64,000 nt of DNA from an uncultured Gammaproteobacteria bacterium (GTDB lineage: Bacteria > Patescibacteriota > Patescibacteriia > Magasanikbacterales > GWA2-37-8): assembly GCA_964634875.1 (NCBI GenBank), contig CAZWKA010000003.1, forward strand, positions 85,928-149,927, written 5' to 3'. Position 1 is the first letter of the stretch; each line of letters opens with the position of its first letter. The notes under the pieces are model-generated. The model had not been told where the DNA came from, ran no database searches, and was given only the letters and a program-made list of their open reading frames with translations. Position numbers and translations under genes: made by a program. This document shows, piece by piece, positions 1 through 64,000 of the stretch.

Positions 1-19
1 TCGGCCAATATAAGCGGGT

Positions 20-898
20 ATGAAGACGGATTTGGCCCTAATTAAGGAAGAGCTGCAGCGTCGTTTTTCCGAGACCTCTACTAAAAGTAGGTGGGAATTT
101 TTGGTACGTACGCAAAACTATTTTAATTTTATTAGTACTGTACCAGCCTTAAAATCTATTATTGAAAACGAGGAGAAAAATTTTAGTAAGAAAATTAAGG
201 ACAAGACTTATCGTCATGCACAATTCTTGTTTTCGCCAATATACCGAGACATGCCTAAAATGATCAGTGCGTTACTTGAAGCAGAGTCTCCTGGGGCACA
301 GGTGCTAATTAAACGGACTCGTGTACAGAAAATAATTAAATGGTTTGGATTGGAGGATGGGTCAGATAATAAACAGCTGCCACGATTTTTTCCATTTGTA
401 AAAATTTTCCATAATCAGTTGCTTGATCGGATGGCAGAACAAGAGTTTGGTAGTCAAGAGAATGTCCCCGTCTCAGAAGCGATCAAAAAATTGAATATTA
501 GTTCCGCAACCAAGTGGGAGGATTTAGAGCTATCTTTTAGGAATGGATTTGAAGTGATTGTTAAATGTAAGGGTGCTGAGTTTGTAGCAAACCATGAGCA
601 AATGGGTTTTGTGGATCAAAGAAAAGGTCTCGCACCAAAAAAGGCCTGGGATTTTTTACAGTTATTATCAGCTAACGAAGGGGTTTATAATTTTCGAGGT
701 GAGACTGAGGATAGAATAAAGAAGGTAAGAAAACGTAAACAAGAACTCGTTGCTGCGTTGCAAGAATTTTTTCAAATTAAGGATGATCCGTTTGAGTCCA
801 TAAGAAAGGGGGATAGGACTTATAAATTGAGGTTTGCTTTACGTCCTGAGCCTGATATGAGAGAGGATTACCGTGATAAAGATCTCTTTGACGAATAA
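20..898 (+). CDS. Hypothetical protein (cargo of the integrated element)
   Basis: 292 aa ORF followed by a hairpin and T-tract terminator. No recognisable motifs. Confidence 0.5.
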   Translation: MKTDLALIKEELQRRFSETSTKSRWEFLVRTQNYFNFISTVPALKSIIENEEKNFSKKIKDKTYRHAQFLFSPIYRDMPKMISALLEAESPGAQVLIKRTRVQKIIKWFGLEDGSDNKQLPRFFPFVKIFHNQLLDRMAEQEFGSQENVPVSEAIKKLNISSATKWEDLELSFRNGFEVIVKCKGAEFVANHEQMGFVDQRKGLAPKKAWDFLQLLSANEGVYNFRGETEDRIKKVRKRKQELVAALQEFFQIKDDPFESIRKGDRTYKLRFALRPEPDMREDYRDKDLFDE

Positions 899-900
899 CT

Positions 901-928
901 GAGCGAGAATTTTCTCGTTCTTTTTTTA
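901..928 (+). terminator. Rho-independent terminator
   Basis: GAGCGAGAA-TTTTC-TCGTTC stem-loop followed by TTTTTTT. Confidence 0.5.
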
Positions 929-1350
929 ATACTTTTCTTTTTAGTAAGCCGCTTAATAAGCAGCTTTTTTTGTTTTAAGCGAAATTTCGTCCATAGAGGT
1001 TATAAATCAACCTCTTTATGACCTCCTTCAGCCCCGAACTTATTTTACGTCTGCAAAAGCATCTTTGGAATCGCTATGGCATTCCTATTGCCAATGACAA
1101 GGCGGTCGATCAGCTCTACGTTCTCGGTGATTTCTTTTTGTCGTTTGCAAATACAACCAGTAAACCCGTTGACGCCGGCTGCGCTGGCGGTAACGGTCTG
1201 CCGTCATCAAAGGCACCAACTCATCCGCCTTAAAGGATCAAGCATTGGCCGCGTAGCGGAGCATACAAAGCGCGGCCATTTCATCGCCGCCGCAGCGGCG
1301 ACACCGCTGGCAGTTATTTATATTTAACACACACTTAACCCGACAATTTT

Positions 1351-2151
1351 ATGCCTATCACTGATCAAAAATTGGTAATTTCTGGGAATATAGTCGAGCA
1401 TGATTCTTATCGGATTAGCACTTTTTACGGCACCACTAATAGGAAGAAATCTAAAGGTCATAAAACAGGTCTGTCTACTTCTCGTGAAAATGAGTTGAAA
1501 TCGGCTTATCGTGCTAAATCTACTGTTAGGCATCTCGTTAATGCGAATGCCTCTAGGTGGTATAAGCCAGATGGCTCACCCTGTCTTCCTATTTTTATTA
1601 CACTTACGTTTGAAGCTGATGTCCGTGATCTTGCTGTTGCGAATGAGATGTTTACTAGTTTCATTCAAAGGCTCAATTATTATATTGAAGGTGTTAAAAA
1701 GAATATCCTGCGCTATTTAGTTGTTCCTGAGTTTCAGGATGAGAATCGTGGTGGAGTGATACACTATCATGTTCTATTTTTTAACCTTCCGTATATCGTT
1801 ATGGTTTATGATGAAATGCGTAAAATTTGGAGTAAGGGTAATATCAATGTTAAGTCTGTACGTCGTGTTAAAGACCTGGGGAAGTATCTGACAAAGTATA
1901 TGGTCAAGAGTATGCATGACGGAAGGCTGAAAGGTAGGAAGAAGTATTTTACAAGCAAGAGTCTTTTTAAACCGCATGTCTATCGCGACCCAGCCGTAGT
2001 TGGTTTAATTATTACATCATTACCAAAAAATGCTGCTATTTCAACCTTTTCTTGGGAAAACGAGTATAGAGGGACGATTACTAGAACTATTTATAATTTG
2101 AATGAAAGTCCTGAAGCACTTGATAAGTTTAGAGGCTTAGTGGTAGATTAG
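1351..2151 (+). CDS. HUH-superfamily rolling-circle replication initiator (Rep)
   Basis: Three Rep motifs in canonical order: FITLTF (motif I), HYHVLFF (HUH motif II), YLTKYMVK (catalytic Tyr motif III). Confidence 0.7.
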   Translation: MPITDQKLVISGNIVEHDSYRISTFYGTTNRKKSKGHKTGLSTSRENELKSAYRAKSTVRHLVNANASRWYKPDGSPCLPIFITLTFEADVRDLAVANEMFTSFIQRLNYYIEGVKKNILRYLVVPEFQDENRGGVIHYHVLFFNLPYIVMVYDEMRKIWSKGNINVKSVRRVKDLGKYLTKYMVKSMHDGRLKGRKKYFTSKSLFKPHVYRDPAVVGLIITSLPKNAAISTFSWENEYRGTITRTIYNLNESPEALDKFRGLVVD

Positions 2152-2168
2152 CCCCAATTAAAACCATT

Positions 2169-3662
2169 ATGAAATATATTGCTTACGCCCGTAAATCAAC
2201 AGAATCTGACGATCGACAGGTTTTATCCATTGAATCGCAGTTTAATGAAGTGAAGCGCCTTGTAGAGCGTGATGGTATTATTTTAGATGAAGTATTCTCC
2301 GAGAATAAATCGGCTAAAGCTCCTGGGCGTCCAGAATTTCAGAAAATGCTTAAATTCATCCAGAAAAATAAATGCACTATTTACGCTTGGAAGCTTGATC
2401 GACTTGCCAGAAACCCAAAGGATGGGGGAGAGCTGTTATGGCAAATGGATGAGGGTCAACTTTATGAGATAAGAACATTTGATCGATCGTACTCCAATAA
2501 GGCGGATGAAAAGTTCATGATGAATCTAGAGTTTGGAATGGCTAAAAAATATGTCGATGATCTGAGTGTTAATGTTCGCCGTGGTTTTCGTGCCAAGCTT
2601 GAGCGCGGTGAGTGGCCATATATGCCTCCGTTCGGGTATTCTTTTGATCCTGCTTCCCACTTGGTTGTTCTTAATTCTCAACAGGGTCAATTTATTACTG
2701 AAATGTTTAGATTGTATGCTTCTGGTAGTTATGGTATCCGCGAGCTTTCGCAAATCATGTACGAAAAAGGTCTGCGTAATAAAAGAGGTACACAGCTTGG
2801 TAAAACTCGTATTCACTGTATTCTATCAAATCCTTTTTATTATGGAATGATGGTAAAGGATGGGGTGCATTATCCTGGTAAGCATGAAGTTTTAATAACT
2901 AAGGAAATTTTTGATCAAGTACAGGAAGTTATAGGTGGTCGCTATAAAGCTCGGCCAAAAAAACAATTCTTTACGCACCGTGGATTTATGAATTGTCATG
3001 TTTGCGGTTGTGCGCTGACAGCTACGCTTAAAAAAGGACATGCTTACTACTATTGTACCAATGGTAAAAACATTTGCGACCAGCATAAGAAATATCTACG
3101 TTCTGAAGTGGTTGATGGAATGATGGGTGATATTTTGGGGCAGGTACAGTTTGATGAAGAAATGGTTGAAATTATGTACTTGGCAGCCAAAGAGAAGATT
3201 GGACTTAATGAAGAGTATGCCTTCTCCGCTATTCAGAACCTTAAAAAACAGCTTGATTTGACCCTTAGGAAGCAGGAGAGGCTTGTGAACAGCTATTTGG
3301 ACGGTTCAACCCCTGAAACAGTCTATAAGCCCCTTGTGCAATCTTTAGGTAATGAAATTGTTGCAACTCGGCAGCAGATCAAAAAAATGGAAGAAAAACA
3401 AACAGGGGAGACTAATACTTTGGAACTTACTAAAGAGTACTTTTTAACCGCAAGCAGAGCGAAAAAAGAATTTTTGAGTAAGGATGATGTGGGAAAACGA
3501 ACTATAGTAGAAAAACTACTTTGGAACCTTACGATTGAAAATAAAATTTTGGCTACGTATAAACTAAAAGAGCCCTTCCAATATATGGTAGGGGCTCCTC
3601 AGTTTCGAGATATTTCCGCTTGGCGGGTCGGACGGGACTCGAACCCGCAACTTCTGCCGTGA
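2169..3662 (+). CDS. Large serine recombinase (integrase)
   Basis: N-terminal resolvase catalytic motif YARKSTESDDRQVLSIESQ. Recombinase domain. Cys-rich zinc ribbon CHVCGC...YYYCTNGKNIC. C-terminal coiled-coil. The 3' end overlaps the tRNA-Asp 3' end. Confidence 0.85.
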   Translation: MKYIAYARKSTESDDRQVLSIESQFNEVKRLVERDGIILDEVFSENKSAKAPGRPEFQKMLKFIQKNKCTIYAWKLDRLARNPKDGGELLWQMDEGQLYEIRTFDRSYSNKADEKFMMNLEFGMAKKYVDDLSVNVRRGFRAKLERGEWPYMPPFGYSFDPASHLVVLNSQQGQFITEMFRLYASGSYGIRELSQIMYEKGLRNKRGTQLGKTRIHCILSNPFYYGMMVKDGVHYPGKHEVLITKEIFDQVQEVIGGRYKARPKKQFFTHRGFMNCHVCGCALTATLKKGHAYYYCTNGKNICDQHKKYLRSEVVDGMMGDILGQVQFDEEMVEIMYLAAKEKIGLNEEYAFSAIQNLKKQLDLTLRKQERLVNSYLDGSTPETVYKPLVQSLGNEIVATRQQIKKMEEKQTGETNTLELTKEYFLTASRAKKEFLSKDDVGKRTIVEKLLWNLTIENKILATYKLKEPFQYMVGAPQFRDISAWRVGRDSNPQLLP

Positions 3663-3696
3663 CAGGGCAGTGCTCTAACCATTGAACTACCGACCC
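3621..3696 (-). tRNA. tRNA-Asp (anticodon GTC), CCA encoded
   Basis: The reverse complement folds as a cloverleaf. Acceptor GGGTCGG/CCGACCC, anticodon stem CTGCC/GGCAG with loop CTGTCAC, T-loop TTCGAGT, discriminator G plus CCA. Confidence 0.85.
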
Positions 3697-3711
3697 AGGT
3701 TTAACGTTATG

Positions 3712-3740
3712 ATTATAGAGGTTTGGTTATATTCTGTCAA
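3712..3740 (-). promoter_or_regulatory. Consensus sigma70 promoter for tRNA-Asp
   Basis: Minus strand reads TTGACA, 17 nt spacer, TATAAT, ending 15 nt upstream of the tRNA 5' end. Confidence 0.6.
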
Positions 3741-3966
3741 TTGTTTGTGGGGTGTATAAAATTGTTGTCCCCGCCTGTGCGGGAATGACGCAATGTACCC
3801 GTGGTATTTGGAATAATATAAAAGGCCCTTGAAGTGTTCGGTAATAGGTAAGAGTAAAGGAGGGGGTACTCAATACCAGATTACCAAACACATTTCAGGG
3901 CCTTTTAGCTTGTTTATACTAGCAGCCAGTGTCTTTCCTGTCAATGATTGCAATGTGGATAATGGC

Positions 3967-4311
3967 TTATTTTGCTGCCGCAACGACTTTTTCAAAGATG
4001 CCTTTGTGTTTTGCAGCGAGTGCAGACAAGATTTTGCGGTCAAGCGCAATATTGTGCTTTTTGAGCGCACCCATAAGTTCGCTGTAGGTTACGCCTAACT
4101 GGCGGGCAGCAGCATTGATCTTGATTTGCCACAGCGATCGATTCGTGCGTTTTTTCATTTTACGCGAGTCAAAGGCGTACTGCTCAGCCTTTTTGGCAGC
4201 AGTGCGGGCAAGTTTGAGTTTTGATTTGCGGCCCCAGCGGTAACCTTTGGTCAATTTCAGGATGCTTTTGCGGCGTTTGGCGTGGATGAGACCACCTTTA
4301 ATACGGGTCAT
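3967..4311 (-). CDS. rplT: 50S ribosomal protein L20
   Basis: MTRIKGG...KRRK... is typical L20. It is the last gene of the infC-rpmI-rplT operon. Confidence 0.9.
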   Translation of the reverse strand: MTRIKGGLIHAKRRKSILKLTKGYRWGRKSKLKLARTAAKKAEQYAFDSRKMKKRTNRSLWQIKINAAARQLGVTYSELMGALKKHNIALDRKILSALAAKHKGIFEKVVAAAK

Positions 4312-4320
4312 AGCGGTACT

Positions 4321-4515
4321 TTAGTTCGGTAAATTAATTTGCATGATGCGATTGAGGGTAGTGCTCATGATCACGTCTGATTTTTTGTTGCGGCCGGTGT
4401 TGCCGTTTTCACGACCGTTGAAATGGTTTTGGCCGGCAGCGCGTTTTTCGATTTTACCTGTCTTCGTGACTTTATAGCGTTTGCTTGTCGCTTTGTGCGT
4501 TTTCAGTTTAGGCAT
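4321..4515 (-). CDS. rpmI: 50S ribosomal protein L35
   Basis: MPKLKTHKATSKRYKVT matches the L35 N-terminal signature. Sits between infC and rplT. Confidence 0.85.
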   Translation of the reverse strand: MPKLKTHKATSKRYKVTKTGKIEKRAAGQNHFNGRENGNTGRNKKSDVIMSTTLNRIMQINLPN

Positions 4516-4582
4516 ATTCATTAAAACATTAAAGCATTAAAACATGAAAACAAGTGTTTCGATGTCCTAAGGCCTGTATGGT

Positions 4583-5128
4583 TTAAGCTTTGGCAATAAT
4601 GGCGGTTACTTTGTTGCCTTGTTTTTCGGTAGGTTGTTCGACTCGGGTAGCAACTTCTTTGTTGACGCTTTCAATGAATTTTTTGACATTATCGAAAGCC
4701 AATGCAGATTGTTGCATTTCGCGACCACGCAAGATGATTTCAATTTTGACTTTGTCGCCGTTATTCAAAAATTTAAGCGTCTGGAGGCGACGGATTTCCA
4801 TGTCGTGGGTTCCGATACGCAGTGACAGGCGGATACCCTTAATTTCCACCACGTGCTGGTGGGCTTTCCGGATACGCTGCTCTTTTTCTTGGGTGTAGCG
4901 GAATTGACCAAAGTCAATGATGCGGGCAACTGGTGGATCGGATTTCGGGTTGATCTCTACTAAATCTAATTCCTTTTCACGCGCCAAGCGGACTCCTTCG
5001 GCGGTAGTCATAACGCCGAGGTTGGAGCCGTCAGTATCAAGAACCAAAAGTTTAGGGGCCTGAATGCCCTCGTTGAACTGGTAGATCTTTTTTGGTTCTT
5101 CTTTTTTTCCGCGACGGGAAATGCGCAT
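4583..5128 (-). CDS. infC: Translation initiation factor IF-3
   Basis: Correct IF3 length and conserved operon position. The C-terminal domain sequence is IF3-like. Confidence 0.85.
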   Translation of the reverse strand: MRISRRGKKEEPKKIYQFNEGIQAPKLLVLDTDGSNLGVMTTAEGVRLAREKELDLVEINPKSDPPVARIIDFGQFRYTQEKEQRIRKAHQHVVEIKGIRLSLRIGTHDMEIRRLQTLKFLNNGDKVKIEIILRGREMQQSALAFDNVKKFIESVNKEVATRVEQPTEKQGNKVTAIIAKA

Positions 5129-5226
5129 AAAAGTTTAAAGTGTAAAGCAAAAAGTATAAAATAGTTGTGTCGCCTTGGCGACCCGGTCATTTTTAGCTTT
5201 TAGCTTTTAATTTTTCGTTTGTTCAG

Positions 5227-5619
5227 TGGAAGTGGCGAGAGTTGAACTCGCGTCCAAAAACACGGGGCTAGAGCGTCTACGGTATGTAGTCCTCTTGTTG
5301 GTGTCCTGTCTACCTGAAAAGAGAACCAAAAGGCAAACAGTAAGCCGAAATCAATTTCACGTTTTTATCCAATCAGCGGTGGTAAAAACGCTACTCCTGG
5401 TGTTTTTACACCAGAACAAAGTTACCAGGTGTGGCCTTGTCTGATGGGCACGGCCGTTAGGCCATTGCCGGCGCAAAGGTGCTGAAAGCGTTAGCTAGAG
5501 CAGATTTGGCTTTGGAGAATAAGTTGGCACTTATTGAGTTGCCCCAACTATTAACGAGACCTGAGGCCGTCTCGATACGCGACTCTATCAGCTTGTCTCT
5601 GTCGAAACCCAGCACTCCC
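5227..5619 (-). ncRNA. ssrA: tmRNA (SsrA)
   Basis: Minus-strand 3' end GGACGCGAGTTCAACTCTCGCCACTTCCA is near-identical to the E. coli tmRNA 3' tRNA-like end. The 5' end GGGAGTGCTGGGTTTCGACAG resembles the E. coli 5' GGGGCUGAUUCUGGAUUCGACGG. The acceptor pairs GGGAGTG/CACTTCC. Located directly downstream of smpB. Confidence 0.7.
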
Positions 5620-5620
5620 T

Positions 5621-6112
5621 TTAGAGTTCTTTGATTTGGCGTTTTGACTCCCGATCAATGTCTCGGTTTTTAAGCGACTCACGTTTGTCGTAGGTATGTT
5701 TACCTTTGGCAACTGCGAGTTCGACTTTGATAAGGCGACTTTTAGTATACACGCTTAAAGGGATGATTGTCAAGCCTTTTTCGAGTGCCTTGGTGCGTAA
5801 ATACTCAATTTCTTTGCGGTGGAGCAAGAGGCGACGGCTGTGGGTGGGGTCGTAGTCTTTTTGGGGTCCAGCTTGAAGGTAGGGTGGGACGTGGGCGTTC
5901 GTAAGGTACGCTTCATTATTATGGAAGCTGACAAAAGCCTCTTTGAGGCTGATATGGCCGGATTTGATTGATTTTACTTCGCCGCCGGTTAATAACAAAC
6001 CGGCCTCGATTTTTTCGAGGATTTCATAGTTAAAATGGGCTTTTTTATTATCGGCTAGGGTAGGCATAGGGGATAATTGGCTCACTTTAGCATTATTTTG
6101 GTTAAAAAGCAA
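5621..6112 (-). CDS. smpB: SsrA-binding protein SmpB
   Basis: 163 aa. Basic C-terminal tail. SmpB-like core. Adjacent to tmRNA. Confidence 0.85.
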   Translation of the reverse strand: MLFNQNNAKVSQLSPMPTLADNKKAHFNYEILEKIEAGLLLTGGEVKSIKSGHISLKEAFVSFHNNEAYLTNAHVPPYLQAGPQKDYDPTHSRRLLLHRKEIEYLRTKALEKGLTIIPLSVYTKSRLIKVELAVAKGKHTYDKRESLKNRDIDRESKRQIKEL

Positions 6113-6199
6113 ACTTAGATTTTAAGGCACTATCTTGACAAAAGATGGTTTTTATGCAAGCCTTATGCTACTGCGCTTGAAGCAGTTCGGGAGGAAGCG

Positions 6200-6664
6200 A
6201 TGCGTGTTCAGAAACTCGTTTTTGTGTTCGGTCTATTGGCCGGTTGTGCCGGTGGTCCGCGGGCCTTTGAATCGAGTCCGCCACCCATCCACTACGGCAA
6301 TGTGACCGTATCTTCGGGTGACGGATGCTGGTCTGTCGACCTGCAGGCCGGGGCTACGCCCTATGCCGTGCCTTTGGATGAGAGTGACACACAGACCCTT
6401 GGCTTCGCTCTCCAGCGGACCTGCCCGTCCCCCGCTGACCAGTACTCCGAGGTCGCTGTCACCTTCGTGCCGTCGAGAGCGATTCCTCAGGATGTCGCCT
6501 ACCAACTGACGGGCTGTGGGCGTCAGAAGGCTATGGGTCTGGCCGAGGGTAGTAATCCTCCGCTCCGTAAGATCAGCGATGTCGTTCTCCATGTGCCGAA
6601 CAATATCGACCATCACATCTGTTTCATACATGTGGTGGAGATGCGTATCCCGGCCATCAACTAG
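6200..6664 (+). CDS. GC-rich small lipoprotein (possibly horizontally acquired)
   Basis: Signal peptide with lipobox (LLAGC). Strong SD GGGAGG. The segment is about 60% GC against a roughly 47% background. The antisense ORF 6233-6631 is judged spurious. Confidence 0.45.
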   Translation: MRVQKLVFVFGLLAGCAGGPRAFESSPPPIHYGNVTVSSGDGCWSVDLQAGATPYAVPLDESDTQTLGFALQRTCPSPADQYSEVAVTFVPSRAIPQDVAYQLTGCGRQKAMGLAEGSNPPLRKISDVVLHVPNNIDHHICFIHVVEMRIPAIN

Positions 6665-6851
6665 AACGTCCTTGCTCCAGTGATCCTTGATCTTGGGGCA
6701 ACATGCTACGCTTGCCGAACGCTGTCCGCTTCGGCAAGCCTGACTCCTTAGCGTATTAGGAAATCTAACCTAGTACATTAAGGAGAAAAACAGTTTTCTA
6801 GGACTGTTTTACGCTTCCATTTTTACATCCTTCGAGGTATACTGTTCTCGT

Positions 6852-7646
6852 ATGAAGCAATTTCCGTATCTTTCCTTGCATCCCAAGCTGGCAGTAGCCA
6901 TTGAAGTGGTTTTTGGTTTTGTCTGGCTTACCTTTTTGCCGCAAATTGACGTGTGGTGGAAGTTTGGGGTGTGGATCGGGATACGGCTCTTCTGGTGGAT
7001 GTTACTTATCCGAGTTATCTTTTTTTCAGCTGCCCTAAGCCGTATCAAACACTGGGTTTCACTTGGTTTTTTTCTCGTTGGCTGCAGCGCTTATATTGTT
7101 TTTATTGACCAAGCCCGTGTAGGTCAAGGCGTAGAAGCGGCAGCAGTTTTGTTGCCGGCAATTAGCTTTTTGTTATTGCCGAGTACTGACCAAGAATTAT
7201 CGTTTGCCCTTAAACCAGAGCGCCGATGGCGGTTTTTTATGGTTGTGCTGGGGTTGTCCGGCATTTGGAGTGGAATAATTGGCGGTAAGGCATTTGGTGT
7301 GTACCTTTTTAATATTGGATGGCTAGTAATCGCTGGATCAATTGCGACGTTGGCTATAAGCGCATGGTGGTGGCGAGAGTACGGCTTACCTGTTGGGAAA
7401 CGTTTTTGGCAAAGTTCGGTGGCAATTTTTTTGTTGACACTCGAGACGGCTTGGGCCGTAACTGTTTCACCGCTCGGGTTTTTTGAGGGAGCGCTGGTTA
7501 TTACGTGGCTTTGGTATGTCCTTTGGCTTTTATTCCGCTTCCACCTTTCAGCCGAAGGGGTAGTGTGGCGTAAGCAGTGGTTTTTCTTGGTTTTTAATGC
7601 GCTCGGCATGATCGTTTTCTTGACGCTTGTTGTTCGCTGGAAATAA
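6852..7646 (+). CDS. Integral membrane protein (multi-pass), first gene of the long operon
   Basis: Multiple hydrophobic, Trp-rich helices. TATACT -10 element ending 8 nt upstream suggests a near-leaderless start. Confidence 0.6.
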   Translation: MKQFPYLSLHPKLAVAIEVVFGFVWLTFLPQIDVWWKFGVWIGIRLFWWMLLIRVIFFSAALSRIKHWVSLGFFLVGCSAYIVFIDQARVGQGVEAAAVLLPAISFLLLPSTDQELSFALKPERRWRFFMVVLGLSGIWSGIIGGKAFGVYLFNIGWLVIAGSIATLAISAWWWREYGLPVGKRFWQSSVAIFLLTLETAWAVTVSPLGFFEGALVITWLWYVLWLLFRFHLSAEGVVWRKQWFFLVFNALGMIVFLTLVVRWK

Positions 7647-7655
7647 TTTTATTGT

Positions 7656-8726
7656 ATGTCTTCACTTAATCATTTGCCGCCGCATTTGCCGGCACCAACC
7701 TGTAGTATCGAACAACATGCCCGGCATGAGCGGCTGAAGTTTTTTTTCATTGCTGCTTTTTTTGGAGTCCTGGGTGGTCTCACAGGCGCGTCAATTTTAC
7801 TCGGGTGGATCTGGCCAGGGTATGGCGGGGGAGATACCTGGAGTTTTTCAGCGTACCACGCTGGTGCAGTAGTTAATCCGCTTGAAGGGCGTGTGGCCGA
7901 AGATAGCAGTGACCGGTTGGTTTCTGTCTATAAGGATACTTCAGTGGCTGGCGAAACACGCTATCTGACGGATAAAAATAAAGTTGGCGAGGCCGTCGTC
8001 TTGAGTACTGATGGCTGGCTCGTGATGTACACCCCTTCTTTTGACGGTGTTATTAAAAATTGGCAGGTACTTGATGCTGATGGTCAAGTCTTGCCACTTG
8101 AAAAAACGCTTTTTGACCGCGTTGCTGGACTGCTGTATTTAAAAGTGGTGAGCCAAGACCGGGTGGTGGCATTTGCTGACGTGCCCAAAATTGGTGATGA
8201 TGTTTTTGTTCATGAGAACGGTAGGTGGACCCAGGCAGCGATTGAGTCCACGGATGGTTCACTTTTTGAGCTGAGTCATCTCGACAGTGCGCCGACAACG
8301 GCCTATGTGGTTACGCGTTCGTTTGAAGCTGGTGCGCCTGTTTTTTCACGCCAAGGCCGGTTGGTTGGTTTTATCGCCAAAAATAACCTTATTTTACCGG
8401 TTGAATCTTTTGCCCCAATCGTAACTTCGGTCCTCAGTGGGCAAGGGGTTCGTTATCCTTCATTTGGTGTGGAGGGTTTATTTGATGAAGATGAGCCAAT
8501 CATTATTTCTGGCAAACGCGTTTCTGGTTTTTTGGTGCAAAAGGTACTTGTAAAAAATAGTCTGTTGAAGCGTGGAGATGTTATTCTAGAGGTGAATGGT
8601 CAGATTGTAACCAAACCAATTTTGTGGCATACTATGTATAGCAACAAAGAAGTACGAGCGGTAGTTCTGCGTGCTGGAACCAAGATTCCGCTTGTCCTAA
8701 ATTTTCTACCTATTTCTAATCCTTAG
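7656..8726 (+). CDS. Membrane-anchored trypsin-like/PDZ protein, probably a catalytically inactive HtrA-like pseudo-protease
   Basis: N-terminal TM helix. HtrA-like core in which GNSGGPL is replaced by EAGAPVF and no catalytic His is present. C-terminal PDZ-like segment (GFLVQKV...GDVILEVNGQ). Confidence 0.5.
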   Translation: MSSLNHLPPHLPAPTCSIEQHARHERLKFFFIAAFFGVLGGLTGASILLGWIWPGYGGGDTWSFSAYHAGAVVNPLEGRVAEDSSDRLVSVYKDTSVAGETRYLTDKNKVGEAVVLSTDGWLVMYTPSFDGVIKNWQVLDADGQVLPLEKTLFDRVAGLLYLKVVSQDRVVAFADVPKIGDDVFVHENGRWTQAAIESTDGSLFELSHLDSAPTTAYVVTRSFEAGAPVFSRQGRLVGFIAKNNLILPVESFAPIVTSVLSGQGVRYPSFGVEGLFDEDEPIIISGKRVSGFLVQKVLVKNSLLKRGDVILEVNGQIVTKPILWHTMYSNKEVRAVVLRAGTKIPLVLNFLPISNP

Positions 8727-8732
8727 TAATGT

Positions 8733-9326
8733 ATGCTCAGCCTCCTTCTTAAACACAGTAAGACGCTTATCGCGTGGGGGGTTTTGGTAGCTGTGATTTC
8801 GGTTGGGGTAAGCTTTATTTTTCCTAAACAATATAGCGCTGTTAGTCGTGTCATTATCATTTCGCGGGACAAAACAGGTGTTGACCCCTATACCCAGGCC
8901 AAAGCAGCCGAACGAGTTGGTCAAGATTTGGCGCAGATCATGAAAACAACTGATTTTTACGATAAAGTTGTAGGTGAAAATGCCTCGGTATTTCAAGCTG
9001 GATCTTGGAAAAACCTTGACGACCGTGCGCGGCGTAAAAAATGGCAGAAAGATGTCCGGGCACAGATGGTCTATGGTGCCAGCCTCCTCGAAGTTACTGC
9101 TTATGCCGTTGGGCCAGACAACGCTCTGGCTTTATCTGCGGCGGTTACAAAAACACTGGCGGCACACGGGTGGGAATATAGCGGTGGCGATGTTGCGATC
9201 AAGCAAGTGGACAGCGCGCTTGTCTCGCTTCTTCCGGCACGTCCTAATTTTGTCCTGAATGGAGCGGTTGGTTTTTTGGTGGGTGGTTTTTTAGCAGCCC
9301 TCTGGGTGGTTCGCTCGAAAGGTTAA
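8733..9326 (+). CDS. Wzz/PCP-like chain-length-determinant-type protein (two TM helices flanking a soluble domain)
   Basis: N- and C-terminal TM helices. Overall architecture of short PCP/Wzz-family proteins. Low sequence certainty. Confidence 0.4.
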   Translation: MLSLLLKHSKTLIAWGVLVAVISVGVSFIFPKQYSAVSRVIIISRDKTGVDPYTQAKAAERVGQDLAQIMKTTDFYDKVVGENASVFQAGSWKNLDDRARRKKWQKDVRAQMVYGASLLEVTAYAVGPDNALALSAAVTKTLAAHGWEYSGGDVAIKQVDSALVSLLPARPNFVLNGAVGFLVGGFLAALWVVRSKG

Positions 9327-9348
9327 ACTATTCTTAGGTTCAAGCAGT

Positions 9349-10743
9349 ATGCTCACTGAATCAGGAGATTATTATCCTGGTGAAGAACTAGAGAAACCTC
9401 GGCAACTTACCTTGACTGAACGTCTGCAAGGAACCTTTCAGGAAATACAGCAGGGTTTGTATGACGGGCAGCACACCCAGGTGTTAGAAAATACACATTA
9501 TCAAGACAAAGTTGCTGAGATTGCTTTTTTATTGGCTGATCTCGATAAGGATCCGACTCTGACGGTAGAAGGACCGGCTCGAATCGGGCGGATGAAACTG
9601 TGTGAAACAAAAATACGTCAATTAGACCGATTTATTAATAATTTATTGGAATCGAAGTACGGGTATAAAAAACGAGAGAAAGAACAGGTCGAAAAACGGG
9701 AGCGAGCCTACCAGTTTAGTGAGGATGGCCAGCAGATGGTAGTTGAGGGTGTAGCTGTTTCACTTCTGCGCACTGATGTTGCGGAGCTTCCCCGGATAAT
9801 CCACGGTGCGCATTCTGACCAGATCAGTTATGGTAACAAGCTGATTTTTGAATTGTATCCTTTTAATGCCAGTATCGATCCCAATGATCCTCAGCCTCAA
9901 AAAATAGAAATTATTTTTAAACAAGGAAGAGAAACAGATGGTAAGTGGTTCTATGAAGTCAGACGGGCGGCGGTAGAACGATCTGCTCAGGCGCTCGCAG
10001 AATTTTTCCGCACTTGTGGTTTGCCCGCTTCTGATTATGCAAAGAAGAAGGTTGAAGCTGATGATGAGGACGATGATTCCCCGCTTATAGAGGAAGTGGT
10101 AGTGCCAACAAACGAAGAACATGCGCCAGTCATTAGGACAATTACGCCAGATGAGTTGGCTCATCGTGAATGGGTCGCAGACCAAAAAAATAAATCCGCA
10201 CGCTGGAATGGTGTTGCTACACCATTTGTACCCCTAGCTCCACTCGGTAGATTAGTCCAGCGTTTTAAGCGACCACTGCTTGCACTTGGCTTTGCTGGCG
10301 GCCTCTTGGCTACTCCCGAAACTGCCCAGCAGAACAATGAACGTCCAGCAGCACTTATTGCTCAAAAGAGAGGGGAAGAAGAGGTGAAAAAAATTGAATC
10401 TTTACATGCTGAGGATCTGCGAGCTGAGTTGGTGCGAAAGAGCCTGGTTGAAACGCTGGTTGATCAGGCGATCCTTGCGGATAAAGACCTGCAACGTGAG
10501 CGTGGTAAGAAAAGATATGATCGCACGCAAATCACTGCTTTTGTGAAAGAACATCTACAGTCGCTGGCTGGGCAACATAATGTGGTAGTAGAAGGGAAGG
10601 TGCTAGTTGACCAGGCGCTCGTTTCTGGGTTAGTACAGGAAATTATGACTGATAATCCTCGGCACGCCAAAAGGTTCAGTCGAAAAATTATTAAACCGCT
10701 AATTAAGGCTGCAAAAAGGGCTTCAGCCAATCATACCTCTTAA
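9349..10743 (+). CDS. Hypothetical charged protein (464 aa)
   Basis: Long ORF translationally coupled to downstream genes. No signal peptide or TM helix. Confidence 0.6.
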   Translation: MLTESGDYYPGEELEKPRQLTLTERLQGTFQEIQQGLYDGQHTQVLENTHYQDKVAEIAFLLADLDKDPTLTVEGPARIGRMKLCETKIRQLDRFINNLLESKYGYKKREKEQVEKRERAYQFSEDGQQMVVEGVAVSLLRTDVAELPRIIHGAHSDQISYGNKLIFELYPFNASIDPNDPQPQKIEIIFKQGRETDGKWFYEVRRAAVERSAQALAEFFRTCGLPASDYAKKKVEADDEDDDSPLIEEVVVPTNEEHAPVIRTITPDELAHREWVADQKNKSARWNGVATPFVPLAPLGRLVQRFKRPLLALGFAGGLLATPETAQQNNERPAALIAQKRGEEEVKKIESLHAEDLRAELVRKSLVETLVDQAILADKDLQRERGKKRYDRTQITAFVKEHLQSLAGQHNVVVEGKVLVDQALVSGLVQEIMTDNPRHAKRFSRKIIKPLIKAAKRASANHTS

Positions 10744-10747
10744 ATTT

Positions 10748-13033
10748 ATGAAGAAATTAGCTTCTCCTGACGCAGAATCATCTGCGCGCCACTATCCTCA
10801 GTTTGACACTACGGATTTTGATGATGCACCAACCCCCGTTTTTGAGCGTCCGAAAAAAATGCGGCCGGTGTTTTCGTCTGCTGATTCCGAAAGCACCCCG
10901 ATCCCTAGTGGGCGCTCGGAAATAGATTCTACTCTACAAGATATTGGGATCAAGCGAGAAAAACGTTTAGATACTACGGTGGTAGACCACGCCCAGCCGG
11001 AGAAAAAAAAGACGCCTAAAAAAGAGCTGGAGCGTAGGGGAGATATTGTCTATGTTGGTGACAAGGAAGTTGATCTAACGCTTCCCACCAATCCGTCGCT
11101 GCCTTTTGAGAAGCCGTGGTACCCGGCTCGGGGCCGTAACTTGCTTATTTTTGGTTATGGCAAGAGTAATGTTTTTGTTTTGTATAAAGAAGGAGCCAAA
11201 TTAATGCTTCAAACTAAGATCGGCGGTAAAGAGAATTCCCCGGTACACTTAAAAACAGGTCACGATATTATAAATGCAATAGGGGTATTTAAGGGTAATG
11301 TCCAATTTAATTACCGATCCAAAGAACCCGGAATAGCTTCGGCGACTGAAGATGACGACACGGAAATCCCTGCGCAAATGTCTCGTGATGCCGATGAACT
11401 TCCGCCTACCCCCGACCTCGTTGTTCCGCTTCGTCCGACTAATGAACCGCCGACGGGAGGACGAGAAATACCTTTTAGTGAAAACCAGAAAGTAGAATTA
11501 GGCATGGCCTTTGATGATTTGATCGACGAACATAACGCTCCAGAAGTAATTGTCGAAAAAACTAGGTCAACAGAAACTGCGGCAGGTGAGATCGACATGG
11601 AAGCGACAGTGGTTACCCCTGAAGAGAAGGCGGGTATCAGTGAGTTGGTGGCTGCTTTGAGTGAAGAGGGGTATGATGCAGCGTACTATAAAGAAGGCCC
11701 TGTAGAAGATTTTCCGTCGCGCGACGAAAAAAAAGTGCGCGTTGGTTCGGCGGGAAGTATCTTTGGTACGAGTTCTACGGGTGGTAAGGATTTTGTATAT
11801 TCGCGGGTTTCGCCGGTTGAAAGAGAGAGTGTCGAACCTCTCAGGTCTAATTATACTGCAATCGTGAGCGAAGTTGCGTCTGACGGAACACTGAGTGGTG
11901 CAGTTACTGAAGCCAGTACGGCAAAAGCCTTACGTGCCAGCCAAGATATTTTGCGTTTAGCTTTGAGGGAGCAAGACCATTTTACGCTTGAAGCCGCTTT
12001 TGGGGCGACCCACCAAATCGCCCACGGATTTGTTAAGCCGGGTGACTGTATTTCAGTTGCAGCTACCACGCTTGACGCTAAGGGGCAAGTAACGTTTGGT
12101 TCGTGGGGTGATACAGGGGTTTTGATGATTCGGGATGGTAAACAGGTGAGTGTCGTTGACCAGGCAGAAGTAACGCCGATTAAGGCTGAAAGTAAGAGTG
12201 TGGAAGTGGATCCACAGATTGAGATGCGTTCAGTTACAGGTAAAGATCATGACCAGGTTATTCAAGCAACCAAGCAATTTTGGAAGTTGGTCACTGTATA
12301 TGAAGTTGAGAAATTATCCAAGCGGTACCGCGGTCAGGCTTTGGAAAAGGCTTTGTTTAATCTTGCAACAGAACGTAATAACGCAACCAAAGATTATACG
12401 ATTGAAGAAGATGTGGGGGTTAAAGTGACTAAAATTTTTCGCGAACTTAAACCAGAAAGCTTCGCTATCCAGGTTGTGCACGTGGAGCTGCCAGAACAAC
12501 GCGGAATTCTTTCAAAGATTGCAAGTAGTAAAGTAGGTAAGTGGCTGCGCGGCGCGGCGTTGGTCGCATTTGGTTTGTCGGGAACGGGCGAGGTGCGCCA
12601 GGCTGAAAAACCCGTTGTGCAAGGCCGGGCAGTGGAGCCCCAAGCAGGGCCGGTTCGTACGCTGGAACACAAAGTACCAGGAATGGTTGCTTTTGAAGTA
12701 CAGCGTGATAATGAGGCTGAGCTGGTTCACTTTGTGAATGAGCGCAATAAAGAGCTTAAAATGCTCGGAAAATTGGCCGATGATAAAGGCCGGATCGTTT
12801 GGGTGGCGGCAGTGCTTAAACAGCTTTTGCGTGGTAAAGATACGGCCGGCTTTAAGACTGCTGACCTGACGCCCATGGTTAAGATTAATCCAGAAAAAGG
12901 CACTTTTGAATTCACAAATGTCGACCAGCTAGATGAGTTGCTTGGTAAAATTGCTGAAGCGAGCAAACACAAGAAGCATATTAAAGTAGTAAAAGGCTAT
13001 GCTGCGGGAGTGTATAAAGATGCCTTCAAATAA
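10748..13033 (+). CDS. Hypothetical large protein (761 aa) with a degenerate PP2C/SpoIIE-like stretch
   Basis: Weak PP2C-like motif order (ATTL ... GDTG ... RDG ... VVDQ). Starts 4 nt after the previous stop. Confidence 0.55.
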   Translation: MKKLASPDAESSARHYPQFDTTDFDDAPTPVFERPKKMRPVFSSADSESTPIPSGRSEIDSTLQDIGIKREKRLDTTVVDHAQPEKKKTPKKELERRGDIVYVGDKEVDLTLPTNPSLPFEKPWYPARGRNLLIFGYGKSNVFVLYKEGAKLMLQTKIGGKENSPVHLKTGHDIINAIGVFKGNVQFNYRSKEPGIASATEDDDTEIPAQMSRDADELPPTPDLVVPLRPTNEPPTGGREIPFSENQKVELGMAFDDLIDEHNAPEVIVEKTRSTETAAGEIDMEATVVTPEEKAGISELVAALSEEGYDAAYYKEGPVEDFPSRDEKKVRVGSAGSIFGTSSTGGKDFVYSRVSPVERESVEPLRSNYTAIVSEVASDGTLSGAVTEASTAKALRASQDILRLALREQDHFTLEAAFGATHQIAHGFVKPGDCISVAATTLDAKGQVTFGSWGDTGVLMIRDGKQVSVVDQAEVTPIKAESKSVEVDPQIEMRSVTGKDHDQVIQATKQFWKLVTVYEVEKLSKRYRGQALEKALFNLATERNNATKDYTIEEDVGVKVTKIFRELKPESFAIQVVHVELPEQRGILSKIASSKVGKWLRGAALVAFGLSGTGEVRQAEKPVVQGRAVEPQAGPVRTLEHKVPGMVAFEVQRDNEAELVHFVNERNKELKMLGKLADDKGRIVWVAAVLKQLLRGKDTAGFKTADLTPMVKINPEKGTFEFTNVDQLDELLGKIAEASKHKKHIKVVKGYAAGVYKDAFK

Positions 13034-13131
13034 AGCTGGCAGGATGGTATGCTCGTTTGTTTGGTAAAAAAACTTCTGAAAAACCAAAAAGAGTGCTATA
13101 CTAATGGATAATTCATTTTTTACCTTTTTTT

Positions 13132-13479
13132 ATGGCCCAGATTACCCCTTTTTCGGATGACTCCTTACCAGAATTTGAGGAGATGGCGATTTCCCAGGGA
13201 CGAAAGCTGGGCTTTTTGATTGCCAAGTCCGAACTTTTGAGTGATGAAGAAAAAGAAGCCTTGCTCACGGTGCTCCCTGAGATGTCGCCAGAGCAGCTGG
13301 ATGAATTAACTGTCACCCTTGAAGCTCAGCATGTACTTCAACAAAAAGACCCGAATGATGCTGTGGTCAAAGAGGGTTTGGTTCAAGCTGAAGACGAGTA
13401 TAACCAGGCGATGGATAAGGCAAGTGGTGATACGCTTAAGAAGCTTGATCAGCTGCAGAAAAAGGTAAGCGGTCGTTAG
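13132..13479 (+). CDS. Small acidic helical protein (115 aa)
   Basis: Glu/Asp-rich. Lies between giant ORFs, which suggests a chaperone or adaptor-like role. Confidence 0.45.
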   Translation: MAQITPFSDDSLPEFEEMAISQGRKLGFLIAKSELLSDEEKEALLTVLPEMSPEQLDELTVTLEAQHVLQQKDPNDAVVKEGLVQAEDEYNQAMDKASGDTLKKLDQLQKKVSGR

Positions 13480-13489
13480 AATATAACCT

Positions 13490-13711
13490 ATGCTTGATAG
13501 CGATGCAATGAAACCGTCCACGTCTGAACCAGAGAAAGGACTTACTCCAGAGGAGCAGGTTGCTTTGTACTCGGAGCAGATTGCTGAACTTGAGACGCTC
13601 CACCGCCAAGGTTTGGTTTTGAAGCACCAGTTGCTTGAGGCGGTTTCAAATGAAAAACGGGCAGCTCTTCTCCAGTCTATTAAGCAATCTATTCCTAAGA
13701 AAAATAACTAA
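13490..13711 (+). CDS. Small helical protein (73 aa)
   Basis: Tightly packed between neighbouring genes in the operon. Confidence 0.4.
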   Translation: MLDSDAMKPSTSEPEKGLTPEEQVALYSEQIAELETLHRQGLVLKHQLLEAVSNEKRAALLQSIKQSIPKKNN

Positions 13712-13717
13712 CAGCGT

Positions 13718-16700
13718 ATGCCTAAAAAAGCGCCTGGTAAGGAGGGTGGTGGAGAAGTTTCGCTGCAGGATAAGGTTTTGCGTTTAGTTACCCGAGAACA
13801 TAGTAATCCTGACCGTAAAGTGCTTGAAACAGCGCTCCATTTGCGTGAGAAAGTTAGGTTTCTCTCGGCTGAGCAGGCTCGGTTAGTCGATGAGTTGACT
13901 GCGTTGTATGATTTGCTTACCGATGTGGTTGGTGAAGACCAGCAAGAGAAACGAAAAGAACTTTTGTTGCAGGCAGAGAAGTATTTCGTTGCTGCACGCG
14001 AACATATCATGAAACAATTTCCAACACCAAAAGATGCCCAGAAGTTTACCGGTGTTGAAAAACCGGCTGAACAATTAACGGCTGCGGGAGCCGAAACCTG
14101 GCTCCAGGGAGAAGAAGCAAAATTGGCGCCATACAATCTTTCAAAGCGGCAGCGCAAAGATTTGGCCGCGGGTAAAAAGCAATTTGAAGTTTTGGTTGGA
14201 AAATTAAAGACTGGTCAGATTACCGAACATGAAATTTTGACGACCTATCCAAAAGCACAAAGAGAGGTGGTTGAGACCGTCCGCCTTATTCTAAAGAAAC
14301 AGCAAGACCAATCACCAGCCTTTGCTGCCCCGGAACCGGAAGAGTCCGAAGTGCAAGAAGAGGCTCCTCGACAAAAACGGGTTGTAGAACAAATTGCTTC
14401 GCCTGATGTTGACCCTCAAGTTGAGGAGGAGTCGGTTGAAACTGGAGCTGAAAATGAAACCGATGAACAAATTTTTGACCGGATCAAAGCCGAGATTGAA
14501 AGCGGTGCTTTTACACTTGAAAAAGCCAAAGCATCTATTGAATTGGCTCGGACTGTCGGCGGACAAACTATTCGTGATCCTCGAAATGAAGAAGACACTT
14601 TGGCGACAGGTTGTTATTGGTACGCTTTTGGGGAAAATGGTTTGCCTCCGGATGCAGCGAAAGCACTGGCGCGTACCATGCGTGATCACTTTACCAAAGG
14701 AAAGGCCGAACAAAAAGATCGGCAAGGTGAAGCACGGTTTAATGAAATAAAAGCCCGTTTTCTAGTTGATAACCCGGCAGATATTTTGGCAGTGGCCGAC
14801 GAAATGATTGAAAAGGCAAAATCAACCCCCAAAGGACTCATGTCGACATTCAAAGCGACTTCGCCGGAGCAACAGGTATCGGTTGGTGCTTTTTGGTTTT
14901 TTAAGATGTACAAAACACCCTATAAAGGGATAGATGCAGATGCTAAAGTTTTTGCTAGCCAAGCAGCGGCTCATTTCAAAGATAAGGAGCCAAAAGTCGA
15001 AAAATCAAAAGAAGTACCCTTGGTTCGCAATAAACCAGGTTTTAATGACGCTGCAGCTCAAAAAAATGCAGAAGAAGCGGAGTATAAGGCTCAGCACCCG
15101 GAACATCCCGCACCAGCTGAGTCGCACGAAACTGAGAGTGCGGGGGCGCACGTCTTTTCTTTAGCTGATGCTATTGAAGTATTCAATGCGCTTTCTGCAG
15201 AGCAGCAAAAAAAAGTTAAAACCAGACCACGAAGAAGTCCTGAAGAACCGTTTCAAGATCCAGCGTTTACTGTGGGTGAGGCTCGTTACTGGAAAGCGTT
15301 CTTGGACAATCCAGATGTTGAACAGGCTGAAGCGGAGGCCCTAGGTAAACAAGCTGAACTTGAGTTTAGATCAATGATGGATAAGTGCATTCGCCAGCTT
15401 ATTTCTAAAGATCCAGAACAGGCTGTTTCAACTGCTCAGGATATAATTGAGCAGGCGGAGCAGCTGGAGGACAGGGAAATTTTTCCTGAAAAGGGAAGTG
15501 AAGCGGACTCGGATGCAAATATCGTTGCTCTTGGTGCTTTTTTGGTGGCTAAACATTTTGGCGGTCGAAGTCGGTCTGAAGCTAATCAGTTTGCAGAGCA
15601 CGCAAAGGATATTTTTATGACGGCTGAAGCGGCGCTGGAAGAAGCAGTTCCAGACGTAGCACCGACTCCTCGAGAGAGCGCTGAACCGGCACCGAAAGTT
15701 GAGTCGGTATCTCAGCGGTCAGTTGAAAATGAAATGAAGGTGGTTAGTCATATTGATCCTATTTTTAAAGCTTTAGATGAGGGCGAAGATTTACAATTTA
15801 CTTTTGTGGAAATAAGTCGGGCCGCTGAAAACCTGCTTAGCTCACCAAATTTTCAGGATGGAAGTTTTGATCTCGCAAAAAAAACAAACACTGAGAAAAT
15901 TGTCAGAGCCCGTTATTTGTACGCCCTTAATGTTGAGAATCTGGGAGAGCGGAAAGCTGCCCAGCTGGCCAGCGAAACCAGAAAAGCGTGCCAGCGGATT
16001 GAAAAGCTGCAAAAACCGGTTGAAAAAGTACTGATTGTTCCGGATGAAGATGAGGAGGACGATGCTGACCGCCGAGCGGCTAGTATCGCTGCGCGCAGAG
16101 GGGATGTAGTAAGTACGCACTATACGAGTGGGGTGGCGAATGAAATGCGTCGGCCGGCAAAGGATCGGACTGATATGCCGGAAGTTGAACAGCTGTCTCC
16201 GGAAGAAAAGAATAAAGCGAGTCTCTTGAGTAATCTCAAACGAACGTATTACCGGCCATTGAGTGAAAATATTGAAACATTTACATTCAAAAAAATAACT
16301 GGCAAAGAAGCTGATGAGCGGGACGCATCCCGCTTACTCCGCCGCTTGTATGATGCGCAAGTTGCGCCTTTGGTTGCTGCTTTTGAAGCGGCTGATCCAA
16401 AGAATGCCGATGAACTGGCTCGTCTGGAACGGGAAATTAAGAGCGCGGTCAAAGACCTTGATCTTAAAAGACAAGTCGCTGAGAATGCGGAATCGCTCGA
16501 CTCTATATCGATTGATTGGTTGCGTGATGGTGTTAAGAAATTAGCTGAGCAAGAATACTCTGAAAAAATCACTCTCTATAATAGTTTAGTACGTGACAAG
16601 AATGAACTTATGACTGAGTTCTCCCTCTTGCGTGATTCGTTCCCAGAAATTGACCAAGGGTTAACTACGTTTGGCCGTGAGCTGGCGAAGGCTGACGCGA

Positions 16701-16849
16701 TATATAGAAAGTCCCGGCAACCAGGTATCAAAGGAACTGAGGCAGCCAAGGTTTTTCAAGAAGCTTTTGCTGAGGCTGTCCAACAAGCTGCTAAAGAACG
16801 TAATAGCGTCCTCTTTACGCTTGAGAAGATAACCGGGGTAGCCCTTTAG
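13718..16849 (+). CDS. Giant Glu/Lys/Ala-rich alpha-helical protein (1043 aa)
   Basis: Uninterrupted 3.1 kb ORF. Highly charged. No TM helix or signal peptide. Confidence 0.65.
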   Translation: MPKKAPGKEGGGEVSLQDKVLRLVTREHSNPDRKVLETALHLREKVRFLSAEQARLVDELTALYDLLTDVVGEDQQEKRKELLLQAEKYFVAAREHIMKQFPTPKDAQKFTGVEKPAEQLTAAGAETWLQGEEAKLAPYNLSKRQRKDLAAGKKQFEVLVGKLKTGQITEHEILTTYPKAQREVVETVRLILKKQQDQSPAFAAPEPEESEVQEEAPRQKRVVEQIASPDVDPQVEEESVETGAENETDEQIFDRIKAEIESGAFTLEKAKASIELARTVGGQTIRDPRNEEDTLATGCYWYAFGENGLPPDAAKALARTMRDHFTKGKAEQKDRQGEARFNEIKARFLVDNPADILAVADEMIEKAKSTPKGLMSTFKATSPEQQVSVGAFWFFKMYKTPYKGIDADAKVFASQAAAHFKDKEPKVEKSKEVPLVRNKPGFNDAAAQKNAEEAEYKAQHPEHPAPAESHETESAGAHVFSLADAIEVFNALSAEQQKKVKTRPRRSPEEPFQDPAFTVGEARYWKAFLDNPDVEQAEAEALGKQAELEFRSMMDKCIRQLISKDPEQAVSTAQDIIEQAEQLEDREIFPEKGSEADSDANIVALGAFLVAKHFGGRSRSEANQFAEHAKDIFMTAEAALEEAVPDVAPTPRESAEPAPKVESVSQRSVENEMKVVSHIDPIFKALDEGEDLQFTFVEISRAAENLLSSPNFQDGSFDLAKKTNTEKIVRARYLYALNVENLGERKAAQLASETRKACQRIEKLQKPVEKVLIVPDEDEEDDADRRAASIAARRGDVVSTHYTSGVANEMRRPAKDRTDMPEVEQLSPEEKNKASLLSNLKRTYYRPLSENIETFTFKKITGKEADERDASRLLRRLYDAQVAPLVAAFEAADPKNADELARLEREIKSAVKDLDLKRQVAENAESLDSISIDWLRDGVKKLAEQEYSEKITLYNSLVRDKNELMTEFSLLRDSFPEIDQGLTTFGRELAKADAIYRKSRQPGIKGTEAAKVFQEAFAEAVQQAAKERNSVLFTLEKITGVAL

Positions 16850-16867
16850 TTTTTAATGCCTGCTTAG

Positions 16868-17050
16868 ATGTCTATGTCAAAAAATGTATCCCAGCCAATA
16901 AAAGCAAAGGCTCAGGCGCTTGGCAGAAAAGTGAGCCAATTAAAAAATAAGATTGCGGAGACGCGTGAAGACGGGGAAGCCCTCAAGCGGCAGCTAACTG
17001 TAGCACTCGACCGGGCGAAAGTGAGCAAAATTTTAAAAAAAATTAAGTAG
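16868..17050 (+). CDS. Small basic coiled-coil protein (60 aa)
   Basis: Operon position. Reported only because of its context. Confidence 0.35.
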   Translation: MSMSKNVSQPIKAKAQALGRKVSQLKNKIAETREDGEALKRQLTVALDRAKVSKILKKIK

Positions 17051-17075
17051 CCTTTAGTTTTATTACTACGTTTTT

Positions 17076-20000
17076 ATGGCGAGCCCTGAAAAAAAATTGA
17101 TCACCCCTGAGTTCAAACTGCATGTGCAGCTGGTGAAAGAGCTGAATGAAGGTGACCGTAGCGACCAGCACCTGCAGGCCCTGTTTGAATTGAATGAGCG
17201 TTTTAAGTCAGTGAAGGATGTCATGAAAGACCTGCGCAGGCTCTTGAAAGAGTGGGGTGCGATCCATGACCAAAAAGAGGGGCTTCCCCCACGTGAACTC
17301 AACCAGGCAATTGCTGAGTATGCCAAAAAAGTAGTGGCTTTAGAAAACGAGTTGCTCGAGCTTGAGGCGGAAGAAAAAGAGGTTGAGGAGGCGTGGTGGA
17401 AGGAGCAGCAGGCTACAATTAAGTCTTTGGTAGCACAAAAAGATCCGCGTCATACCGCCAAAGACATCCAAAAAAGACGGGATTTAAAAAATGCTACATT
17501 TGAGGCGTTGGCTTTGTTTAAAAAGAATCAAGAGGGACAAGCGAGCCAGTCCGACCTTCACGAGTACGGGCGTTTCAAACGCCAGGTTATTGATTCGCTG
17601 GCGGAATTAGCTCCGCGGGTCCAGACAGACGAACTAGACGAGGCGGTTGATGCCCGTGATACTCAACCTAATCCGGTTGTCCCCGATGTGGCTTCCGAGC
17701 CAAAACCAGTCGATGCCCGTGATACTGCTCCACACACACCAGTTATGGATGATGAACCAGATGCCCGGGACACTGCGCCGCATACTCCAGTGTTTAATGA
17801 CACTAATCCTGATGCTCGTGACACCGCTCCTCATACGCCGGTTTTTGATGATCCTGATGCCCGTAACACTGCTCCCCACACACCAGTATTTGCCGAACCA
17901 CCAGCGCCGCCAAAGAAAAAAGGTTTTTGGGGTCGGATTAAAGAAGTCTTTTCTAGCAAAGAAGTTCAGAAAAAAGCAGCTAAAACAATTTTGTACGATG
18001 TGCCGATGCGCGCTCTGGGGGCAAAGGCAGTTTTTGATTGGATCGGTGCGTCTCCGCTTGCTGCTGCCCGTGTCGCTGAAATGGTCGGGGGTGAAAAATT
18101 AAAAAATAAAGTTAAGGGGTATGTTGGTGAGGGCAGGGGAGATGTTGCTGCTTACTATAAGGGCGGTCGCGAGGCTGAAGAAGAATTAGAACAACTGCAA
18201 CCTCAGATCGATGAAGTGGTGCTTGCGCTTGGTCGTGACATGAAAGAACGTCGTGCTCAGGACACGGACGCTGAGCTGCGCGTGCAAGCAAAATTAGATA
18301 CTTTGCAACACATGATCGCGGGGGCAAAAAATATCGCTCCGGCCGAGCGCGCTGTTTTGTTTGAATCGCTGACGGATATCGTTACAAGCTACGGTGAAGC
18401 CCAAAAAACTGCCGAAGCTGCTTTGCTCAAAAAAACCCAAGCGCTCCTTGAGCGTCATGTACGTAACCAGGCCAACAAATTGGCTTTGGTTCGTGATGGT
18501 GTTAACGCCATTCTTACTGCAGCTGGTTTACCAATGGTTCGGGCAGTTGCCTACGCTGGTATGAGTGCCTATGAAGCAGTGCGACGGGTAAGTCTTGAGC
18601 GTAAAGGCGGGGCGGCGGGTGAATCTAAAAAAGATGCTGCTAAACGGTATGCCAGTACTGTTGGAACTGCTGCGCGCGAATCGTTTAATGCTTTGCTCTT
18701 CAGAGGCCGCAAAAATGAAGGTTCGGTGGCGCAACGTGGTATTGAAGGTGTGGCTGCGTGGGGTCAGGCTCTGTCTGTCTTTGGTATCAGTGTTCAAGCG
18801 CTTGATGGTCATGCACCAACGAGTAGTGAAGGTTTCCAATCGCTCATTAATGCGATTAAAGAACGAGGTGCCGAAGGCGCACTTGACCAAATGGGTAGCA
18901 ATATTGCCCAGAATGCAGACCGTGTTGCCAATATCCCCGCTACGTTTGCCCGTGGCGTGGGGCATGCGTATGATGCGGGGCACACTGCGGTCGATTATGT
19001 AACTGGTACCTCGCATGATACTTCTCGGCTACTTGATGGTGCGCCAGAATTTTCTTTTAATAATTTTGCTCAAGAAAACCATCTGAGTAAACCAGAAGGA
19101 GATTTTTTGGCCGGTCTGCTTAAATACCCCAGCCTTCGCAATAATCCGGAAGTATTTCAAAATATTCTTAAGCTCTCGGATGCCGGCAACCATAATGGTG
19201 TAGCAGAACGAATACTTGGGGACGTTAAAATGTATACCTTCAAAGCAATGGTGGATGCCGGAGCTGGTAAAGAAGAGTTGGCCGGTTTTGTTCGCGATCA
19301 ACATTTTAGTAGTCGTCATTTGGAACACCTCAAAGGCGTACACCTGGGTTCAAAACCCAGTGCGGAAAAAATTGCTGAAGCGCTCCAGGCAGCGATGGGT
19401 AAGAAGTCAAGCGGCGTTTATGATGTCTTCAAAGCTAAGGCAACAAGTGAGTACCAACATGCCCTTGCCCAGAAACATGGTGACCATTTACGTTTGCGCG
19501 GAAATGATTTGCGTCTGTATGGCTTTGACAAAGATGGTAACCCAATTTTGGGTGGCAAAGGTACGGCAACGCTGCTGCACCGTTCTGGTGGAAGTCATGG
19601 TGTTCTTCAGGCTGGAAAATCCAGCGTGTCGTCTGCTCAGGCGGTTGAAGCGTATGCCAAGCAGCTTGGGTATGCTGATCCAGAAGCATATGAAGTATAT
19701 AAAGATAATGATGCCCTGGACGATGCCGGTGATATGTCACCGCCAGCCAGCTGGAAACTCGCCGGCTCGAGTTCGGCGGCCGAGAGTATACGGCATTTGG
19801 AAGAAATGTTTGCTATGGAAGACCCTCAAGCCTATGCGCTCTATCAAGCGGGTAAAGAGAACGGTGGTCTCGAAGATTTTGATACCTCTACCCTTGTCGC
19901 TAGTCGCACTGACATGGTGCCAAGTTCGTCTGGTTCAGTTACGGCTGAGGCAATGCAACGTGCTCCGGCGGCGGAGGCGTTGCGAACTACTCCTCGTGAA

Positions 20001-20675
20001 ACGGTTGTGGCTGCGTTCCATCCGCAAAAAGAACATGATTGGGGAGTTGATTCAAAAGCAGAAGCTCCGGTTGAAGCCCGTGCTCCTCGTGTTAGTTCCC
20101 GCGCCCTAGAAACTGCAGCTGGTTCAGAAGCTGCCCAGGGTGGATGGGGGATGGATGCGCAAACAGCGGAAAGGAATTTGAGTAGAATGGAAGCGGCTCT
20201 CGAGCGTTCGATTAATGGAGTTGACCTTACCGGCGCCGGTTTTTCCAAGAATCGTATTATGGATGCTTTTGCGGCTTGGCGTGACCGGGTGAGCGGTGCG
20301 ATTGAAGATGGAAAGCCGCTTGATGCGGGAGTTAAGGCCAGTGCCACCGAAGCACTGCAACGGTTTAATGTTTCTAGTAAAGATACTGAAGCTCTTGGGT
20401 TTGCGATTTTTGATGCTGATCCTAAGCTGCATAGTGTCGCACGAGAAATTAGTTTGATTATGGCACCTAAAGATCCTAATGTGGGTTTTGCGGCTAATGG
20501 TAGCCGCGGGGTCTGTGTCTTTGACCGGTCAGCCGGTACTTGGCAGTTTTCGACCTATTCAGACAAGCTTTTCTCAATGAGCGGCGGAAGATTGGTTAAA
20601 GCTGACCTCCAGGGCAATATAGAAAAGGTCTATGAAGACCCCCAAGCCTTTTTAGAAGTTCAGCGAGAAGAGTAA
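17076..20675 (+). CDS. Giant protein (1199 aa) with tandem DARDTAPHTPVF repeats
   Basis: 3.6 kb ORF containing four to five peptide repeats and a Pro-rich spacer. Confidence 0.65.
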   Translation: MASPEKKLITPEFKLHVQLVKELNEGDRSDQHLQALFELNERFKSVKDVMKDLRRLLKEWGAIHDQKEGLPPRELNQAIAEYAKKVVALENELLELEAEEKEVEEAWWKEQQATIKSLVAQKDPRHTAKDIQKRRDLKNATFEALALFKKNQEGQASQSDLHEYGRFKRQVIDSLAELAPRVQTDELDEAVDARDTQPNPVVPDVASEPKPVDARDTAPHTPVMDDEPDARDTAPHTPVFNDTNPDARDTAPHTPVFDDPDARNTAPHTPVFAEPPAPPKKKGFWGRIKEVFSSKEVQKKAAKTILYDVPMRALGAKAVFDWIGASPLAAARVAEMVGGEKLKNKVKGYVGEGRGDVAAYYKGGREAEEELEQLQPQIDEVVLALGRDMKERRAQDTDAELRVQAKLDTLQHMIAGAKNIAPAERAVLFESLTDIVTSYGEAQKTAEAALLKKTQALLERHVRNQANKLALVRDGVNAILTAAGLPMVRAVAYAGMSAYEAVRRVSLERKGGAAGESKKDAAKRYASTVGTAARESFNALLFRGRKNEGSVAQRGIEGVAAWGQALSVFGISVQALDGHAPTSSEGFQSLINAIKERGAEGALDQMGSNIAQNADRVANIPATFARGVGHAYDAGHTAVDYVTGTSHDTSRLLDGAPEFSFNNFAQENHLSKPEGDFLAGLLKYPSLRNNPEVFQNILKLSDAGNHNGVAERILGDVKMYTFKAMVDAGAGKEELAGFVRDQHFSSRHLEHLKGVHLGSKPSAEKIAEALQAAMGKKSSGVYDVFKAKATSEYQHALAQKHGDHLRLRGNDLRLYGFDKDGNPILGGKGTATLLHRSGGSHGVLQAGKSSVSSAQAVEAYAKQLGYADPEAYEVYKDNDALDDAGDMSPPASWKLAGSSSAAESIRHLEEMFAMEDPQAYALYQAGKENGGLEDFDTSTLVASRTDMVPSSSGSVTAEAMQRAPAAEALRTTPRETVVAAFHPQKEHDWGVDSKAEAPVEARAPRVSSRALETAAGSEAAQGGWGMDAQTAERNLSRMEAALERSINGVDLTGAGFSKNRIMDAFAAWRDRVSGAIEDGKPLDAGVKASATEALQRFNVSSKDTEALGFAIFDADPKLHSVAREISLIMAPKDPNVGFAANGSRGVCVFDRSAGTWQFSTYSDKLFSMSGGRLVKADLQGNIEKVYEDPQAFLEVQREE
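17649..17895 (+). repeat. In-frame tandem repeat (about 39-45 nt unit) encoding DARDTAPHTPV(F/M)DD
   Basis: Repeated GATGCCCGTGA(T/C)ACTGCTCC(A/T)CA(C/T)ACACCAGT units are visible in the sequence. Confidence 0.7.
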
Positions 20676-20723
20676 GATTGATGGTTTTTATCGAATTAGC
20701 GCTCTTGCCCTCAGTATATATAA

Positions 20724-20762
20724 AAAACACCTTACCACCCTCGTGGAAGGTGTTTTTATTTT
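20724..20762. terminator. Bidirectional intrinsic terminator closing the long operon
   Basis: AAAAACACCTT-loop-AAGGTGTTTTT with flanking A and T tracts. Confidence 0.7.
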
Positions 20763-20853
20763 ATTTAGATCTGGTAAAGAGTTTGGGTGGGGTTGTGAAG
20801 TAGCAAAAAAAGCCTTATTTTAGCCAAAAAACTGTTTTTACGCGCTGCAGCCC

Positions 20854-20882
20854 TTGACAAAACCCAAAAAGTATGCTATAGT
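20854..20882 (+). promoter_or_regulatory. Near-consensus sigma70 promoter facing the GC-rich island
   Basis: TTGACA, 17 nt spacer, TATAGT. Confidence 0.55.
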
Positions 20883-20997
20883 ATGTCGTTACCTCAAAAA
20901 GAGACTAGTATACGTAAGAGAGACGTATCCTAGACACCGGCCCAAATTGATGCTATATCCTCTCTACACTTAGGGAGTTTTTTTAAAACCAACGCGT

Positions 20998-21165
20998 TCT
21001 TTACAATATCACACTATTCTACACTGCTTCTGAAAGAAGACAGGACATCTTTCTCTTGAATCTACTATAGATTGAAGAAAGAAACGCCCTGTCTTCGGAC
21101 AGCAAGCACCAACTTGATCCCCACGCCGGGGATTGCTACGGATCACTGAGACAAAGGAGCCGCCC
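20998..21165 (+). promoter_or_regulatory. Structured leader 1: TCTTTACAA box, then a long imperfect hairpin plus an ATCCCC/GGGGAT hairpin, then an SD
   Basis: AAGACAGGACAT...CCCTGTCTT hairpin. CTGTC-TTCG-GACAG tetraloop. CCCCACGCCGGGG hairpin. AGGAG SD 7 nt before the ATG. Confidence 0.5.
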
Positions 21166-21612
21166 ATGAACGCTTCCAAGATTGCCCTCGGTTTCGCCGC
21201 CCTCGCCATCGCCCTCAGCACCGGCTGCAGCGGCACCCCGTTCTCCGGCAGCAGCGGCATCGACGCCGGCCGCAGCCTCAGCCGGAGCACGACGACGGAG
21301 ATCGACACCACCACCACCGTCGTCGACGGTCCCGCCTTCACCAAGGCGGACAGGGCGCTCCTCGCCCGGCTGCGCACCACGGTCTACGGTGGGAAGAAGA
21401 CGGTCGGTCTCGTCCGCCGCGTCGACTACCTCGAGTACAGGACCGGGCACAAGGCCGACCTCGACGCCCTGGCCGAGATGGACGCGCGCACCAAGCTCGC
21501 CCAGATCGAGGCCCGCCGCGCCACCAAGGCCCCCAAGCTCGCCCAGAACGACGGCGGCACGGTCAACGTGCTCGTCCGCACCCCCGCGGACGCCACGGTC
21601 GAGAAGCGGTAG
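21166..21612 (+). CDS. Lipoprotein (148 aa), GC-rich
   Basis: Start MNASKIALGFAALAIALSTGCSG (lipobox) with a good SD. GC3-rich codons. The ORF-track start at 21133 is upstream of the SD. Confidence 0.6.
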   Translation: MNASKIALGFAALAIALSTGCSGTPFSGSSGIDAGRSLSRSTTTEIDTTTTVVDGPAFTKADRALLARLRTTVYGGKKTVGLVRRVDYLEYRTGHKADLDALAEMDARTKLAQIEARRATKAPKLAQNDGGTVNVLVRTPADATVEKR

Positions 21613-21793
21613 CTACGGCTGCCGTTGGTATAGGATAGTGTGAAGGTCGCCCGCGCATATTGGCGCGGGGGATCGAGCGACCGGGAGTCATACGTAGAGG
21701 TTGGCGATATAATCGCCGACCGCTCGAGACTCCTGGTCGACCTCGCTTTTTCTTCAGCATTACGATGATGCAGAAAAAGTGAGTGAAGTTGCT

Positions 21794-21924
21794 CTTTACA
21801 AACGCAAGACAGGACATTTTTAACTTCAATATCGTTGAAGTAAGAAACGCCCTGTCTTGCGAAAAACAGATTGGTCCCCACGCAGGGACTGTAACGGCTC
21901 ACTGACAGAATGAAGGAGTCCATC
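21794..21924 (+). promoter_or_regulatory. Structured leader 2, paralogous to leader 1
   Basis: Same TCTTTACAA box. AAGACAGGACAT...CCCTGTCTT stems with a different but still complementary inner hairpin. GTCCC/GGGAC hairpin. CACTGA and AAGGAG elements conserved. Confidence 0.5.
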
Positions 21925-22578
21925 ATGAAGGCCATCCGCACGCTCTCCCTCATCGCCGCCGCTCTCGTCCTCACCGCTGGCATCGCCCGCGCGGACGATG
22001 CGGGCATGAAGACCACGGTCATCAAGTGCACGAAGGCGGAGATCGCCGCCGGGACCTGCACGATCGACGTGACCCTGCCCACCCCGGCGCCCCCCGTCGT
22101 CGTGGCTCCCTCCGAGCCGCCCCCCCCGCCCCCCCCCCCCCCCCCCGGCGGGGGCCCCCCCCCGCCCCTCGGCGCCCCCCCCCCCCCCGCGCACCACCCC
22201 CCCCCGAGCCGCCCCCGCCGCCCCTCGCCCCGCCCCCGGTCGTCGTCACCCCCGAGCCGATCGTCGCCCCGCCCCGCCTCGCGAACAGCCCCGCCCTGCA
22301 GAAGGCCTTCACCCAGACGGCTGAGGAGCACAAGGGCCTCAGCCGCCAGGCCAAGCTCGGGATCGGCTTCGGTGTCGGCGGCGCGGTCCTCGCTGGTGTC
22401 GCGGTCGGCCTCATCGTGTGGCACGTCACCAACGACGGCCTCTACCAGATCAAGCCGCCGATCACCGTGGCGCCCAACGCCCTGACGAACCTCGGCAGCG
22501 GCCCCCTCCGGCTCTCCGGCGCGTCCGTCACCCCGATCCCCGGCGGTGCGGTTCTCTCCGCGGCTCTCGTCTTCTAGA
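21925..22578 (+). CDS. Signal-peptide, proline-rich, C-terminally membrane-anchored protein. The reading frame shifts within the poly-C tracts (frameshifted or phase-variable).
   Basis: Frame 1 (from 21925) encodes a signal peptide, a domain, then poly-Pro. A different frame (22026 track) carries poly-Pro, PPVVVTPEPIV, a TM helix (LGIGFGVGGAVLAGVAVGLIVW), and ends at 22578. The two frames are joined only through the C12-C17 homopolymers. Confidence 0.5.
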
Positions 22579-22694
22579 CCCCCTTCCTCACATGAGGAGC
22601 AGCTCCCGGTTCCTACCGGTCGAAGCTCGCTCCTCGCCCTTTCAACAACGATGAAACTTTCGTGGTTGTTGAAAGGGTTGAAAGACCCACAAGT

Positions 22695-22805
22695 TCTTTA
22701 CAACAGGTTCGGGAAATTTTAACTGCCTAAGTACTATAGGCAAGTGGAATGTCCCGAACCGACAATGTCCCAGCCTAAGAACTGGGCCAAAACCTGGAGA
22801 AGTGC
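22695..22805 (+). promoter_or_regulatory. Structured leader 3 (TCTTTACAA box plus GTTCGGGA...TCCCGAAC hairpin plus CCCAG/CTGGG hairpin)
   Basis: Shares the box and two-hairpin architecture with leaders 1 and 2. Contains AATGTCCC twice. Confidence 0.45.
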
Positions 22806-23795
22806 ATGAACACGATGACTCGCGGTTTGCTTGTCCTTTGTCTCGCCCTCGCCGCCGCGTGCGGCCCCGACCGCACCCTCTGCGCCCCGGGCGCCGAGGC
22901 GATCCTCGCCGTCGGCAACAACACCACCGATTCCCACGGCTTCCTCTGCGGCTGCGACAGCACCTCCGAGTGCGTCGCGGGCCAGCGGTGCGGGTGGTCC
23001 TCCGACTACAAGCGCAACGTCTGCTCCGACAACCTGCTCCAGTCCCTGCCCCCCGGGAGCAATCCCTGCAGCCTGAACAATGGCGGCTGCCGGTCGGACG
23101 AGACCTGCGTCTACAACACCGCCCTGAACTCGGTGTCCTGCACGCCGCCGCCCAAGCCCCAGTGCAACATCACCTGCGGCGCGGGCCAGAAGGCGGCCAC
23201 GAACGCCAACGGGGGCTGCTTCTGCGCCCCGACCTGCGAGGGCGTGGTGTGCGGCGCGGGCCAGACCTGCCAGCTCAACTTCGACCGCGGCCTGTGCGTG
23301 AGCAACTGCCGCGCCCCCTACGTCGAGTGCGGCGGATCCTGTGTCCTGACCCAGCTCAACAACAGCCACTGCGGCGGCTGCGGGAACATCTGCGGCCCCG
23401 GCTCGACCTGCCAGGGCGGCACCTGCCAGCAGATCCCGGCCCCCCAGGATGTGACCTGCCATGGGATGCGGTTCACGCTGGCCCAGGGCACGAACACGAA
23501 CACCACGGCGCGCGAGTGCCGCGGCTACGACATCCGCGGCGACCAGGCCTGGTCCATCGCCCCGCCGACCCCCGGCACCGAGACCAGCGCTCCCAACGGC
23601 ATCTGCGCCGCGACCTGCCTCTCGCAGGCCGGCACCGAGACGGTCGTCCCGGCCAACGGCAGCGCGATCTGGATCCCCGGTGGCAACCAGGACGTCCCGC
23701 GCTACACGCGCCCCGGCTGCCCGCGCCTCCGCTGGCACCCGGTCGGCGACCCCTTCGGCGCCGGCTTCGCGTGGGACGCCTTCTGCGAGCAGTAG
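22806..23795 (+). CDS. Cysteine-rich secreted lipoprotein with EGF-like and CxxGQxC repeats
   Basis: Signal peptide plus lipobox LAAAC. Repeated C-x-x-G-(A/Q)-G-Q-x-C units and a CSLNNGGCRSDETC EGF-like module. GC3-rich. The antisense 334 aa ORF is judged spurious. Confidence 0.65.
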   Translation: MNTMTRGLLVLCLALAAACGPDRTLCAPGAEAILAVGNNTTDSHGFLCGCDSTSECVAGQRCGWSSDYKRNVCSDNLLQSLPPGSNPCSLNNGGCRSDETCVYNTALNSVSCTPPPKPQCNITCGAGQKAATNANGGCFCAPTCEGVVCGAGQTCQLNFDRGLCVSNCRAPYVECGGSCVLTQLNNSHCGGCGNICGPGSTCQGGTCQQIPAPQDVTCHGMRFTLAQGTNTNTTARECRGYDIRGDQAWSIAPPTPGTETSAPNGICAATCLSQAGTETVVPANGSAIWIPGGNQDVPRYTRPGCPRLRWHPVGDPFGAGFAWDAFCEQ

Positions 23796-23833
23796 GCTCG
23801 ACCTAGCTCTCGGCTTCTAGCCGATTGAGCAAG

Positions 23834-23863
23834 GGGCGGGCACACTTCACCGTGTGCCCGCCC
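23834..23863 (+). terminator. GC-rich hairpin (12 bp perfect stem) ending the island
   Basis: GGGCGGGCACAC-ttcacc-GTGTGCCCGCCC. No T-tract follows. Confidence 0.45.
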
Positions 23864-24052
23864 GACCCCTTATCCTGATCATGAACAAAACGTTCGTGGC
23901 AAGAATAAGAGGAAAGAAAATAAAAAAATAATCTTTCAACAATTACTTCTGACGCAGAAATAGTTGTTGGCAGATTACGTACTTCGGTACTAATCCACCA
24001 ACCCAAAAATTCCGCCTATCTCTCTGGGTGGATTTTTGTTTATGGACCAGTA

Positions 24053-24084
24053 CTAAGCAAAGTAGGCAGAGTAAGCAGATTAAG
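24053..24084. repeat. Short palindromic repeat family, copy A (left arm flanking the 4HB gene)
   Basis: AGCAAAGTAGGCAGAGTAAGCAG. Inverted partner at 24463-24500. Related copies at 29411-29480 and 41377-41410. Confidence 0.7.
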
Positions 24085-24463
24085 TTTTGTTTTGTGGAAG
24101 ATAGCTTCTTTGTACTTGGATCCAGCGTGTGAGGAGTTTTCCGACTTCCTCGCAAAGTTGTAGGGCAGAATCGTGCTCTGCTTTTTTTATATATTCCAGA
24201 TCTTTGGCTAAAAGAAAGTGGTATTTTGTCTCTTCAAGAGATGCGTCAGCAATATTATAAAAATGAAGACTGTCGCGTAAATTTCTTCTTCTAAAACCCT
24301 CAACTATATTAGTAGGTACCGAAGCTGCAGACCGCCGCACTTGGCTAGTCAATCCAAATAATTCTGTTTTTGGGAAATCGCTAGTTAGTTTATAAACTAA
24401 AAGAACCAAGGTATGTGCTTTCTGCCAAACTTGTAAATCCCGAAAAATTTTGATTGTCGCCAT
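24080..24463 (-). CDS. Four-helix-bundle protein (TIGR02436 family; 23S-rRNA intervening-sequence protein / DGR Avd-like)
   Basis: Family signature ...LTSDFPKTELFGLTSQVRRSAASVPTNIVEGF... within a 127 aa protein. Confidence 0.8.
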   Translation of the reverse strand: MATIKIFRDLQVWQKAHTLVLLVYKLTSDFPKTELFGLTSQVRRSAASVPTNIVEGFRRRNLRDSLHFYNIADASLEETKYHFLLAKDLEYIKKAEHDSALQLCEEVGKLLTRWIQVQRSYLPQNKT

Positions 24464-24500
24464 ACTTACTCTGCTTAGAACTTACTCTGCTTACTTTGCT
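24463..24500. repeat. Short palindromic repeat family, copy A' (right arm, inverted; tandem CTTACTCTGCTTAG units)
   Basis: Its reverse complement is AGCAAAGTAAGCAGAGTAAG, matching the left arm with one mismatch. Confidence 0.7.
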
Positions 24501-25941
24501 GGCTAGCCGCCCAATACCCCCACACGGCCCAGAACCACCAGATGACTGGGGTGTGGTGGAGCATGTTGTCGGACAAGCTCATGATGAGATAGATAAGGAT
24601 GCTCAGAATGAACGAAAAATGGATCCAGCGTCCACTGAGGAGTGTTTTAAATTCGTGGTACATGAGGGTGACGAAGATGCAGAGATACAAGAAAAGCCCG
24701 ATCAGGCCGCTTTCAAAAGCGACTTTGAGATAGTCGTTGTGGGCTTCGGAAGTGTTGTCGAATAAATTTTCGACCCCTTTGTTATAGTCCCAGACTTTGC
24801 TAAATGAGCCATAGCCATAGCCAAGGTAGGGCCGGGCCTGGAAGAGGGGAATAATTTTATTAGCAATATCTGCGCGCCATTTGATGGAATCGGCATCTTC
24901 GTTGCGGCCGGTTAGGCGGCCAATGACACTATTTGATTGCAGGTTGATATTGTAGGTGTGGCCGACCCAGTTATTGATTGGGTAAAAGAGCGTATAAAAA
25001 AGTATGGCGCCACCCACCAGGTATAGGAATACTTTTTCGTAATAAAAAAAACAAATTGCCAGAATAAAAGCAGCCAGGCCGATCCAAGCTACGCGCGTAT
25101 AGGTAAAAACAATAATAAGCGTCAGGAAGGCAAAAGCAAGCGGTGTGTACGTATGCCAGTGTTCGGTGGTGCGCCCAGAGAACCGGCGGAAAAATTGGGC
25201 CACAGGATGGAGGAACTGGTCGACGAGGTTCCTTTTTTCAAAGCGTAGCTGGAACCGATAGGTATAATCCGCCAGTACAATGAACAAGACGACAGCGAAA
25301 GTGGCGAGGAGGTTCGGGTGGGCAAACGTGCCAAAAATACGGTTGGTTACGCCGTCGATGGTCATGCCGCCACCAGTAAGTAATTGGTAAAGAGCTAAGA
25401 GCAGTGGAAAACCGGCGGCAATAATCAGGCTTAGGTAAAAGGGCCAGACAAATTTGTCGCCTTCTTTGCGGCGCAGAATATTGCAGACGCCGAAAAGGGC
25501 AAAGAGATTGGCGGCTTTCAGTGTTTCGGTAACAGTAGAAGAAGGATCGAAACTATAAAGAAAGCTAAAACCGCACCAGGCAATGAAAATAAGCCAGGGG
25601 TAGCGGGCAGGAATCTGGTTCCAATAGCTCCGGTTCTTAATAAAAAAATAAACTGCCCAGCCCGCTAGAAGGAGTGAGATGGCTGCGTTGAGGTTAAAGG
25701 TGACGCTACCGAGGGTAAAGAAGGCATAGTCCCTCAGGCCGTCAATCGTAGGCCGAATCGCTAAGAACAAGAGGATGGCTCGCTCACCAAAAAGCTTGTG
25801 AAGGACAATGAGGGCAATGAGGAGAAACGCAAAGACATCGCCGCCGCTGGTTGGGTTAAAAACCGTAAAAGCAATCAGGCTAATGATGAGCCAGGCCCAC
25901 AAAGCAAAGGAATCACGCATAGTTGAGCGAAAAAACGCCAA
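24475..25941 (-). CDS. O-antigen ligase/polymerase-family (Wzy_C/WaaL-like) membrane protein
   Basis: At least ten TM helices. SEAHNDYLKVAFESGLIGL motif. A large periplasmic loop. Confidence 0.7.
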   Translation of the reverse strand: MAFFRSTMRDSFALWAWLIISLIAFTVFNPTSGGDVFAFLLIALIVLHKLFGERAILLFLAIRPTIDGLRDYAFFTLGSVTFNLNAAISLLLAGWAVYFFIKNRSYWNQIPARYPWLIFIAWCGFSFLYSFDPSSTVTETLKAANLFALFGVCNILRRKEGDKFVWPFYLSLIIAAGFPLLLALYQLLTGGGMTIDGVTNRIFGTFAHPNLLATFAVVLFIVLADYTYRFQLRFEKRNLVDQFLHPVAQFFRRFSGRTTEHWHTYTPLAFAFLTLIIVFTYTRVAWIGLAAFILAICFFYYEKVFLYLVGGAILFYTLFYPINNWVGHTYNINLQSNSVIGRLTGRNEDADSIKWRADIANKIIPLFQARPYLGYGYGSFSKVWDYNKGVENLFDNTSEAHNDYLKVAFESGLIGLFLYLCIFVTLMYHEFKTLLSGRWIHFSFILSILIYLIMSLSDNMLHHTPVIWWFWAVWGYWAASQQSKQSKF

Positions 25942-26034
25942 GAACAGTTGACAAAATCGTTCTTTTATGGTATACTCAGGCGTTGTTTAGTGATTTAAGT
26001 ATAGCACATTTTGTGGTATACTACAGCTATCTTT

Positions 26035-28083
26035 ATGAAGCGTTTCAATCAACGTACGGCCAAAAAAGCTCCAGTCCCAAAAAGTACCCTCACCTGGTAC
26101 CGAGCTCTTGCAGGTGTAGCCATCGGCCTTTCGGCCCTGGTTTTTTGTTTTCAGGGAACATCAACGTCGGCTCCGCTTTTGGCTAATTATTACCTGGGCA
26201 CGCTTCCGCAAGATGATGCGACAATCAGCCTCTTGGCTCGTAACGATGTTTTGGTTTTGAGCAGCGAACAAGGAGTGATTCGTAAGGATGTTATCCAGAA
26301 AATTAAGCAAAAAAATCCGAAAATTGTTTTACTGGCTTATGTGATCAGTAAGAGTTACGATCAGAATTGGAAGAATTATCCGGCAAATACTGTCTATAAT
26401 AATTTTAGGGTTGACGATAGTTGCTGGCTCAAAGACGCCCAAGGAAATATTTTGTCAGATTGGCCGGGGCAGAAAAGTTTAAACATGAAAGAGCAGTGCA
26501 CTGATTATTTGATCCAGTATACCAAAGACAATATTTTAACCCAAGGGCATTGGGATGGTATATTTTGGGATGTTGTGAATGGAAATATCGCCTGGACAAA
26601 TAAAGGCAATATTGATTTGAATGCTGATGGTCAGCCGGATAAAGCGAGTGAAGCTGATGCCGAATGGCTCCGCCGCACGAATTATTTGCTTAGTCAGAGT
26701 CGCAAGCAGTTGCCGGTAAAATATTTTGTTATCAACGGAACTTCGATCCCGGGCGTCCAGCCACATGTGAACGGACGTATGTTTGAAAATTATCCGACAC
26801 CCTGGGAAGCAAATGGGTCGTGGGGTGGGCTTATGACTACGCTTGCCGCCAACCAGAAAACAAATGTTGCACCACAGCTGTATATTTTTAATGCCAATAC
26901 AAATAATACCGGTAACAAGAATGATTTCCGCAATATGCGGTTTGGCCTTACGAGCAGTCTCTTGACCAATAATACCTATTTTAGTTTTGACCATGGCACC
27001 AACGACCATAGTCAGACCTGGCAGTACGATGAATACAATGTAAAACTTGGTGACCCGGTTGCTCCGGCTGTTTCGCGTAATAATGAAACGCAATTCAAAG
27101 AAACTGATGTGTGGAAACGAGAGTACGCCAACGGCATTACGCTCGTAAACCCGACCGGGCAATCACAGACTGTTGATCTGGGCGCAGAGTATGAAAAAAT
27201 TATTGGTACACAGGATAAAAAAGTGAATGACGGGGCAATTACCGACCGGGTAACGCTTGGAGCAAAAGATGGGATTGTAATGATGAAAACGCTGGATGGT
27301 ATTAGTAGTATCAAGAATACCGCTTTCAAGAATGGCTCATTCCTACGGTTTTTTGACCTTAAGGGCAATCGTGCGCGTAACGGTTTTTTTGCCTTTGATG
27401 ATGACTACCAGGGTAGTGCGACGATTTATCAGGGCGATTTGGATGGCGACGGTGCAGAAGAAAAAGTAGTTGCTACCGGGGCAAAACTTGAAATTTTTAA
27501 TAGTAGCGGTGAACGTTGGTTCAACGATTATCCGTACGGTGCTAATTTTAAAGGTACGATCCAAATTACAGTTGGTAAGTTTTTTGGTGCGAGTACAAAC
27601 CAAATCGTTGTTGCCCCATCAAAAGGTGGTAAAGTTTTGGTATATAATTACCATGGTAAACTTCTAAAAAATGATTTCTATCCGCTTGGTACAAAATACC
27701 AAAATGGTTTTACCGTAGCCGTTGGTAGTCCGGCCGCTAAAGATGCTGGTGAGTTGGTCGTGGGGGTAGGCAAAGGCAGCCCGACCGAACTTTTGGTCTA
27801 TACGACCAGCTACACTAAGGTGGCTAAGCGTTTTTTCCCCTATGATAAAAAATATACCGGCGGCGTAACGCTGGCTGTCGGCGACATTAACAGCGATGGT
27901 GTGAACGAAATCGTAACGTTGCCGCTCAAAGGCACTGCTACGGCTCGGGTGTACACGACTGATGGCAAGAAACTATCTGAATTCAGGATTCCTTCCCTTT
28001 TTGGCTCAGTGCCAGTTGATATTACCATTGCGGATATTAACTTTGATGGCAAGCAGGAAATTGCGGTGATGAATGGACAATAG
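26035..28083 (+). CDS. Secreted/anchored GH114-like TIM-barrel glycoside-hydrolase-like domain protein with C-terminal FG-GAP repeats
   Basis: N-terminal TM/signal segment. GHWDGIFWDVV (GH114 GFDGVFLD-like). Several D-x-D/N-G-D-G FG-GAP repeats (DLDGDGAEE, DINSDGVNE, DINFDGKQE). Confidence 0.55.
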   Translation: MKRFNQRTAKKAPVPKSTLTWYRALAGVAIGLSALVFCFQGTSTSAPLLANYYLGTLPQDDATISLLARNDVLVLSSEQGVIRKDVIQKIKQKNPKIVLLAYVISKSYDQNWKNYPANTVYNNFRVDDSCWLKDAQGNILSDWPGQKSLNMKEQCTDYLIQYTKDNILTQGHWDGIFWDVVNGNIAWTNKGNIDLNADGQPDKASEADAEWLRRTNYLLSQSRKQLPVKYFVINGTSIPGVQPHVNGRMFENYPTPWEANGSWGGLMTTLAANQKTNVAPQLYIFNANTNNTGNKNDFRNMRFGLTSSLLTNNTYFSFDHGTNDHSQTWQYDEYNVKLGDPVAPAVSRNNETQFKETDVWKREYANGITLVNPTGQSQTVDLGAEYEKIIGTQDKKVNDGAITDRVTLGAKDGIVMMKTLDGISSIKNTAFKNGSFLRFFDLKGNRARNGFFAFDDDYQGSATIYQGDLDGDGAEEKVVATGAKLEIFNSSGERWFNDYPYGANFKGTIQITVGKFFGASTNQIVVAPSKGGKVLVYNYHGKLLKNDFYPLGTKYQNGFTVAVGSPAAKDAGELVVGVGKGSPTELLVYTTSYTKVAKRFFPYDKKYTGGVTLAVGDINSDGVNEIVTLPLKGTATARVYTTDGKKLSEFRIPSLFGSVPVDITIADINFDGKQEIAVMNGQ

Positions 28084-28128
28084 GTGCGAATGTCAAAATC
28101 TTAATGAAAAATTTCAAATAAAATTTCT

Positions 28129-28168
28129 AAAACCAAATGTCAAAATTTTGACATTTGGTTTTTTATTT
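28129..28168. terminator. Bidirectional intrinsic terminator
   Basis: CCAAATGTCAAAA-TT-TTGACATTTGG followed by TTTTTTATTT. Confidence 0.75.
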
Positions 28169-28199
28169 GGCATTAGACATTAGGATTTAGGATTTTTAT

Positions 28200-29096
28200 T
28201 TAATCTCCTGTAATTAAACACACCACCGGGCCTGTAAAGGCGTGGTGGTTTTTTATTGCTTGGTCGAGGGCCGCGACGGAGAGCGCGCTATTTGGAGATA
28301 TGGTCAGGTCTTTGGTTTTTTTAATCAGGTATATCGCGTTCGTGATTTGGTCGTTGGTAATCGTCCAGCCATCCCCGCCGCTGGTTTTGGTAAGTGCGGC
28401 AACCCGATCCTTGCGGAGGCCAACTTTGTCGACGATGGCGCTCGCGAGTGATGCTTCGGGGTTCGGTTCCTCGACCGACCCTTTGATGGCGTCAACGAAT
28501 GGATGGCAGCTTTGGGTCTGGGCAATATGAATTTGAGGGTTAATTCCGAGTTTTTGAAAGCCGAGCGCCAAGCCTTCGGCAGTTGTGCCGCTCGAGGTGG
28601 GAATAAAAATCGCAGATAGGTTTTCAATCTTAGCTACATCTTGCGCCAACTCCATGTAACCCCGCAGCGCTATTTCACTCGTCGCTTGGCGCAAGAGGCA
28701 GTAGCCTTCTGTTTTTTCGTACTGAAAAGCCGACTGGCGCGGATTATCAACTTGAGTAATTTTTATTTGTCCGTCTTCAAGTGCCTTTGTCAGCTTAGCT
28801 TGTTTTTTTGGGTCAATATTGGGGCCAATAAAAATTTCGAGTGTGTACGGGTCGGCCGGTTTACTCTTATTGTGGTTTTGGACGGTAATTATGGCTGAGA
28901 GCGCGGCATTGCCCGATGATGAAATAACAAACTTACGGATACCGGCGCGGGCGGCTTCGTCGATCATGAGGGGAATTGAGCGGCCTTTATGTGAGCCGTG
29001 TCGGTGCAGATCTTCTCGTTTAAGCCAGATTTCCTGGTTGAAGTTAAGCGCAGTTGAAAGCTCAGGGACGGGTGTTTGAGGGGTTTTCATAGGCAC
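28200..29096 (-). CDS. PLP-dependent enzyme, fold type II (Trp-synthase-beta superfamily; threonine synthase/dehydratase-like)
   Basis: SHKGRS Lys motif. Gly-rich PLP-phosphate loop (TSSGTTAEGLA). Confidence 0.55.
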   Translation of the reverse strand: MPMKTPQTPVPELSTALNFNQEIWLKREDLHRHGSHKGRSIPLMIDEAARAGIRKFVISSSGNAALSAIITVQNHNKSKPADPYTLEIFIGPNIDPKKQAKLTKALEDGQIKITQVDNPRQSAFQYEKTEGYCLLRQATSEIALRGYMELAQDVAKIENLSAIFIPTSSGTTAEGLALGFQKLGINPQIHIAQTQSCHPFVDAIKGSVEEPNPEASLASAIVDKVGLRKDRVAALTKTSGGDGWTITNDQITNAIYLIKKTKDLTISPNSALSVAALDQAIKNHHAFTGPVVCLITGD

Positions 29097-29170
29097 GTAT
29101 CACGTAACACATAGCACGTATCATGCAGCACGTATATTTGTTACGTGTTACGTGCTATCTGCTACGTGTT
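29094..29170. promoter_or_regulatory. Array of seven ACGT-core boxes (4x CACGTA then 3x TACGTG) in a divergent intergenic region
   Basis: Direct reading of cacgtatcacgtaacacatagcacgtatcatgcagcacgtatatttgttacgtgttacgtgctatctgctacgtg. Confidence 0.35.
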
Positions 29171-29234
29171 CAGGGGTTGCTTAATTTAACAAAATATTGT
29201 AGTATACTAACCACTAATTCTAAAGTTTACCTTT

Positions 29235-29402
29235 ATGAACCTTACTTGTCCAGAATGTAAAAATGCTGTCGATATGGCACCTTATGCTACGCTTGATGTC
29301 GGGCATGTCGTGGAGTGTAATAGCTGTGGTATGACGCTCATGGTGAAAGACATTGATGAAGCCAAAAACGTACAGGTTGAGATTGTAGACGAAGGGAAAT
29401 AA
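29235..29402 (+). CDS. Small zinc-ribbon protein (55 aa; LysW/TFIIB-ribbon-like), absent from the ORF track because it is below 60 aa
   Basis: MNLTCPECKNAV...VECNSCGMTL with two CxxC pairs and an acidic tail. Confidence 0.4.
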   Translation: MNLTCPECKNAVDMAPYATLDVGHVVECNSCGMTLMVKDIDEAKNVQVEIVDEGK

Positions 29403-29410
29403 ACAGTACG

Positions 29411-29480
29411 AAGCAGATTAGGCAGAGTAAGCAGATTAAGCATTGGTTTACTTACTCTGCTTAGTACTTACTCTGCTTAG
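29411..29480. repeat. Short palindromic repeat family, copy B (both arms adjacent, an empty-site hairpin)
   Basis: AAGCAGATTAGGCAGAGTAAGCAGATTAAG-cattggttta-CTTACTCTGCTTAGTACTTACTCTGCTTAG. Confidence 0.7.
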
Positions 29481-30857
29481 TACTTCAACAAGTTCTTCAA
29501 TCATTCCTCTGAATCCGTGACTGCCTAAGAACACGACTACACCCCCTTTGGGTGTTTTTTCGTTGAGATAGGTAATGAGTTTTTTATCGTCATCGATATA
29601 TGAAACAGCAGTGTGTGTTTTGGAGATAATTTTGGCCAGCTTGTCGCCTTCGAGTATTTTTGTATCTTGGGCAGAATCCTTTTTTACCAAGGTCAGGCGG
29701 GGAATAACTACTTCGTCAGCGGCGCTAAAGGCGTGTGCATACCCGGGGGCAGCTTGGAGCTGGCGATTGCCGGTGTTTGGCTCAAATACGGCAATAATTT
29801 TTCCTGAGTACAGTTTTCGGAGCGACGATAACACGGCTTCGGCTTTGCTCGGCGAATGGGCGATGTCGTCAAAGATTGTTGCGCTGCCTTCATACCGTTT
29901 TTCCAGGCGGCGTTTCATGCCTTTAAAACTAGCGATAGCGGCAATTATTTTTTCTGGTTCTATACCCATTTTAGTAGTCAGTGCAAAACAACCCGTGATA
30001 TTGTCGGCCATGTATTCTCCGAGCGTGGCCGTTTGTAGTTTGTAGGCAGTGCCGTCATGCGTGATAGTGAATTTGAGGCCGTCTTTCGTTTGAGCAATAC
30101 CGGAATACCTAAAATCGTTGTCAGTATTTTTTCCATAACTGACAACGCTCAGCTGTTTGGCTTTTTTGGTGGTAATGACGGGCAGTGCTTTTTCAGAAAC
30201 AACCAGAAGTCCGGCTTTAGGTAGCGAGTCGACTAATTTTTGAAATGCTTCGCGGTATAGCGCTTCGGTTGGATAGACGTCAGCATGATCCCAAACAACT
30301 GAAGTGAGGAGTAGTTCGGTAGGAGCGTAGTATGCAAACTTAGGACCTGTGTCCCAGCGTGAGGCTTTGTATTCATCGCCCTCGACCACGGCCCAGTCGC
30401 TTTTGGTGAGTTCTGCGGCCGGCAGGTCGTTCAGGGCGAGCCCGCCAAACATGTAACTCGGATCGTACCCGGCTTCTTTGAGGATCCAGGTGAGCAGTGT
30501 GGTCGAGGTCGATTTACCATAGGTACCGGCACAGACGATGGAATGTTTTTTGCGTTTGATAAAAAAATCACGGATCACTTCGGGGTAGGATTTATAGGGA
30601 AGGTTTTTTTCTTGGACGGCCAGCCATTCCGGGTTGCTAGAACCGGCAACATTCCCAACAATCACTAAATCGGGCGTGCCCATATTTTCGGGATGCCAGC
30701 CTGGGTAGAAGTCAATGTCAGCGTCTTTGAGGTGAGTCGAAACCGGTGGGTAAAATCCGACGTCTGAGCCGGTAACTTTGTATCCTTCGCGCTTAAAGGC
30801 GAGGGCAAGGGCGCTCATCGCAACGCCGCAGATGCCGATGAAGTGGAAGTGTTTCAT
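29448..30857 (-). CDS. Mur ligase family, MurC/Mpl-type
   Basis: N-terminus MKHFHFIGICGVAMSALA. GTYGKSTST P-loop. Mur ligase middle and C-terminal domains. Confidence 0.7.
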   Translation of the reverse strand: MKHFHFIGICGVAMSALALAFKREGYKVTGSDVGFYPPVSTHLKDADIDFYPGWHPENMGTPDLVIVGNVAGSSNPEWLAVQEKNLPYKSYPEVIRDFFIKRKKHSIVCAGTYGKSTSTTLLTWILKEAGYDPSYMFGGLALNDLPAAELTKSDWAVVEGDEYKASRWDTGPKFAYYAPTELLLTSVVWDHADVYPTEALYREAFQKLVDSLPKAGLLVVSEKALPVITTKKAKQLSVVSYGKNTDNDFRYSGIAQTKDGLKFTITHDGTAYKLQTATLGEYMADNITGCFALTTKMGIEPEKIIAAIASFKGMKRRLEKRYEGSATIFDDIAHSPSKAEAVLSSLRKLYSGKIIAVFEPNTGNRQLQAAPGYAHAFSAADEVVIPRLTLVKKDSAQDTKILEGDKLAKIISKTHTAVSYIDDDKKLITYLNEKTPKGGVVVFLGSHGFRGMIEELVEVLSRVSTKQSK

Positions 30858-31543
30858 AGTGGTTTCTGAAAATATGCTAACCAAAAGTTCCGTTTGTAAC
30901 TGCGATTGTTCATTTTGGAATAACTTTCTTTTTTATCAAGGTTCAGTAAGGTGAAATATTTGCCGTACATGGTTGTGAAATCCAGCCGATCAAAGACGCG
31001 TTCGGTTAACCCAAGTTCCTTCATATAATAGGTGTCTTTTTCACGCCCCGGACTTTTTTTGAGGAGTTCTTTGGCATTTTTATCGCCTTCTTTACAAAGT
31101 GCTTTGACGAACAGATAACCACCTGGTTTGAGGGTGCGGTTTATTTCGGTTAGGTATACTTCCCGTTCCTGTTCATTGAGCGAGTTTGATGAGGTAACAT
31201 CCATAATAAGATCAAACGTGAGGTCGGGAAAGGGGAACGATTCACCAAAGCTTTTAATCAGGTAGTTTACCGATACGCGCATTTTTTGGGCGTCGCCTTT
31301 GGCAATGGCAACTGCGGTCGGTGAGATTTCGATGCCAGTAACAACGGCGCCCTCTTTGGCTAGGTGGTTGGCGTTGCGCCCGGTGCCGCTCCCCAGGTCG
31401 AGGGCGCGTTTGCCTTCCAAATCAAAATCACGTTCTTTACGCAAAAATTTTAAGAAACGCAAAGTGTCTTTTTGTGGTTCAGGGTTGAAGTGAAGGAGTT
31501 TGCTCTGTCGGTACTCCTGTTCCCAGACTTTTCCTTGCGCCAT
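30854..31543 (-). CDS. Class I SAM-dependent methyltransferase
   Basis: LDLGSGTGRN motif I. Confidence 0.7.
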   Translation of the reverse strand: MAQGKVWEQEYRQSKLLHFNPEPQKDTLRFLKFLRKERDFDLEGKRALDLGSGTGRNANHLAKEGAVVTGIEISPTAVAIAKGDAQKMRVSVNYLIKSFGESFPFPDLTFDLIMDVTSSNSLNEQEREVYLTEINRTLKPGGYLFVKALCKEGDKNAKELLKKSPGREKDTYYMKELGLTERVFDRLDFTTMYGKYFTLLNLDKKESYSKMNNRSYKRNFWLAYFQKPL

Positions 31544-31597
31544 AGATTAAATGCAAAGTGTAAAGTGAAAAGTGTAAAATAATGACCGTTGTTGGTT

Positions 31598-32404
31598 TTA
31601 TAATTTTTCTAAAATTTTTTTTAATTCATCGCGGTCAGTTTTCCACGCTTCGCCATCGAACCATTCTAATCCTTCGAATTGGAGTTTGTACGTATCGGTT
31701 GGTCGTTGTGCTGAGCCGAGGTAGATGTATTTTTTACCCTGGTCTTTTGCATACACAATTGCTTTCAGCATCATCCCTAGGCCGAGGTTAGGAAGCGTAT
31801 TCTCAAGTTGATAGAATGGATAGCAGTAGTGAACGAGATCGTTTGTCTCGAGAGTAATGCAGTAGCCGATTGCTGCACTGTCATTGCTAGGAGGGCGATT
31901 TGCATCGTCTGACGTGGCAATCTCCTGGATTTCAACGTTCATCTTTTTATCATGTAAACCCTGGATGCCAGGGGATTGCTTCGTCGTTCGTTCCGCACTC
32001 CTCGCAATGACAAAAGCGAATAGCGTGTTGAAATTACTTTTTTCAGGGTCAGTTAAAAGTTCTTTTATTTTGTTGGCACTAAATATTCCGTCACCAAACT
32101 TTGTGGTATAAAAATCTTTACCTAATTTTCCAATGGTCCAGTCGTAGTTGGCGTAGGGGAGGGGGTATTTTTTTAACAAAACCTCTTCGGTTTTTCGGAG
32201 GATGCGACGGTTCTCGCTGGTTAATTCAAACTTTGTAAGATCGATCCGCAGGCTTCGGGTTTGATAGAGTAGATTTTTTTCATTACGCCCAAAAAGAAAA
32301 CCTTCGTTATAGAGGTCGTTTATTTTTGCTTCGTCAAAAGCAGGGTTTTTTTCTTCTTTCCATTTGAGGTACGGTTTCATTGTTTCATGGTTATATTGTT
32401 TCAT
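31598..32404 (-). CDS. GNAT-fold aminoacyl-tRNA-dependent transferase-like protein (ATE/Bpt or FemAB-like). Uncertain.
   Basis: Weak similarity pattern only. Start chosen at MKQYNH to avoid overlap with mraY. Confidence 0.35.
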   Translation of the reverse strand: MKQYNHETMKPYLKWKEEKNPAFDEAKINDLYNEGFLFGRNEKNLLYQTRSLRIDLTKFELTSENRRILRKTEEVLLKKYPLPYANYDWTIGKLGKDFYTTKFGDGIFSANKIKELLTDPEKSNFNTLFAFVIARSAERTTKQSPGIQGLHDKKMNVEIQEIATSDDANRPPSNDSAAIGYCITLETNDLVHYCYPFYQLENTLPNLGLGMMLKAIVYAKDQGKKYIYLGSAQRPTDTYKLQFEGLEWFDGEAWKTDRDELKKILEKL

Positions 32405-32459
32405 TGTTGGTAAGCTGATAACAATGAAACTGGCAGATTCAAAATTTGAAGGAGAAGCT

Positions 32460-33590
32460 CTAATGAAGACTAATCCAAAGACCCAAGAGTACAAAACCGG
32501 CATGAATAATCCAAAAACGCATCACGGTTTTTTCTTCGCTCCAACCACGGATTTCGAAGTGGTGGTGGATCGGGGCCATTTTGAAAATACGTCGTCCAAG
32601 CAGATGACGGCCAAGGATTTGGATGATTACGCTTGCGAGCTCGGCATAGAAAATAAAACCGAGGAGCGGAATAAGGATGAGCCGGTTAATGACGATGCAA
32701 TTAATCGCAAGGAGCGCGCCGAGGCCGAGGGAACCCACGTCGCCCATTTGGAAGCGCGCGGGCTTAATATTAAAATAGGTGTACGTGATGAGTGCTCCAA
32801 CGGTTGTGGCGTTTACGATGGCAATTGAGGAGTAACCTTCGATCCAGGATAGTACGGTAAGTGTTGAAAAGGTGATGATGAGTGCGCCACCAGCGAGGCC
32901 GTCCATGCCATCGGTAATATTAACGGCGTTTGAAGTCAAGAAAACCAGAATAATGATGAGGGGGATGATGAGCCAGCCTATCGAGATGAAGCCGTGGAAC
33001 GGAATATACACGTCGCGCCACTGCTCGCCGAGTTTATTGTAGATCCACCAAGCAGTGATGGCACCAGCGGCCAACTGAAAGAGCATGCGTTCGTGGACAT
33101 GCAATCCTTTGCCTGGGTGAGAGCCGAGCCACATTCCAATGCGTTTGAAGGCTGACCAGGGAAATGTGATAGCGAGCCATAGACGCTGTTTCCAGTCTTT
33201 GTGGACACGAATGAGCGTAAGGATGTGTTTGATTTTTTTGGTGCGCCGTTCGTGACCCATGATGTTGAGTATGTCGTCGATACCACCGAGAAGGGCAGAG
33301 AGAAGCATGACGCCAATCGGTACCCAGGTATATTGGCGATTCCAGTTAAAGAGTATGGTAATGACAGCGACCGTAACAATGACCAGGATGCCGCCCATGA
33401 CCGGCACCCCTGCTTTGCTGCGGCGGGCACCCATAGCGAGCGTGGCGTCGTATTCGGGGTTACGGACGATTTTATACTTGTAGAGGAAGGAAATGAGGAG
33501 TGGCGCCCATAAAAAGGCAATAAACGACGAAAGTAAGCCAAAAAAAATGGCTGTCTTGAGCACGTCCAGTATCTCGGGGGAAATCGGCAT
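32460..33590 (-). CDS. mraY: Phospho-N-acetylmuramoyl-pentapeptide transferase
   Basis: NAVNITDGMDGLA and APIHHHFE motifs. Ten TM helices. Confidence 0.85.
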   Translation of the reverse strand: MPISPEILDVLKTAIFFGLLSSFIAFLWAPLLISFLYKYKIVRNPEYDATLAMGARRSKAGVPVMGGILVIVTVAVITILFNWNRQYTWVPIGVMLLSALLGGIDDILNIMGHERRTKKIKHILTLIRVHKDWKQRLWLAITFPWSAFKRIGMWLGSHPGKGLHVHERMLFQLAAGAITAWWIYNKLGEQWRDVYIPFHGFISIGWLIIPLIIILVFLTSNAVNITDGMDGLAGGALIITFSTLTVLSWIEGYSSIAIVNATTVGALITYTYFNIKPARFQMGDVGSLGLGALLAINCIVINRLILIPLLGFIFYAELASVIIQILGRHLLGRRIFKMAPIHHHFEIRGWSEEKTVMRFWIIHAGFVLLGLWISLH

Positions 33591-33686
33591 AATACGCGTA
33601 GTTTAGCATAAAACTGGGCTTTTGAGCAAGTTGCGGGGTCGAGTTGGGCTGTGGTATAGTATTTTCTCTAGTTATAGCTATTTTTT

Positions 33687-34940
33687 ATGGAAACAACCGA
33701 CGTCGTTATCGTGGGAGCAAGTTTTGCGGGCTTAACTATGGGGCACCATCTTCCAAGTAATCTTAAGACTATTATTCTTGACCGCAAGACGCGGCTCGAT
33801 ACGGCAATCGAAACCACGGGTCTTATCACCGAAGCCACCCGTGAATTATTTAAAAAATTCTGCGATGTTGATCGGTTTATTCCTAATCAGATCACCACGA
33901 TTGGAGTTGTTTCGCCGGATTATAATAAGTATTTTTTTTCACATACCGAGAAGCCTTGGATCTATTCGACTGATACGCCGCTCCTCGTGAAGCATTTGGG
34001 CGACACCCTCCCGCCACATATTGAACTGCATCTCGGAGCCGGCCTCCTCGCCTATGAGCGCGATACGCATGAAACACATCCGATTCTGGTTACGTACTTA
34101 AGCGGTGGAGAAAAGAAACAGATCCGTACTAAATTTTTGGTCGGCGCAGACGGTTCGCATTCGACGGTTGCGAAGTTGAACATCTGCCTTTCTAAAAATA
34201 CTAAGTTCCTGGCGGGTTTTGAAAAAGTATTTTATGGAGAGATTATGTTTGGCGAACACCCGGATAACACGATCTACCATTTTTGGTTTGGTGAATTTTC
34301 GATCGGCTATGGCGGTTGGTTGTCACCGACAATTATTAGCGGACGTAAAGCATTCCGCCTGGGACTCGCCAAGCTTGAAAAAGATTTGAAGGATATTAAA
34401 AAAATCGACGAGTTTATCGCGATTTTGCAGGAGAAAAAAATTATTCGGATTGACGGGGACCCCGCTAAGGCCGCGCTAGCATTTGGCCACCTGATTCCAA
34501 TCGGTGGAATTTTACCCAATGTTGTTGATGGCAATATTTTACTTATTGGCGACGCGGCCGGATTTTGTGGTGCGTTTGCCGCGGACGGGATTAAGGGCGC
34601 TGTTGTTTCCGGGCAGGTAGCAGCCAAATTAGTTCCCGAGTATTTGGGTGGTAAGAAAGACGCTTTTAAAGCGTATCATGCCCGCATTGAAGCACATAAT
34701 GCCCTCATGACGTATTTTAAAAAACAGGTGGTCTATCGTTTTTTGTGGGATCGGATGAAATCAGACCGTGCCTTCCATGCGTTATTTGATTTGGTAGCCC
34801 GGCAGAAAGATACGTTTGTGTATCAATTTTGTGAGAGCAAGGATCGGCGGAAAAGCTTGGTCTGGATTGTGCTTCGCGTATCTAACATCCCTTTGTTACT
34901 TAAATATAGTTGGTTTGTTTTCTTGGACTTATTTGTTTAA
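33687..34940 (+). CDS. FAD-dependent geranylgeranyl-reductase-family oxidoreductase
   Basis: DVVIVGASFAG dinucleotide motif. GDAAG motif. About 400 aa. Confidence 0.65.
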   Translation: METTDVVIVGASFAGLTMGHHLPSNLKTIILDRKTRLDTAIETTGLITEATRELFKKFCDVDRFIPNQITTIGVVSPDYNKYFFSHTEKPWIYSTDTPLLVKHLGDTLPPHIELHLGAGLLAYERDTHETHPILVTYLSGGEKKQIRTKFLVGADGSHSTVAKLNICLSKNTKFLAGFEKVFYGEIMFGEHPDNTIYHFWFGEFSIGYGGWLSPTIISGRKAFRLGLAKLEKDLKDIKKIDEFIAILQEKKIIRIDGDPAKAALAFGHLIPIGGILPNVVDGNILLIGDAAGFCGAFAADGIKGAVVSGQVAAKLVPEYLGGKKDAFKAYHARIEAHNALMTYFKKQVVYRFLWDRMKSDRAFHALFDLVARQKDTFVYQFCESKDRRKSLVWIVLRVSNIPLLLKYSWFVFLDLFV

Positions 34941-35699
34941 TTCTTTTAGACGGCGCAATTCAAGCTTCTGGGCTTCCCAGGCGCGCTTGTAGGTCTCGTT
35001 AGTTTCGTTGCCACAGTTTTGTTCGGTCCACGCGGCGGCAATGAGGGCAGGTTTTTCGTTTGGAATAGCAATTGTGCCGCGGCGAACGCCATGATTGTAT
35101 TTGCCGTCACTGGCCCATTGGAGGGAGTGAACATAGCTGAGAATGATGTGTTTTTTTTCTACGGCGACGTCGGTAATAAGTACGACGTGGTCATAGTCGT
35201 GCGCGGGACCAGATCCAAGCATGACGATATAATCACCGGGGCGTGCCTTGTTCGCCTCAATCACATCGCTGTTACGGTCGTGCGCTAGTACTTTAACCCC
35301 CGCATTTTCAGCTGGTCGCAATTTAATAATCAATCGCCTAAGTATATTTGTGGCTTGTGGGAAAAATAAACAGTCACGCAGATTTTTTTTACGCGTCGCG
35401 CAGAGCTCGGCATTGAGAACGTGGTAAGCAAATCCCGAGCAGTCGACACCGAGCCTGTGGTCAACCAAAAATTTTTTTAATCCTTCGTCATCAAGTCCTT
35501 CAAGGTTAATCTTATCCTTTAATGAAATTATTAGGGCTTCTTCGGTAATGTCTTCAGGTGTGCCTTTGCCAATAAGGACGCGGAGCCCGCCGCGCATACC
35601 GCTGCGGCGGTTGTTATAATACGGACAGGCCACCTGGCGGTTCGGAAAGGGAAGTGCGAGGTAGTCATTAATCGCCTTTTCAGCTTGGGGTGAAAGCAT
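34929..35699 (-). CDS. Papain-fold (NlpC/P60-like) domain protein
   Basis: GVDCSGFAYHVL Cys motif with a downstream His. Low certainty. Confidence 0.4.
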   Translation of the reverse strand: MLSPQAEKAINDYLALPFPNRQVACPYYNNRRSGMRGGLRVLIGKGTPEDITEEALIISLKDKINLEGLDDEGLKKFLVDHRLGVDCSGFAYHVLNAELCATRKKNLRDCLFFPQATNILRRLIIKLRPAENAGVKVLAHDRNSDVIEANKARPGDYIVMLGSGPAHDYDHVVLITDVAVEKKHIILSYVHSLQWASDGKYNHGVRRGTIAIPNEKPALIAAAWTEQNCGNETNETYKRAWEAQKLELRRLKELNK

Positions 35700-35705
35700 A
35701 TGCTC

Positions 35706-36965
35706 CTAACTTAAAGTGCCTGTTTTTAAATATCGTTCTTTTTCTACTCGGCTTTTTTCTTTGATCGCTTCCAGTTCTTTTTTGTCGGCGAATATTCCCT
35801 GGTGGGGCGATTGGATCCGTAAGCAGTCTGTTTCAAGTTCTGTGTTGGTGTAGGGGATTACCCGGCAGCCTTCGCCGGCAGCATTTTTAATAATGTTTTT
35901 CTGTTGTTTTTTTATTTCTTTAAAAAGGCTTGTTACTTTAACAATAATCTGCCCTCCGGTCGTGATAACAGCTGGTTCGTACGGTATGTTTTTTAAGCCG
36001 AGCAAGCTCGCCAGATGGCCTTCAAAAATTGTGTCAATACTTTTTTTCTTTTGCTTCATTTGTAGTTCCGATTCATAGGTAGTACTCGCTGGTTGCCGGG
36101 CATTGATTTCAATCAGGTGTAGTTTTTTATTTTTTTCATCAAAAACTACATCAATACCGAAAAGGCCTTTCCAACCGCTCGCCGCTAGCTTTTTGCCAAT
36201 CGCCCCCGCCATCGCGCAGTATTGTTTGGCCAATGTGCCGTTAAGGAATTCATAAGGTAGCCCCCAGTCATTGCCGACGGTAGCAAATGAGCGTTCGGTA
36301 AACGGCCATAGCCCGGTAATTTGGTAACTGATATTCCCGATAAAGGTCGTGTTATTCCACTCGACGTTATTGCTCGTGAACACTGGTCCTTCAATATATT
36401 TGGTAACCCGAGCGGGTCGATCAGGAAATTGTTTTTGAATTTCCTGGAGCTGTTTTTTGGTTTCGATCAGGAGGGTGCCGCTCCCGGTGTGAGCGCGGTT
36501 AAATTGCAAAATAAACTTTTCGCCAGTAAATTTAATTTTTTTACACGGAAGAATCTGGTGAGGTGGTAAATACTTGGTTAGCTTTCCAAGCCACTCAACC
36601 TGAGTAATTTTTTCTTCAACTTTATTGGCTAGTTCGGCCGATGGGTTGAGTAGTGGCCAGCCTTGTTCTTTGCATGCGGTTTCGATCGCTCCGGTATTTT
36701 TGAAAACGAGAATATGAGGATTTTTGATTTTTTTAATGAATTTTACAGTGGAAAGGTGAGTGAGCAATTCGCGGGTGTCAAGCAGCGTCTTGCTTTTGAT
36801 TAAAAGTATGCCCGAGCGGGTTTTGGCAACCTGCTTCCCAAAGGGGGTGTTGTTTGTTACTATGAAGTAGTTTTTAGTCTTTGGCGGTAACCCTAATGCC
36901 CGCTCGATATCGCGGGTTACATAGACGATTGGTTGTTTTTTTAGGGCTATTTCAAGGGCTTTCAT
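35706..36965 (-). CDS. ATP-grasp family ligase
   Basis: GIDVVFDEKNKKLHLIEINARQ ATP-grasp signature. Confidence 0.6.
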   Translation of the reverse strand: MKALEIALKKQPIVYVTRDIERALGLPPKTKNYFIVTNNTPFGKQVAKTRSGILLIKSKTLLDTRELLTHLSTVKFIKKIKNPHILVFKNTGAIETACKEQGWPLLNPSAELANKVEEKITQVEWLGKLTKYLPPHQILPCKKIKFTGEKFILQFNRAHTGSGTLLIETKKQLQEIQKQFPDRPARVTKYIEGPVFTSNNVEWNNTTFIGNISYQITGLWPFTERSFATVGNDWGLPYEFLNGTLAKQYCAMAGAIGKKLAASGWKGLFGIDVVFDEKNKKLHLIEINARQPASTTYESELQMKQKKKSIDTIFEGHLASLLGLKNIPYEPAVITTGGQIIVKVTSLFKEIKKQQKNIIKNAAGEGCRVIPYTNTELETDCLRIQSPHQGIFADKKELEAIKEKSRVEKERYLKTGTLS

Positions 36966-37014
36966 AAGGTGGTAGTGTACTAAAAAAGATGGTTTTTGGC
37001 AACTAAAACAGGGT

Positions 37015-37953
37015 ATGCAAGAGTTATATAAAGAACTTAAAAACTACGGCCATGTCCGCCCAGGGGCTCTCATGTCCAAATACACCACGTTCCACATTGG
37101 CGGACCCGTGCAGTTTATGGTTGAAGTAAAAGAAAATGATAAATTAGTAGTCTTATTGAATTATTTGATGGGGGAGGGTATATCGTATTTCGTTTTGGGT
37201 GGTGGCTCGAATTTGCTTTGGCAGGATGATGAGTGGGAGGGTGTGGTTATAAAAGTGCAAAGTGAAAAAATAAAAGTGCAAAATAATGTGATAGAAGCTG
37301 AAGCTGGGGCGTCGTTTGCGGCAATGGTGATGACCGCGGTTCAAAATAATCTTGCTGGCTTAGAATGGGCGGCCGGAATGCCGGGCACGGTGGGCGGTGC
37401 GGTGCGAGGGAATGCTGGAGCAATGGAAAGTGATACGGGTCGATCGCTCGAAAGAATTGAAGTCTGGCGTGATGGTGAAGTTATGATCCTCAAACCAGAA
37501 GACTGTGAATATGGTTATCGTGACAGTGCTTTTAAGCGTAATACTGATGTTATTCTGCGGGCGTGGTTTAAGACGGTGCCTGGCGATAAAATCGCTTTGA
37601 TGCAAACTATGCAGGCGACGATTAGAGGGCGAAATGGTAAGTATCCGGCTTCGCCTTCCGCAGGAAGCTTCTTTAAAAATATCGATGTTAGCGCCTGGAG
37701 TGGGGATAGGTCTAAACTTCCCGAAAAGTTTTTGACAACAGGCAAAATTCCGGCGGGGTGGATTAATGAGCAAAACGGCCTTAAAGGTTTTGCAGTTGGA
37801 GGAGCAAAGGTGTCAGACGAACATGGTAATTTTTTAATCAATTATAACGGTGCGACACAACAGGATGTTTTGGGGGTGGTTGAGGAAGTACAAAAACGGG
37901 TGTATGATACTTTTAAGGTGGCATTGGATACTGAAGTCGTTATTAAGCAATAG
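37015..37953 (+). CDS. murB: UDP-N-acetylenolpyruvoylglucosamine reductase
   Basis: FAD-binding GGGSNLL motif. GNAGA motif. Correct length. Confidence 0.85.
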   Translation: MQELYKELKNYGHVRPGALMSKYTTFHIGGPVQFMVEVKENDKLVVLLNYLMGEGISYFVLGGGSNLLWQDDEWEGVVIKVQSEKIKVQNNVIEAEAGASFAAMVMTAVQNNLAGLEWAAGMPGTVGGAVRGNAGAMESDTGRSLERIEVWRDGEVMILKPEDCEYGYRDSAFKRNTDVILRAWFKTVPGDKIALMQTMQATIRGRNGKYPASPSAGSFFKNIDVSAWSGDRSKLPEKFLTTGKIPAGWINEQNGLKGFAVGGAKVSDEHGNFLINYNGATQQDVLGVVEEVQKRVYDTFKVALDTEVVIKQ

Positions 37954-37976
37954 TGTTTACTCTTAATTCTAGGTAT

Positions 37977-38336
37977 ATGCAGATCACTACAACGGGAAAA
38001 GGAGTTGAGCTCACAGAGGCTATTAAGGAGTATGTTGAAAAAAAGATTGGAGCGTTAGAAAAATTTTTTGATCGTATTGAGCGGGTAGAAGTTACTGTGG
38101 GTATGGAATCGCGTCACCATGCGAAGGGTGATATATTCTTCGCAGAAGCGAAACTCCTAGTGCCTGGAAATGATTTATTTGTTAAGGAAGTTAATTCGAC
38201 GCTCTATACGGCCATCGATGCGATTCGTGATCGGCTGGAAAATGATCTTAAAAAACATAAAATTACACTTGCAGGAAATGTAAAAAAACAAAAAGCCGAA
38301 GGACGGGCAGTGAAGGAGTACGTTCCTGAGGAATAA
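37977..38336 (+). CDS. hpf: Ribosome hibernation promoting factor (HPF/RaiA)
   Basis: MQITTTGKGVELTEAIKEYVEKKIGALEKFFDRIERVEVTV is the canonical HPF N-terminus. Confidence 0.75.
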   Translation: MQITTTGKGVELTEAIKEYVEKKIGALEKFFDRIERVEVTVGMESRHHAKGDIFFAEAKLLVPGNDLFVKEVNSTLYTAIDAIRDRLENDLKKHKITLAGNVKKQKAEGRAVKEYVPEE

Positions 38337-38345
38337 TATAGAACT

Positions 38346-40619
38346 ATGCAGCTGATTAAAAAGGTGTTTCTGTTTTTTTGGGCCAGAGTATACTCTCTGG
38401 CTGCTGCTTTTGTTATTGCCGGCGGATGGATGTGGTACCACGGTAATAAACACCATTTGGTACGCCTGGTGATTACGACATTTTGTTTGGCGGTAGGTAC
38501 CTTTGTCGCTTACCAAATTGGCGAATGGTTCTACGGATTTTTGGTGCGCCATTTTCGCCGGCATCCGTTTTGGCAAAAAGACTTCCGCGGTTTTCTTGAT
38601 CGGATTTTTTTTATTTTTTCACTCTTGTTTGTCGTTTTCTTGTCTCGTAATGAGCTCGTAAGTATTATATATGTTTCGCTGGTTTTATTTGTCTTATTCT
38701 GGCGCCTGCAGACGTATATTGCCCGACACCCAGCGCCCGACCTTTGGCTGGTAGTCAATAAGCAAATTTTTGCTTTAGCGTATTTTGTTTTTATTGTCCA
38801 AGCGGCGCTGCAGTATGCTGCGTACCATTATTATATTTTGGATTCTAATATCAAGTTCTTTAATATTGTCTTATTCCGCTCGGCCGCAATGACCGGTTTT
38901 TGGCTTTTGGGGTTTGCGGTCGCAAGTACGCTGTACTGGCGGCTACAAGGATTTTTCCGGTATGTCGCAGTGACACTCTGGGGATTATTTTTTTCTTTGA
39001 CGATGGCGCTCTGGGCGGTAAATATCGGCATTTTGTATTACTCAGGATTGTATTTTAGCCCGGTCGTGATCGACCATGCGACAGGGGCGGGAAGTGTCGC
39101 TGGTAATCGGATTGCGTATGTCCTTGCTATCATCTTTCTGGCTGTTTTAACCGCTTTTATTTGGTTGCTCCGTTCGGTGTTTAAGGCTCATGGCCGAACG
39201 CAGGGTCGCTATTGGCATTATTACAACGCGGTAATTGCGCTCATGGCTTTTGGTGCAATTTTTGGGCTATCTTCCTTCAAGAATACCCCGGAACATCAGG
39301 TGGTGAGGTCTTTTTATAATCACTATTTCGGTACAGAGACCAAAGTTGAGCTTCCGCTTGCGCTCCAGGAAAAATTGGAACGTTTTGGTCTTGTGTACGA
39401 CCTTGGGGCTTTTAAAGTAAGCCATCACCCCACTGTTTTTAGCACAAGCACACCGGTGCAGAAATTATTGCCTGAAAAGTTTTTGGCCAAAAAACCGAAC
39501 ATAGTTATTTTCTATTTGGAATCCTATTCAGCCCGCCTGACTGAAGTGTATAATCCTGGTCGGTTCCCGGGTTTGACTCCCGGTCTCGTAGCTTTTGCTG
39601 CTGATCCGGGCACCACAGTCTTTAGAAATTTTTACAACGCGTCAACGCCGACGATTACTGGAACATTGTCCCAGATGTGTTCGTTTTTACCACCGACCGG
39701 ACATAATGAGATACAGAATGACCGTAAATTGCAGAATCACCACTTGCTTTGTTTTCCGGAAATTCTCAAAAAGAATGCTGGGTATAAACACACAGCGTAT
39801 GTGACGGCGGTAGACAAGGAATACGCGAATAAAGAAGGTATTTTTACGAGCGCTGGCGTTGATAAGGTGTACGGTACCGATGAGTTAAAAAAATATATTG
39901 CCGGCGAGCCGTTGTCATGGGGGTATTCTGACCACCAGCTGTTTCCAGCGACGTGGAATTTTATAGAAGCTGCGCCACAACCTTTTTTGATGATGCTCGC
40001 GACCGTTGACACGCATCCGCCGTTTAATCTTGCACAAGATGTTGTTCCCTATGGCGATGGTAAACAGGACGTCTTAAATTCGTTCCATACAACTGATAAT
40101 GCCTTCCGGAAGTTTTGGGAACAATTCAAGGAAAGCCCGCTCTATGAGAATACGATCGTAGTAGCGGTTGCTGACCACGCTATTTTTCCGGCCGCTTTGA
40201 CAAAAGATCTATTCCCGGCCGAAGCCAAGACGCTTAGTTACTATGATGAAAATGCTTTCTTGATGTATGTGCCTGATAGTGTGTTGCCGAAAGAAGTGAC
40301 AACGTATTCGTCGGGTATTGATGTGACGCCAACGCTCCTGCATATGTTAGACATCAACGTGCCTAATTCATTTGAGGGACATTCGATTTTTGACGACCGA
40401 ACCTTGTACCCCAACCTTCTTGGCATGCATGAATTGGGTTTGTACATTAATCAGTCGGTTGTCGGAAAGCGAAAAATTGATTATGATATTCCTGACGAGC
40501 TTGATTGTCCGGAGCAATTGAGTGTTTCTTCAACAGCGCCTTTGACGCTCTGTGAGTTCGCGCAGTTTTACAAATGGAAACGGCAGATGTTTGAAGAAGG
40601 AAGGTTGTGGGAAAAATAA
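38346..40619 (+). CDS. Membrane-anchored sulfatase-family protein (LtaS/phosphoglycerol-transferase-like)
   Basis: Multi-TM N-terminus plus an alkaline-phosphatase-superfamily domain (FYLESYSARL...NASTPTITGT). Confidence 0.7.
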   Translation: MQLIKKVFLFFWARVYSLAAAFVIAGGWMWYHGNKHHLVRLVITTFCLAVGTFVAYQIGEWFYGFLVRHFRRHPFWQKDFRGFLDRIFFIFSLLFVVFLSRNELVSIIYVSLVLFVLFWRLQTYIARHPAPDLWLVVNKQIFALAYFVFIVQAALQYAAYHYYILDSNIKFFNIVLFRSAAMTGFWLLGFAVASTLYWRLQGFFRYVAVTLWGLFFSLTMALWAVNIGILYYSGLYFSPVVIDHATGAGSVAGNRIAYVLAIIFLAVLTAFIWLLRSVFKAHGRTQGRYWHYYNAVIALMAFGAIFGLSSFKNTPEHQVVRSFYNHYFGTETKVELPLALQEKLERFGLVYDLGAFKVSHHPTVFSTSTPVQKLLPEKFLAKKPNIVIFYLESYSARLTEVYNPGRFPGLTPGLVAFAADPGTTVFRNFYNASTPTITGTLSQMCSFLPPTGHNEIQNDRKLQNHHLLCFPEILKKNAGYKHTAYVTAVDKEYANKEGIFTSAGVDKVYGTDELKKYIAGEPLSWGYSDHQLFPATWNFIEAAPQPFLMMLATVDTHPPFNLAQDVVPYGDGKQDVLNSFHTTDNAFRKFWEQFKESPLYENTIVVAVADHAIFPAALTKDLFPAEAKTLSYYDENAFLMYVPDSVLPKEVTTYSSGIDVTPTLLHMLDINVPNSFEGHSIFDDRTLYPNLLGMHELGLYINQSVVGKRKIDYDIPDELDCPEQLSVSSTAPLTLCEFAQFYKWKRQMFEEGRLWEK

Positions 40620-40643
40620 AAATTTTATTTTTAATTTTTTAGT

Positions 40644-41021
40644 ATGAATGAAATTGCTCGAGAAATCCCCGTTTTAAGAGAAAAAGTGCAAAAAACAGGA
40701 GAAAAAGAAACAGTAAAAGCTCGTGACCCGGAAAGCATGGCCGAAGTAATCGCGCTTGATGTTGGTGATAGTGCGGCAGGTTTACCAACCGCACTGATCG
40801 AAAGCAGATTAATTCCAAAACTTAAATCTCTGGAGTTGGGGCAAAAGATGACATCGGTTTTTGATAAAAATATTGTGACTGTGGAAAGAACTCTGGAAGG
40901 TTTTGTTGCTACCTATGAAGCAGCTAAGGCAGACGTTGTGTTTGCCACAGCGGAAGCTCCTAAAAAGCCTATATCTTTAACTGTGGACGAAGAAAATACT
41001 GATGTACAGGAAGCTGCTTAA
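40644..41021 (+). CDS. Hypothetical protein (125 aa)
   Basis: ORF followed by a strong terminator. Confidence 0.4.
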   Translation: MNEIAREIPVLREKVQKTGEKETVKARDPESMAEVIALDVGDSAAGLPTALIESRLIPKLKSLELGQKMTSVFDKNIVTVERTLEGFVATYEAAKADVVFATAEAPKKPISLTVDEENTDVQEAA

Positions 41022-41035
41022 ATTATGCTACAAAA

Positions 41036-41066
41036 AAACCACTCACTGAGTGAGTGGTTTTTTATT
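41036..41066. terminator. Bidirectional intrinsic terminator
   Basis: AAAAAAACCACTCACT-GA-GTGAGTGGTTTTTTATTT. Confidence 0.75.
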
Positions 41067-41356
41067 TATTCTTCAGGAAATATTTGTTTGCCTTGTTCGT
41101 CGTAGAGGAGGATTGCAAGAACAGGGCAGGACTGGGCAGACATGAGGAGTGTGTCGTCGTCGGCAGCGTCGGGGTCAACGATGTAGGCCAGGTTTTCGTC
41201 GTCCATTTGGAATACGCCGGGGGTAACCGCAACGCACGAACGAGCACCAATACATTTCGCCCGGTCAACAACAATATGACGGATGGAACCGGTTTTTTTA
41301 ACGGCGTAATCATTTTTTTCAGGAAGCGGAAAGGGGAGTGCTGTGACTGGTTCCAT
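41066..41356 (-). CDS. Single-cluster ferredoxin
   Basis: CIGARSC...SCPVLAI Cys pattern. Confidence 0.5.
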   Translation of the reverse strand: MEPVTALPFPLPEKNDYAVKKTGSIRHIVVDRAKCIGARSCVAVTPGVFQMDDENLAYIVDPDAADDDTLLMSAQSCPVLAILLYDEQGKQIFPEE

Positions 41357-41376
41357 AGGACGATTTGGTAAAAGCT

Positions 41377-41410
41377 GTAAGCAGATTAGGCAGAATAGGC
41401 AAAGTAAGTA
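41377..41410. repeat. Short palindromic repeat family, copy C
   Basis: GTAAGCAGATTAGGCAGAATAGGCAAAGTAAGTA. Confidence 0.55.
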
Positions 41411-41437
41411 TAATTTTAGCTTTGCTCAGGGTTATTG

Positions 41438-41854
41438 TCAACGTTTCAGATACGCTTCAAACACAGGGTACAGGTTTGGAATGATATTTGCCTGCGTATA
41501 TTCTTTAGGGTCTATCCACGCAAAAGCAGTATGGTCCGCGCTGAGGGCCACCGTGTCTGTTGCACTTTCGCATTCAAAGAAAATGCCGACAATTTGCCAG
41601 GGCTCGTCTTTAACCGTTGGCCGCCATTCATTTACAAAAAATGGTTTGCCGATCGTTATCGCAAGCCCAGTTTCTTCGAGGACTTCACGCCGTAGTGCAT
41701 CGTCAAATCGTTCACCAGGTTGTATTCGTCCGCCAACAACATCATATTTATTCACGTTTGTTCCGTCCTGGTAGTTACTCGATTCTTGCAAAACTAAAAT
41801 TTTACCCTTGTGGGTGATGAATGCTTTGGTGGCAACAAATAGCTTTGGTTCCAT
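41438..41854 (-). CDS. NUDIX hydrolase
   Basis: NUDIX box GGRIQPGERFDDALRREVLEETGL. Confidence 0.85.
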   Translation of the reverse strand: MEPKLFVATKAFITHKGKILVLQESSNYQDGTNVNKYDVVGGRIQPGERFDDALRREVLEETGLAITIGKPFFVNEWRPTVKDEPWQIVGIFFECESATDTVALSADHTAFAWIDPKEYTQANIIPNLYPVFEAYLKR

Positions 41855-41858
41855 AGGT

Positions 41859-42173
41859 TTAAAAAATATCTCCTAAAAAATCGTCCTTGGCAATAGTGTC
41901 AAGTGTTGGGTGCACTAGTTTTTCTACCTCGTTTTTCTCAATTTTTTCAGCAATCGTTTTGGTATTGGCCTCGTGAATAATATATTCGTCGTTTATAACT
42001 ACGTTAGGGCCTTGTTCGCAATAATCGACGCACTCCGTAAAATCTAAATCAACCTGTTCGTTTTTCAAACCAAACGCTAACCCAGAATGTTCTTCGAGCC
42101 TGTCCATAATAGATTGTGAATTGCGTGCGGAGCATTTATTGCCGCAACAGACGCGAATTTGTTTGGGTGGCAT
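41859..42173 (-). CDS. Thioredoxin-like [2Fe-2S] ferredoxin (NuoE-like)
   Basis: VCCGNKC...ECVDYCEQGP four-Cys pattern. Confidence 0.55.
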   Translation of the reverse strand: MPPKQIRVCCGNKCSARNSQSIMDRLEEHSGLAFGLKNEQVDLDFTECVDYCEQGPNVVINDEYIIHEANTKTIAEKIEKNEVEKLVHPTLDTIAKDDFLGDIF

Positions 42174-42180
42174 AGGGGGT

Positions 42181-42462
42181 TTAGACGCCCATCATAACCC
42201 GGACTTCGTCGGGGATTTTGTAGGGTGGGTCAAAAGTGAGTTCAATAGTCACTTCCTGTCCACTACCGTCCAAGGCCTTTTTAATTTCCTCGTTAATTTG
42301 AGGGCCCCATGGACAAAACGGGGTGGTGTAGGTCATGAGAATATCGATTTTTTGGTCAGTAACTGTGAGTTTGTAAATCAGCCCCATAGTCCATATATCC
42401 AAGGCGATTTCGGGGTCTTTGACCGTTTGTAATTTTTCGATCACTGCTTGCTCAGTAAACAT
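42181..42462 (-). CDS. sufT: Fe-S assembly SufT/MIP18-family (DUF59) protein
   Basis: DPEI...TPFCPWGP motif. Start MFTEQ lies 4 nt from the sufC stop. The longer ORF-track start would overlap sufC. Confidence 0.65.
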   Translation of the reverse strand: MFTEQAVIEKLQTVKDPEIALDIWTMGLIYKLTVTDQKIDILMTYTTPFCPWGPQINEEIKKALDGSGQEVTIELTFDPPYKIPDEVRVMMGV

Positions 42463-42466
42463 ACAT

Positions 42467-43198
42467 TTAGTTTCTGAATTGATAATAGCCTGTTTTTTCA
42501 ACTTCTTCGGCAACTGTTTTATCTCCTGAAAGTACGATGGTGCCATCGACCATAATATGAACAAAATCCGGTACGATATATTCGAGGATGCGGTTGTAGT
42601 GGGTAATAAGAAGCAGTCCCTTTTCTGAGGAGCGAAAAGCATTGATTCCTTCGGCAACTATACGTAGAGCATCAACATCTAGCCCTGAATCTGTTTCATC
42701 GAGAACGGCGTAGCTTGGGTTGAGAAGTACGAGTTGTAAAATTTCGAGACGTTTTTTTTCACCGCCTGAAAACCCGGTGCCCAGTGAGCGTTTGATAAAA
42801 GCAGGGTCAATGCCTAGTGCTTTCATTTTTTCAATCAGAAGGGCGTGGAACTCGAGCGGATGTTGGAGTTTGCCAGTCATCGCCTGTACGGCCAGTCGAA
42901 GAAAGTGACCAACGGTGACGCCGGGTAATTCCGGAGGATATTGCATCGATAAAAATAGCCCGGCTTTAGCTCGTTCATCTGGTGAGAGCGGAAGTATATC
43001 TTTTTTATCGAGTGTGATACTGCCTTGAGTCACGGTATATTTAGGGTGCCCAGCGAGCGTATTGGCCAAAGTTGATTTACCGGAACCGTTCGGTCCCATG
43101 ATAACATGAACTTCACCCGGCTTAATGGTGAGATTTATATAGGTGATGATTATTTTTCCAGCGCTGGTAACGCTTAGGTCTTCGATTTTCAAGCTCAT
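42467..43198 (-). CDS. sufC: Fe-S cluster assembly ATPase SufC
   Basis: GPNGSGKST Walker A. ABC signature FSGGEKKR. Walker B LDETDSGLD. Confidence 0.9.
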   Translation of the reverse strand: MSLKIEDLSVTSAGKIIITYINLTIKPGEVHVIMGPNGSGKSTLANTLAGHPKYTVTQGSITLDKKDILPLSPDERAKAGLFLSMQYPPELPGVTVGHFLRLAVQAMTGKLQHPLEFHALLIEKMKALGIDPAFIKRSLGTGFSGGEKKRLEILQLVLLNPSYAVLDETDSGLDVDALRIVAEGINAFRSSEKGLLLITHYNRILEYIVPDFVHIMVDGTIVLSGDKTVAEEVEKTGYYQFRN

Positions 43199-43596
43199 AT
43201 ATGGTTGGCTAGGGTCTCGGCGTGCGCCAGACTCTTTTTAATTGCAGTTAATCCCAAGAGGGCGCAGCGTAGTCGGGTTGGATTTAATTTTTTTAAACCC
43301 ATTAGTTCAAGAAGTTTTTCACCATCAAACTCTTTGATTTGTTGTTTGGTTTTTCCTTTGACATGTTCGGTAGCCAAAGAAGTGGCTGCTTGTGAAATGG
43401 CACAGCCTTCACCTTGAAAACCGATATCAGTGAGCCTGTCAGCGCTATCAAATTTAAGAAAGAGTTCTGTATGGTCGCCGCAGAGCGGGTTGAATTCCAA
43501 ACCGGTTGCGTCAAAATCCGCCAACCTTTTTTTGTTGAGCGGGTTGCGATAGAGATCGAGCAGGAATTCGGAGTAAAGTTCATCGCTAGTTTCCAT
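43195..43596 (-). CDS. sufU: SufU/NifU-like Fe-S scaffold
   Basis: NPLCGD ... GCAIS ... C motifs. Confidence 0.8.
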   Translation of the reverse strand: METSDELYSEFLLDLYRNPLNKKRLADFDATGLEFNPLCGDHTELFLKFDSADRLTDIGFQGEGCAISQAATSLATEHVKGKTKQQIKEFDGEKLLELMGLKKLNPTRLRCALLGLTAIKKSLAHAETLANHI

Positions 43597-43598
43597 AG

Positions 43599-44792
43599 TT
43601 AGGTAAAAAGTTTTTTTACTTCTTTAATTCCGCTAATTAATTTATCAATATCTTCGATAGTATTGTAAACGCCAAACGAAATGCGAGTCGTGCCGGAGAG
43701 TTCTAAATAATCCATGAGCGGCATGGTGCAGTGGTGCCCAGCGCGAACAGCGACGTGGTGGCGATTGAGCACTTCGGCAATATCGTGCGGGTGAATGTTG
43801 GGGATGACAAAGGAAATAATAGCTTTGTGTGTTTCACTATTTTTGTTTCCGATTACGTTCACTTCTGGTGTGAGTTTTTCGAGTGCGTAGTTCATGAGCT
43901 GGTTATCGTGAGTTTGAATTGTTTCCCAGCCAGTACTGGTGACAAAATCAACGGCTGCGCCAAGGCCGATTGCTCCGGCGATGTTAGGCGTTCCGGCTTC
44001 GAATTTATTTGGCGCGTCGACCCACGTGGCTGATGTATAGGTGACGCTCTGCACCATGTCGCCGCCGTAGAATAGTGGTTCCAGGGTTTCGAGGTTTTTC
44101 TTTTTACCGTAGATAACCCCGATGCCGGTTGGTCCATACATTTTATGGCCCGAAAAAACCAAGTAGTCACAGCCAAGCTCGCGCACATTAATTGGTGTGT
44201 GTGCTACAAGTTGGGCGGCATCGATAATCGTGCAGGCACCTTGTCGTTCGGCAAGGGCAATAATTTTTTGAAGGGGGATAGTGGTGCCGAGGCTATTGGA
44301 GAGCCCGCTCACGCTGACGATTTTTGTTTTAGCATCAATTAATTCTTCAGCAGAGGCGAGGTCAATTTCTGTTGTCCCAGTGAGCTCGATAAAACGTACT
44401 TCGAAATCATGCTCCTTGGCCATTTCCTGCCAAGGGATGAGGTTGGCATGGTGTTCGAGACGGGTCAAGACGACGTTGTCGCCTGGGTTTACATTTTTAG
44501 TTAGGCTCTGAGCCAACAAGTTAAGTCCGTGTGTTGTGCCAGATGTAAAAATAATTTCGCCTGCATCGGCGCCAATAAACCGAGCAACTTTTTCTTTAGC
44601 AGTTTCGTAGGCACTGCTCGCTTGTTCGCTGAGCGTGTACACCCCGCGATGAATGTTGGCGCGATAGTTCGTATAATATTCGTTCATGGCATCAAGCACG
44701 ATCCTTGGTGTTTGAGTGCTGGAGGCACTATCAAGATAGACCAGATCAGGCTGATTTTGGAAAATGGGAAAATTTTCTTTGTAATTTTTCAT
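43599..44792 (-). CDS. sufS: Cysteine desulfurase SufS
   Basis: PLP Lys SGHKMYGPTG. Active-site RAGHHC. Confidence 0.9.
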   Translation of the reverse strand: MKNYKENFPIFQNQPDLVYLDSASSTQTPRIVLDAMNEYYTNYRANIHRGVYTLSEQASSAYETAKEKVARFIGADAGEIIFTSGTTHGLNLLAQSLTKNVNPGDNVVLTRLEHHANLIPWQEMAKEHDFEVRFIELTGTTEIDLASAEELIDAKTKIVSVSGLSNSLGTTIPLQKIIALAERQGACTIIDAAQLVAHTPINVRELGCDYLVFSGHKMYGPTGIGVIYGKKKNLETLEPLFYGGDMVQSVTYTSATWVDAPNKFEAGTPNIAGAIGLGAAVDFVTSTGWETIQTHDNQLMNYALEKLTPEVNVIGNKNSETHKAIISFVIPNIHPHDIAEVLNRHHVAVRAGHHCTMPLMDYLELSGTTRISFGVYNTIEDIDKLISGIKEVKKLFT

Positions 44793-44802
44793 ATTTTTTC
44801 TG

Positions 44803-45381
44803 CTATGCTTCCAAGAGCCAGCTGATAATCAAAAAGCTCAGACACTCAAGACCAATCACACCGGCCAAATAACGTACGTCTGGGTAGACTACACCAATAA
44901 GAATAAAAATTGAACAACCAAAGATTCCTATAATACGTCCGCAACCCCCGGCCATTTTAAGCGACGTGTGGTCGCTTTTGGTAATGATCCAGGCGACAGC
45001 AAAAGAAAATACGTTAAAAAGTAGTGGTGCCCACCAGCTGGAAAGCGGTTTTTCAAAAGGATAGTAACCAAGGGCTAGTAATGTCGTCGGTACAAGCATG
45101 GCTAGGGTGAAAATCAATTTAAAAATTTCATTGATAGAGCGGGGAATGCTAGTGCGTGCGGTGCGGTCGCTGTCAAGGAAAGATTTGATGCGTCCAGTAA
45201 CGACACGTTCAACGGCGAAAAAAAATAAAAACCACAACAACATTGGAATAATAACGCTGCTACGAATATTGGCCACAAAACCTTGAAAAATAAAATGACC
45301 GACGCAATAAAGTATGAGCATACTTCCGAGCGCCCCCCAATACGACTGTGGGTTTACTTCATGCATGTTTTTTTGGTTCAT
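44803..45381 (-). CDS. Hypothetical membrane protein
   Basis: Five predicted TM helices. Start trimmed to avoid overlap with the upstream gene. Confidence 0.4.
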   Translation of the reverse strand: MNQKNMHEVNPQSYWGALGSMLILYCVGHFIFQGFVANIRSSVIIPMLLWFLFFFAVERVVTGRIKSFLDSDRTARTSIPRSINEIFKLIFTLAMLVPTTLLALGYYPFEKPLSSWWAPLLFNVFSFAVAWIITKSDHTSLKMAGGCGRIIGIFGCSIFILIGVVYPDVRYLAGVIGLECLSFLIISWLLEA

Positions 45382-45397
45382 ATCCAAAACGAATTCA

Positions 45398-46156
45398 TTA
45401 TTTATCCCAAAAGTCGTACGCCGCTTTGAGCGTGGCCTCGGAACGTTCGTAGAGGTAATCAAAATTACCGTGGTTTGTTCCTTTTTTGCAACAAGTGTTT
45501 ATCTTTCTTAGTGCGAGTGCACAGTCCTGAACATTTTTTAGTAAGGCCAGTCCGGGGTTACCTTTGCTGCGCACACCTTCTAAGTCCCCAAGTACGTATT
45601 CCAGTTTGCTGTGCGTGGTTCGGTCGATGGAGAAAAAATAAGTGTCAAAGGGGATGGTGATACCAGCATGGGCCGCTCGCTCTGCTTCGGAAAAAACAAT
45701 ATCAACAACTTCTTTAAAATTCGTTATGTCTTCGACAACTTCACCTTGATGTTCGCTGGTATTCCCTGGAGTGAGTCCTCCGAGGCAAATGAACTCATTG
45801 TTTGTTCCATTAGTCATGAGAATATTTGTGGAGTCTTCGTTTTTACGATAGGTAGTAAAAACTTTAAAACCATTTTTTTTGAGAACCTCATAATTAGTGA
45901 GCGAACGCTCCACTAGTTCTCTGATGCGCTTGGCTGCTTTTTCTGGTCCAAAGTTTGGATCGGGGCGAAATTTTTTTATCACCATCATTGCTTGCTTGCC
46001 TTCAACATCAATAGTTGCCTCGTAAGCATCAGCATCGGCCCCGCTACCAATTTTTCTTTCGTTCACAATGCTTAGTTCACTGCTGCGGGCATCGTGCCGA
46101 GTAAAAGTATCTTTACGAAGCATATAATTTAAAAAAGATAAGTTTACTTTAACCAA
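45398..46156 (-). CDS. Hypothetical protein with a kinase-like Gly-loop/Lys motif (IGSGADADAYEATIDV...VIKKF)
   Basis: Motif resemblance only. Occupies the position where sufD is usually found. Confidence 0.4.
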   Translation of the reverse strand: MVKVNLSFLNYMLRKDTFTRHDARSSELSIVNERKIGSGADADAYEATIDVEGKQAMMVIKKFRPDPNFGPEKAAKRIRELVERSLTNYEVLKKNGFKVFTTYRKNEDSTNILMTNGTNNEFICLGGLTPGNTSEHQGEVVEDITNFKEVVDIVFSEAERAAHAGITIPFDTYFFSIDRTTHSKLEYVLGDLEGVRSKGNPGLALLKNVQDCALALRKINTCCKKGTNHGNFDYLYERSEATLKAAYDFWDK

Positions 46157-47567
46157 CAGCGCCTTCCATCTCGAGTTCGATCAGTTTGTTGAGCTCGAGT
46201 GCATACTCGACAGGCAAGGCTTTGATAATTGGTTCGATAAAACCCGCAACAACCAGGCGGATAGCCTCTTGCTCGTTGAGGCCGCGTGATTGCAAAAAGA
46301 AAATTTCTTCTTCGCCGATTTTGCCAATCCGGGCTTCGTGCGAAACAGTAACTTGTTCATTTTTAATTTTAAGTTCGGGAATGGTATTGGCGATGGCGTT
46401 TTTGCCAATAAGGAGTGCGTCACAGACCATGGAAGCGTTCACGTGTTCGGCTGCTGGCGTAATATGAATGAGGCCGCGAAAGGTATTGATGCCGCCATTG
46501 ACGGAAATGGATTTGGAAACGATTGTCGAACTGGTATTGGGAGCGGCGTGAATGGCTTTGGCACCGGTATCTTGGTTTTGACCGGGACCGGCAAAGGCAA
46601 TGCCAAGGCTGTCGGAGTGAGCGCCGCGACCGCGGAGAATTGACGATGGGTAGAGCATGGTGACACCTGAACCCATATTACCATTAACCCATTCAATCAC
46701 GCCGTCTTCGTCAACCAGCGCTCGTTTGGTATTAAGGTTGTAAGTATCTTTGGACCAGTTTTCAATGGATGAGTAGCGGACGCGAGCACCAGCGTGCACA
46801 AAAATTTCGACGCAGCCTGCGTGTAGCGAGCTCATGCCGTAACGCGGTGCGCTACAGCCTTCGATGTAGTGGAGTTTTGAGCCTTCGTCGGCAATAATAA
46901 GGGTGTGCTCAAATTGTCCACCCTGTTTCGCATTCATGCGAAAGTAGGCTTGCAGCGGTAAATCAATCGTAACATTTTTGGGCACATAAATAAATGTGCC
47001 ACCGCTCCAGACAGCGCCATGAAGCATGGTAAATTTGTGGTCATGCGCTGGCACACACTGCGTCATGAAATATTTTTTGACCAGGTCGGGATATTTTTGG
47101 ACAGCAGTGTCCATGTTTTCAAAAATAACGCCCTGCTCAGTCCATTGTTTTTTAAGGTTGTGGTAGATGATATCCGAATCGTACTGGGCACCAACACCAG
47201 CTAAAGCTTTTTTTTCAGCCTCAGGTATGCCGAGGCGATCAAAGGTTTTTTTAATATTTTCCGGCACATCTTCCCAGCTCGTGCTTTCACCTGTGTCGGG
47301 GCGGACAAAATAGGTGATAGCATCAAGGTCGAGTTTGCTAAGGTCCGGGCCCCACGCGGGTAGAGGCTTGTTTTTGAACAATTCTAAAGCATGGAGGCGT
47401 TTTTCAAGCATCCAATCCGGTTCGTTTTTTTGAGCTGCAATTTCGCGCACTAACGCTTCGCTCAACCCTGGCATAGCCCGATATTGGCTTTGTTCAGGGT
47501 TGGCATCATCGTAGAGCGAGCGATCGTCAGTAATTTTTGCGACGTTGTCTTTGCTAATTTTTGCCAT
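46149..47567 (-). CDS. sufB: Fe-S cluster assembly protein SufB
   Basis: 472 aa. SufB/SufD beta-helix C-terminal region. Confidence 0.85.
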   Translation of the reverse strand: MAKISKDNVAKITDDRSLYDDANPEQSQYRAMPGLSEALVREIAAQKNEPDWMLEKRLHALELFKNKPLPAWGPDLSKLDLDAITYFVRPDTGESTSWEDVPENIKKTFDRLGIPEAEKKALAGVGAQYDSDIIYHNLKKQWTEQGVIFENMDTAVQKYPDLVKKYFMTQCVPAHDHKFTMLHGAVWSGGTFIYVPKNVTIDLPLQAYFRMNAKQGGQFEHTLIIADEGSKLHYIEGCSAPRYGMSSLHAGCVEIFVHAGARVRYSSIENWSKDTYNLNTKRALVDEDGVIEWVNGNMGSGVTMLYPSSILRGRGAHSDSLGIAFAGPGQNQDTGAKAIHAAPNTSSTIVSKSISVNGGINTFRGLIHITPAAEHVNASMVCDALLIGKNAIANTIPELKIKNEQVTVSHEARIGKIGEEEIFFLQSRGLNEQEAIRLVVAGFIEPIIKALPVEYALELNKLIELEMEGAVG

Positions 47568-47638
47568 TGGTATAGAATAGGGATGTTTAGTGTCTCTAAC
47601 TGGTTAATCTTAGCTAATTTTAGCGATTTTGTCAATCT

Positions 47639-48343
47639 ATGACAGCTTCAGCACCCTTGTTCAGCCTTACCTTGACGCATAAGGCCGTTATTGCCCGCGA
47701 TGTCATTGAAATGAGATTCGCAAAACCGCCTAACCTTGTTTTTCGAGCTGGGCAATTTTTACAGTTTCATATCCCTACCGAAACCGGGGTTTTGCTCCGT
47801 AGCTATTCTATTGCCTCACCATCGGCTGAATCATACATCGATCTTTGCGTAAAGCTTTTGCCTGAGGGTAGGGCCTCACAGTTTTTTGCCAAGCTGCAGC
47901 ATGGTGATGTGGTAAAAGCTCAGGGACCCGAAGGTCATTTTGTCTGTAAGGAGGAGCACGCACCGCACAAGATATTTATCGCGACGGGCAGCGGTCTTGC
48001 TCCTATGGCCGCGATGATTCCAGATGAGTTAACCCGCCGGGTTCCTGGCGGTTCGGTCCAGCTTATTTTTGGGGTACGGAGCGAGGCTGATATTTTTTGG
48101 GCAGAGCGTTGGGAAAAGTTAGCACAGACAGACTCTCTTTTTACGTATAGCATAACTTTGTCGCGACCTGATCAACCCACCGGTTGGCAAGGACTCGTTG
48201 GGCGGGTTACCGAGCATGTTCCGCACCATCACCTTGAAGCAGAGTACTATTTGTGTGGCAGTCTTGAGATGGTCAAGGACGTGCGTAAAATATTGGTAGA
48301 TAAAGGCGTGCCTACAAAACAGATTCATTTTGAAATTTTTTAA
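47639..48343 (+). CDS. FNR-family FAD/NAD(P)-binding oxidoreductase
   Basis: RSYSIAS FAD motif. GSGLAP. CGSLEM. Confidence 0.75.
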   Translation: MTASAPLFSLTLTHKAVIARDVIEMRFAKPPNLVFRAGQFLQFHIPTETGVLLRSYSIASPSAESYIDLCVKLLPEGRASQFFAKLQHGDVVKAQGPEGHFVCKEEHAPHKIFIATGSGLAPMAAMIPDELTRRVPGGSVQLIFGVRSEADIFWAERWEKLAQTDSLFTYSITLSRPDQPTGWQGLVGRVTEHVPHHHLEAEYYLCGSLEMVKDVRKILVDKGVPTKQIHFEIF

Positions 48344-48845
48344 TTAGTATCTACTTACACTATGAGTCATGAAACTCCAGGTGCCGATGGCGTTGTCTTC
48401 GATAAGCTTATTATGAGCGAAAGCCGGAAGCAAAAACAGATGGGGGAAATAATGAGTCTCGCTATGCAGCACTACAAAGGGCGTGATTTACGCCAAGATA
48501 ACGAGAGTGGAAAAGTGTATATTCAAACAGACCAAGGTGAAAAAGAGCTCTATTTGGAAGAAGGAAAAATTTGGATGCGCTAGTTTTTTAAAAAAGTGCA
48601 TAAAGGCCTTGACAAAAGGTCTTTTTGGTACTATACTTTTGGCGTCTTTGAAAAAAGATAGAATCGTTCTTTACATAAGAAATGGAGAAGCAGGGCTCCC
48701 TGTTTGTGAGCGTTCCTGAATACGAAGAAAGACAGTCAAGTGTGGCTATTTTTCTCTGTATACGGGAGCTCCCCGGAGCTTAAAGCCCTTAATTCGGGCT
48801 TTCCCTACTTCACATTTCTTCAAGCACAAAAGGAGATCATCCTCA

Positions 48846-49417
48846 TGCGGACGCATGTCTTTGCTGGTGTCCTAGCGTTGTTCGCCCTTTTTGGCGGGTC
48901 TGCATTTGCGGCGTGTCACGAGACGAACGAGCATCACGCAAGGTTTGAGGTTTCGCTCAGCATGGGCGGGACTGTCTGGTTCAATCATTCACCGGAGGCA
49001 ACATTTGGCCTTGTTGTGGGTCACGCTGTCAGCCGCGATGGTTGTTGGTGGTTGCGGGGCGCGGTTGAGCTGTACAAGCCTATCGGAATTCATGCGCCTG
49101 GCCTAGCGGGAATCGTCTCGCTTACCAGACGCGTGCACCGCCTCGCTGAAGTTGGCTTCATGGCTACGGCTCTCATGCCGTTGTCGAGGGACGCTTACCA
49201 TAATCTTATGGGAGCCGACCATTCGTCGCGCGAACACCCGATTCTTGCGGGAGGACCGCAATTGAGGGTGTGGCCCGGACCGCTCTTCCCAACCGCTGTA
49301 ATCAGCCCACTGCTTGGGTATGGGCTTGGCAAGGCAGTGGTTGCTGGCGTTTCAGTTGAGTTTGAGTTCGACATTACCGGCCTCTTCACGGGGCGTTCTG
49401 TACACCCTAGGCCGTGA
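48846..49417 (+). CDS. GC-rich secreted protein (signal peptide MRTHVFAGVLALFALFGGSAFAA)
   Basis: Segment GC about 58%. Flanked by GGGAGCTCCCC-type palindromes. Confidence 0.45.
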
Positions 49418-49608
49418 TCTTCTTTTCCGTGCAAGAGTTCCACGGGAGCTTTCCAGCTCCCCGGTTACCAGAGCATATAAACTAATTGTTTGTTCTGGCA
49501 GACTGCACTCGTAAAAGCTTGATTTATTTAGCACTTTGTGCTAGACTTGCGCTGTACCCACGTAACCTTAATTTTACTGCTGGAAGCAGTTTTTTTGTTT
49601 AACATCGT

Positions 49609-51435
49609 ATGAAAATCCGTAACGTCGCGATTATTGCTCACGTTGACCATGGTAAAACAACGCTGGTTGACGCTCTTCTTCGCCAATCTAAAACTAAACT
49701 TGATAAGGAATACGCCGAAGTGACCACCATCATGGATAACAACGATCTTGAAAAGGAGCGTGGTATCACGATTTTCTCAAAAAACGCTTCAGTTGTTTGG
49801 GGTGATCCGACCAAGCCGGAAGATTTAACCAAAATTAATATTATTGATACTCCGGGTCACGCTGACTTTGGTGGTGAAGTGGAGCGGGTGCTTAAAATGG
49901 CCGACGGTTGTTTGCTTTTGGTTGATGCCAAAGAAGGCCCGATGCCGCAGACTCGTTTCGTGCTTAAAAAAGCTTTACAACTTGGTCACCGAGTGATTGT
50001 TGTCGTAAATAAGATCGATAAACCTGATGCTCGTATTCAATACGTGCTCGACAAGACTTTGGAATTATTCTTGGAGCTGGGAGCAAATGATGATGTTGCT
50101 GAATTCCCGGTTGTTTTTGCTTCGGCTAAAAATGGTAAGGCTGGCTTTGAGCCTGACCTTGCTACTATGACTGATATTTCTCCGATTTTTGAAAGTATTT
50201 TGAAAAATGTTCCGACACCGACCGGTGACCCAAGCGCACCACTGCAGCTGCTTGCAGTTTCAACCGTGCCAGATAACTATAAAGGACGTATTGCAATTGG
50301 CCGTGTGTATAATGGCACCATTAAGGCAAACCAAGATGTCATGCATATTGCTCGGGACGGAGCCCTGAAGAAATATCGCTTGACCGCGCTTATGACGTTT
50401 GAAGGTATGAACCGGGTGGAGGCCAAAGAGGCTGTAGCCGGCGACATCGTGGCTGTAGCGGGTATACCAGAAATTACGATCGGTGAAACGCTGGCCCAGG
50501 TAGATAATCCGATTGCCCTTCCAACACTCACGATTGACGAACCAACGGTGAAAATGACGTTTGAAGTTAATGATTCTCCGTTTGCCGGTAAGGAAGGGGA
50601 ATATAGTACCTCACGCCAAATTCGCGAGCGCCTCTTTAAAGAAATGGAAAATGATGTTGCTCTCAAAGTGGAAGATGGCCCAGAAGGTAACTGGATCGTG
50701 TCGGGTCGTGGTGAACTGCACCTTGCTATTTTGATTGAACGCATGCGCCGTGAAGGTTTTGAATTCCAGGTTTCTCGTCCGCAAGTGATTCTTAAAGAAA
50801 TTGATGGTAAAAAAATGTGTCCGTACGACCAGGTATATATGGAAATTCCAGAAGCCTATTCGGGTGTTGTGATGCAGAAGATGGGCGAGCGCAACGGTCG
50901 TATGAACGATATGCGCAGTGAGAATGGTATTATTTTTTATGAATTTATCATTCCGACCCGTGGCCTCTTTGGTTACCGTACAGAATATTTAACCGATACG
51001 AAGGGTATGGGTATTATGAATACAGTATTCTACGGTTATGACGAAGATCCGGGTAACTGGAAAGAGCGTAATCAAGGTTCCTTGGTTGCCCACGAAACTG
51101 GCGAAAGTAACCTATACGGTTTGCTTGGTGTTCAGGATCGCGGTGAATTGTTTATTGGGCCGAACGTAGAAGTGTACGAAGGTCAAGTGGTCGGGCAGAA
51201 TAATCGCGGCGGTGACCTCCGTATCAATGTCTGTAAGATGAAGCAATTATCGAACATGCGCTCGAAAGGGGATGGTAGCGCCGAACACTTCAACACTCCT
51301 CATACGATGGACTTGGAAGAGTCGCTTGAATATATTGGTGACGATGAGCTGGTTGAAATTACCCCGAAGAATATCCGTATCCGCAAGATGATTTTGAACG
51401 AGAATGAGGCTCGCCGGAAAGCCAAGAGTGCATAG
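49609..51435 (+). CDS. typA: Translational GTPase TypA/BipA
   Basis: [18 protein letters not shown] GTPase motifs. 608 aa. Confidence 0.9.
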
Positions 51436-51446
51436 TAAATAAAAAA

Positions 51447-51474
51447 ACCACCCCTTCGAAGGGGTGGTTTTTTG
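51447..51474. terminator. Intrinsic terminator
   Basis: ACCACCCC-TTCGAA-GGGGTGGT followed by TTTTTTG. Confidence 0.8.
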
Positions 51475-51526
51475 TTGTCCGTTTTTCAAAAAAAAGCTAT
51501 ACTAAGGTACTCTCTTAATCCATGCT

Positions 51527-52543
51527 ATGAAAACAAAGATAACCATTTTGGGGGCAGGTAATATGGGGACGGCGCTTGCTCGCGTGCTGGGGGATAGCGG
51601 ACATGCTGTAACCATGTGGAATTACGCAGGGGATCCTGACCCGCTTAACCAGATAGCGGCTTATCATGAGAATAAAAAATATTTGCCCGGAATTACCTTG
51701 TCAAAGAATATTTGTGCTGAACATGATTTGGCCGATGCGCTTCGTGGCGCGCGATTAGTTATTTTGGCAGTGCCGAGCAGTATTGTGGAGCGACAGTTAG
51801 AAGCCGCGACCCCTTTCTTGCCTGCCTCTGCCGTTCTTGTAGATGTAAGCAAGGGTTTTACTGGTGTTTTTGATAAAGAAAAAACGGTGTTGAGTACTGC
51901 TGCCCAAAAATGGTGGAATAAGCGGATTATTATTTCTGGACCTGCAGTTGCGGCGGATATTGCCAAGGGAGGCTTCACAACTATGTCGATAGCCGGTAAA
52001 AATAAAAAAGATATTATTTTTGCGCAGCAGGTGTTGACGAGCAGTCATCTGCATTTTTTGTCGACAACTGATGTGCTTGGCATTAAATTGGCAGGCTCGC
52101 TCAAAAATGTGTATGCCATCCTTCTGGGGATGGCAGATGGGCTGAATCTTACTTTGAATACAAAAGCATTCCTTGTGGTGCGCGCCCTGGAAGAAATGTC
52201 GCTCCTCATAAAAAAATGTGGCGGGAAAGCAGAAACACCTCACGCGCTTGCTGGACTTGGCGATTTGGTTGCTACCGGATTATCACCCGTTAGCCGTAAC
52301 CGCCGTTTTGGTGAATATTTAGGCCAAGGATTGGATCGGGTTAGCGCAGAAAAAGCAGTGGGTCAAGTAGTTGAAGGTGTGCCAGCAAGTGAAGGTGCTA
52401 TGAAGCTGGCGCACAAGCATAACATACGGCTGCCGCTTGTTGAATTGGTGTACACAGCTGCTTGGAAAGGGCGCAGTCCGGTAAGGTTGTTTGAGAAAAT
52501 TTTGTCCAAAGACTATGTTCAAAAAAAAGGCCGTAGCCGATAA
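51527..52543 (+). CDS. gpsA: Glycerol-3-phosphate dehydrogenase [NAD(P)+]
   Basis: ILGAGNMGTALA Rossmann motif. GpsA length. Confidence 0.85.
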   Translation: MKTKITILGAGNMGTALARVLGDSGHAVTMWNYAGDPDPLNQIAAYHENKKYLPGITLSKNICAEHDLADALRGARLVILAVPSSIVERQLEAATPFLPASAVLVDVSKGFTGVFDKEKTVLSTAAQKWWNKRIIISGPAVAADIAKGGFTTMSIAGKNKKDIIFAQQVLTSSHLHFLSTTDVLGIKLAGSLKNVYAILLGMADGLNLTLNTKAFLVVRALEEMSLLIKKCGGKAETPHALAGLGDLVATGLSPVSRNRRFGEYLGQGLDRVSAEKAVGQVVEGVPASEGAMKLAHKHNIRLPLVELVYTAAWKGRSPVRLFEKILSKDYVQKKGRSR

Positions 52544-54242
52544 CCACTTGCGGGTTATCTCGATCGTGTTTTTGGTCATTGCCCTCTGGGTACTGGGTCG
52601 GCTTTTTTTTCTGCAGGTTTTGCAGCATGATTATTACAGCTTGTTCGCCCTTAATACGCATGAAATTTATGAAACCCTCCATCCGCAGCGTGGCACTATT
52701 TATGTTCAAGATGCCGCTGGTGAGGAGTACCCGGTGGCGGTGAACAAACAATTTTACCAGGTGTATGCCGTGCCAAAAGAATTTGAGAAAGGCACTGCCT
52801 CAACGACAGCTGCTCAACTAATCGAGATCTTGGGCATAACCGACCAAACAAAAAAAGACCGTTTATTTAACCGTCTTAGTAAAGAAGATGATCTGTACGA
52901 AGCAGTTGAGCGAAAAGTGCCCGAAGAATTGGCTGATAAAGCAACGGCGCTTAAAGGTGTACATAGTACGCCGGAACAATACCGTTTTTATCCCGAGCAA
53001 AATTTGGGTGCGGCAGTTTTTGGTTTCTGTGGTTTGAATGATGATGGTAATAGTGTTGGGCGTTATGGCCTGGAAGCGTATTGGGATGATAAATTGGCTG
53101 GCACACCAGGTTTCCGAATGGGAGAACGCGGCGCCTTTGGCAGTTGGATCACGACGGCGGGTATGACGCTTAACCCTTCGCACAATGGCGCTGATTTGCT
53201 CCTGACGATTGATCGGACATTACAATATACTGCCTGCAAGAGGCTTCAGGAGGGCTTGGTCGAGTTTGGTGCCCAGCGGGCAGCACTCGTTATGATGGAT
53301 CCGAAGACCGGTGCAGTATTGGCGATGTGTAGTTTGCCGGATTTTGATCCGAATAATTTTTCAAAAACACCGGACATTGACGCTTTCAATAATCAGGCGA
53401 TTTTTACTCCGTATGAACCTGGTTCGGTTTTTAAGCCGATTACGATGGCGCTGGCGATCGATGCTGGCTTGGTGCGCCCGGAAACGACTTTTACTGATCC
53501 GTGCGAGCGAAAAATTGACCGTTTTACCATTCGCAACGCTCTGCGCAAATGTTATGGTCTTCAGACAATGACCCAGGTATTGGAAAATTCGATTAATACT
53601 GGCATGATTTGGATTCAAGAAAAACTTGGGCGTGCTGCATTCCAGGCTGGGGTTGCTAAATTTGGTTTTGGACAAAAAACAGGTATTACGCTCAGCACTG
53701 AAATTGCCGGGGATATTTCGTCACTCGATAAAAAAAATTCGCCTATTTACGGTGCGGTTGGTTCGTTTGGTCAGGGGCTCACAGCGACTCCTATCCAGTT
53801 GGCAACAGCCTATTCAGCGCTGGTTAACAATGGTAAGCTTCCCAAACCCTATATTGTTGAGGAAATCCGTTATCCTGATGGGAGCACTGAAAAAACCAAG
53901 CCTTATATTATCGATACGGTTATTTCAGACAGGGCATCGCAGCTAATCCGCGGCATGCTGGTTTCGGTTGTAGAGAATGGTTCAAGTTACATAAAGACAA
54001 AATTACCTGATTACTATGTGGGTGGTAAAACTGGTACGGCTCAGATCCCTGGCAAGGGTGGGTATACAGACGAAACAAACCACACCTTTGTCGGGTTTGG
54101 GGCAGCAAACGACCCGCGTTTTGTACTTGTGGTAAAATATGAAAAACCAGCCCGGCAATGGGCAGAATCTACCGCTGCTCCAGTATTTAAAGATATTATG
54201 CAGTTTGCCCTGCAGTACTATGGTATTGCGCCCGAGCGCTAG
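52515..54242 (+). CDS. Class B penicillin-binding protein (PBP2/FtsI-type transpeptidase)
   Basis: N-terminal TM helix. SVFK (SxxK), SNT-like and KTGTA motifs. Confidence 0.8.
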   Translation: MFKKKAVADNHLRVISIVFLVIALWVLGRLFFLQVLQHDYYSLFALNTHEIYETLHPQRGTIYVQDAAGEEYPVAVNKQFYQVYAVPKEFEKGTASTTAAQLIEILGITDQTKKDRLFNRLSKEDDLYEAVERKVPEELADKATALKGVHSTPEQYRFYPEQNLGAAVFGFCGLNDDGNSVGRYGLEAYWDDKLAGTPGFRMGERGAFGSWITTAGMTLNPSHNGADLLLTIDRTLQYTACKRLQEGLVEFGAQRAALVMMDPKTGAVLAMCSLPDFDPNNFSKTPDIDAFNNQAIFTPYEPGSVFKPITMALAIDAGLVRPETTFTDPCERKIDRFTIRNALRKCYGLQTMTQVLENSINTGMIWIQEKLGRAAFQAGVAKFGFGQKTGITLSTEIAGDISSLDKKNSPIYGAVGSFGQGLTATPIQLATAYSALVNNGKLPKPYIVEEIRYPDGSTEKTKPYIIDTVISDRASQLIRGMLVSVVENGSSYIKTKLPDYYVGGKTGTAQIPGKGGYTDETNHTFVGFGAANDPRFVLVVKYEKPARQWAESTAAPVFKDIMQFALQYYGIAPER

Positions 54243-54301
54243 GGGGAGAAAAGCGAAAAGGTAAAAATAATATTTTGAGTTTTTAGTTTTACGTTTGTAT
54301 T

Positions 54302-55588
54302 ATGTCAAAAACTTTCTTGCAAAAAATTCTCGCGACGCTTTCTAAAAAAATTCTCGCTAAGTATAAGCCGAAAGTGGTTGGTATAACTGGTTCGGTTGGT
54401 AAGACCACTGCCAAAGAAATGACTGCGGCGGTTTTGGCCGGACGTTTCCGTGTTGGCGCAACGAGTAAAAACAACAACAATGAAATTGGCGTACCGCTTG
54501 CAATCATTGGTGTTTACAATGCCCCCGGCTCATCATTTTTTGCTTGGGCGGGCGCTCTCCTGAAGGGGTTGGGTTTGCTTGTGTTTACCAGTAAAAACTA
54601 TCCCGAGGTGCTTGTTTTAGAAATGGGCGCAGATAAACCGGGTGATATCCGGTATCTGGTTGATTTGGCGCCATGCACCGTGGGTGTTTTGACGTGGATT
54701 TCACATGCGCATACGGAGTTTTTTAAGACCCTCAAACAAATTGCGGAAGAGAAGAAAAAAATTGTTTCACATCTCGATAAGACGGGCTGGGCAGTCTTAA
54801 ATTTTGACAACGAATTAGTTCGTGAGACGGCCTCGGCAACCAAAGCGACTGTTATTTCTTATGGGTTTAAGGACGGTGCTGACCTGCGCGCGACTGACCT
54901 TAGGATTTTGTATGACCAGAGTACGAATTGGCCAAGCGGTATTAATTGTAAAATTAATTTTAAGGGCCACAGTGTGCCTTTGTTTTTTCCAGGAGTCATT
55001 GCTGAGCACATTATTTGTTCGAGCTTGGCTGCCCTTGCGGTTGGGGATGTATTTGGTATTAATTTAGTTGAAGCAGCAGCTGCTCTGACCTCGGCTGAGC
55101 CGCCCAAGGGCAGGATGCGGCTTTTGAAAGGCGTAAAAGATACCTTGCTTATTGATGATACCTACAACTCAAGCCCCGATGCTACCAAGTCGGCGCTTAA
55201 GACCTTGGCTGGGTTACAAAAATCTGCTGGAAAGCGCTATGCCGTTTTGGGAGATATGCTTGAGCTTGGCGCAGAGACTGAAGCGGCTCACCGCGAAATT
55301 GGTTTTGCCGTAGCTGAAGGTGATATTGATTATTTAATTACGGTGGGTGAAGCCAGTAAAGCGACGTGCCGAGCCGCGGAAGAAGCCGGGTTATCAAGCG
55401 ATCAGATAGCGGCCTTTGCAGATAGTGTTTCGGCGGGCAGATTTTTGCAAGAGAAAATAAAAGAAGGGGACATGGTTTTGGTTAAAGGTTCGCAGGGTAT
55501 TCGGATGGAACGGGTAGTTAAAGAAGTGATGCAAGATCCGCTTGAGGCTGAACGCTTGTTGGTTAGGCAGAGTAGGGAATGGAAGTAG
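54302..55588 (+). CDS. Mur ligase, MurF-like (short N-terminus)
   Basis: GITGSVGKTT P-loop at residue 28. IDDTYNSSPDATKSAL (MurF IDDSYNANP-like). Confidence 0.65.
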   Translation: MSKTFLQKILATLSKKILAKYKPKVVGITGSVGKTTAKEMTAAVLAGRFRVGATSKNNNNEIGVPLAIIGVYNAPGSSFFAWAGALLKGLGLLVFTSKNYPEVLVLEMGADKPGDIRYLVDLAPCTVGVLTWISHAHTEFFKTLKQIAEEKKKIVSHLDKTGWAVLNFDNELVRETASATKATVISYGFKDGADLRATDLRILYDQSTNWPSGINCKINFKGHSVPLFFPGVIAEHIICSSLAALAVGDVFGINLVEAAAALTSAEPPKGRMRLLKGVKDTLLIDDTYNSSPDATKSALKTLAGLQKSAGKRYAVLGDMLELGAETEAAHREIGFAVAEGDIDYLITVGEASKATCRAAEEAGLSSDQIAAFADSVSAGRFLQEKIKEGDMVLVKGSQGIRMERVVKEVMQDPLEAERLLVRQSREWK

Positions 55589-55659
55589 TTTTGGGTTGAC
55601 GATCTTGATAGATTATGGTATTTTCCTTCTGCTTAAGCGCTTGCCTTGGCAAGCAATTT

Positions 55660-55731
55660 GGCCCGTTCGTCTATCAGTTAGGACAGTGCCCTCTCACGGC
55701 GCAAAGACGGGTGCGATTCCCGTACGGGCTA
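55660..55731 (+). tRNA. tRNA-like element (possible non-canonical tRNA-Glu, anticodon CTC, no CCA) or tRNA-derived fragment
   Basis: Folds into a 72 nt cloverleaf. 7 bp acceptor GGCCCGT/ACGGGCT. Anticodon stem GTGCC/GGCGC with loop CTCTCAC. T-arm ACGGG-TGCGATT-CCCGT. The D-arm is weak and position 55 is G. Confidence 0.3.
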
Positions 55732-55761
55732 CAAAACAGTGCGCACAGAGGTTCCGAGAGA

Positions 55762-55792
55762 CCGGGACGGCCTTATAGCCGTCCCGGTTTTG
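55762..55792 (+). terminator. Intrinsic terminator
   Basis: CCGGGACGGC-cttata-GCCGTCCCGG followed by TTTTG. Confidence 0.7.
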
Positions 55793-56041
55793 TAATTGCT
55801 TCAATTACTTAATTAAAGGCATGCTAGGTTTGTTATAAAATTTAAGCTCACGCAATACAAAAGAATCCTGGTGGTCGTCTTATATTTGTTGGCTCTTTTG
55901 CTATTTATAGTTTTATCGGTGGTAATCTCAATAGTTTAGTTTGGAGCAGTAATTCTGACTCAAGTATTTGGTTTTATTCAGGAGCGTTCATGGTTATTTT
56001 GGGCGGTTCCAGGCTCTGTTCGAAAAATATGGAATCAAGAG

Positions 56042-56413
56042 TTGTTATTGTCTGATGCTCGAAAAAATTTGGCACCAGAAGAATTAATAGTTTTTGAAAA
56101 GATATATAACTTCTGTAAGAATAATGGTGCAGAGATAAACTTTGGTACCGGCTCAAATGGATCTTTTAGTCCAATCTTTTCTGTACTTTCTAAAAAATCT
56201 CTTTTTACCCTCTCTACGAGAAATCGTCTTAGGTTTAATTTTAAATGGGTGGCAGCTGATAATCCACGTTTTGCTTATAAGCTTGGTAAGATGTTTTACG
56301 AAGCTGGATTTAAATTTCCTCAGAACTATGAGGAGCTACATCCGAGTTTTTCTGCCCAAGAGTGGTCACATATGGCTGATCGTATTCCAGTGATTATTGG
56401 TAGGTTGTTGTAA
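56042..56413 (+). CDS. Hypothetical protein (123 aa) in the AT-rich island
   Basis: ORF only. Confidence 0.4.
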   Translation: MLLSDARKNLAPEELIVFEKIYNFCKNNGAEINFGTGSNGSFSPIFSVLSKKSLFTLSTRNRLRFNFKWVAADNPRFAYKLGKMFYEAGFKFPQNYEELHPSFSAQEWSHMADRIPVIIGRLL

Positions 56414-56522
56414 CAATACAGAAATTGGCGATTAAAACGAGGCCAGTTGCCTCGTTTTACCTTTACTAAGTCGATAAATAGGCGTAGATTAAAGAAAAAT
56501 TTAAGCTATTCGTAGAATTTAT

Positions 56523-58115
56523 ATGAAGTTGTCGGATAAAGACCGTTTTTTTCTTTTGCAAAGATTATTTTCTCAAAAAGGAGAAACTCCGCTTTTTCTT
56601 GTTCATCATTATGATGAAAATCTTTTAAATGATATTAAAACGCTTAAAAATCGTCTTCGCAAAAAAGGAAATTTTGTCATAGAAACCTACCAGGGTGAAC
56701 TTGAGAAGCGAGTTATCTCGGGAGCATCAGGAGTTGTAAAAGAGATCATAGACTATACGGCTTATGCTGCTACTATTCTATTTGACGTTACAAAAGTAGC
56801 CGGAGAAGTATATGGAATATGGCAAGCAGCTTTTGCCTTTAATAAATTTATCGAAAAAATTTCTTTTGAAAAAGACATGCTCCTGATAAACGAGATTGAA
56901 AGGGAAAATAATTTTCCTTTGCAAGTTTGTTTTATTGTAAACAGCAGAATGTCTGACCATTTTAGATTAAAGGCCCTTAATGATATAGTTGCCACATCCA
57001 ACGCGGTTAAGGATAATATTCTACAGTATAAGAACATAGAAATAATGGTTTTAAATTATAATATTGCTAGTCAAATTTGGGATCTTGAAAACCCTAAATT
57101 TTTTTTACGTAACCATGGAACAGTCGCAATTACGACACAACGTACCGGTAAGATTTTTGGCTTTTTCCTTGCCTCAGATGTTTTTGAAGGTCCTTATAAT
57201 AATTACTGGGAATATATAAATAATACTGATGTTTCAGAAAAGGCCAAGAAGAATGCCTTAATGCTTAGACACTCTTATTATCAGAAGCTTAGAAGTGTGG
57301 GTGATATCCGGTCAGCTTTAAAAACAGTCGGTGCGGCTCAGGTTTGTGTTTATATGTATGATAATTTTTTATCACCTCTTGAAGGAAGAGTTTCTTTGCC
57401 TGCTGAAAACGCAAAATATATTGGCGGTCACGCGGTAAGTGTTATTGGATTTGATGATGAAAAGAAAGAATTTACTTTCAATAATAATTGGGGTGAAAAT
57501 TGGGGAGATAAGGGGCGAGGTTATTTACCTTATGAATATGTTGATAAATACTTGATGGAAGCGTGGGCCAATTCGCCATTATTTAACATAAAATGGCGTT
57601 TAAAACGATTGGCTAATCCTCTTAGATGGCCTTTTCAGGTTAAAAGATTTATAAAGGCTCTAAAGGAGAAAAGTTTAGAAAAAGTGGTTAGAAAAGGGCG
57701 GTTTATAGACAAAAGGCGAGTTTCGGTAAAATATGAAGTAAAGGTTGTTCGGTCTCTAAATCAAAAGGGATATTTTTATGTAATTAACCTCTTTAATACT
57801 AAAGAATCATTGGCTTATGGTGCGTGGTGTCACTTCAATTTAGACCCCAGAAATAACTATGTTGAAATTGAAGAGCTTTTTGTGTCTGAAGACTTTAAAG
57901 GTTTTGGTTGGGGTAAGTTTATGATCAATCTTGTTGAGGAATATGCTCGTAGAGAAAAAATAGAAAAAGTCTATGGATGGGTTTACATATATGATGCATT
58001 TAATGAACTTTTAGCAAATTTTCTAAAAAGATTTTATGAAAAAAAGGGTTATCAATGCATAAATGACACGGGTGCGCATGTTGGCTCCTTATTTCGTTTT
58101 GAAAAGTTTCTATAA
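56523..58115 (+). CDS. Fusion protein with a papain-like (C1-type) peptidase His region and a C-terminal GNAT acetyltransferase domain
   Basis: GGHAVSVIGFDD...NNNWGENWGDKGRGYLPYEY (C1 His plus NSWG box). FKGFGWGKFM GNAT motif A. Confidence 0.5.
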   Translation: MKLSDKDRFFLLQRLFSQKGETPLFLVHHYDENLLNDIKTLKNRLRKKGNFVIETYQGELEKRVISGASGVVKEIIDYTAYAATILFDVTKVAGEVYGIWQAAFAFNKFIEKISFEKDMLLINEIERENNFPLQVCFIVNSRMSDHFRLKALNDIVATSNAVKDNILQYKNIEIMVLNYNIASQIWDLENPKFFLRNHGTVAITTQRTGKIFGFFLASDVFEGPYNNYWEYINNTDVSEKAKKNALMLRHSYYQKLRSVGDIRSALKTVGAAQVCVYMYDNFLSPLEGRVSLPAENAKYIGGHAVSVIGFDDEKKEFTFNNNWGENWGDKGRGYLPYEYVDKYLMEAWANSPLFNIKWRLKRLANPLRWPFQVKRFIKALKEKSLEKVVRKGRFIDKRRVSVKYEVKVVRSLNQKGYFYVINLFNTKESLAYGAWCHFNLDPRNNYVEIEELFVSEDFKGFGWGKFMINLVEEYARREKIEKVYGWVYIYDAFNELLANFLKRFYEKKGYQCINDTGAHVGSLFRFEKFL

Positions 58116-58118
58116 AGT

Positions 58119-58844
58119 ATGTCAAAATACACTGATACAAGTAAAAAATTTGTTGACAATCTAATTAGGGATGTTCTTCCGATCATGCGTCAGGAAATGA
58201 AAGGATGGGTAAAAGGAAAGGATCTAAAAATTAGATATTCCGATAGAGAACAATTTTTAATTTCTCTAGCAAGATATGTGTCAAAAATTGATGGGTGCCT
58301 ACAAAGACAGCAAGTCTTTCCAAAATTAATTCAATCATACTCGGCTAGCTATGAAAAATTAGGATTTTCCAGGGTTGCACAACTTATTTATCATATAGAG
58401 AATTATCTATCGGAAGTTTATATTTTTCACGAAAGAACCATTGCTTTTTTAAAATACTTAAAAAAGGAGTGTAAAAAAATAGGCGAACAAGATTTAATGA
58501 TTCTCATTGAGGATGTCACAGGTGCATTCGTTGAAACATTAGAACCCATCATTAGGACGAGGGGTGTGCATACTCATGTGGAGCGTTTTTCAGACGAACA
58601 GTTATCTGATCTCGAGACAATTGATTTAGGGTTTCAGTTGGAAATGAAGAAAAATAAAAAATCTAAACAAATACACTATTTTAAAATGGCGAGAAAAATA
58701 AAACTTCTTGCTGTTAGAAGAAAGTGGAAGAGTACTTTTAAAAAAAATTATGAAGTTTTTAAGGAATTGCTAGATCAAATTTATTACATTCTAGATAAAA
58801 AACGTATTATTAAAGTAATCATAGATAAAAAGTGTAATAGTTAA
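58119..58844 (+). CDS. Hypothetical protein (241 aa), start 4 nt after the previous stop
   Basis: Translationally coupled to the fusion gene. Confidence 0.45.
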   Translation: MSKYTDTSKKFVDNLIRDVLPIMRQEMKGWVKGKDLKIRYSDREQFLISLARYVSKIDGCLQRQQVFPKLIQSYSASYEKLGFSRVAQLIYHIENYLSEVYIFHERTIAFLKYLKKECKKIGEQDLMILIEDVTGAFVETLEPIIRTRGVHTHVERFSDEQLSDLETIDLGFQLEMKKNKKSKQIHYFKMARKIKLLAVRRKWKSTFKKNYEVFKELLDQIYYILDKKRIIKVIIDKKCNS

Positions 58845-59013
58845 GATCGGTTTTTTATACTGTCCATCGTGTCCGTCGAAAAGATCTTCTCTTTTGTTCT
58901 AGTTTTGATAAAATAAACCCGACCGAGACGGCTAATTCAGAAAGGGGAGGGGGTCCCTAAAAACCCCTCAACGGTCTGCCCCCTGTGGGTGTGAGACCGG
59001 AACGTCCTACTTA

Positions 59014-59046
59014 ATAAAAAAACAGAGATCACTCTCTGTTTTTTTG
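59014..59046. terminator. Bidirectional intrinsic terminator
   Basis: AATAAAAAA-ACAGAGA-tcac-TCTCTGT-TTTTTTT. Confidence 0.75.
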
Positions 59047-59063
59047 TCACGCAGTAAGGAATA

Positions 59064-59122
59064 AACCCCTGACCTGCCAGCGTATCCAGACCTGGATACG
59101 CTGGCAGGAAAAGGCAGGGGTT
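59064..59122. other. Nested perfect hairpin (16-17 bp inner stem inside an 8 bp outer stem)
   Basis: AACCCCTG-ac-CCTGCCAGCGTATCCAG-acc-TGGATACGCTGGCAGG-aaaagg-CAGGGGTT. Confidence 0.5.
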
Positions 59123-59147
59123 GGTAACGCATCTATCGGAGCGAAGC

Positions 59148-59660
59148 TCATTTGGTCATGAGCGTCAATCGCCCCTCGTTGCCCGAGCGAGCAAAAGCTT
59201 TCTCAAGTAGGTGCATCATGCTGAGACCGACGGTCCACCCGGGGCCGCTTTTCGTCTCAGTCAACAGGACTTCTCGAAAGGGAAAATGGTTGAATCCGTT
59301 GTTGTGCATGACTACATTGAAACGGTCGCAGTAGGGCTGTCCTACTTCAAACCGTTCCGTTGCTTCAAGCCAGACTGCCCGCCCAGTGTTGCTGGCCTGG
59401 CAGATCGCTTCCGACAGGGGGCGGTAGACTTCGCGGACCTTTTTTGCTAGCTCTTGGCCGCTCAGCTCCATGAAAATCAAGCCTATCGGATCGCCGTCCC
59501 TTTGGGCGTCGCCCAGCGCAACTGCAAGTGGGCGCTGGAAGTAACTCTCTTGCATATCGAGGGCGAAAAGCCCGGCTTGCAACTCATCTTGGGACAGGCT
59601 GCCGTTACCAAGTCGGGTAATCATTTTCCACGCATCAACAAACAAAATTCTCACCGCCAT
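59148..59660 (-). CDS. Hypothetical protein (170 aa)
   Basis: ORF with the terminator/hairpin downstream. Somewhat GC-enriched. Confidence 0.45.
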   Translation of the reverse strand: MAVRILFVDAWKMITRLGNGSLSQDELQAGLFALDMQESYFQRPLAVALGDAQRDGDPIGLIFMELSGQELAKKVREVYRPLSEAICQASNTGRAVWLEATERFEVGQPYCDRFNVVMHNNGFNHFPFREVLLTETKSGPGWTVGLSMMHLLEKAFARSGNEGRLTLMTK

Positions 59661-59939
59661 GGACGACCTCCTGGTTGCTTTTTATTTGCAGCATACCCTA
59701 CCATAAAAAACGCTTCGTGTCTAGGTGTAAGGCCTGGCATTATTTTAAGCTATCTGTTATATTTTCAACGTAAATTAACCTTTTATCCATCACATGAAAC
59801 CAGGATTCGATTATAATGTGAAGGTTGGGGCTGGTATGATTTTGATAAATTGCGTGCACTGTTATTTGGTTGTGAGTCGAATTATCTGATAGCATGAAGA
59901 CGGTAGAGTCTGCTTTAGTGTTTAAGGAATTAATCGTGT

Positions 59940-60680
59940 ATGTCAGAATACCGGGGGCCGGAAAGGCCGAGGACAACCACAAAAAATTATGAAAAAGATG
60001 ATAGCGGCTCTGTTCCGCTTCCTTTTGATATTTCAGTTTCACGGGAAGAATATGATCGGATTACTACGTCTGGCCCTGAGGCGGACTTTAAAGCAATGAT
60101 TGGTGAACGTAGTGTGCTGGCTTTTGATGAGTTTAAAAAATTAGTGAAGGATGCAGGTTTGGTGCATTTTAAAGCGGGTACGTACCATACGCCTGATAAG
60201 CAGTTGTGGTTGTATGCTAAAAAAGGTTTTTATTCCCGCACGATCGAGCAAGCTCAGGCGGATAAAATCACCGCCGAAGCTTTGACTGAGCGTGGAGTCG
60301 TTTTTCCAGGAACCAAGTGGGGAATATATCAGACAGAAAATGGTAATTACCATTTGTTTGCTTACACTCGTGGCCTGAAGCATTCATCGTCAGATGCGGC
60401 TGCTTTTGATGTAAGTATTTTGATGGAAGATTTATCTGTTCGGGTGGGCATCAAGGATCCGGATACGGGAGAATTTTTGAAGGATGCTCGCTATATCAGC
60501 AATTTTAATTATCGGGAAGCAAATCATTCCCAAAACTGGGGTTTTTCACCAGAGTTGGGTCAGTACTTTCCGGTTGATGTAGAAGTTATTGAGTTTGAGA
60601 CTGCAGATAATCGCGAGGCGCGTAGAAGTGAAGAGTTGGCTGTGTTAAGCCGCTTGGCCGGGCAAGACCAGAACATTTAG
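59940..60680 (+). CDS. Hypothetical protein (246 aa)
   Basis: ORF followed by a CCTTGC...GCAAGG plus T-tract terminator. Confidence 0.5.
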   Translation: MSEYRGPERPRTTTKNYEKDDSGSVPLPFDISVSREEYDRITTSGPEADFKAMIGERSVLAFDEFKKLVKDAGLVHFKAGTYHTPDKQLWLYAKKGFYSRTIEQAQADKITAEALTERGVVFPGTKWGIYQTENGNYHLFAYTRGLKHSSSDAAAFDVSILMEDLSVRVGIKDPDTGEFLKDARYISNFNYREANHSQNWGFSPELGQYFPVDVEVIEFETADNREARRSEELAVLSRLAGQDQNI

Positions 60681-60737
60681 TTTTAAAAAACAGAAGCACA
60701 CCCTTGCCTTTAGCAAGGTTTTTTGTTTTTATGAATA

Positions 60738-61883
60738 TTGCTGTCCTTAAACCCCTGTGCTATAGTCCAAATCATGAAACTCATCGAATCGCCTGTTTCC
60801 TATCAATTTCATACGACCACGCAAGCGGCTTGGGACGCTATGTACCAAACCTTGCTTAAGGCTGAAAAATCGATTTATTGGGAGGTGTATATACTGACTG
60901 ATGATTCAGTTGGAAGGCGGTTTATTGATCTTTTGTGCGCCAAAGCTTTGACTGGTGTTGATGTAAAAATTATTGTTGACGGGCTTGGTAGCGTTGCTCT
61001 ATCTGGGGCAGCCGAAGCGCGACTGAAGGCCTCTGGCGTCTCGGTTGTTTGGTATAACAGTATTAGCTTTAAACCCAACTTATGGTTGTGGGTTCGGAAT
61101 TTATGGATACGTAACCACCGCAAGATTTTAATAGTTGACCAAGGAACCGCCTTTATTGGCGGAGTAAATGTTGATGCTATGTCGACTGCATGGGATGACC
61201 TGCACCTCGAAATGGAGGGGCCGATCGTGCAGTCATTGACCCGTGCGTTCGCTAAAAGTTATATCCGTTCGGGGGGTGACAGGGAGGCGGTCGCGCCGTT
61301 ATTGAAGCGGACTCGCTTGTTCGATCTTGAAAAATTGCGTAATAAAATAAACGTTTTAATGCATACGCCTAAATCGCTCCGGGCTGTGTCGTCGCTCTGG
61401 TATTTTTATCGTTTCGCTATGGAGCGGGCGGAGCGGACCGTAACGATGTTAACGCCTTACTATGTTCCAGATAAGCGTTTTTTGCGTCTGATTAAAGAAA
61501 CAAAAAATCGCGGAGTAACAATTAATATTTTAATTCCCGGCCGAAGCGACCATCGTTTTATGGAGTATATGGCTGAGTCGTTTTATGAGTTGACTGCGCG
61601 TGCCGGGGCAAATTTATTCTTACTAAAGAACATGAATCATGGTAAGGCGTTGAGTGTCGACGGACGTCTGGGGTTTGTGGGGAGCGCGAATATTACGCCG
61701 CGCAGCTTTTTTTTGAATGAAGAGGCGGGGGTCTATTTTACAGATAGGCCAATGGTGGCTGACTTAGATCGAGTGCTTGAGGCTTGGCGAAGCGGAGCAG
61801 AACGGGTTGTTGTCGCGCAGAACCGTAACTGGTATGACCGGTTGCTCCGCCCAGTAGTCGCTTGGTTTAAAAATTATGTCTAA
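60738..61883 (+). CDS. Phospholipase D-family enzyme (cardiolipin-synthase-like, two HKD motifs)
   Basis: HRKILIVD...GGVN and HGKALSVDGRLGFVGSANI. Confidence 0.75.
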   Translation: MLSLNPCAIVQIMKLIESPVSYQFHTTTQAAWDAMYQTLLKAEKSIYWEVYILTDDSVGRRFIDLLCAKALTGVDVKIIVDGLGSVALSGAAEARLKASGVSVVWYNSISFKPNLWLWVRNLWIRNHRKILIVDQGTAFIGGVNVDAMSTAWDDLHLEMEGPIVQSLTRAFAKSYIRSGGDREAVAPLLKRTRLFDLEKLRNKINVLMHTPKSLRAVSSLWYFYRFAMERAERTVTMLTPYYVPDKRFLRLIKETKNRGVTINILIPGRSDHRFMEYMAESFYELTARAGANLFLLKNMNHGKALSVDGRLGFVGSANITPRSFFLNEEAGVYFTDRPMVADLDRVLEAWRSGAERVVVAQNRNWYDRLLRPVVAWFKNYV

Positions 61884-63129
61884 GAAAAAAATTTCCCTTA
61901 CCTATAGCGGTCCGGTTCCGTTGGCTGAACGGATGCGCCCGCGTTCGTTCCTCGAGTTCGTGGGGCAGAAAAAAATTGCCGGACCAAAAACAATTCTTCG
62001 TCGCCTGATTGAGCAGGATGAATTGACGTCGCTTATTTTTTGGGGTCCCCCAGGAGTAGGCAAGACGACCTTGGCCCAGCTGATCGCTGTGGAAAGTAAG
62101 GCCGTATTCGTGAGTGTCTCCGCCGTTTTGAGCGGCAAAGATGAGCTTCGGCGTTGTCTCGACGAAGCGCAGGAGCGACGGGAAAAAAATAATGAACGAA
62201 CAATTTTGTTTGTTGATGAGATTCACCGGTGGAGTAAAGCGCAGCAAGATGCCCTCTTGCCGGCAGTTGAGCGGGGAGTAGTTACGCTGATTGGGGCGAC
62301 GACGGAAAACCCCTCGTTTGAAATTATCGGCGCTTTGTTGTCGCGTTGCCGAGTGATTATTCTTGAAGCGCTTGCCGCCGCGGAAATTGTTGTGATTTTA
62401 AAAGAAGCCCTGGCCGATACGGAGCGAGGTATGGGCGCATTTGCGGTAGTGGTTGAGGATGAAACATTGCTTTTACTGGCAGACCTAGCCAACGGGGATG
62501 CCCGGAGCGCTCTTAATGCCCTGGAAATTGCCGTGAAGAGCGCGGCAAAAATAGCAGGTAAAAAAACTGTCATTACCAAAGAAATTATTAAGGAAGCGCT
62601 GCAACGGACACACTTAATTTTTGATAAGCAGGGGGAAGAATTTTATAACGCTATTTCAGCGCTCCACAAGTCGATGCGCGGATCGGATGCTGATGCGTCG
62701 CTCTATTGGTTGGCGCGGATGCTCGAGGGCGGGGCGGATCCTTTGTATATTGCCCGGCGGGTGCTCCGGTTTGCGAGTGAAGACATTGGCATGGCCAACA
62801 GTGAGGCGATGATCCAGGCGAATGCGGCGTATGATGCCTGTCACAAGATCGGGTACCCCGAATGTAGTGTGCATTTGGCGCAGGCGGTAGTGTATTGTGC
62901 TAAGTCGGCAAAATCTAACGTGCTGTATAGGGCGTACAAAGCAGCAGCTGAAGATGCGCGCAACACTTCTCGTCTTGGCGTTCCGCTTCATTTACGTAAT
63001 GCGCCGACGAAGTTAATGAAAGATATCGGGTACAGCAAGGATTATAAATATAATCCTGATTATGAGGGTCCGGTGGAGCAGGATTATTTTCCGAAGGAAT
63101 TAAAAGGAAGGAAGTATTTAAAAAAATAA
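61876..63129 (+). CDS. rarA: Replication-associated recombination protein A (AAA+ ATPase)
   Basis: LIFWGPPGVGKTTLA Walker A. Walker B DEIHR. MgsA C-terminal helical domain. Confidence 0.85.
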   Translation: MSKKKISLTYSGPVPLAERMRPRSFLEFVGQKKIAGPKTILRRLIEQDELTSLIFWGPPGVGKTTLAQLIAVESKAVFVSVSAVLSGKDELRRCLDEAQERREKNNERTILFVDEIHRWSKAQQDALLPAVERGVVTLIGATTENPSFEIIGALLSRCRVIILEALAAAEIVVILKEALADTERGMGAFAVVVEDETLLLLADLANGDARSALNALEIAVKSAAKIAGKKTVITKEIIKEALQRTHLIFDKQGEEFYNAISALHKSMRGSDADASLYWLARMLEGGADPLYIARRVLRFASEDIGMANSEAMIQANAAYDACHKIGYPECSVHLAQAVVYCAKSAKSNVLYRAYKAAAEDARNTSRLGVPLHLRNAPTKLMKDIGYSKDYKYNPDYEGPVEQDYFPKELKGRKYLKK

Positions 63130-63165
63130 ATCCCGATTGAATCGGGATTTATTTTTTATTCCTCG
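63128..63165. terminator. Bidirectional intrinsic terminator
   Basis: AAATCCCGATT-g-AATCGGGATTT followed by ATTTTTTATT. Confidence 0.75.
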
Positions 63166-63229
63166 CTCACGGGGTGTCATTGCGAGGAGCGAGTTGAGTG
63201 TGCGGTTGAAACGTGTGCGGCGATTGATT

Positions 63230-63700
63230 TTATTCAATTATTATTTTTCTTTCGTCACCACTGACGTGTTCGAGGGTGATGGTGGTGACGGTTTTATTTT
63301 TGAGCAGGTTCTCGATTTTTTCTGGCCATTCAATTATGGTGATACTGCCCGGTTGCCCCAGGTAATCTTCTACGCCGATTTCAACAAGTTCTTGTTCATT
63401 TTTTAAACGGTAGGTGTCGATGTGTATCAAGTTGGTAGCCTGTCTGCTGGTAGGCATGGTTTGTAGTTTGTTTGTAGACGGGATGTTGTAGACGTTCATG
63501 AGGGTAAATGTCGGACTGGTAATGTCTTCAGTGATACCAAGCCCTTCAGCAATACCTTTGACGAGCGTGGTTTTACCGGCACCTAGGTCGCCGTATAAAC
63601 AAAGAATCGTGCCACCCTGGAGGGTGGTAGCGATGTGGTGGCCAATTTTTTTGGTTTCGTCGCTTGAATGAGAGATTTTTTCCATAGTGGTATATTCCAA
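63230..63700 (-). CDS. tsaE: tRNA t6A biosynthesis protein TsaE (YjeE ATPase)
   Basis: LYGDLGAGKTTLVKGIAEGLGI P-loop. About 155 aa. Confidence 0.75.
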   Translation of the reverse strand: MEYTTMEKISHSSDETKKIGHHIATTLQGGTILCLYGDLGAGKTTLVKGIAEGLGITEDITSPTFTLMNVYNIPSTNKLQTMPTSRQATNLIHIDTYRLKNEQELVEIGVEDYLGQPGSITIIEWPEKIENLLKNKTVTTITLEHVSGDERKIIIE

Positions 63701-64000
63701 AAAAGTATAGCATTCTCGTTTTAAAAACGAAAGACCCTCCAGTTCGCGAGGGCGAGCGGAGGGTGGATGGTGTCGGGAGATCGTTGCCTAGTCGTTCGGC
63801 CTGCAGACGAGCTGGCCACTGCTCTCCGTGACCGTCACCTCTTGTGCAGAGCAGGCCGCTGCACAAGCATCGTCTCGCCTGACTGAAGGCGGGACGCATT
63901 GGGGCGGTGTGAAGCCTGCCGGAGGCGGCTCGGGGTCGAAGGTGCACAGCATGACGCCCTCGGGTTGACCCGGCATCTGGCGGCCCGTTTGGCCGTCTAG

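Follow-up and report, generated by a model that had tools for sequence, protein, structure and literature searches.

What kind of system is encoded by the ten co-directional ORFs on the + strand at 6852-20675 of the window (the whole 64,000-nt stretch of DNA that was analysed)? A preliminary description had read them as one operon with a possible role in export, surface assembly or host interaction. In our ORF reading all ten lie on one strand exactly where that description had put them, and chance is ruled out by ORF length along with conservation in >20 genomes. The cluster corresponds to no described system. Its features are listed below; membrane segments (TMs) were predicted with a Kyte-Doolittle hydropathy cutoff of 1.6.

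6838..6843, + strand: TATACT, promoter-like -10 element read from the sequence, ending 8 nt 5' of the p1 ATG
6852..7646, + strand: p1, 264-aa Trp-rich polytopic membrane protein with 8 hydrophobic segments (Kyte-Doolittle scan)
7656..8726, + strand: p2, 356-aa HtrA/DegS-fold pseudoprotease with PDZ domain and one N-terminal TM anchor
8733..9326, + strand: p3, 197-aa two-TM Wzz/PCP-like protein, TMs near residues 12 and 174
9349..10743, + strand: p4, 464-aa charged protein, best-conserved patch R..RxKxPLLxxG....L..P at residues ~301-323
10748..13033, + strand: p5, 761-aa charged protein, invariant basic-plus-hydrophobic patch QRGxLSK...GxWxRxAALVAFGxS at ~584-611
13094..13102, + strand: TGcTATACT, extended -10 promoter-like element, 29 nt 5' of the p6 ATG
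13132..13479, + strand: p6, 115-aa small protein 1 of type A, motif GRKLGxLIA...LPEMxxEQL, pI 4.4
13490..13711, + strand: p7, 73-aa small protein 2, pI 5.6, of the same family as p9
13718..16849, + strand: p8, 1043-aa acidic protein carrying a ~70-aa repeat in at least 3 copies (265-327, 356-422 and 569-635)
16868..17050, + strand: p9, 60-aa basic small protein 2, pI 10.7, net charge +11, family-mate of p7
17076..20675, + strand: p10, 1199-aa giant with an N-terminal helical domain (1-190) and a conserved C-terminus
20727..20766, + strand: hairpin and T-run resembling an intrinsic terminator, from the sequence and RNAfold of 20677-20790, closing the cluster

Public collections hold exact gene calls for nine of the ten products, the exception being p9, of which relatives do exist. 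The intergenic distances from p1 to p10 are 9, 6, 22, 4, 98, 10, 6, 18 and 25 nt, hence the earlier statement that all gaps measure 4-25 nt fails at the largest, the 98 nt separating p5 from p6. The site of the TGcTATACT element within this gap is occupied by TGgTATACT in two related loci (L002 and L022), and in L002 a hairpin and T-run also follow the p5 orthologue. Because of the 98-nt gap with its conserved promoter-like TGnTATACT we regard p1-p5 and p6-p10 as probably two separate transcription units in tandem, instead of the single operon first postulated; the conserved internal element suggests that the two units are regulated separately. Ahead of p1 the TATAnT motif at the equal 8-nt spacing, along with TTCCAT 17 nt upstream, is kept in L002, L003 and L008, and the sequence upstream of the p1 start holds no Shine-Dalgarno motif. 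Judged from the position of TATACT, p1 would have a leaderless-type start, as had been suggested, and the terminator proposed to close the cluster was likewise recovered.

The first three products had been described as a multi-TM protein, an anchored HtrA-like protein lacking catalytic residues and retaining a PDZ domain, and a two-TM Wzz-like protein; all three descriptions were borne out. The p1 protein matches nothing in Pfam, NCBIfam, PHROG or PADLOC and has no relative in the PDB; just 18 relatives were found among 5.8 billion proteins, and these too lack Pfam domains. Its family alignment shows no conserved Cys, while G77, K121, R125, W174, Y177, E198, W219, W221, Y222, R229, F230 and W263 are invariant. 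Wherever the upstream region is visible, the p2 gene is immediately preceded by p1, with L015 as the sole exception.

The AF2 model of p2 (pLDDT 74) matched MucD, HtrA, DegS and DegP in a Foldseek search of the PDB (E 6.5e-15 or lower, probability 1.0), and the family profile aligned with DegP (E 2.7e-6). The columns of His105, Asp135 and Ser210 are not H, D and S, and no invariant His or Ser is present in the family ectodomain. As the catalytic His, Asp and Ser are not conserved, the p2 family is not able to act as a serine protease. On the other hand the carboxylate-binding loop of the PDZ domain keeps Y267, G271 and G274 without exception, and a cytoplasmic tail, PPHLPxPxCxIxxH, is conserved with P8, P9, H10, L11, P12, C16 and H21 nearly invariant. 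It should be noted that one public record labels a p2 relative 'S1C family serine protease', a name that claims more than its sequence supports. The p3 protein passes the Pfam Wzz threshold (PF02706, 31.4 bits, cutoff 25.5) and aligns with TIGR01006 at E 4.8e-5, a score far under the NCBIfam cutoff. With 79-81% identity to L002 and L003 it is the best-conserved product of the cluster; its ectodomain spans ~140 aa and a Pro/Gly-rich stretch precedes TM2.

The large proteins p4, p5, p8 and p10 had been characterised as highly charged and free of signal peptides. Charged residues do make up 27-33% of them, and none has a TM at cutoff 1.6, a hydrophobic N-terminus or a signal peptide. Without family match in Pfam, NCBIfam, PHROG or PADLOC, p4 has orthologues only in L002, L003 and L008 (~30% identity), that is, in the window's own clade. 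The same loci hold p5 orthologues, L015 gives a partial match, and a word-indexed search returned a single non-self relative. In a profile search of the PDB p5 reached PP2C at a borderline E of 0.042, an alignment in which the GD...L.R.G and ASDGLWD<->ATKxFWK motifs line up, and from this match the central region of p5 may be a degenerate PP2C/PPM-like fold.

The N-terminal 112 aa form the best-conserved portion of p8. An HMM of its repeat also matches q8 and giants of L003, L008 and L022, and in other species p8-type repeats are fused to p10-type cores, lying in the N-terminal halves of the single-chain giants P0025 and P0030. In p10 five acidic Pro-rich DARDTAPHTPV units (192-275) lead into a conserved core that opens with PPKKKGFW and spans ~250-650, with further conservation to ~835. 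Among 1.84 billion cluster representatives phmmer found 67 relatives of p10, most of them sharing the core and nearly all 440-2500 aa long apart from a few shorter fragments; the eight family members scanned carry no Pfam domain. The AF2 model of the core is all-helical at low confidence (pLDDT 57) and matched no known fold. Housekeeping folds, which the preliminary description had raised as a possible outcome, were not found for the large proteins by family, profile or structure searches.

The giants begin with long helical K/E-rich regions, and their first hydrophobic element comes only after hundreds of charged residues. In p4, p5 and the p10 family conservation is highest in basic-plus-hydrophobic segments; the hydrophobic helices of p10 include charged residues and score under the TM threshold, and the hydrophobic moment of the KKKGFW segment is an unremarkable 0.31. 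The K/E-rich helical N-termini, the lack of signal peptides and the conserved internal hydrophobic patches agree better with a cytoplasmic, membrane-associated location than with secreted cargo.

Three small acidic proteins in alternation with the large ones had been reported. By pI only p6 is clearly acidic, and the order from p4 to p10 is big, big, small, small, big, small, big. Across related loci small protein 1 is of two unrelated types, p6-like (A) or DUF5663 (B). The type-B proteins of L010, L012 and L016 pass the threshold of Pfam DUF5663 (PF18908), a family mentioned by no paper in the literature searched, and p6 has no Pfam match, DUF5663 included. Small protein 2 is shared, as a BLAST network joins p7, p9 and 56-79-aa proteins from both locus types (for example E 1.5e-12 for L005-L020, 7.8e-4 for L020-p7 and 2.7e-4 for L005-p9). 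The giants also fall into two types, with no detectable homology between type-A and type-B cores (hhalign probability 0.6%), those of type B carrying 2-3 uncharged segments of 21-46 aa. Small protein 1 matched the giant type in all 16 loci: type A stands with p10-type giants (9/9) and the DUF5663 type with Gly/Ala-rich-segment giants (7/7). A p6-type protein accompanies every p10-type giant examined, even in L029, where the membrane trio is missing. The suggestion of small/large pairs is thus strengthened by the co-variation and by the pair in L029, while an effector/chaperone role for them gained no positive evidence.

About 25 related genomes of the uncultured group Magasanikbacteria retain the cluster, so that the conserved synteny for which the preliminary description asked is present. 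The order p1-p2-p3, small protein 1, small protein 2 (~65 aa), giant is found in ~20 of 25. A p2 relative occurs in 25 distinct genomes: in 17 of them p1-p2(-p3) is followed by small protein(s) and a giant, two (L003 and L008) have p4-p5 plus a p8-like giant, in two the contig ends just past the small proteins, and four have the trio or p1-p2 only with no adjacent giants. Set against L029, with small protein and giant and no trio, the trio-only genomes show that the two units are separable. Gene order persists down to 25-40% protein identity and reaches a second class, Paceibacteria (L023), and the chromosomal site beside smpB-infC-rpmI-rplT is identical in >15 genomes. Identity to L002 is 62-79% for the membrane trio and 30-41% for the giants, whose evolutionary rate is about double that of the membrane proteins.

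We tentatively favour a membrane platform anchoring giant cytoplasmic, membrane-associated scaffold proteins and their partner subunits, though this reading falls somewhat short of an even chance. The cluster would then be an envelope module particular to the lineage of Magasanikbacteria-type Patescibacteria, an envelope setting being indicated by surrounding genes that serve cell-envelope biogenesis: in the window Wzy_C, GHL15/FG-GAP, Mur ligases, MraY-like, MurB, LtaS-like and PBP genes come after the cluster, and in L026 and L027 Wzy_C and GHL15 do so too. In the first of two linked units, p1 would contribute an 8-TM protein to the platform, p2 a DegS-like protein with a dead protease domain, an intact PDZ peptide-binding loop and an invariant Cys/His-containing cytoplasmic tail, and p3 a short Wzz/PCP-like protein of a kind normally oligomerising in the membrane. 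The second unit, p6-p10, would comprise large, helical, highly charged proteins remaining on the cytoplasmic side, with p4 and p5 as putative clade-specific additions. The giants may attach to the membrane via their conserved internal basic-plus-hydrophobic helices or, in one type, via long Gly/Ala-rich transmembrane-like hairpins, and the two small helical proteins could be dedicated partner or assembly subunits, probably bound to the conserved giant N-terminal domains. The two units would thereby make up a scaffold beneath the membrane, linked to an extracytoplasmic platform for sensing or binding.

We consider it rather unlikely that the cluster is an export or host-contact apparatus, in which giants as cargo or translocator-like proteins reach the surface or a host membrane via or alongside p1-p3, the two small helical partners keeping them export-competent by analogy with T7SS LXG/Lap and T3SS translocator/chaperone pairs. 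Fast evolution and dedicated small partners are also expected of secreted host-interaction proteins, and the small partner genes lie directly upstream of giants with whose type they co-vary. The N-terminal domain is also best conserved in p8 and among the best in p10, the 36-46-aa Gly/Ala-rich hairpin-like segments of type-B giants recall pore-forming translocators, and the relatives are ultra-small groundwater Patescibacteria, organisms presumed to be episymbionts. However, neither the operon nor the 64-kb window nor ~30 related loci hold ATPase, translocon, secretion-system, FtsK/EssC-like, secretin or Sec-accessory genes, the cluster proteins match no WXG, LXG or T3SS-chaperone family, signal peptides are lacking, a K/E-rich helical make-up is what cytoplasmic coiled-coil proteins typically show, and p1-p3 are unlike any known protein-conducting channel. 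The export or host-interaction role first proposed found no positive evidence. A surface-glycan assembly module we hold to be unlikely. On this view p3 would truly regulate chain length together with the Wzy_C polymerase/ligase-like protein encoded nearby, p1 and p2 would be accessory envelope proteins, and the giants would be cytoplasmic organisers or regulators replacing the PCP-partner tyrosine kinase of Gram-positives. The Wzz match of p3 agrees with this, as does the neighbourhood: the Wzy_C gene is found 3.8 kb downstream and has counterparts behind the cluster in L026 and L027, genes of peptidoglycan and teichoic-acid type fill the remainder of the window, and the upstream regions of L005 and L027 encode glycosyltransferases, an EamA transporter and a glycosyl hydrolase. 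Yet flippase, initiating transferase and BY-kinase are all absent from the cluster, the short p3 ectodomain and low NCBIfam scores fit poorly, L007 has the module without the Wzz-like gene, and the co-variation of small proteins and giants is left unexplained.

That the genes are unrelated and merely adjacent on one strand appears improbable. The internal promoter-like element and the separability of the units agree with it, but the order kept at low identity and into Paceibacteria, the perfect co-variation and the mostly 4-25-nt gaps argue against it. Least probable by far is a phage or mobile-element remnant, with small acidic, second small and giant protein as G/GT tail-assembly chaperones and tape-measure protein. 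It would account for gene order and sizes, which resemble those of phage G/GT and tape measure, for the hydrophobic Gly/Ala segments of type-B giants, and for a Rep/serine-recombinase element 3 kb upstream adjoining tRNA-Asp. Against it stand the negative PHROG scans (the top match, at E 9.4e-4, is a family without known function), the lack in 2.9 million IMG/VR contigs of any relative of the p2 family or of the p10-type core, the latter searched with a profile drawn from its relatives, the absence of any further phage gene, and the fixed site in >15 genomes. No defence system matched the cluster either.

Compared with known systems, p2 resembles DegS/HtrA (S1C) proteins in its chymotrypsin-like domain plus PDZ (Foldseek E ~1e-14), its single N-terminal anchor helix and the kept glycines of the carboxylate-binding loop, and differs in the missing catalytic residues and in the tail, which HtrA proteins lack. 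Short CpsC/Wzd-like Wzz/PCP proteins share with p3 the two TMs around an extracytoplasmic domain, the Pfam match, the Pro/Gly-rich stretch and the nearby Wzy_C gene; unlike them, p3 has a small ectodomain, no cytoplasmic tail and no partner kinase, and its gene always sits between pseudoprotease and small-protein/giant genes, not in a glycan operon.

T7SSb LXG toxins with Lap1/Lap2 and T3SS translocators with class II chaperones are small-partner/substrate pairs. As in the cluster, the gene of a large helical protein with a conserved N-terminal domain is immediately preceded by those of one or two small helical partners, whose type tracks that of the large protein; the cluster differs in having no WXG, LXG or chaperone family match, no EssC-type or other ATPase and no known translocon component. 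Phage G/GT and tape-measure genes encode a small acidic protein, another small one and then a helical giant that has Gly-rich hydrophobic segments, an order which the cluster repeats, though without tail genes, significant matches to phage families of known function or viral-contig relatives, and at a fixed chromosomal location. DUF5663 is represented by type-B small protein 1 of sister loci, whereas p6 is of another, unannotated type. To the HMW1, HMW2 and HMW3 proteins of the Mycoplasma attachment organelle the giants bear no sequence relationship, nor is there any sign of a polar organelle in the bacteria that carry the cluster, and the likeness is by analogy only: in Mycoplasma, a reduced, host-dependent bacterium, large, acidic, Pro-rich, coiled-coil proteins devoid of signal peptides lie under the membrane.

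The cluster comprises ten ORFs on the + strand of the window (p1 to p10 in gene order), and their coordinates between 6852 and 20675 agree exactly with those of the preliminary description. Public collections already list nine of the ten products, with identical sequence, as gene calls; these are unnamed and all lie on a single 155-kb NCBI contig.

6852-7646, + strand: p1, 264 aa, membrane protein
7656-8726, + strand: p2, 356 aa, HtrA-fold pseudoprotease with PDZ domain
8733-9326, + strand: p3, 197 aa, Wzz-like protein
9349-10743, + strand: p4, 464 aa, giant (very large charged protein)
10748-13033, + strand: p5, 761 aa, giant
13132-13479, + strand: p6, 115 aa, small protein 1
13490-13711, + strand: p7, 73 aa, small protein 2
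13718-16849, + strand: p8, 1043 aa, giant
16868-17050, + strand: p9, 60 aa, small protein 2
17076-20675, + strand: p10, 1199 aa, giant

The gaps from p1 to p10 are 9, 6, 22, 4, 98, 10, 6, 18 and 25 nt, and no GGAGG-type ribosome-binding site lies within 15 nt of the start codon in any of the ten genes. A single operon with gaps of 4-25 nt had been proposed, but this fails at the 98 nt between p5 and p6, which carry TGcTATACT 29 nt before the p6 ATG. This extended -10-like element is found at the same position in two relatives, one of which also has a hairpin and T-run after its p5 orthologue. Because of the conserved gap element and the hairpin with T-run in the relative, we suggest that the cluster probably consists of two tandem units, p1-p5 and p6-p10. 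The end of the cluster is, as described before, marked by a terminator-like hairpin and T-run at about 20727-20766. The nearly leaderless start of p1 is also supported by conservation, with TATAnT exactly 8 nt 5' of the p1 ATG and TTCCAT 17 nt further upstream in the window and in three related loci (L002, L003 and L008). The strict alternation of big and small proteins had to be given up: from p4 on, two big proteins are followed by two small ones and then by one big, one small and one big. Of the small proteins previously called acidic, p6 (pI 4.4) clearly is so, while p7 has a pI of 5.6 and p9 one of 10.7 (net charge +11). A search for tandem repeats in the operon DNA was negative; the peptide repeats of p10 are seen at the protein level only.

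The cluster was compared across 25 distinct genomes carrying a relative of p2. Sixteen loci with p2 relatives are in records named Candidatus Magasanikbacteria or Patescibacteria, and one more is in Candidatus Paceibacteria; some of the Magasanikbacteria/Patescibacteria loci stand in third-party MAG records labelled 'uncultured Gammaproteobacteria', which is probably a mislabel. Wherever the upstream region is visible p1 lies immediately 5' of p2 (except in L015), and p3 follows directly or almost directly 3' of p2 (except in L007 and L018). Seventeen of the genomes continue with an acidic protein of about 105-115 aa, usually a protein of about 65 aa, and a giant of about 990-2600 aa. In L003 and L008 the place of these genes is taken by p4, p5 and a p8-like giant, in two genomes the contig ends right after the small proteins, and four have only the trio p1-p2-p3 or only p1-p2. 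All four of an extra set of metagenome loci hold p1-p2-p3, a p6-like small protein and a giant, and in the locus L029 such a small protein stands with a p10-type giant but the membrane trio is absent. The p4 and p5 genes are restricted to the window's own clade (L002, L003 and L008), with a partial p5 match in L015. Between the window and L002 the membrane proteins are 62-79% identical and the large proteins 30-41%, and for p8 the BLAST alignment covers the first 112 residues only.

Two types of small protein 1 are found. Type A, to which p6 belongs, has the motif GRKLGxLIA...LPEMxxEQL and no Pfam family, while type B, present in sister loci, is Pfam DUF5663 (PF18908), on which nothing was found in the searched literature. 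Neither p6 nor the other type-A proteins matched DUF5663 at E <= 1, and the two types are not detectably related (hhalign probability 11%). Each is paired with its own type of giant, in nine of nine loci for type A and seven of seven for type B. Small protein 2 is one family across both locus types, and its members include p7 and p9, which give no alignment when compared directly and are linked only via family members from other loci (L005-L020, E 1.5e-12; L020-p7, 7.8e-4; L005-p9, 2.7e-4). As both belong to this family, the window holds two units of small protein 2 plus giant, p7-p8 and p9-p10.

Recognisable folds were found in two of the ten proteins, p2 and p3, one of which has lost its defining chemistry. 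The AlphaFold (AF2) model of p2, made from 17 relatives (mean pLDDT 74), matched MucD, M. tuberculosis HtrA, DegS and DegP in the PDB by Foldseek (E 6.5e-15 to 1e-12, probability 1.0), and DegP aligns with the p2 family profile over both protease and PDZ domains (E 2.7e-6). The chymotrypsin-like fold followed by a PDZ domain, as in the S1C family, is thus present, but the catalytic His-Asp-Ser triad (GNSGG motif) is not. The family columns at DegP His105, Asp135 and Ser210 hold other residues, no His or Ser of the ectodomain is invariant or nearly so among 17 family members, and neither the trypsin models of Pfam nor the degP model of NCBIfam come anywhere near threshold. All family members keep the glycines of the PDZ carboxylate-binding loop, and the short cytoplasmic N-terminus has a nearly invariant PPHLPxPxCxIxxH motif. 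From the fold match, the lost triad and the invariant loop glycines we conclude that p2 is an HtrA-fold pseudoprotease, with a PDZ domain that is probably functional. The public name 'S1C family serine protease' had been put on a protein without the catalytic triad, and is corrected here.

The p3 protein scores 31.4 bits against Pfam PF02706 Wzz (cutoff 25.5), the only family match when all ten proteins were scanned with Pfam, NCBIfam, PHROGs and PADLOC. PHROGs otherwise gave weak matches to function-unassigned families only (best E 9.4e-4), and PADLOC two chance-level matches to p10 (E 0.008 and 0.075), which do not place it in a defence system. As in Wzz/PCP proteins, two TM segments (near residues 12 and 174) surround an extracytoplasmic domain, and the sequence ahead of TM2, LLPARPNFVLNGAVGFLVGG, is Pro/Gly-rich; the GNVR match is weak (E 0.17) and the ectodomain only about 140 aa. 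The third member of the trio, p1, has eight hydrophobic segments and no match in these four libraries or the PDB, and a profile search of 5.8 billion proteins gave 18 relatives, none with a Pfam domain. Invariant residues of the p1 family include K121, R125, E198 and many Trp. An exosortase or other catalytic protein was rejected for p1, as there is no conserved Cys and no Pfam match.

The eight proteins other than p2 and p3 belong to no described family, and among them are the four giants that make up three quarters of the cluster. A full HMMER scan with p10 of 1.84 billion cluster representatives found 67 proteins, nearly all of 440-2500 aa, and most share a core of about 370 positions (p10 residues about 250-650) with PPKKKGFW at its start and three conserved hydrophobic or amphipathic helices. 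No Pfam domains were found in eight family members. In p10 the N-terminal domain is separated from the core by five acidic Pro-rich repeats of the type DARDTAPHTPV. The AF2 model of the core (23-sequence alignment) is all-helical at low confidence (pLDDT 57), and Foldseek found nothing for it at E < 1. Reading KKKGFW as a MinD-like amphipathic membrane-targeting helix was set aside as a weak lead, its hydrophobic moment of 0.31 not being distinctive. The giants beside DUF5663 proteins show no match to the p10-type core and have two to three uncharged Gly/Ala-rich segments of 21-46 aa each; a common origin of both giant types is unsupported (hhalign probability 0.6%).

At least three copies of a repeat of about 70 aa are present in p8, and this repeat is shared by P0025 (2189 aa) and P0030, p10-type giants made as one chain, which carry it in their N-terminal half, so p8 and p10 together resemble one giant of other species. 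BLAST found no paralogy in the window among p4, p5, p8 and p10, nor between p8 and p10 N-termini. The most conserved patches of p4 and p5 are segments that combine basic residues with a short hydrophobic stretch. A profile of four orthologues of the p5 central region gave a borderline PP2C match in the PDB (PP2C 50, E 0.042) over 98 profile positions with the motifs in register, and PDB sequence searches with p5, p8 and p10 and with profiles of p1, p5 and the p10 core found nothing beyond it. The region has no Pfam match, it lacks the metal-binding aspartates (DGxWD; ASDGLWD aligns with ATKQFWK), and the GD of its GDSR-like motif is not invariant (GS in L008). Going by these alignments, it is possibly a second pseudoenzyme. 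In L007 a 584-aa protein (16590-18344) comes after the giant; it has an FHA domain, one TM helix and a weak YscD-cytoplasmic-like match. Taken with the possible PP2C-like fold of p5, it is a hint of phospho-threonine signalling around the module.

The window is ordinary chromosome, with tRNA-Asp, infC, tmRNA and smpB 5' of the cluster and peptidoglycan and envelope genes 3' of it. Most related loci sit directly after a smpB-infC-rpmI-rplT block, divergent from the cluster.

1351-3662, + strand: small mobile element
3621-3696, - strand: tRNA-Asp
5224-5619 and 5621-6112, - strand: adjoining tmRNA (tag peptide ANLFSKAKSALANAFSTFAPAMA) and smpB genes
6200-6664, + strand: p0, first high-GC secreted-protein/lipoprotein gene
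20854-20985, + strand: sigma-70-like promoter match and hairpin
21166-21612, + strand: high-GC secreted-protein/lipoprotein gene
21910-22577, + strand: the same, with an apparent frameshift in a poly-Pro run
22806-23795, + strand: high-GC secreted-protein/lipoprotein gene
24080-24463, - strand: 23S rRNA intervening-sequence protein/bAvd-like four-helix-bundle gene (PF05635, E 5e-38)
24475-25941, - strand: Wzy_C gene, O-antigen ligase/polymerase-like
55660-58844: 34.5% GC stretch after tRNA-Glu

The mobile element abuts tRNA-Asp in a region of 40% GC, and holds a replication initiator (PF23343 REP_ORF2-G2P) and a large serine recombinase (Resolvase and Recombinase domains). The four high-GC genes have 58-80% GC against about 46% for the genome, with 40-55% in the DNA between them, and may have been acquired from a high-GC organism. 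Three have lipoboxes (LLAGC, LSTGC, LAAAC), at least two have strong Shine-Dalgarno sites (GGGAGG, AAGGAG) of the kind that the ten cluster genes lack, and Pfam found nothing in any of the four. An assembly chimera is excluded for p0 by its orthologue in L002 (44% identity). The promoter match (TTGACA, 17 nt, TATAGT, TG extension) is the best in the region, and with the hairpin and T-run about 80 nt after it (20960-20985) could give a short non-coding transcript; it has no Rfam match and folds no better than shuffled sequence (z = -0.7). The PF05635 gene is placed between the high-GC genes and the Wzy_C gene. Wzy_C and GHL15 glycoside-hydrolase-like genes lie downstream of the cluster in the window (24475-28083), L026 (8493-11970) and L027 (18206-22677), after an interval of variable content following the giant gene, and the GHL15-like gene has FG-GAP repeats in the window and L026. 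The 34.5% GC stretch, which may be an island, encodes a 530-aa fusion of papain-like cysteine protease and GNAT acetyltransferase domains (56523-58115) and then a 241-aa protein of no family.

These facts support a two-part module, in which a conserved membrane platform is combined with rapidly diversifying giant helical proteins and their dedicated partner proteins. The model that we favour, if tentatively, has the giants staying in the cytoplasm in association with the membrane, and all interactions in it are ones that we infer. We base this placement on the lack of a signal peptide in the giants, on the hundreds of charged residues before their first hydrophobic element and on the hydrophobic patches conserved in their interior. 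The small proteins would serve as their partner or assembly subunits, and the p1-p2-p3 platform would connect the giant layer to the outside; in p2, the PDZ domain would do the binding or sensing, and the invariant cytoplasmic tail would be a likely docking site.

An export or host-contact machine is unlikely, as no secretion ATPase or translocon was found in the operon, the 64-kb window or related loci; nor did Pfam and NCBIfam detect T3SS or T7SS substrate or chaperone signatures (WXG100, LXG, CesT/SycD-type) in the ten proteins at E <= 1. Rather unlikely, too, is a module for glycan assembly with p3 and the nearby Wzy_C gene at its centre, where what points to a chain-length role of p3 with a Wzy-type polymerase is co-location (in the window, L026 and L027). 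We also speculate that CPR bacteria may have here a machine for protein delivery or cell contact that has so far gone unrecognised, a quite improbable reading. Here a PCP-like ring of p3, the PDZ pseudoprotease p2 and the 8-TM p1 would form an envelope conduit or anchor, and the fast-evolving giants would be deployed, escorted by the universal partner of about 65 aa and the type-specific one of about 110 aa, their Gly/Ala-rich hairpins inserting into a partner or host membrane. Chance adjacency, set beside the conserved gene order, seems very improbable. A phage remnant is the least credible of all: there is no significant phage-family match, a tape-measure with G/GT arrangement would come with phage homology and tail genes where the neighbours are smpB, infC and envelope genes, and IMG/VR viral contigs hold no relatives of the p2 family or p10-type cores. 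On these negative viral-contig scans a phage origin was rejected.

Much of bacterial diversity falls within the Patescibacteria (CPR), and uncharacterised clusters are common in their genomes, while to our knowledge almost nothing has been established on their envelope organisation and contact with other cells. The present cluster stands out because of its strong conservation, its clear pairing rules and the tractable entry to CPR envelope biology that it offers, as a concrete and experimentally accessible candidate set. Some of the trio's parts are recognisable though disabled, namely a dead DegS-like sensor and a mini-Wzz, the giant family with its 67 representatives is wholly without annotation, and the pairing of the two partner-protein families can be read straight from the genomes. 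In the searched literature we found no account of giant proteins in Magasanikbacteria, of Wzz or PDZ in Patescibacteria, or of anything like the module. As no known system fits the ensemble we rate it as new, in the sense of unassignable and not in that of a new mechanism. Whichever model holds, a new protein machine would be defined, and should the delivery reading be true, the export system thus defined would bear no relation to the numbered secretion systems.

What the first reader, a model, noticed from the sequence alone, without database searches (positions are those of the whole stretch)
20998..23863. A 70%-GC three-cassette island of secreted/lipoprotein genes embedded in a roughly 47%-GC genome
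Between a terminator (20724-20762) with a consensus promoter (20854-20882) on the left and AT-rich DNA on the right lie three same-strand genes. They are a lipoprotein (21166-21612), a poly-proline membrane-anchored protein (21925-22578), and a Cys-rich EGF-like lipoprotein (22806-23795). Their GC content jumps to about 70% exactly at each start codon. The leaders between them are about 45-50% GC. Each cassette is leader, CDS, then GC hairpin. That layout suggests modular acquisition or duplication of a cassette scaffold into which foreign high-GC ORFs were placed. The GC3-rich codon usage and the Pro/Cys-rich products resemble Myxococcota/Actinobacteria-type surface proteins rather than CPR proteins. 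The alternatives are a bona fide HGT island of surface or host-interaction proteins, or a chimeric metagenome assembly. Either would be worth knowing.
Basis: partly seen in the sequence, partly recalled or inferred. Interest (0 to 1): 0.75.

Follow-up and report, generated by a model that had tools for sequence, protein, structure and literature searches.

The report
Native high-GC surface-gene cassettes
Three envelope-protein genes far more GC-rich than their genome are not foreign DNA or an assembly error but a conserved, home-grown locus of an ultra-small (CPR) bacterial lineage, so some unknown force keeps just these coding sequences GC-rich.

Summary
Window 21166-23795 carries three same-strand genes at 71-76% GC (third-codon-position GC, GC3, 0.94-0.96). 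The genome is a Candidatus Magasanikbacteria (CPR) genome at 45% GC (GC3 0.44). Each gene has a structured leader of about 50% GC and a 3' hairpin.

The HGT/chimera reading does not hold.
- The same array sits at the same place (large proteins - array - Wzy - GHL15 - PALP - MurC) in at least 10 independently assembled relatives. It is always GC3-enriched: 0.70-0.95 against 0.34-0.58.
- Gene 3 belongs to a lipoprotein family that keeps its position next to Wzy.
- Its 58%-identical orthologue is saturated at synonymous sites, yet both copies keep GC3 at 0.96 or above.
- Stop codons are TAG, not the TGA typical of high-GC bacteria.
- C far exceeds G at third positions, against the local replication skew.
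- Spacers stay at 41-51% GC.

So the composition is CDS-limited and actively maintained. The cause is unknown.

Also found:
- A conserved promoter, ~100-nt attenuator-like RNA and terminator heads the array in four genomes.
- Leaders 1 and 2 are paralogous (83% identical), with covarying hairpins.
- Gene 2 is frameshifted inside C9-C18 runs, so it is a candidate for phase variation.

The parts
20724..20762 (+). Intrinsic terminator of the upstream 1199-aa gene (17076-20675)
   Evidence: Read directly from the sequence: AAAAACACCTT..AAGGTGTTTTT followed by a T run.
20854..20882 (+). Near-consensus sigma-70-type promoter (TTGACA-17-TATAGT, with TG)
   Evidence: The same CTTGACAAAA..TGTGnTAnnnT promoter heads the array in L006, L058 and L061.
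20888..20985 (+). Attenuator-like leader or small RNA of about 100 nt. It has a hairpin at 20905-20933 with an AAGAGAG loop, then a terminator at 20960-20977 plus a U run. The terminator's 5' arm, CUCUCU, is complementary to that loop.
   Evidence: The element is conserved in position and architecture in L006, L058 and L061. The 6-bp stems are all different (ATACGT, GTAATA, GCTTAC, GTAGTG) while the GAGAGAG loop is kept. The GAGAGAG:CUCUCUC pairing is the MFE or consensus fold in L058 and L061. No Rfam match.
20996..21006 (+). Conserved box GYTCTTTACAA, a possible -35 element, for cassette 1. Repeated at 21791-21801 and 22693-22703.
   Evidence: Read. Also present before L006a, L006b and L001 g3. 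L058 has TTGACA at the equivalent place. No convincing -10 was found, so the promoter role is an inference.
21037..21095 (+). Leader 1 long hairpin (hairpin C)
   Evidence: Covariance-model hit of 49 bits. Fold z = -5.3. In the family alignment, 12 of 18 pairs show compensatory changes.
21116..21134 (+). Leader 1 short GC hairpin (hairpin D), upstream of the AAGGAG ribosome-binding site
21166..21612 (+). Gene 1: a 148-aa predicted lipoprotein. GC 0.71, GC3 0.96, TAG stop. Orphan.
   Evidence: No homologue in 5.8 billion clusters, Pfam or the PDB.
21674..21752 (+). Compound hairpin plus T run (terminator) after gene 1
   Evidence: Read.
21806..21858 (+). Leader 2 long hairpin, a paralogue of leader 1
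   Evidence: Covariance-model hit of 56 bits. Leaders 1 and 2 are 83% identical over 110 nt.
21925..22577 (+). Gene 2: signal peptide, poly-Pro stalk, hydrophobic anchor. The assembled sequence is out of frame.
   Evidence: Two ORFs in different frames. Adding 1 C or removing 2 C restores a 217-aa ORF. The C-terminal part is 53% identical to the L001 homologue. No other homologues.
22120..22205 (+). Poly-C tracts C8, C18, C9, C14 and C9 inside gene 2. Candidate slipped-strand phase-variation site, or a homopolymer miscall.
   Evidence: G or C runs of 9 or more across 947 kb of held sequence (the window plus all fetched loci) are nearly confined to these arrays: the window, L013 (G17, in frame) and L023.
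22595..22676 (+). Hairpin A (22595-22635) and hairpin B (22638-22676, CCTTTCAACAAC..GTTGTTGAAAGG) after gene 2
   Evidence: Hairpin B is almost identical in L001 although the flanking CDSs are only 53-58% identical at the protein level.
22706..22760 (+). Leader 3 long hairpin. The short hairpin lies at 22769-22786.
   Evidence: Covariance-model hit of 54 bits. The orthologous L001 hairpin differs in sequence but keeps the fold.
22806..23795 (+). Gene 3: a 329-aa lipoprotein. It has Stig1-like Cys-rich repeats followed by a C-terminal beta-sandwich domain of about 115 aa (VCHG..CAxTC..DVPRW..GCxRL..WDxxC). GC3 0.96.
   Evidence: Orthologues lie in the same position next to Wzy in L060 and L061, and also occur in L001, L058 and L059.
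23806..23869 (+). Two hairpins after gene 3. The first is conserved in L001.
   Evidence: Read.
24475..25941 (-). Convergent Wzy/O-antigen-ligase-like gene that marks the conserved right border of the array
   Evidence: Pfam Wzy_C. It is 49-54% identical to the Wzy next to the arrays of L006, L051, L060 and L061.

Best explanation
This is a native, vertically inherited array of the Candidatus Magasanikbacteria lineage. It encodes fast-evolving envelope proteins (lipoproteins and membrane-anchored proteins) and sits beside the envelope-polysaccharide genes (Wzz, Wzy, GHL15).

Shown:
- The array is syntenic in many relatives.
- Its coding sequences, and essentially only those, are GC-enriched everywhere.
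- The enrichment is at equilibrium. It persists through saturating synonymous divergence.

Inferred:
- The enrichment is held by selection on the coding part of the mRNA or on its translation. The pattern is NNC >> NNG > NNU >> NNA, with a relaxed 5' ramp. Regional mutation bias and import fit less well.
- Expression starts at a strong promoter. An RNA of about 100 nt behind it can fold either as a terminator or, through GAGAGAG:CUCUCUC pairing, as an antiterminator.
- Each cassette then has its own conserved box and covarying leader hairpins. These are homogenised within a genome, as expected for sites read by a genome-specific trans factor.
- Gene 2 can switch on and off by slippage in its poly-C runs.
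- The probable role is variable surface display: attachment to a host or evasion of phage.
For: Organism. MurC is 49-71% identical to that of named Magasanikbacteria MAGs.

Synteny.
- L061 repeats Wzz - 1321-aa protein - three GC-enriched cassettes - Wzy - GHL15 - PALP - MurC - MraY.
- L006 and L051 have Wzy next to the array.
- L060 has a gene-3-family C-terminus next to a Wzy that is 52% identical to the window's.

GC3. In 10 genomes the array has GC3 0.70-0.95 against a background of 0.34-0.58, a logit shift of 1.5-3.3.

Maintenance. Window g3 and L001 g3 are 58% identical at the protein level. At conserved four-fold sites the third base matches in 65% of cases, against 60% expected by chance. 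Of 38 changes, 32 are between C and G. Both copies keep GC3 at 0.96 or above.

Not donor-like. In one search, 13 of 16 ORFs listed as high-GC3 end in TAG; three of the 16 are shadow frames, and about 11 of the 13 true genes end in TAG. The background is 62% TAA. By my own knowledge, high-GC bacteria favour TGA.

Codon-level signal.
- C3 is 0.68 and G3 0.28 on the leading, G-rich strand. The array is the only stretch of negative GC skew in 64 kb.
- A/T-ending codons cluster in the first 12 or so codons.
- Ribosomal protein L20 has GC3 of only 0.53.

Spacers. They are 0.41-0.51 GC, and the hairpin stems are AU-rich.

Orphan status. g1 and g2 have no homologues. g3 has one orthologue plus a small lipoprotein family.

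RNA elements.

Poly-C tracts.
Against: - No expression, read-level or population data are available.
- The selective agent is unknown.
- GC2 is also raised (0.58 against 0.38). So the pressure is not purely synonymous, and a nucleotide-level force such as biased gene conversion cannot be excluded.
- Internal spacers are slightly above the intergenic baseline (0.50 against 0.42).
- L001, the only close orthologue, is a 1.7-kb contig with no low-GC flank, so its host is inferred only from its shared intergenic elements.
- No clear -10 element follows the TTTACA boxes.
- The gene 2 frameshift could be a homopolymer error.
- Two syntenic relatives (L002, L020) show no array within the available DNA.
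Confidence: 0.6

Rival explanations
1. GC-biased gene conversion or a recombination-linked bias at a hypervariable locus raises GC regionally. This would resemble the GC-rich Borrelia vls locus. Spacers stay AT-rich only because their promoters and meltable hairpins are under constraint.
For: - The array's gene content differs between relatives.
- Many contigs of relatives break inside it.
- GC1 and GC2 are raised as well as GC3.
- Internal spacers are 0.50 against a baseline of 0.42.
- Leaders are homogenised within genomes, which suggests conversion.
- The precedent is vls: 49% GC in a 28.6% GC genome, with selection invoked to explain it (PMC11499132).
Against: - Conversion is strand-symmetric, yet C3 is 2.4-fold above G3, against the local skew.
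- GC changes by 0.14-0.22 between the 100 nt either side of each start and stop codon.
- Hairpin stems that covary freely remain AU-rich.
- There are no silent or donor copies in 64 kb.
- A 5' ramp of A/T-ending codons is present.
Confidence: 0.25
2. Cassettes are repeatedly replaced from a shared pool of mobile, high-GC genes. The conserved leaders and terminators serve as recombination handles, in the manner of integron cassettes or phage morons.
For: - Each unit is leader, ORF, terminator, with composition unlike its surroundings.
- Leaders are conserved while CDSs are unrelated.
- Cassettes 1 and 2 are not homologous between the window and L058/L061.
Against: - No integrase or attC-like GTTRRRY cores lie at the array. 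The nearest recombinase is 17 kb away in a separate element.
- There are no hits in phage, plasmid or IMG/VR collections.
- Cassette 3 is orthologous and fixed in position across genomes, with graded GC3 from 0.67 to 0.98.
- A pool does not explain why its members stay GC-rich.
Confidence: 0.1
3. The array is a recent horizontally acquired island from a high-GC donor such as Myxococcota or Actinobacteria.
For: - Composition and codon usage resemble high-GC bacteria.
- g3 carries Stig1-like Cys-rich repeats of a kind the Peribacteria paper likens to Myxococcus repeat proteins (PMC4736985).
Against: - The site is syntenic in at least 10 relatives, with graded GC3.
- No close donor homologues exist.
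- Synonymous sites are saturated with no drift toward the host genome's GC.
- Stop codons are TAG-dominant.
- There are no mobility genes, tRNA or direct repeats at the borders.
- Native-type leaders are shared with relatives.
Confidence: 0.04
4. The array is a chimeric metagenome assembly that joins a high-GC organism's contig into a CPR contig.
For: GC changes abruptly. Many relatives' contigs end in the array, so assemblers do struggle there.
Against: - The left junction (attenuator RNA into the first cassette) is reproduced in L006, L058 and L061.
- The right junction (last cassette into Wzy) is reproduced in L006, L060 and L061.
- These come from different studies and assemblers.
- GC switches six times, at start and stop codons, not once.
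Confidence: 0.01

Closest known systems
Borrelia vls antigenic-variation locus (vlsE plus silent cassettes)
   Same: Both are native loci for a variable surface lipoprotein. In both, the G+C content is far above the genome (vls is 49% against 28.6%), with strong strand skew. Authors attribute the vls composition to selection (PMC11499132).
   Different: - No silent cassette array or donor copies appear in 64 kb.
- The skew has the opposite sign: the coding strand here is C-rich, whereas vls is G-rich and prone to G4 structures.
- The enrichment here is CDS-limited, with GC3 up to 0.96.
- Each gene has its own structured leader.
- The proteins are unrelated.
Homopolymer-tract contingency (phase-variable) surface genes of Neisseria, Haemophilus, Campylobacter and Helicobacter (own knowledge)
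   Same: Long poly-C runs lie inside a surface-protein ORF. The assembled state is out of frame, and a single-base change in tract length restores the ORF.
   Different: The tracts here encode a poly-Pro stalk and are up to 18 nt long. Length polymorphism has not been shown and could be sequencing error.
Large cysteine-rich extracellular proteins of CPR bacteria (Peribacteria; PMC4736985)
   Same: These are CPR proteins with signal peptides and a high Cys content. They show weak similarity to Myxococcus Cys-rich repeats, vary between strains and are proposed to mediate attachment.
   Different: Those proteins are very large (about 1,655 aa) and sit in a 58.5% GC genome. That paper reports no compositional anomaly and describes no cassette leaders.
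Phage morons and integron gene cassettes
   Same: Both are compact units made of an ORF and a hairpin, with composition unlike their neighbours. Morons also carry their own promoter.
   Different: There is no phage or integron context, no integrase, no attC core and no hit in phage, plasmid or viral collections. The array is fixed in position and vertically inherited.
Transcription attenuators and riboswitch-type leaders
   Same: A strong promoter is followed by a short RNA with mutually exclusive terminator and antiterminator pairings, upstream of an operon-like array.
   Different: There is no Rfam family, and no ligand or factor is known. It could instead be a free-standing small RNA.

Membership tests
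Horizontally acquired genomic island | Atypical base composition relative to the genome | tested here: met
   GC 0.71-0.76 against 0.45. GC3 0.95 against 0.44.
Horizontally acquired genomic island | Absent or patchy at the homologous site in relatives | tested here: not met
   A GC-enriched array is present at the syntenic site in 10 of 12 evaluable relatives, plus L060 and L061.
Horizontally acquired genomic island | Close homologues in a plausible donor lineage | tested here: not met
   g1 and g2 have none. g3 has only one array-borne orthologue plus generic Cys-repeat hits.
Horizontally acquired genomic island | Mobility signatures at the borders (integrase, tRNA, direct repeats) | tested here: not met
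   None lie between 17076 and 25941. The serine recombinase and tRNA-Asp are at 2-3.7 kb.
Integron cassette array | Adjacent IntI integrase and attC sites with RYYYAAC/GTTRRRY cores; promoterless cassettes | tested here: not met
   No integrase is near. Hairpin B (..TTTCAAC..GTTGAAA..) does not fit the cores. Each cassette has a 110-170 nt structured leader with its own conserved box.
Bacterial lipoprotein (g1, g3) | N-terminal signal peptide ending in a lipobox [LVI..][ASTG][GAS]C | tested here: met
   g1 reads MNASKIALGFAALAIALSTG-C and g3 reads ..LLVLCLALAAA-C. This was read by eye; no predictor was available.
Stig1 / Cys-rich repeat (PF04885) | Pfam gathering-score match | tested here: inconclusive
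   g3 itself gives no Pfam hit at E <= 0.01. However, its residues 164-211 match hundreds of multi-repeat proteins by profile search. Two hits carry PF04885, and the array proteins of L008 and L012 pass the threshold.
Phase-variable contingency gene (g2) | Mutable simple repeat within the ORF whose length sets the reading frame | tested here: met
   C8-C18 runs are present. Adding 1 C or removing 2 C restores the ORF.
Phase-variable contingency gene (g2) | Tract-length polymorphism within a population | not testable with these tools
   This needs the original reads.
vls-type gene-conversion antigenic variation | Array of silent donor cassettes homologous to the expressed gene | tested here: not met
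   No second copy of any array CDS lies in the 64-kb window. The rest of the genome was not seen.
Terminator/antiterminator attenuator (20888-20985) | Promoter-proximal intrinsic terminator plus a conserved, mutually exclusive alternative pairing | tested here: met
   The stems covary across four genomes.
Terminator/antiterminator attenuator (20888-20985) | Regulated read-through and an identified effector | not testable with these tools
   No Rfam family. This needs transcript mapping.

The most novel reading that the evidence does not exclude
A CPR lineage keeps a separate 'codon dialect' for one class of variable envelope genes. The dialect is almost exclusively NNC and NNG codons, with no NNA codons and TAG stops. 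It is held for as long as the lineage has diverged and stops at the CDS boundaries.

On this reading, the dialect makes these mRNAs translatable or stable under a condition that shuts down the rest of the proteome. Examples are loss or cleavage of U34 tRNAs, ribosome-dependent mRNA interferases that need an A at the third codon position, or AU-directed RNases. Alternatively, it makes the mRNAs strictly dependent on translation because they are C-rich Rho substrates. In either case the conserved attenuator RNA and the co-evolving leader hairpins act as the switch.

That would be a gene-class-specific compositional code in bacteria, not explained by HGT, mutation bias or ordinary expression-level codon bias.
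Probability: 0.3. Interest if true: 0.85.

Novelty: new variant of a known kind. Interest (0 to 1): 0.68.

Why it matters
Compositional outliers are routinely read as foreign DNA or binning errors. They are then filtered from MAGs or scored as HGT. Here a GC3 jump of 0.5 is native, syntenic and actively maintained, so such filters would remove or mislabel real surface-protein genes of this CPR lineage.

The locus also gives a clean natural experiment on what can hold synonymous sites far from genomic equilibrium in a small, slow-growing bacterium: selection on mRNA or translation versus biased conversion. In addition, it points to likely host-attachment or phage-interface proteins. It also yields two uncatalogued RNA elements in a lineage where almost nothing is known about regulation.

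Tried and rejected
- Rfam on 20600-24200 at E <= 1 gave nothing.
- Pfam on g1-g3 gave nothing.
- An exact look-up of window proteins in public assemblies found none on record.
- Genome and metagenome scans with the full-length g3 alignment gave no confirmed locus. They succeeded only with the C-terminal-domain alignment.
- The covariance model of the leader hairpin found only its six training members, so the hairpin family is narrow at the sequence level.
- PDB sequence searches were empty.
- Phage, plasmid and IMG/VR searches were empty apart from a low-complexity poly-C hit.
- MAFFT could not put the attenuator hairpins in register. Their covariation is therefore reported from direct reading, not from a pair count.
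- Long antisense ORFs (for example 22734-23738) were rejected as compositional shadows. They are not conserved in L001.
- A DGR link through the neighbouring bAvd-like/IVP gene was rejected. No reverse transcriptase turned up among the ORFs I scanned with Pfam, which did not cover the whole window. The IVP gene is also absent from this site in L006, L060 and L061.
- Ordinary expression-linked codon bias was rejected as sufficient. L20 and IF3 have GC3 of 0.51-0.53.
- Literature searches found no report of this anomaly in CPR genomes.


Full report
1. WHAT IS THERE

The window averages 45% GC. 300-bp windows outside the region give 0.452 +/- 0.051, with a maximum of 0.637. Between 21.1 and 23.8 kb, GC rises to 0.67-0.88.

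Three + strand ORFs account for the rise:
- g1, 21166-21612, 148 aa.
- g2, from 21925 to 22577.
- g3, 22806-23795, 329 aa.

The CDS bodies are 0.71, 0.76 and 0.71 GC. The 100 nt before each start codon are 0.48-0.54 and the 100 nt after each stop are 0.56-0.59.

In the true frames, GC3 is 0.94-0.96, GC2 about 0.58 and GC1 about 0.61. Thirty-six background ORFs give 0.44, 0.38 and 0.55.

Third positions are C 0.68, G 0.28, T 0.04 and A 0.00. There is one NNA codon in about 650. Lys, Glu and Gln use only AAG, GAG and CAG. All three stop codons are TAG.

g1 and g3 begin with signal peptides that end in lipoboxes. g2 has a cleavable signal peptide, a poly-Pro stalk and a hydrophobic segment. g3 is 10% Cys.

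One correction: g2 is split between two frames. The switch lies in a stretch of C8, C18, C9, C14 and C9 runs at 22120-22205. Adding one C to any of the three runs tested (C18, C14 and the C9 at 22197), or removing two, gives a continuous 217-aa protein.

2. WHOSE GENOME

The MurC-like gene (29448-30884, - strand) is 49-71% identical to MurC of 50-odd MAGs, most of them named Candidatus Magasanikbacteria or Patescibacteria. This also supplied about 880 kb of flanking DNA from relatives.

Around the array are envelope genes: Wzz (8733-9326), Wzy_C (24475-25941, - strand), a GHL15/FG-GAP protein, then PALP, MurC and MraY.

3. THE LOCUS IS NATIVE AND CONSERVED

A scan of the relatives for local GC excess found segments of 0.65-0.84 GC. 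They lie a few kb beyond GHL15/Wzy in L006, L007, L008, L012, L013, L023, L026, L027, L048 and L051.

These segments are always on the strand equivalent to the window's + strand. They encode secreted, often Cys-rich proteins: lipoproteins, Stig1-repeat proteins and a collagen-like protein.

Two syntenic relatives, L002 and L020, show a different gene order and no array in the available DNA.

A profile search showed that g3 has two parts. Generic Stig1-like Cys repeats (positions 164-211) hit about 960 proteins. A C-terminal domain of about 115 aa is shared with a handful of small lipoproteins.

Searching with that domain retrieved four loci:
- L058 has a promoter, a short RNA and three GC-enriched cassettes. 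The third is a g3-family lipoprotein.
- L059 has a single g3-family gene.
- L060 has a g3-family C-terminus followed by a convergent Wzy that is 52% identical to the window's.
- L061 is an 18-kb stretch with the full order Wzz - 1321-aa protein - three cassettes - Wzy - GHL15 - PALP - MurC - MraY.

In L061 the cassettes have GC3 0.66-0.75 against a background of 0.34.

Across ten genomes the array's GC3 is 0.70-0.95 against 0.34-0.58, a logit shift of 1.5-3.3. The window is the extreme case.

Both junctions of the window's array are therefore reproduced in independent assemblies, which excludes a chimera.

4. THE COMPOSITION IS MAINTAINED, NOT INHERITED FROM A DONOR

(a) g1 and g2 have no detectable homologue among 5.8 billion protein clusters. 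g3 has one orthologue, P0001 at 58% identity. P0001 lies on contig L001, which carries the same g2-spacer-g3 arrangement.

(b) Between the window and L001, four-fold sites under conserved amino acids carry the same base in 65% of cases. Chance expectation is 60%. Of 38 differences, 32 are C/G transversions. Both genes nevertheless keep GC3 at 0.96-0.98. Synonymous sites have turned over completely without any drift toward the genomic 0.44.

(c) In one search, 13 of 16 ORFs listed as high-GC3 across the loci end in TAG. Three of the 16 are shadow frames, and about 11 of the 13 true genes end in TAG. Background genes are 62% TAA, 21% TAG and 18% TGA. TAG is what TAA becomes under an A-to-G pressure at position 3. 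By my own knowledge, typical high-GC bacteria favour TGA.

(d) The window's + strand is G-rich throughout. Genes on it have G3 above C3, and the pattern reverses on the - strand. The array alone has negative skew, -0.13 to -0.28. A strand-symmetric mutational or conversion bias would not do this.

(e) A/T-ending codons are concentrated in the first 12 or so codons. This is a translation-initiation signature that must have evolved in place.

(f) Spacers stay at 0.41-0.51 GC against an intergenic baseline of 0.42. The leader hairpins covary freely yet remain AU-rich at 0.36-0.45 GC.

(g) Ordinary expression-linked bias is weak here. L20 and IF3 have GC3 of 0.51-0.53, and the next highest gene in 64 kb reaches 0.65.

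Against a purely synonymous force, GC2 is also raised and Lys is partly replaced by Arg. Some nucleotide-level pressure is therefore acting, or the proteins are rich in Gly, Ala, Pro, Thr and Cys for functional reasons.

5. REGULATORY ANATOMY

The consensus promoter at 20854-20882 is followed by about 100 nt. These contain a hairpin (20905-20933, loop AAGAGAG) and an intrinsic terminator (20960-20985). The terminator's 5' arm, CUCUCU, is complementary to the hairpin loop.

The same element heads the arrays of L006, L058 and L061. The promoter is nearly identical. The 6-bp stems have entirely different sequences (ATACGT, GTAATA, GCTTAC, GTAGTG). The GAGAGAG loop is invariant, and the terminator carries CUCUCUC.

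In L058, and in the L058/L061 consensus, the loop-to-terminator pairing is the preferred fold. I read this as a terminator/antiterminator attenuator, or as a small RNA. It is not in Rfam.

Each cassette then has four features:
- a conserved box, GYTCTTTACAA;
- a long hairpin;
- a short GC hairpin;
- a GGAG-type ribosome-binding site.

The hairpin family comprises three window copies, L001 and two L006 copies. It shows compensatory changes at 12 of 18 pairs. A model built from it finds nothing else in 864 kb.

Within a genome the leaders resemble each other: window leaders 1 and 2 are 83% identical, and L006a and L006b are 80% identical. They resemble each other more than they resemble leaders in other genomes, while the CDSs behind them are unrelated. 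It is also what co-evolution with a genome-specific trans-acting factor would produce, which is an inference.

Hairpin B (22638-22676) is almost identical in L001 even though the proteins are only 53-58% identical. Its role is unknown.

6. WHAT IT MOST LIKELY IS AND DOES

It is a vertically inherited, fast-evolving array of envelope proteins, placed next to the polysaccharide-polymerase genes of an episymbiotic-type bacterium.

The array's content varies between relatives. Contigs often break inside it. Long poly-C runs are almost confined to it.

This fits variable surface display for attachment or phage evasion, as was proposed for Cys-rich extracellular proteins of another CPR group (PMC4736985).

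The cause of the GC enrichment is not established.
- I favour selection on the coding mRNA or on its translation, at about 0.5 within the native scenario. The reasons are the sharp CDS limits, the C over G asymmetry, the 5' ramp and the AT-rich spacers.
- Biased gene conversion at a recombining locus remains possible, at about 0.25.

7. COMPARISON AND NOVELTY

The nearest precedent is the Borrelia vls system. It is a native locus for a variable lipoprotein, kept at 49% GC in a 28.6% GC genome, with strong skew (PMC11499132).

This locus differs in several ways:
- no silent cassettes appear in 64 kb;
- the skew has the opposite sign;
- the enrichment follows codon positions;
- each gene has its own structured leader.

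It fails the tests for an HGT island, an integron array and a phage moron. I found no report of such arrays in CPR genomes.

I rate it a new variant of a known kind, the compositionally deviant variable surface-protein locus. The unexplained and possibly new principle is how the composition is maintained.

Noticed in passing
window 20854-20985; L006 20818-20962 (-); L058 146-290; L061 5692-5836: A conserved strong promoter is followed by an RNA of about 100 nt. The RNA has a GAGAGAG-loop hairpin with covarying stems and a terminator whose CUCUCU arm can pair with that loop. It is not in Rfam. It is a candidate new attenuator or small RNA that always heads the GC-rich array.
   Followed up: partly
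window 1-3700: A low-GC segment (38-40%) carries a replication protein (PF23343, 1351-2151) and a large serine recombinase (2169-3662) whose end overlaps tRNA-Asp (3621-3696, - strand). It is probably a small integrated element.
   Followed up: partly
window 56000-59000: This is the lowest-GC stretch of the window (33-35%). It encodes a 530-aa protein with papain-like peptidase and GNAT domains, plus a 241-aa orphan. It is a more conventional candidate for foreign DNA than the high-GC array.
   Followed up: partly
window 24080-24463 (-): A 23S-rRNA-IVP / bAvd-like four-helix-bundle gene lies between g3 and Wzy. It is there only in this genome and is absent at that spot in L006, L060 and L061. 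Copies sit elsewhere in relatives, so it looks like a mobile insertion.
   Followed up: partly
window 6200-6664 (+): A second small lipoprotein gene (MRVQKLVFVFGLLAGC..) is mildly GC-enriched, with GC 0.58 and GC3 0.65. That is the highest GC3 outside the array. In the background genes, GC3 correlates weakly with hydrophobicity (rho 0.39, p 0.006).
   Followed up: partly
L016 5143-7050; L018 6477-8098; L021 6124-6197; L041 6542-7738; L028 1622-2662: There is a second class of high-GC3 orphan genes (0.91-0.95). They have no signal peptide and no Pfam match. In L016 and L018 they sit next to a tRNA-Trp upstream of MurC. They may be a separate phenomenon, possibly truly mobile.
   Followed up: no
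L049 2405-4486 (-): An H+-pyrophosphatase gene has GC3 of 0.82 in a 45% GC Parcubacteria contig. A housekeeping-type membrane protein therefore shows the same compositional deviation.
   Followed up: no
L013 17518-17534; L023 15943-15951: Other arrays also carry long G/C homopolymers. L013 has a G17 run, in frame, inside a collagen-like lipoprotein gene. Such runs are otherwise almost absent from the 947 kb examined (the window plus all fetched loci).
   Followed up: partly
window 7656-20675: There is a run of large + strand proteins with no Pfam match: 356, 464, 761, 1043 and 1199 aa. The 1199-aa protein carries DARDTAPHTPVF repeats. L061 has a 1321-aa counterpart just upstream of its array. 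Their function is unknown, and they may be linked to the array.
   Followed up: no
window 5226-5619 (-) and 55660-55732 (+): A tmRNA (tag ANLFSKAKSALANAFSTFAPAMA) and a tRNA-Glu with anticodon CUC. The genome therefore has at least one dedicated reader of an NNG codon.
   Followed up: no
L058 1-125: The array in this metagenomic relative is preceded by the 3' end of a transposase-like gene with an rve-type C-terminus (..NERPHLGKG..). I identified this from the sequence motif only. The large protein seen upstream in the window and in L061 is missing here.
   Followed up: no

What the first reader, a model, noticed from the sequence alone, without database searches (positions are those of the whole stretch)
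20998..22805. Paralogous structured 5' leaders with compensatory base changes precede all three island genes
Leaders 1 and 2 share TCTTTACAA, then AAGACAGGACAT, then an inner hairpin, then AAGAAACGCCCTGTCTT, then CCCCACGC-N-GGG(A/G), then ACGG, CACTGA and AGGAG. In both, the inner hairpin sequence differs but stays self-complementary. Leader 1 has CTTTCTCTTGAATC/GATTGAAGAAAG. Leader 2 has ACTTCAAT/TTGAAGT. The small hairpin co-varies: ATCCCC/GGGGAT versus GTCCC/GGGAC. Leader 1 also contains a CTGTC-UUCG-GACAG tetraloop hairpin. Leader 3 keeps the TCTTTACAA box and a two-hairpin layout (GTTCGGGA...TCCCGAAC; CCCAG/CTGGG), and repeats AATGTCCC, the reverse complement of the GGACAT in leaders 1 and 2. 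Covariation argues for a functional RNA structure (cis-regulatory leader, riboswitch-like or processing element) or a protein operator with conserved half-sites. Integron attC sites were considered but do not fit (see rejected).
Basis: seen in the sequence. Interest (0 to 1): 0.7.

Follow-up and report, generated by a model that had tools for sequence, protein, structure and literature searches.

The report
BoxA antitermination leaders before island genes
Each GC-rich secreted-protein gene in this island of an AT-rich candidate-phyla (Magasanikbacteria-like) bacterium is preceded by a structured RNA leader whose one invariant element matches boxA, the NusB/NusE loading site that makes RNA polymerase termination-resistant on ribosomal RNA operons and phage lambda, so the cell probably uses rRNA-type antitermination to express compositionally foreign-looking genes.

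Summary
Three leaders (20996-21165, 21791-21924, 22693-22805) carry G(C/T)TCTTTACAA followed by stable, partly covarying hairpins (z -4 to -5.8).

The box is not a promoter -35 hexamer, an attC site or a riboswitch. It matches boxA: E. coli rrn UGCUCUUUA, consensus GYTCTTTAANA. Leader 2 reads tGCTCTTTACAA.

Five related genomes (Wzy 46-83% identical) carry a 60-74% GC island at the same locus with different secreted-protein genes. In 16 of 19 genes the leader has this box, or a one- or two-base variant, between two stem-loops. Everything else in the leaders has diverged.

The 11-mer occurs 12 times in the islands, always on the sense strand, and never in about 134 kb outside. It also lies 102-143 nt upstream of 16S genes in about 10 metagenomic lineages.

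A conserved sigma-70 promoter (20854-20882) lies upstream, so the box and hairpins should be transcribed.

Most likely mechanism (inferred): NusB/NusE-nucleated antitermination protects C-rich, codon-mismatched genes (GC3 0.94-0.96) from Rho-dependent polarity. The hairpins may be processing or shielding elements.

No binding or expression data exist, and the organism's own rrn boxA, nusB and rho could not be checked.

The parts
20854..20882 (+). Sigma-70-type promoter TTGACA-17-TATAGT with TG-extended -10. It is the only promoter-like site on the + strand of the island.
   Evidence: 11/12 match. Homologous promoters TTGACAAAA..TATAGT/TATACT/TATTAT stand at the head of the islands in L003, L004, L005 and L007.
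20883..20984 (+). Promoter-proximal transcribed segment ending in the terminator-like hairpin CTCTCT-acactt-AGGGAG plus T7 (20960-20984). An upstream AGAGAGA could pair with CTCTCT, making this a possible attenuator.
   Evidence: The same GAGAGAG...CTCTCTC-loop-GAGG-U-run design occurs behind the first promoter in L004, L005 and L007.
20996..21006 (+). boxA-like element 1, GTTCTTTACAA
   Evidence: Matches GYTCTTTA core (PMC5725501; PMC2724277).
21036..21096 (+). Leader 1 main hairpin: 29-nt arms, conserved base AAGACAGG/CCTGTCTT, variable apex. An alternative UUCG hairpin lies at 21089-21102.
21116..21134 (+). Leader 1 small GC hairpin (ATCCCC/GGGGAT). SD AGGAG follows at 21155-21159.
21166..21612 (+). 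Gene 1: 148-aa lipoprotein (LSTGC lipobox), GC 0.71, GC3 0.96. No homologs found.
21648..21783 (+). Trailer hairpins after gene 1: GC-rich hairpins at 21648-21745, then an AT-rich stem-loop at 21742-21783 that ends 7 nt upstream of box 2.
   Evidence: (I15)
21791..21801 (+). boxA-like element 2, GCTCTTTACAA. With the preceding T it reads UGCUCUUUA, the exact E. coli rrn boxA.
21803..21861 (+). Leader 2 main hairpin (27-nt arms, about 25 bp)
21874..21890 (+). Leader 2 small GC hairpin (GTCCC/GGGAC). SD AAGGAG follows at 21913-21918.
21925..22577 (+). Gene 2: signal peptide, Pro-rich region, TM segment and conserved C-terminus. The reading frame changes inside poly-C tracts (about 22117-22200).
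22594..22677 (+). Trailer hairpins after gene 2: covarying GC-rich hairpin 22594-22635, then sequence-conserved stem-loop CCCTTTCAACAAC..GTTGTTGAAAGGG at 22637-22677, ending 15 nt upstream of box 3.
   Evidence: (I8)
22693..22703 (+). boxA-like element 3, GTTCTTTACAA (the ortholog in L001 is GTTCCTTACAA)
22706..22760 (+). Leader 3 main hairpin (21 bp), with compensatory changes against L001
22769..22786 (+). Leader 3 small hairpin CCCAG/CTGGG. SD GGAG follows at 22796-22799.
22806..23795 (+). Gene 3: 329-aa Cys-rich lipoprotein, GC3 0.96. It is 58% identical to P0001 on L001, and its C-terminal domain is shared with island proteins of L005 and L007.
23806..24040 (+). Trailer hairpins after gene 3 (23806-23830, conserved in L001; 23833-23863; 23870-23915), then the intrinsic terminator 24011-24032 plus T-run that ends the unit.

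Best explanation
Each leader is an rRNA-operon/lambda-nut-like antitermination module written into the mRNA.

Module layout: a stem-loop, then a single-stranded boxA (G-Y-U-C-U-U-U-A-C-A-A), then a 21-27 bp AT-rich hairpin, one or more smaller GC-richer hairpins, and the Shine-Dalgarno sequence.

Proposed sequence of events:
1. Transcription starts at the conserved sigma-70 promoter (20854-20882) and runs through all three genes to the terminator at about 24011-24040.
2. As each boxA emerges it is bound by NusB/NusE(S10). Together with NusA and NusG this converts RNA polymerase into a termination-resistant, faster complex.
3. That protection is needed because the island genes are 71-73% GC and C-rich (40-43% C), with GC3 of 0.94-0.96, in a host whose genes have GC3 of 0.41-0.59. 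Such transcripts should be slowly translated and good Rho substrates.
4. They are also followed by GC-rich hairpins that could pause or stop polymerase.
5. The long hairpin after boxA most likely keeps the untranslated spacer structured, which makes it a poor Rho loading site, and/or is an RNase III-type processing site. Cleavage there would separate the Nus-tethered boxA from the ribosome-binding site, as in the lambda N leader.

Shown here: the sequence match, position, strand, conservation, structure and covariation.

Inferred: Nus binding, antitermination as the outcome, involvement of Rho, and processing.
For: 1. Sequence. The E. coli rrn boxA is 5'-UGCUCUUUA-3', lambda boxA is CGCUCUUA, and rrn boxA-spacer is ugcucuuuaacaauuua (PMC2724277). 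The gamma-proteobacterial consensus is GYTCTTTAANA (PMC5725501). NusB-NusE recognises 8 nt (PMC3177189). The three window boxes are GTTCTTTACAA, tGCTCTTTACAA and GTTCTTTACAA. That is 8/8 of the core and 10/11 of the consensus.

2. Phylogenetic footprint.
- All five relatives found through the neighbouring Wzy gene have a GC-rich island at the same place.
- 16 of 19 GC-rich genes there, and on L001, have the box 113-338 nt upstream of the ATG.
- The variants are GTTCTTTTCAA, GCTCTTTGAAA, TTTCTTTGAAA, GTTATTTACAA and GTTCCTTACAA.
- The rest of the leaders cannot be aligned between genomes.

3. Specificity. The 11-mer GYTCTTTACAA occurs 12 times in the islands, always on the sense strand in a leader, including in L003 where the gene block is inverted. 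It occurs 0 times in about 134 kb of flanking DNA on both strands.

4. rrn usage. A metagenome scan for TCTTTACAA 91-151 nt upstream of the 16S 5' end gave 39 loci. Fourteen of them, about 10 of about 20 distinct lineages, carry the full GYTCTTTACAA at -102 to -143. That is the classical rrn leader boxA position (-147 to -133 in E. coli; PMC10250234). A GY prefix is expected by chance in about 12%.

5. Context.
- A stem-loop ends 3-20 nt upstream of every boxA, and a hairpin follows it. This resembles rrn boxB-boxA-boxC and lambda boxA-boxB.
- The box lies in the linker between the two stem-loops, with mean unpaired probability 0.55 against 0.37 for the region.

6. Transcription. The box lies downstream of a conserved consensus promoter. 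No other + strand promoter or intrinsic terminator lies between the genes.

7. RNA-level structure. One-sided changes in the orthologous trio all pass through G-U pairs on the sense strand.

8. Rationale. BoxA-mediated protection of non-rRNA transcripts (CRISPR arrays) from Rho has precedent (PMC7665894). So does boxA about 200 nt upstream of lambda N with a highly structured intervening leader (PMC5725501).

9. A second site. GTTCTTTACAT at 48666, behind its own promoter, precedes another GC-elevated signal-peptide gene.
Against: - There is no experimental or expression evidence of any kind.
- The organism's own rRNA leader could not be retrieved, so it is unknown whether its NusB/NusE recognise this sequence. 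[quoted passage not shown]
- nusB, nusE, nusG and rho are not in the 64-kb window. Their presence in this lineage is assumed.
- The motif differs from the E. coli rrn site by one missing A (UUUACAA against UUUAACAA).
- The 16S-leader scan had no scrambled-motif control. Many of its 39 hits may be chance, and only the GY-prefix enrichment is informative.
- Three GC-rich genes lack a recognisable box: L5a, L7d, and the promoter-proximal gQ genes of L003 and L004.
- The distance from box to hairpin varies from 1 to about 37 nt, and is about 100 nt in L007. This is unlike the fixed lambda boxA-boxB spacing.
- Nus complexes at boxA can also repress, as at suhB and lambda N, so the sign of the effect is not determined.
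- Comparison of sense and antisense folding energy is inconclusive.
- The pyrimidine-rich box can also pair with the SD in many MFE folds, which offers a Nus-independent reading.
Confidence: 0.6

Rival explanations
1. The box is a genuine boxA but works the other way. The Nus complex tethered to boxA loops the nascent RNA, blocks ribosome access to the SD, and so promotes Rho termination, as in suhB autoregulation and lambda N repression. This would keep the island genes low or conditional, with hairpin cleavage by RNase III relieving the block.
For: suhB and lambda N precedents, including repression from about 200 nt away through a highly structured leader (PMC5725501). The box lies 113-338 nt upstream of the SD with structured RNA in between.
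Against: A box is repeated in front of every gene of a polycistronic unit. That layout fits re-loading of an antitermination complex (rrn has two sets) better than gene-by-gene repression. In the suhB series repression weakened with distance. Without antitermination, C-rich poorly translated genes would hardly be expressed at all.
Confidence: 0.15
2. Nus-independent cis-acting RNA. The pyrimidine-rich box is an anti-SD that pairs with the ribosome-binding site and closes the whole leader, giving translational control or a thermosensor. Alternatively the box-plus-hairpin is an endonuclease processing site whose 5' hairpin stabilises each monocistronic mRNA.
For: In most MFE folds GUUCUUU/GCUCUUU pairs with AAGGAG/GGAGAAC around the SD. 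The leaders are strongly structured. The 21-27 bp stems are in the size range of RNase III substrates (established knowledge). Hairpins also follow every ORF.
Against: No covariation links box variants to SD-flank variants (sequences). Any pyrimidine run pairs with an SD. Anti-SD pairing does not explain invariance of the ACAA half or of the leading G-Y. It also does not explain the same 11-mer upstream of 16S genes. Nuclease sites are normally far less sequence-specific.
Confidence: 0.15
3. DNA-level element. The box and hairpins mark cassette boundaries or recombination sites, in the manner of integron attC, IS200/IS605 TTAC-plus-hairpin ends, or the Mycoplasma vis/vrs sites that shuffle surface-lipoprotein genes.
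For: Gene content of the island differs between close relatives. The gene block is inverted in L003, with a box copy at the junction. The box contains TTAC. L007 units share an identical trailer, leader and signal-peptide block.
Against: - No RYYYAAC/GTTRRRY pairs.
- No integrase, TnpA or invertase within about 17 kb. The only recombinase is a serine recombinase at 2169-3662, beside a tRNA.
- Arrays are unidirectional.
- The box always follows gene orientation.
- Hairpins at the two ends of a unit are unrelated.
- One-sided substitutions preserve G-U pairs on the sense strand only.
- The L007 block looks like gene conversion between paralogs rather than site-specific exchange.
Confidence: 0.05
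4. TTTACA is the -35 hexamer of a separate promoter for each gene, or the hairpins are palindromic operators.
For: TTTACA matches TTGACA at 5/6 positions. Hairpins are inverted repeats in DNA.
Against: No -10-like hexamer lies 16-18 nt downstream in the 17 leaders. Hairpin sequences are not conserved, only their pairing is. A true consensus promoter already lies upstream.
Confidence: 0.03

Closest known systems
E. coli rrn antiterminator (boxB-boxA-boxC) and the rrnTAC
   Same: The core sequence is identical (UGCUCUUUA in leader 2). It is a stem-loop followed by a single-stranded boxA and further structure. The element is repeated within one transcription unit (leader plus spacer in rrn; one per gene here). 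The same 11-mer lies at the rrn leader position in about 10 metagenomic lineages.
   Different: It sits in front of protein-coding genes. It has one A fewer (UUUACAA). No boxC-like sequence or leader-trailer helix was found. It occurs three or four times per operon.
Phage lambda nutL / N-gene leader
   Same: boxA is followed by a hairpin. boxA lies about 100-300 nt upstream of the first start codon with a highly structured intervening leader, which in lambda holds an RNase III site.
   Different: There is no N-like protein and no GNRA-type boxB loop. Spacing from boxA to hairpin is variable. The element is chromosomal and conserved across the lineage, not phage-borne.
[quoted passage not shown]
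   Same: These are non-rRNA uses of boxA to control Rho termination of a transcript that is untranslated or poorly translated.
   Different: Those cases have a single boxA per locus, at most 80 nt from the target. Here there is one per gene, embedded in 230-340-nt structured intercistronic modules, and the targets are translated secreted-protein genes of aberrant composition.
Integron attC sites
   Same: Imperfect 55-65-nt palindromes between promoterless genes, with a conserved base and a variable apex.
   Different: The R''/R' core sites are absent. There is no integrase. The conserved element is a linear box outside the hairpin. Strand-specific G-U pairing points to RNA.
Tandem lipoprotein paralog clusters with conserved intergenic units (S. 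aureus lpl; Mycoplasma vsp/vpma families)
   Same: Arrays of surface or lipoprotein genes in which the 3' end, the intergenic region and the 5' signal-peptide region evolve as one homogenised block (L007; title and abstract of PMC2568036; the Mycoplasma systems are from my own knowledge).
   Different: No adjacent recombinase and no bidirectional gene arrangement. The extreme GC contrast and the boxA are not features of those systems.

Membership tests
boxA (NusB/NusE-binding) antitermination element | Sequence matching the boxA core and consensus (UGCUCUUUA; GYTCTTTAANA) | tested here: met
   8/8 of the core and 10/11 of the consensus in all three window leaders. Leader 2 is an exact UGCUCUUUA.
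boxA (NusB/NusE-binding) antitermination element | Lies on the sense strand in untranslated, transcribed RNA downstream of a promoter | tested here: met
   All 12 exact copies are on the sense strand and intergenic. A conserved consensus promoter lies upstream. The transcription start is predicted, not measured.
boxA (NusB/NusE-binding) antitermination element | Single-stranded presentation next to a stem-loop (boxB-like) | tested here: met
   Stem-loops lie on both sides. The box has an unpaired probability of 0.55 against a regional mean of 0.37.
boxA (NusB/NusE-binding) antitermination element | The same motif is used in the organism's own rRNA operon leader and spacer | not testable with these tools
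Indirect evidence: the 11-mer lies at -102 to -143 of 16S in about 10 other lineages.
boxA (NusB/NusE-binding) antitermination element | NusB/NusE binding and Nus-dependent read-through; nusB, nusE (and rho) present in the genome | not testable with these tools
   None of these genes lies in the 64-kb window.
Integron attC | R'' RYYYAAC and R' GTTRRRY flanking a 50-140-nt imperfect palindrome; IntI nearby or a CALIN-type array | tested here: not met
   Zero matches on either strand of 20601-24100. No tyrosine recombinase was found among the ORFs scanned.
Riboswitch or other curated RNA family (Rfam 15) | Covariance-model match | tested here: not met
   Nothing at gathering score in the window or in five related loci. 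Only noise at E<=10 in 20650-24100.
IS200/IS605-type ends (TTAC target plus subterminal hairpins) | tnpA/tnpB gene; similar hairpins at both ends; fixed distance from cleavage site to hairpin | tested here: not met
   No transposase (Pfam calls). The 5' and 3' hairpins are unrelated. The TTAC-to-hairpin distance is 3-31 nt within the window.
Sigma-70 promoter (-35 TTTACA) | A -10 hexamer 16-18 nt downstream | tested here: not met
   The scan finds only the 20854-20882 promoter on the + strand. No -10 was seen on inspection of 17 leaders.
Site-specific inversion systems of surface-lipoprotein families (Mycoplasma vis/vrs type) | Adjacent recombinase; genes in both orientations; one expression site | tested here: not met
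   Arrays are unidirectional in all six genomes. No adjacent recombinase. L004 has a promoter on each gene.

The most novel reading that the evidence does not exclude
This Magasanikbacteria clade keeps a dedicated, fast-evolving array of secreted and surface-protein genes at one chromosomal locus. Over deep divergence (neighbouring Wzy down to 46% identity) these genes are held at GC3 of 0.8-0.99 inside 38-47% GC genomes. They can be expressed only because each gene carries an rRNA-type boxA antitermination module. The compositional contrast would then be maintained actively. Possible causes are GC-biased gene conversion among paralogs, continual uptake from a GC-rich host, or selection on the mRNA. 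The boxA modules would be the adaptation that lets a reduced-genome episymbiont run a compositionally foreign gene set for host interaction.
Probability: 0.2. Interest if true: 0.85.

Novelty: new variant of a known kind. Interest (0 to 1): 0.62.

Why it matters
BoxA and Nus-factor antitermination is classically a feature of rRNA operons and lambdoid phages. Only recently has it been shown for a few other targets, such as suhB and CRISPR arrays.

Here a boxA is built into a repeated intercistronic module in front of every gene of a protein-coding array, in a candidate-phyla-radiation bacterium, and the genes differ sharply from their host in composition. If confirmed, this would have three consequences:
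1. It would extend Nus-dependent control to a large uncultured radiation.
2. It would give a concrete mechanism by which a cell can express C-rich, codon-mismatched genes that Rho would otherwise silence.
3. It would flag a conserved, rapidly diversifying GC-rich secretome island as a likely host-interaction locus.

The box is also a simple, searchable marker (GYTCTTTACAA between two stem-loops) for finding such gene sets in other genomes.

Tried and rejected
- **Rfam:** run at gathering and at E<=10 on the island, and at gathering on five related loci. Nothing relevant.
- **Exact-pattern scans, leader 1/2 hairpin base** (AGACAGGACAT..AACGCCCTGTCT): 0 hits in genome and viral contigs.
- **Exact-pattern scans, sequence-conserved trailer hairpin** (CAACAACGATGAA..CGTGGTTGTTG): 0 hits in metagenome and viral contigs.
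- **Protein homolog searches:** gene 1 and the gene-2 C-terminus gave none. Gene 3 gave one close homolog (P0001), which supplied the only orthologous leader (L001).
- **Exact-protein look-ups** of genes 1 and 3: not on record. The neighbouring IVP protein gave L002, an independent assembly with the identical island/flank junction, which argues against a chimera.
- **attC regex:** 0 hits.
- **-35 promoter reading:** no -10 hexamer.
- **IS200/IS605 reading** (TTAC plus hairpin): no transposase, unrelated end hairpins, variable spacing.
- **Leader-trailer helix around each ORF** (suggested by inverted repeat I22, 21009-21024 / 21628-21643): duplex energies were no better than shuffles in 17 cassettes (z -1.6 to +2.1). 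Rejected as chance.
- **Sense versus antisense folding energy** as an RNA/DNA discriminator: mixed and uninformative.
- **Covariation between box variants and SD flanks:** none seen.
- **AlphaFold2 model of gene 3** from a 2-sequence alignment: pLDDT 43, unusable, so no fold search was run.
- **Pfam** on island proteins of all genomes: almost nothing, only Stig1-like Cys repeats and one Big_9/cadherin domain.
- **Literature:** Arnvig et al. 2008 (boxA across phyla) is not held in the library. Searches found no paper on GC-rich islands in Magasanikbacteria or CPR, and nothing on Nus or Rho in CPR.
Full report
**1. Setting**

The window is about 45% GC. The exception is 21150-23800, which is 60-70% GC with reversed GC skew.

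That stretch holds three + strand ORFs with signal or lipoprotein signal peptides:
- gene 1, 21166-21612
- gene 2, 21925-22577, with a frame change inside poly-C tracts
- gene 3, 22806-23795

Their GC3 is 0.94-0.96 and C content 40-43%. Neighbouring host genes have GC3 of 0.41-0.59. None has a Pfam family.

The flanks are ordinary chromosome: a 1199-aa protein upstream, and downstream a 23S-rRNA-IVP/bAvd-like protein, a Wzy_C O-antigen-ligase-like protein, a GHL15 protein and Mur ligases.

An independent Logan assembly (L002) reproduces the right-hand island/flank junction base for base, so the island is not an assembly chimera.

**2.

The three long hairpins are the top-ranking local inverted repeats. 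All leaders fold much better than dinucleotide shuffles, with z between -4.0 and -5.8.

Leaders 1 and 2 are 77% identical paralogs. They show two two-sided and two one-sided compensatory changes. That is real but statistically thin on its own.

**3. Outside sequences**

Gene 3 has one close homolog among 5.8 billion proteins: P0001, 58% identical. Its 1.7-kb contig, L001, carries the gene-2 C-terminus, the intergenic region and gene 3.

The intergenic region is 66% identical to the window, against 72% for the coding DNA. It keeps every element:
- a GC-rich trailer hairpin, which covaries
- the stem-loop CCTTTCAACAACGATGAA..CGTGGTTGTTGAAAGG, conserved in sequence
- the box, here GTTCCTTACAA
- the main hairpin, with three two-sided and three one-sided changes
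- a small hairpin, which covaries
- GGAG

A search with the neighbouring Wzy protein found five related genomes. Their Wzy identity is 83, 82, 49, 48 and 46%. One is Candidatus Magasanikbacteria RIFOXYD1_FULL_40_23, which places the window in the candidate phyla radiation.

All five have a 60-74% GC island directly beside Wzy, inside genomes of 38-47% GC. These islands carry other sets of signal-peptide and lipoprotein genes, with GC3 0.61-0.99 (only L5d is below 0.77). The proteins share only weak domain-level homology across genomes. For example, the gene-3 C-terminal domain is about 34% identical to those of L005 and L007 proteins, and L3b is 35% identical to L4b.

So the island is an old feature of the whole lineage that evolves fast. 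It is not a recent insertion.

**4. What is conserved in the leaders**

Across 19 GC-rich genes, 16 have G-Y-T-C-T-T-T-A-C-A-A, or a one- or two-base variant, 113-338 nt upstream of the ATG.

All 17 leaders examined are strongly structured, with z from -3.6 to -10. Most have a 21-27 bp AT-rich hairpin beginning 1-37 nt after the box. A stem-loop ends 3-20 nt before it.

Apart from the box, the SD and the promoter, leaders from different genomes cannot be aligned. Orthologous groups can be aligned, however. The trio L5d/L6c/L7d, from three genomes, keeps a 21-bp hairpin and a 5-bp hairpin:
- 97% of cells are paired
- 8 pairs changed on both sides
- 0/500 shuffles reach the observed score
- slid controls give 0-3

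All its one-sided changes pass through G-U on the sense strand. That favours RNA over duplex-DNA recognition.

The exact 11-mer occurs 12 times in the islands. It is always on the sense strand, even in L003 where the gene block is inverted relative to Wzy. It never occurs in about 134 kb of flanking sequence.

**5. Transcription**

The only + strand promoter-like site in 20600-24200 is TTGACA-17-TATAGT at 20854-20882, matching 11/12 positions with a TG extension. The only + strand terminators are at 20960-20984 and 24011-24032.

Homologous promoters head the islands in L003, L004, L005 and L007.

The boxes and hairpins therefore lie inside the predicted transcript. Genes 2 and 3 depend on read-through from gene 1.

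**6. Identification of the box**

The box is not a -35 hexamer, because no -10 follows it. It matches boxA, the RNA site for NusB/NusE(S10):
- E. coli rrn boxA is UGCUCUUUA
- lambda boxA is CGCUCUUA
- rrn boxA-spacer is ugcucuuuaacaauuua (PMC2724277)
- the gamma-proteobacterial consensus is GYTCTTTAANA (PMC5725501)
- NusB-NusE reads 8 nt (PMC3177189)

Leader 2 reads tGCTCTTTACAA. Leaders 1 and 3 read GTTCTTTACAA.

In rrn operons the order is boxB stem-loop, boxA, boxC. The set is repeated before the 23S gene, and boxA alone is necessary and sufficient (PMC10250234). In lambda, boxA is followed by the boxB hairpin. The arrangement here is stem-loop, box, hairpin, repeated once per gene.

As a partial test that this one-A-shorter variant is a natural rrn boxA, I scanned metagenome contigs for TCTTTACAA 91-151 nt upstream of the 16S 5' end. 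The scan gave 39 loci. Fourteen of them, about 10 of about 20 distinct lineages, have the full GYTCTTTACAA at -102 to -143. About 12% would be expected to carry the G-Y prefix by chance. The E. coli boxA lies at -147 to -133.

This scan lacks a scrambled-motif control. The lineages were not classified.

**7. Mechanism proposed**

NusB/NusE bound to each emerging boxA, together with NusA and NusG, would render RNA polymerase termination-resistant through the following gene.

The need is plausible. The genes are C-rich and extremely codon-mismatched, so translation should lag and Rho should load. Each ORF is also followed by GC-rich hairpins.

There are direct precedents:
- BoxA-dependent protection of CRISPR arrays from Rho (PMC7665894).
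- The lambda N leader, where nutL lies about 200 nt upstream of N and the intervening RNA is highly structured and RNase III-sensitive (PMC5725501).

By analogy, the long hairpins may have two roles. They may deny Rho a loading site in the long untranslated spacers. They may also be processing sites that free the ribosome-binding site from the Nus-tethered loop.

All of this is inference. The same literature shows that boxA can also repress, as at suhB and lambda N. That opposite-sign model is my main rival.

**8. Other rivals**

- **Anti-SD pairing.** The box pairs with the SD in many MFE folds. There is no covariation, and the pairing does not explain the ACAA half or the 16S-leader occurrences.
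- **DNA recombination sites.** Gene content varies, L003 has an inversion, and the box contains TTAC. Against this, attC cores are absent, there is no recombinase within about 17 kb, arrays are unidirectional, and the G-U pairs are strand-specific.
- **Leader-trailer helix.** One was suggested by an inverted repeat around gene 1, but it is no better than chance across 17 cassettes.

**9. Limits**

- There is no expression or binding evidence.
- The organism's own rrn leader, nusB and rho are unseen.
- Three GC-rich genes lack the box.
- Box-to-hairpin spacing is variable.
- A structure model of gene 3 failed, with pLDDT 43, so the island proteins remain of unknown function beyond being secreted or surface proteins.

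**10. Verdict**

The finding is real and functional. The specific readings as riboswitch, operator or promoter box are not.

The best-supported identity is a boxA-centred, rrn/nut-like antitermination module placed in front of each gene of a lineage-conserved GC-rich secretome island. This is a new variant of a known mechanism in an unexpected organism and context. My confidence is about 0.6 for the antitermination reading and about 0.75 that the box is a Nus-factor site of some kind.

Noticed in passing
window 21150-23800; L003 11800-15400; L004 12000-15600; L005 12000-17700; L006 7500-12168; L007 11700-12600 and 13800-17700: A 60-74% GC island (GC3 0.61-0.99, nearly all genes 0.77 or higher) of secreted and lipoprotein genes sits beside the Wzy gene in all six related genomes of 38-47% GC. 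Gene content differs and only weak domain homology links the genomes. How such a compositional contrast persists over this divergence is unexplained.
   Followed up: partly
window 20883-20984 (also L004 about 14710-14600, L005 about 17840-17700 and L007 about 17950-17820, all on the - strand): An attenuator-like design lies between the conserved promoter and the first boxA. An upstream GAGAGAG can pair with the CTCTCTC arm of a terminator-like hairpin followed by a U-run. Since boxA lies downstream of it, this could be a separate on/off switch for the whole island.
   Followed up: partly
window 22117-22200: Long poly-C runs (Pro codons) in gene 2 coincide with a change of reading frame between ORFs 21910-22485 and 22026-22577. 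This is either homopolymer sequencing or assembly error, or a slippage-prone, phase-variable tract. The L001 ortholog lacks the expanded Pro region.
   Followed up: no
window 48610-49417: A second boxA-like site, GTTCTTTACAT at 48666, lies just downstream of its own consensus promoter (TTGACA-17-TATACT, 48610-48638). About 180 nt of structured leader follows, upstream of another GC-elevated (0.58) signal-peptide ORF (ATG 48845 to 49417). There is no Pfam family.
   Followed up: partly
window 1351-3696: A Rep (REP_ORF2-G2P) gene and a large serine recombinase (Resolvase plus Recombinase domains) abut tRNA-Asp (3621-3696). This looks like a small integrated element and appears unrelated to the island 17 kb away.
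   Followed up: no
L007 16520-15890 and 15270-14640 (- strand): Two consecutive cassettes share an identical block made of the previous gene's trailer, the boxA leader and the first 20 codons (signal peptide). The mature-protein parts are unrelated. This suggests gene conversion or modular exchange of mature domains, as in the S. aureus lpl tandem lipoprotein clusters.
   Followed up: no
L003 11410-14240: In this close relative the boxA-gene block is inverted relative to Wzy and to the gQ gene. The island promoter is duplicated (11521, 11694). The IVP gene is missing. An extra box copy (agTCTTTACAA, 11498) sits at the junction 14 nt upstream of the first promoter. A run of N follows the block, so a scaffolding effect cannot be excluded.
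   Followed up: no
window 22560-22577; L005 15513; L006 10478; L007 13931: Several island proteins end in an aromatic Phe (..ALVF, ..TGWF, ..LLKF, ..FTRF), the usual C-terminal signature of outer-membrane beta-barrel proteins. This is odd for a lineage thought to lack an outer membrane.
   Followed up: no
window 24080-24463 (- strand): A four-helix-bundle 23S-rRNA-IVP protein with a weaker bAvd-like match lies directly downstream of the island. No reverse transcriptase was seen nearby among the ORFs scanned, so a diversity-generating retroelement link is not supported.
   Followed up: partly
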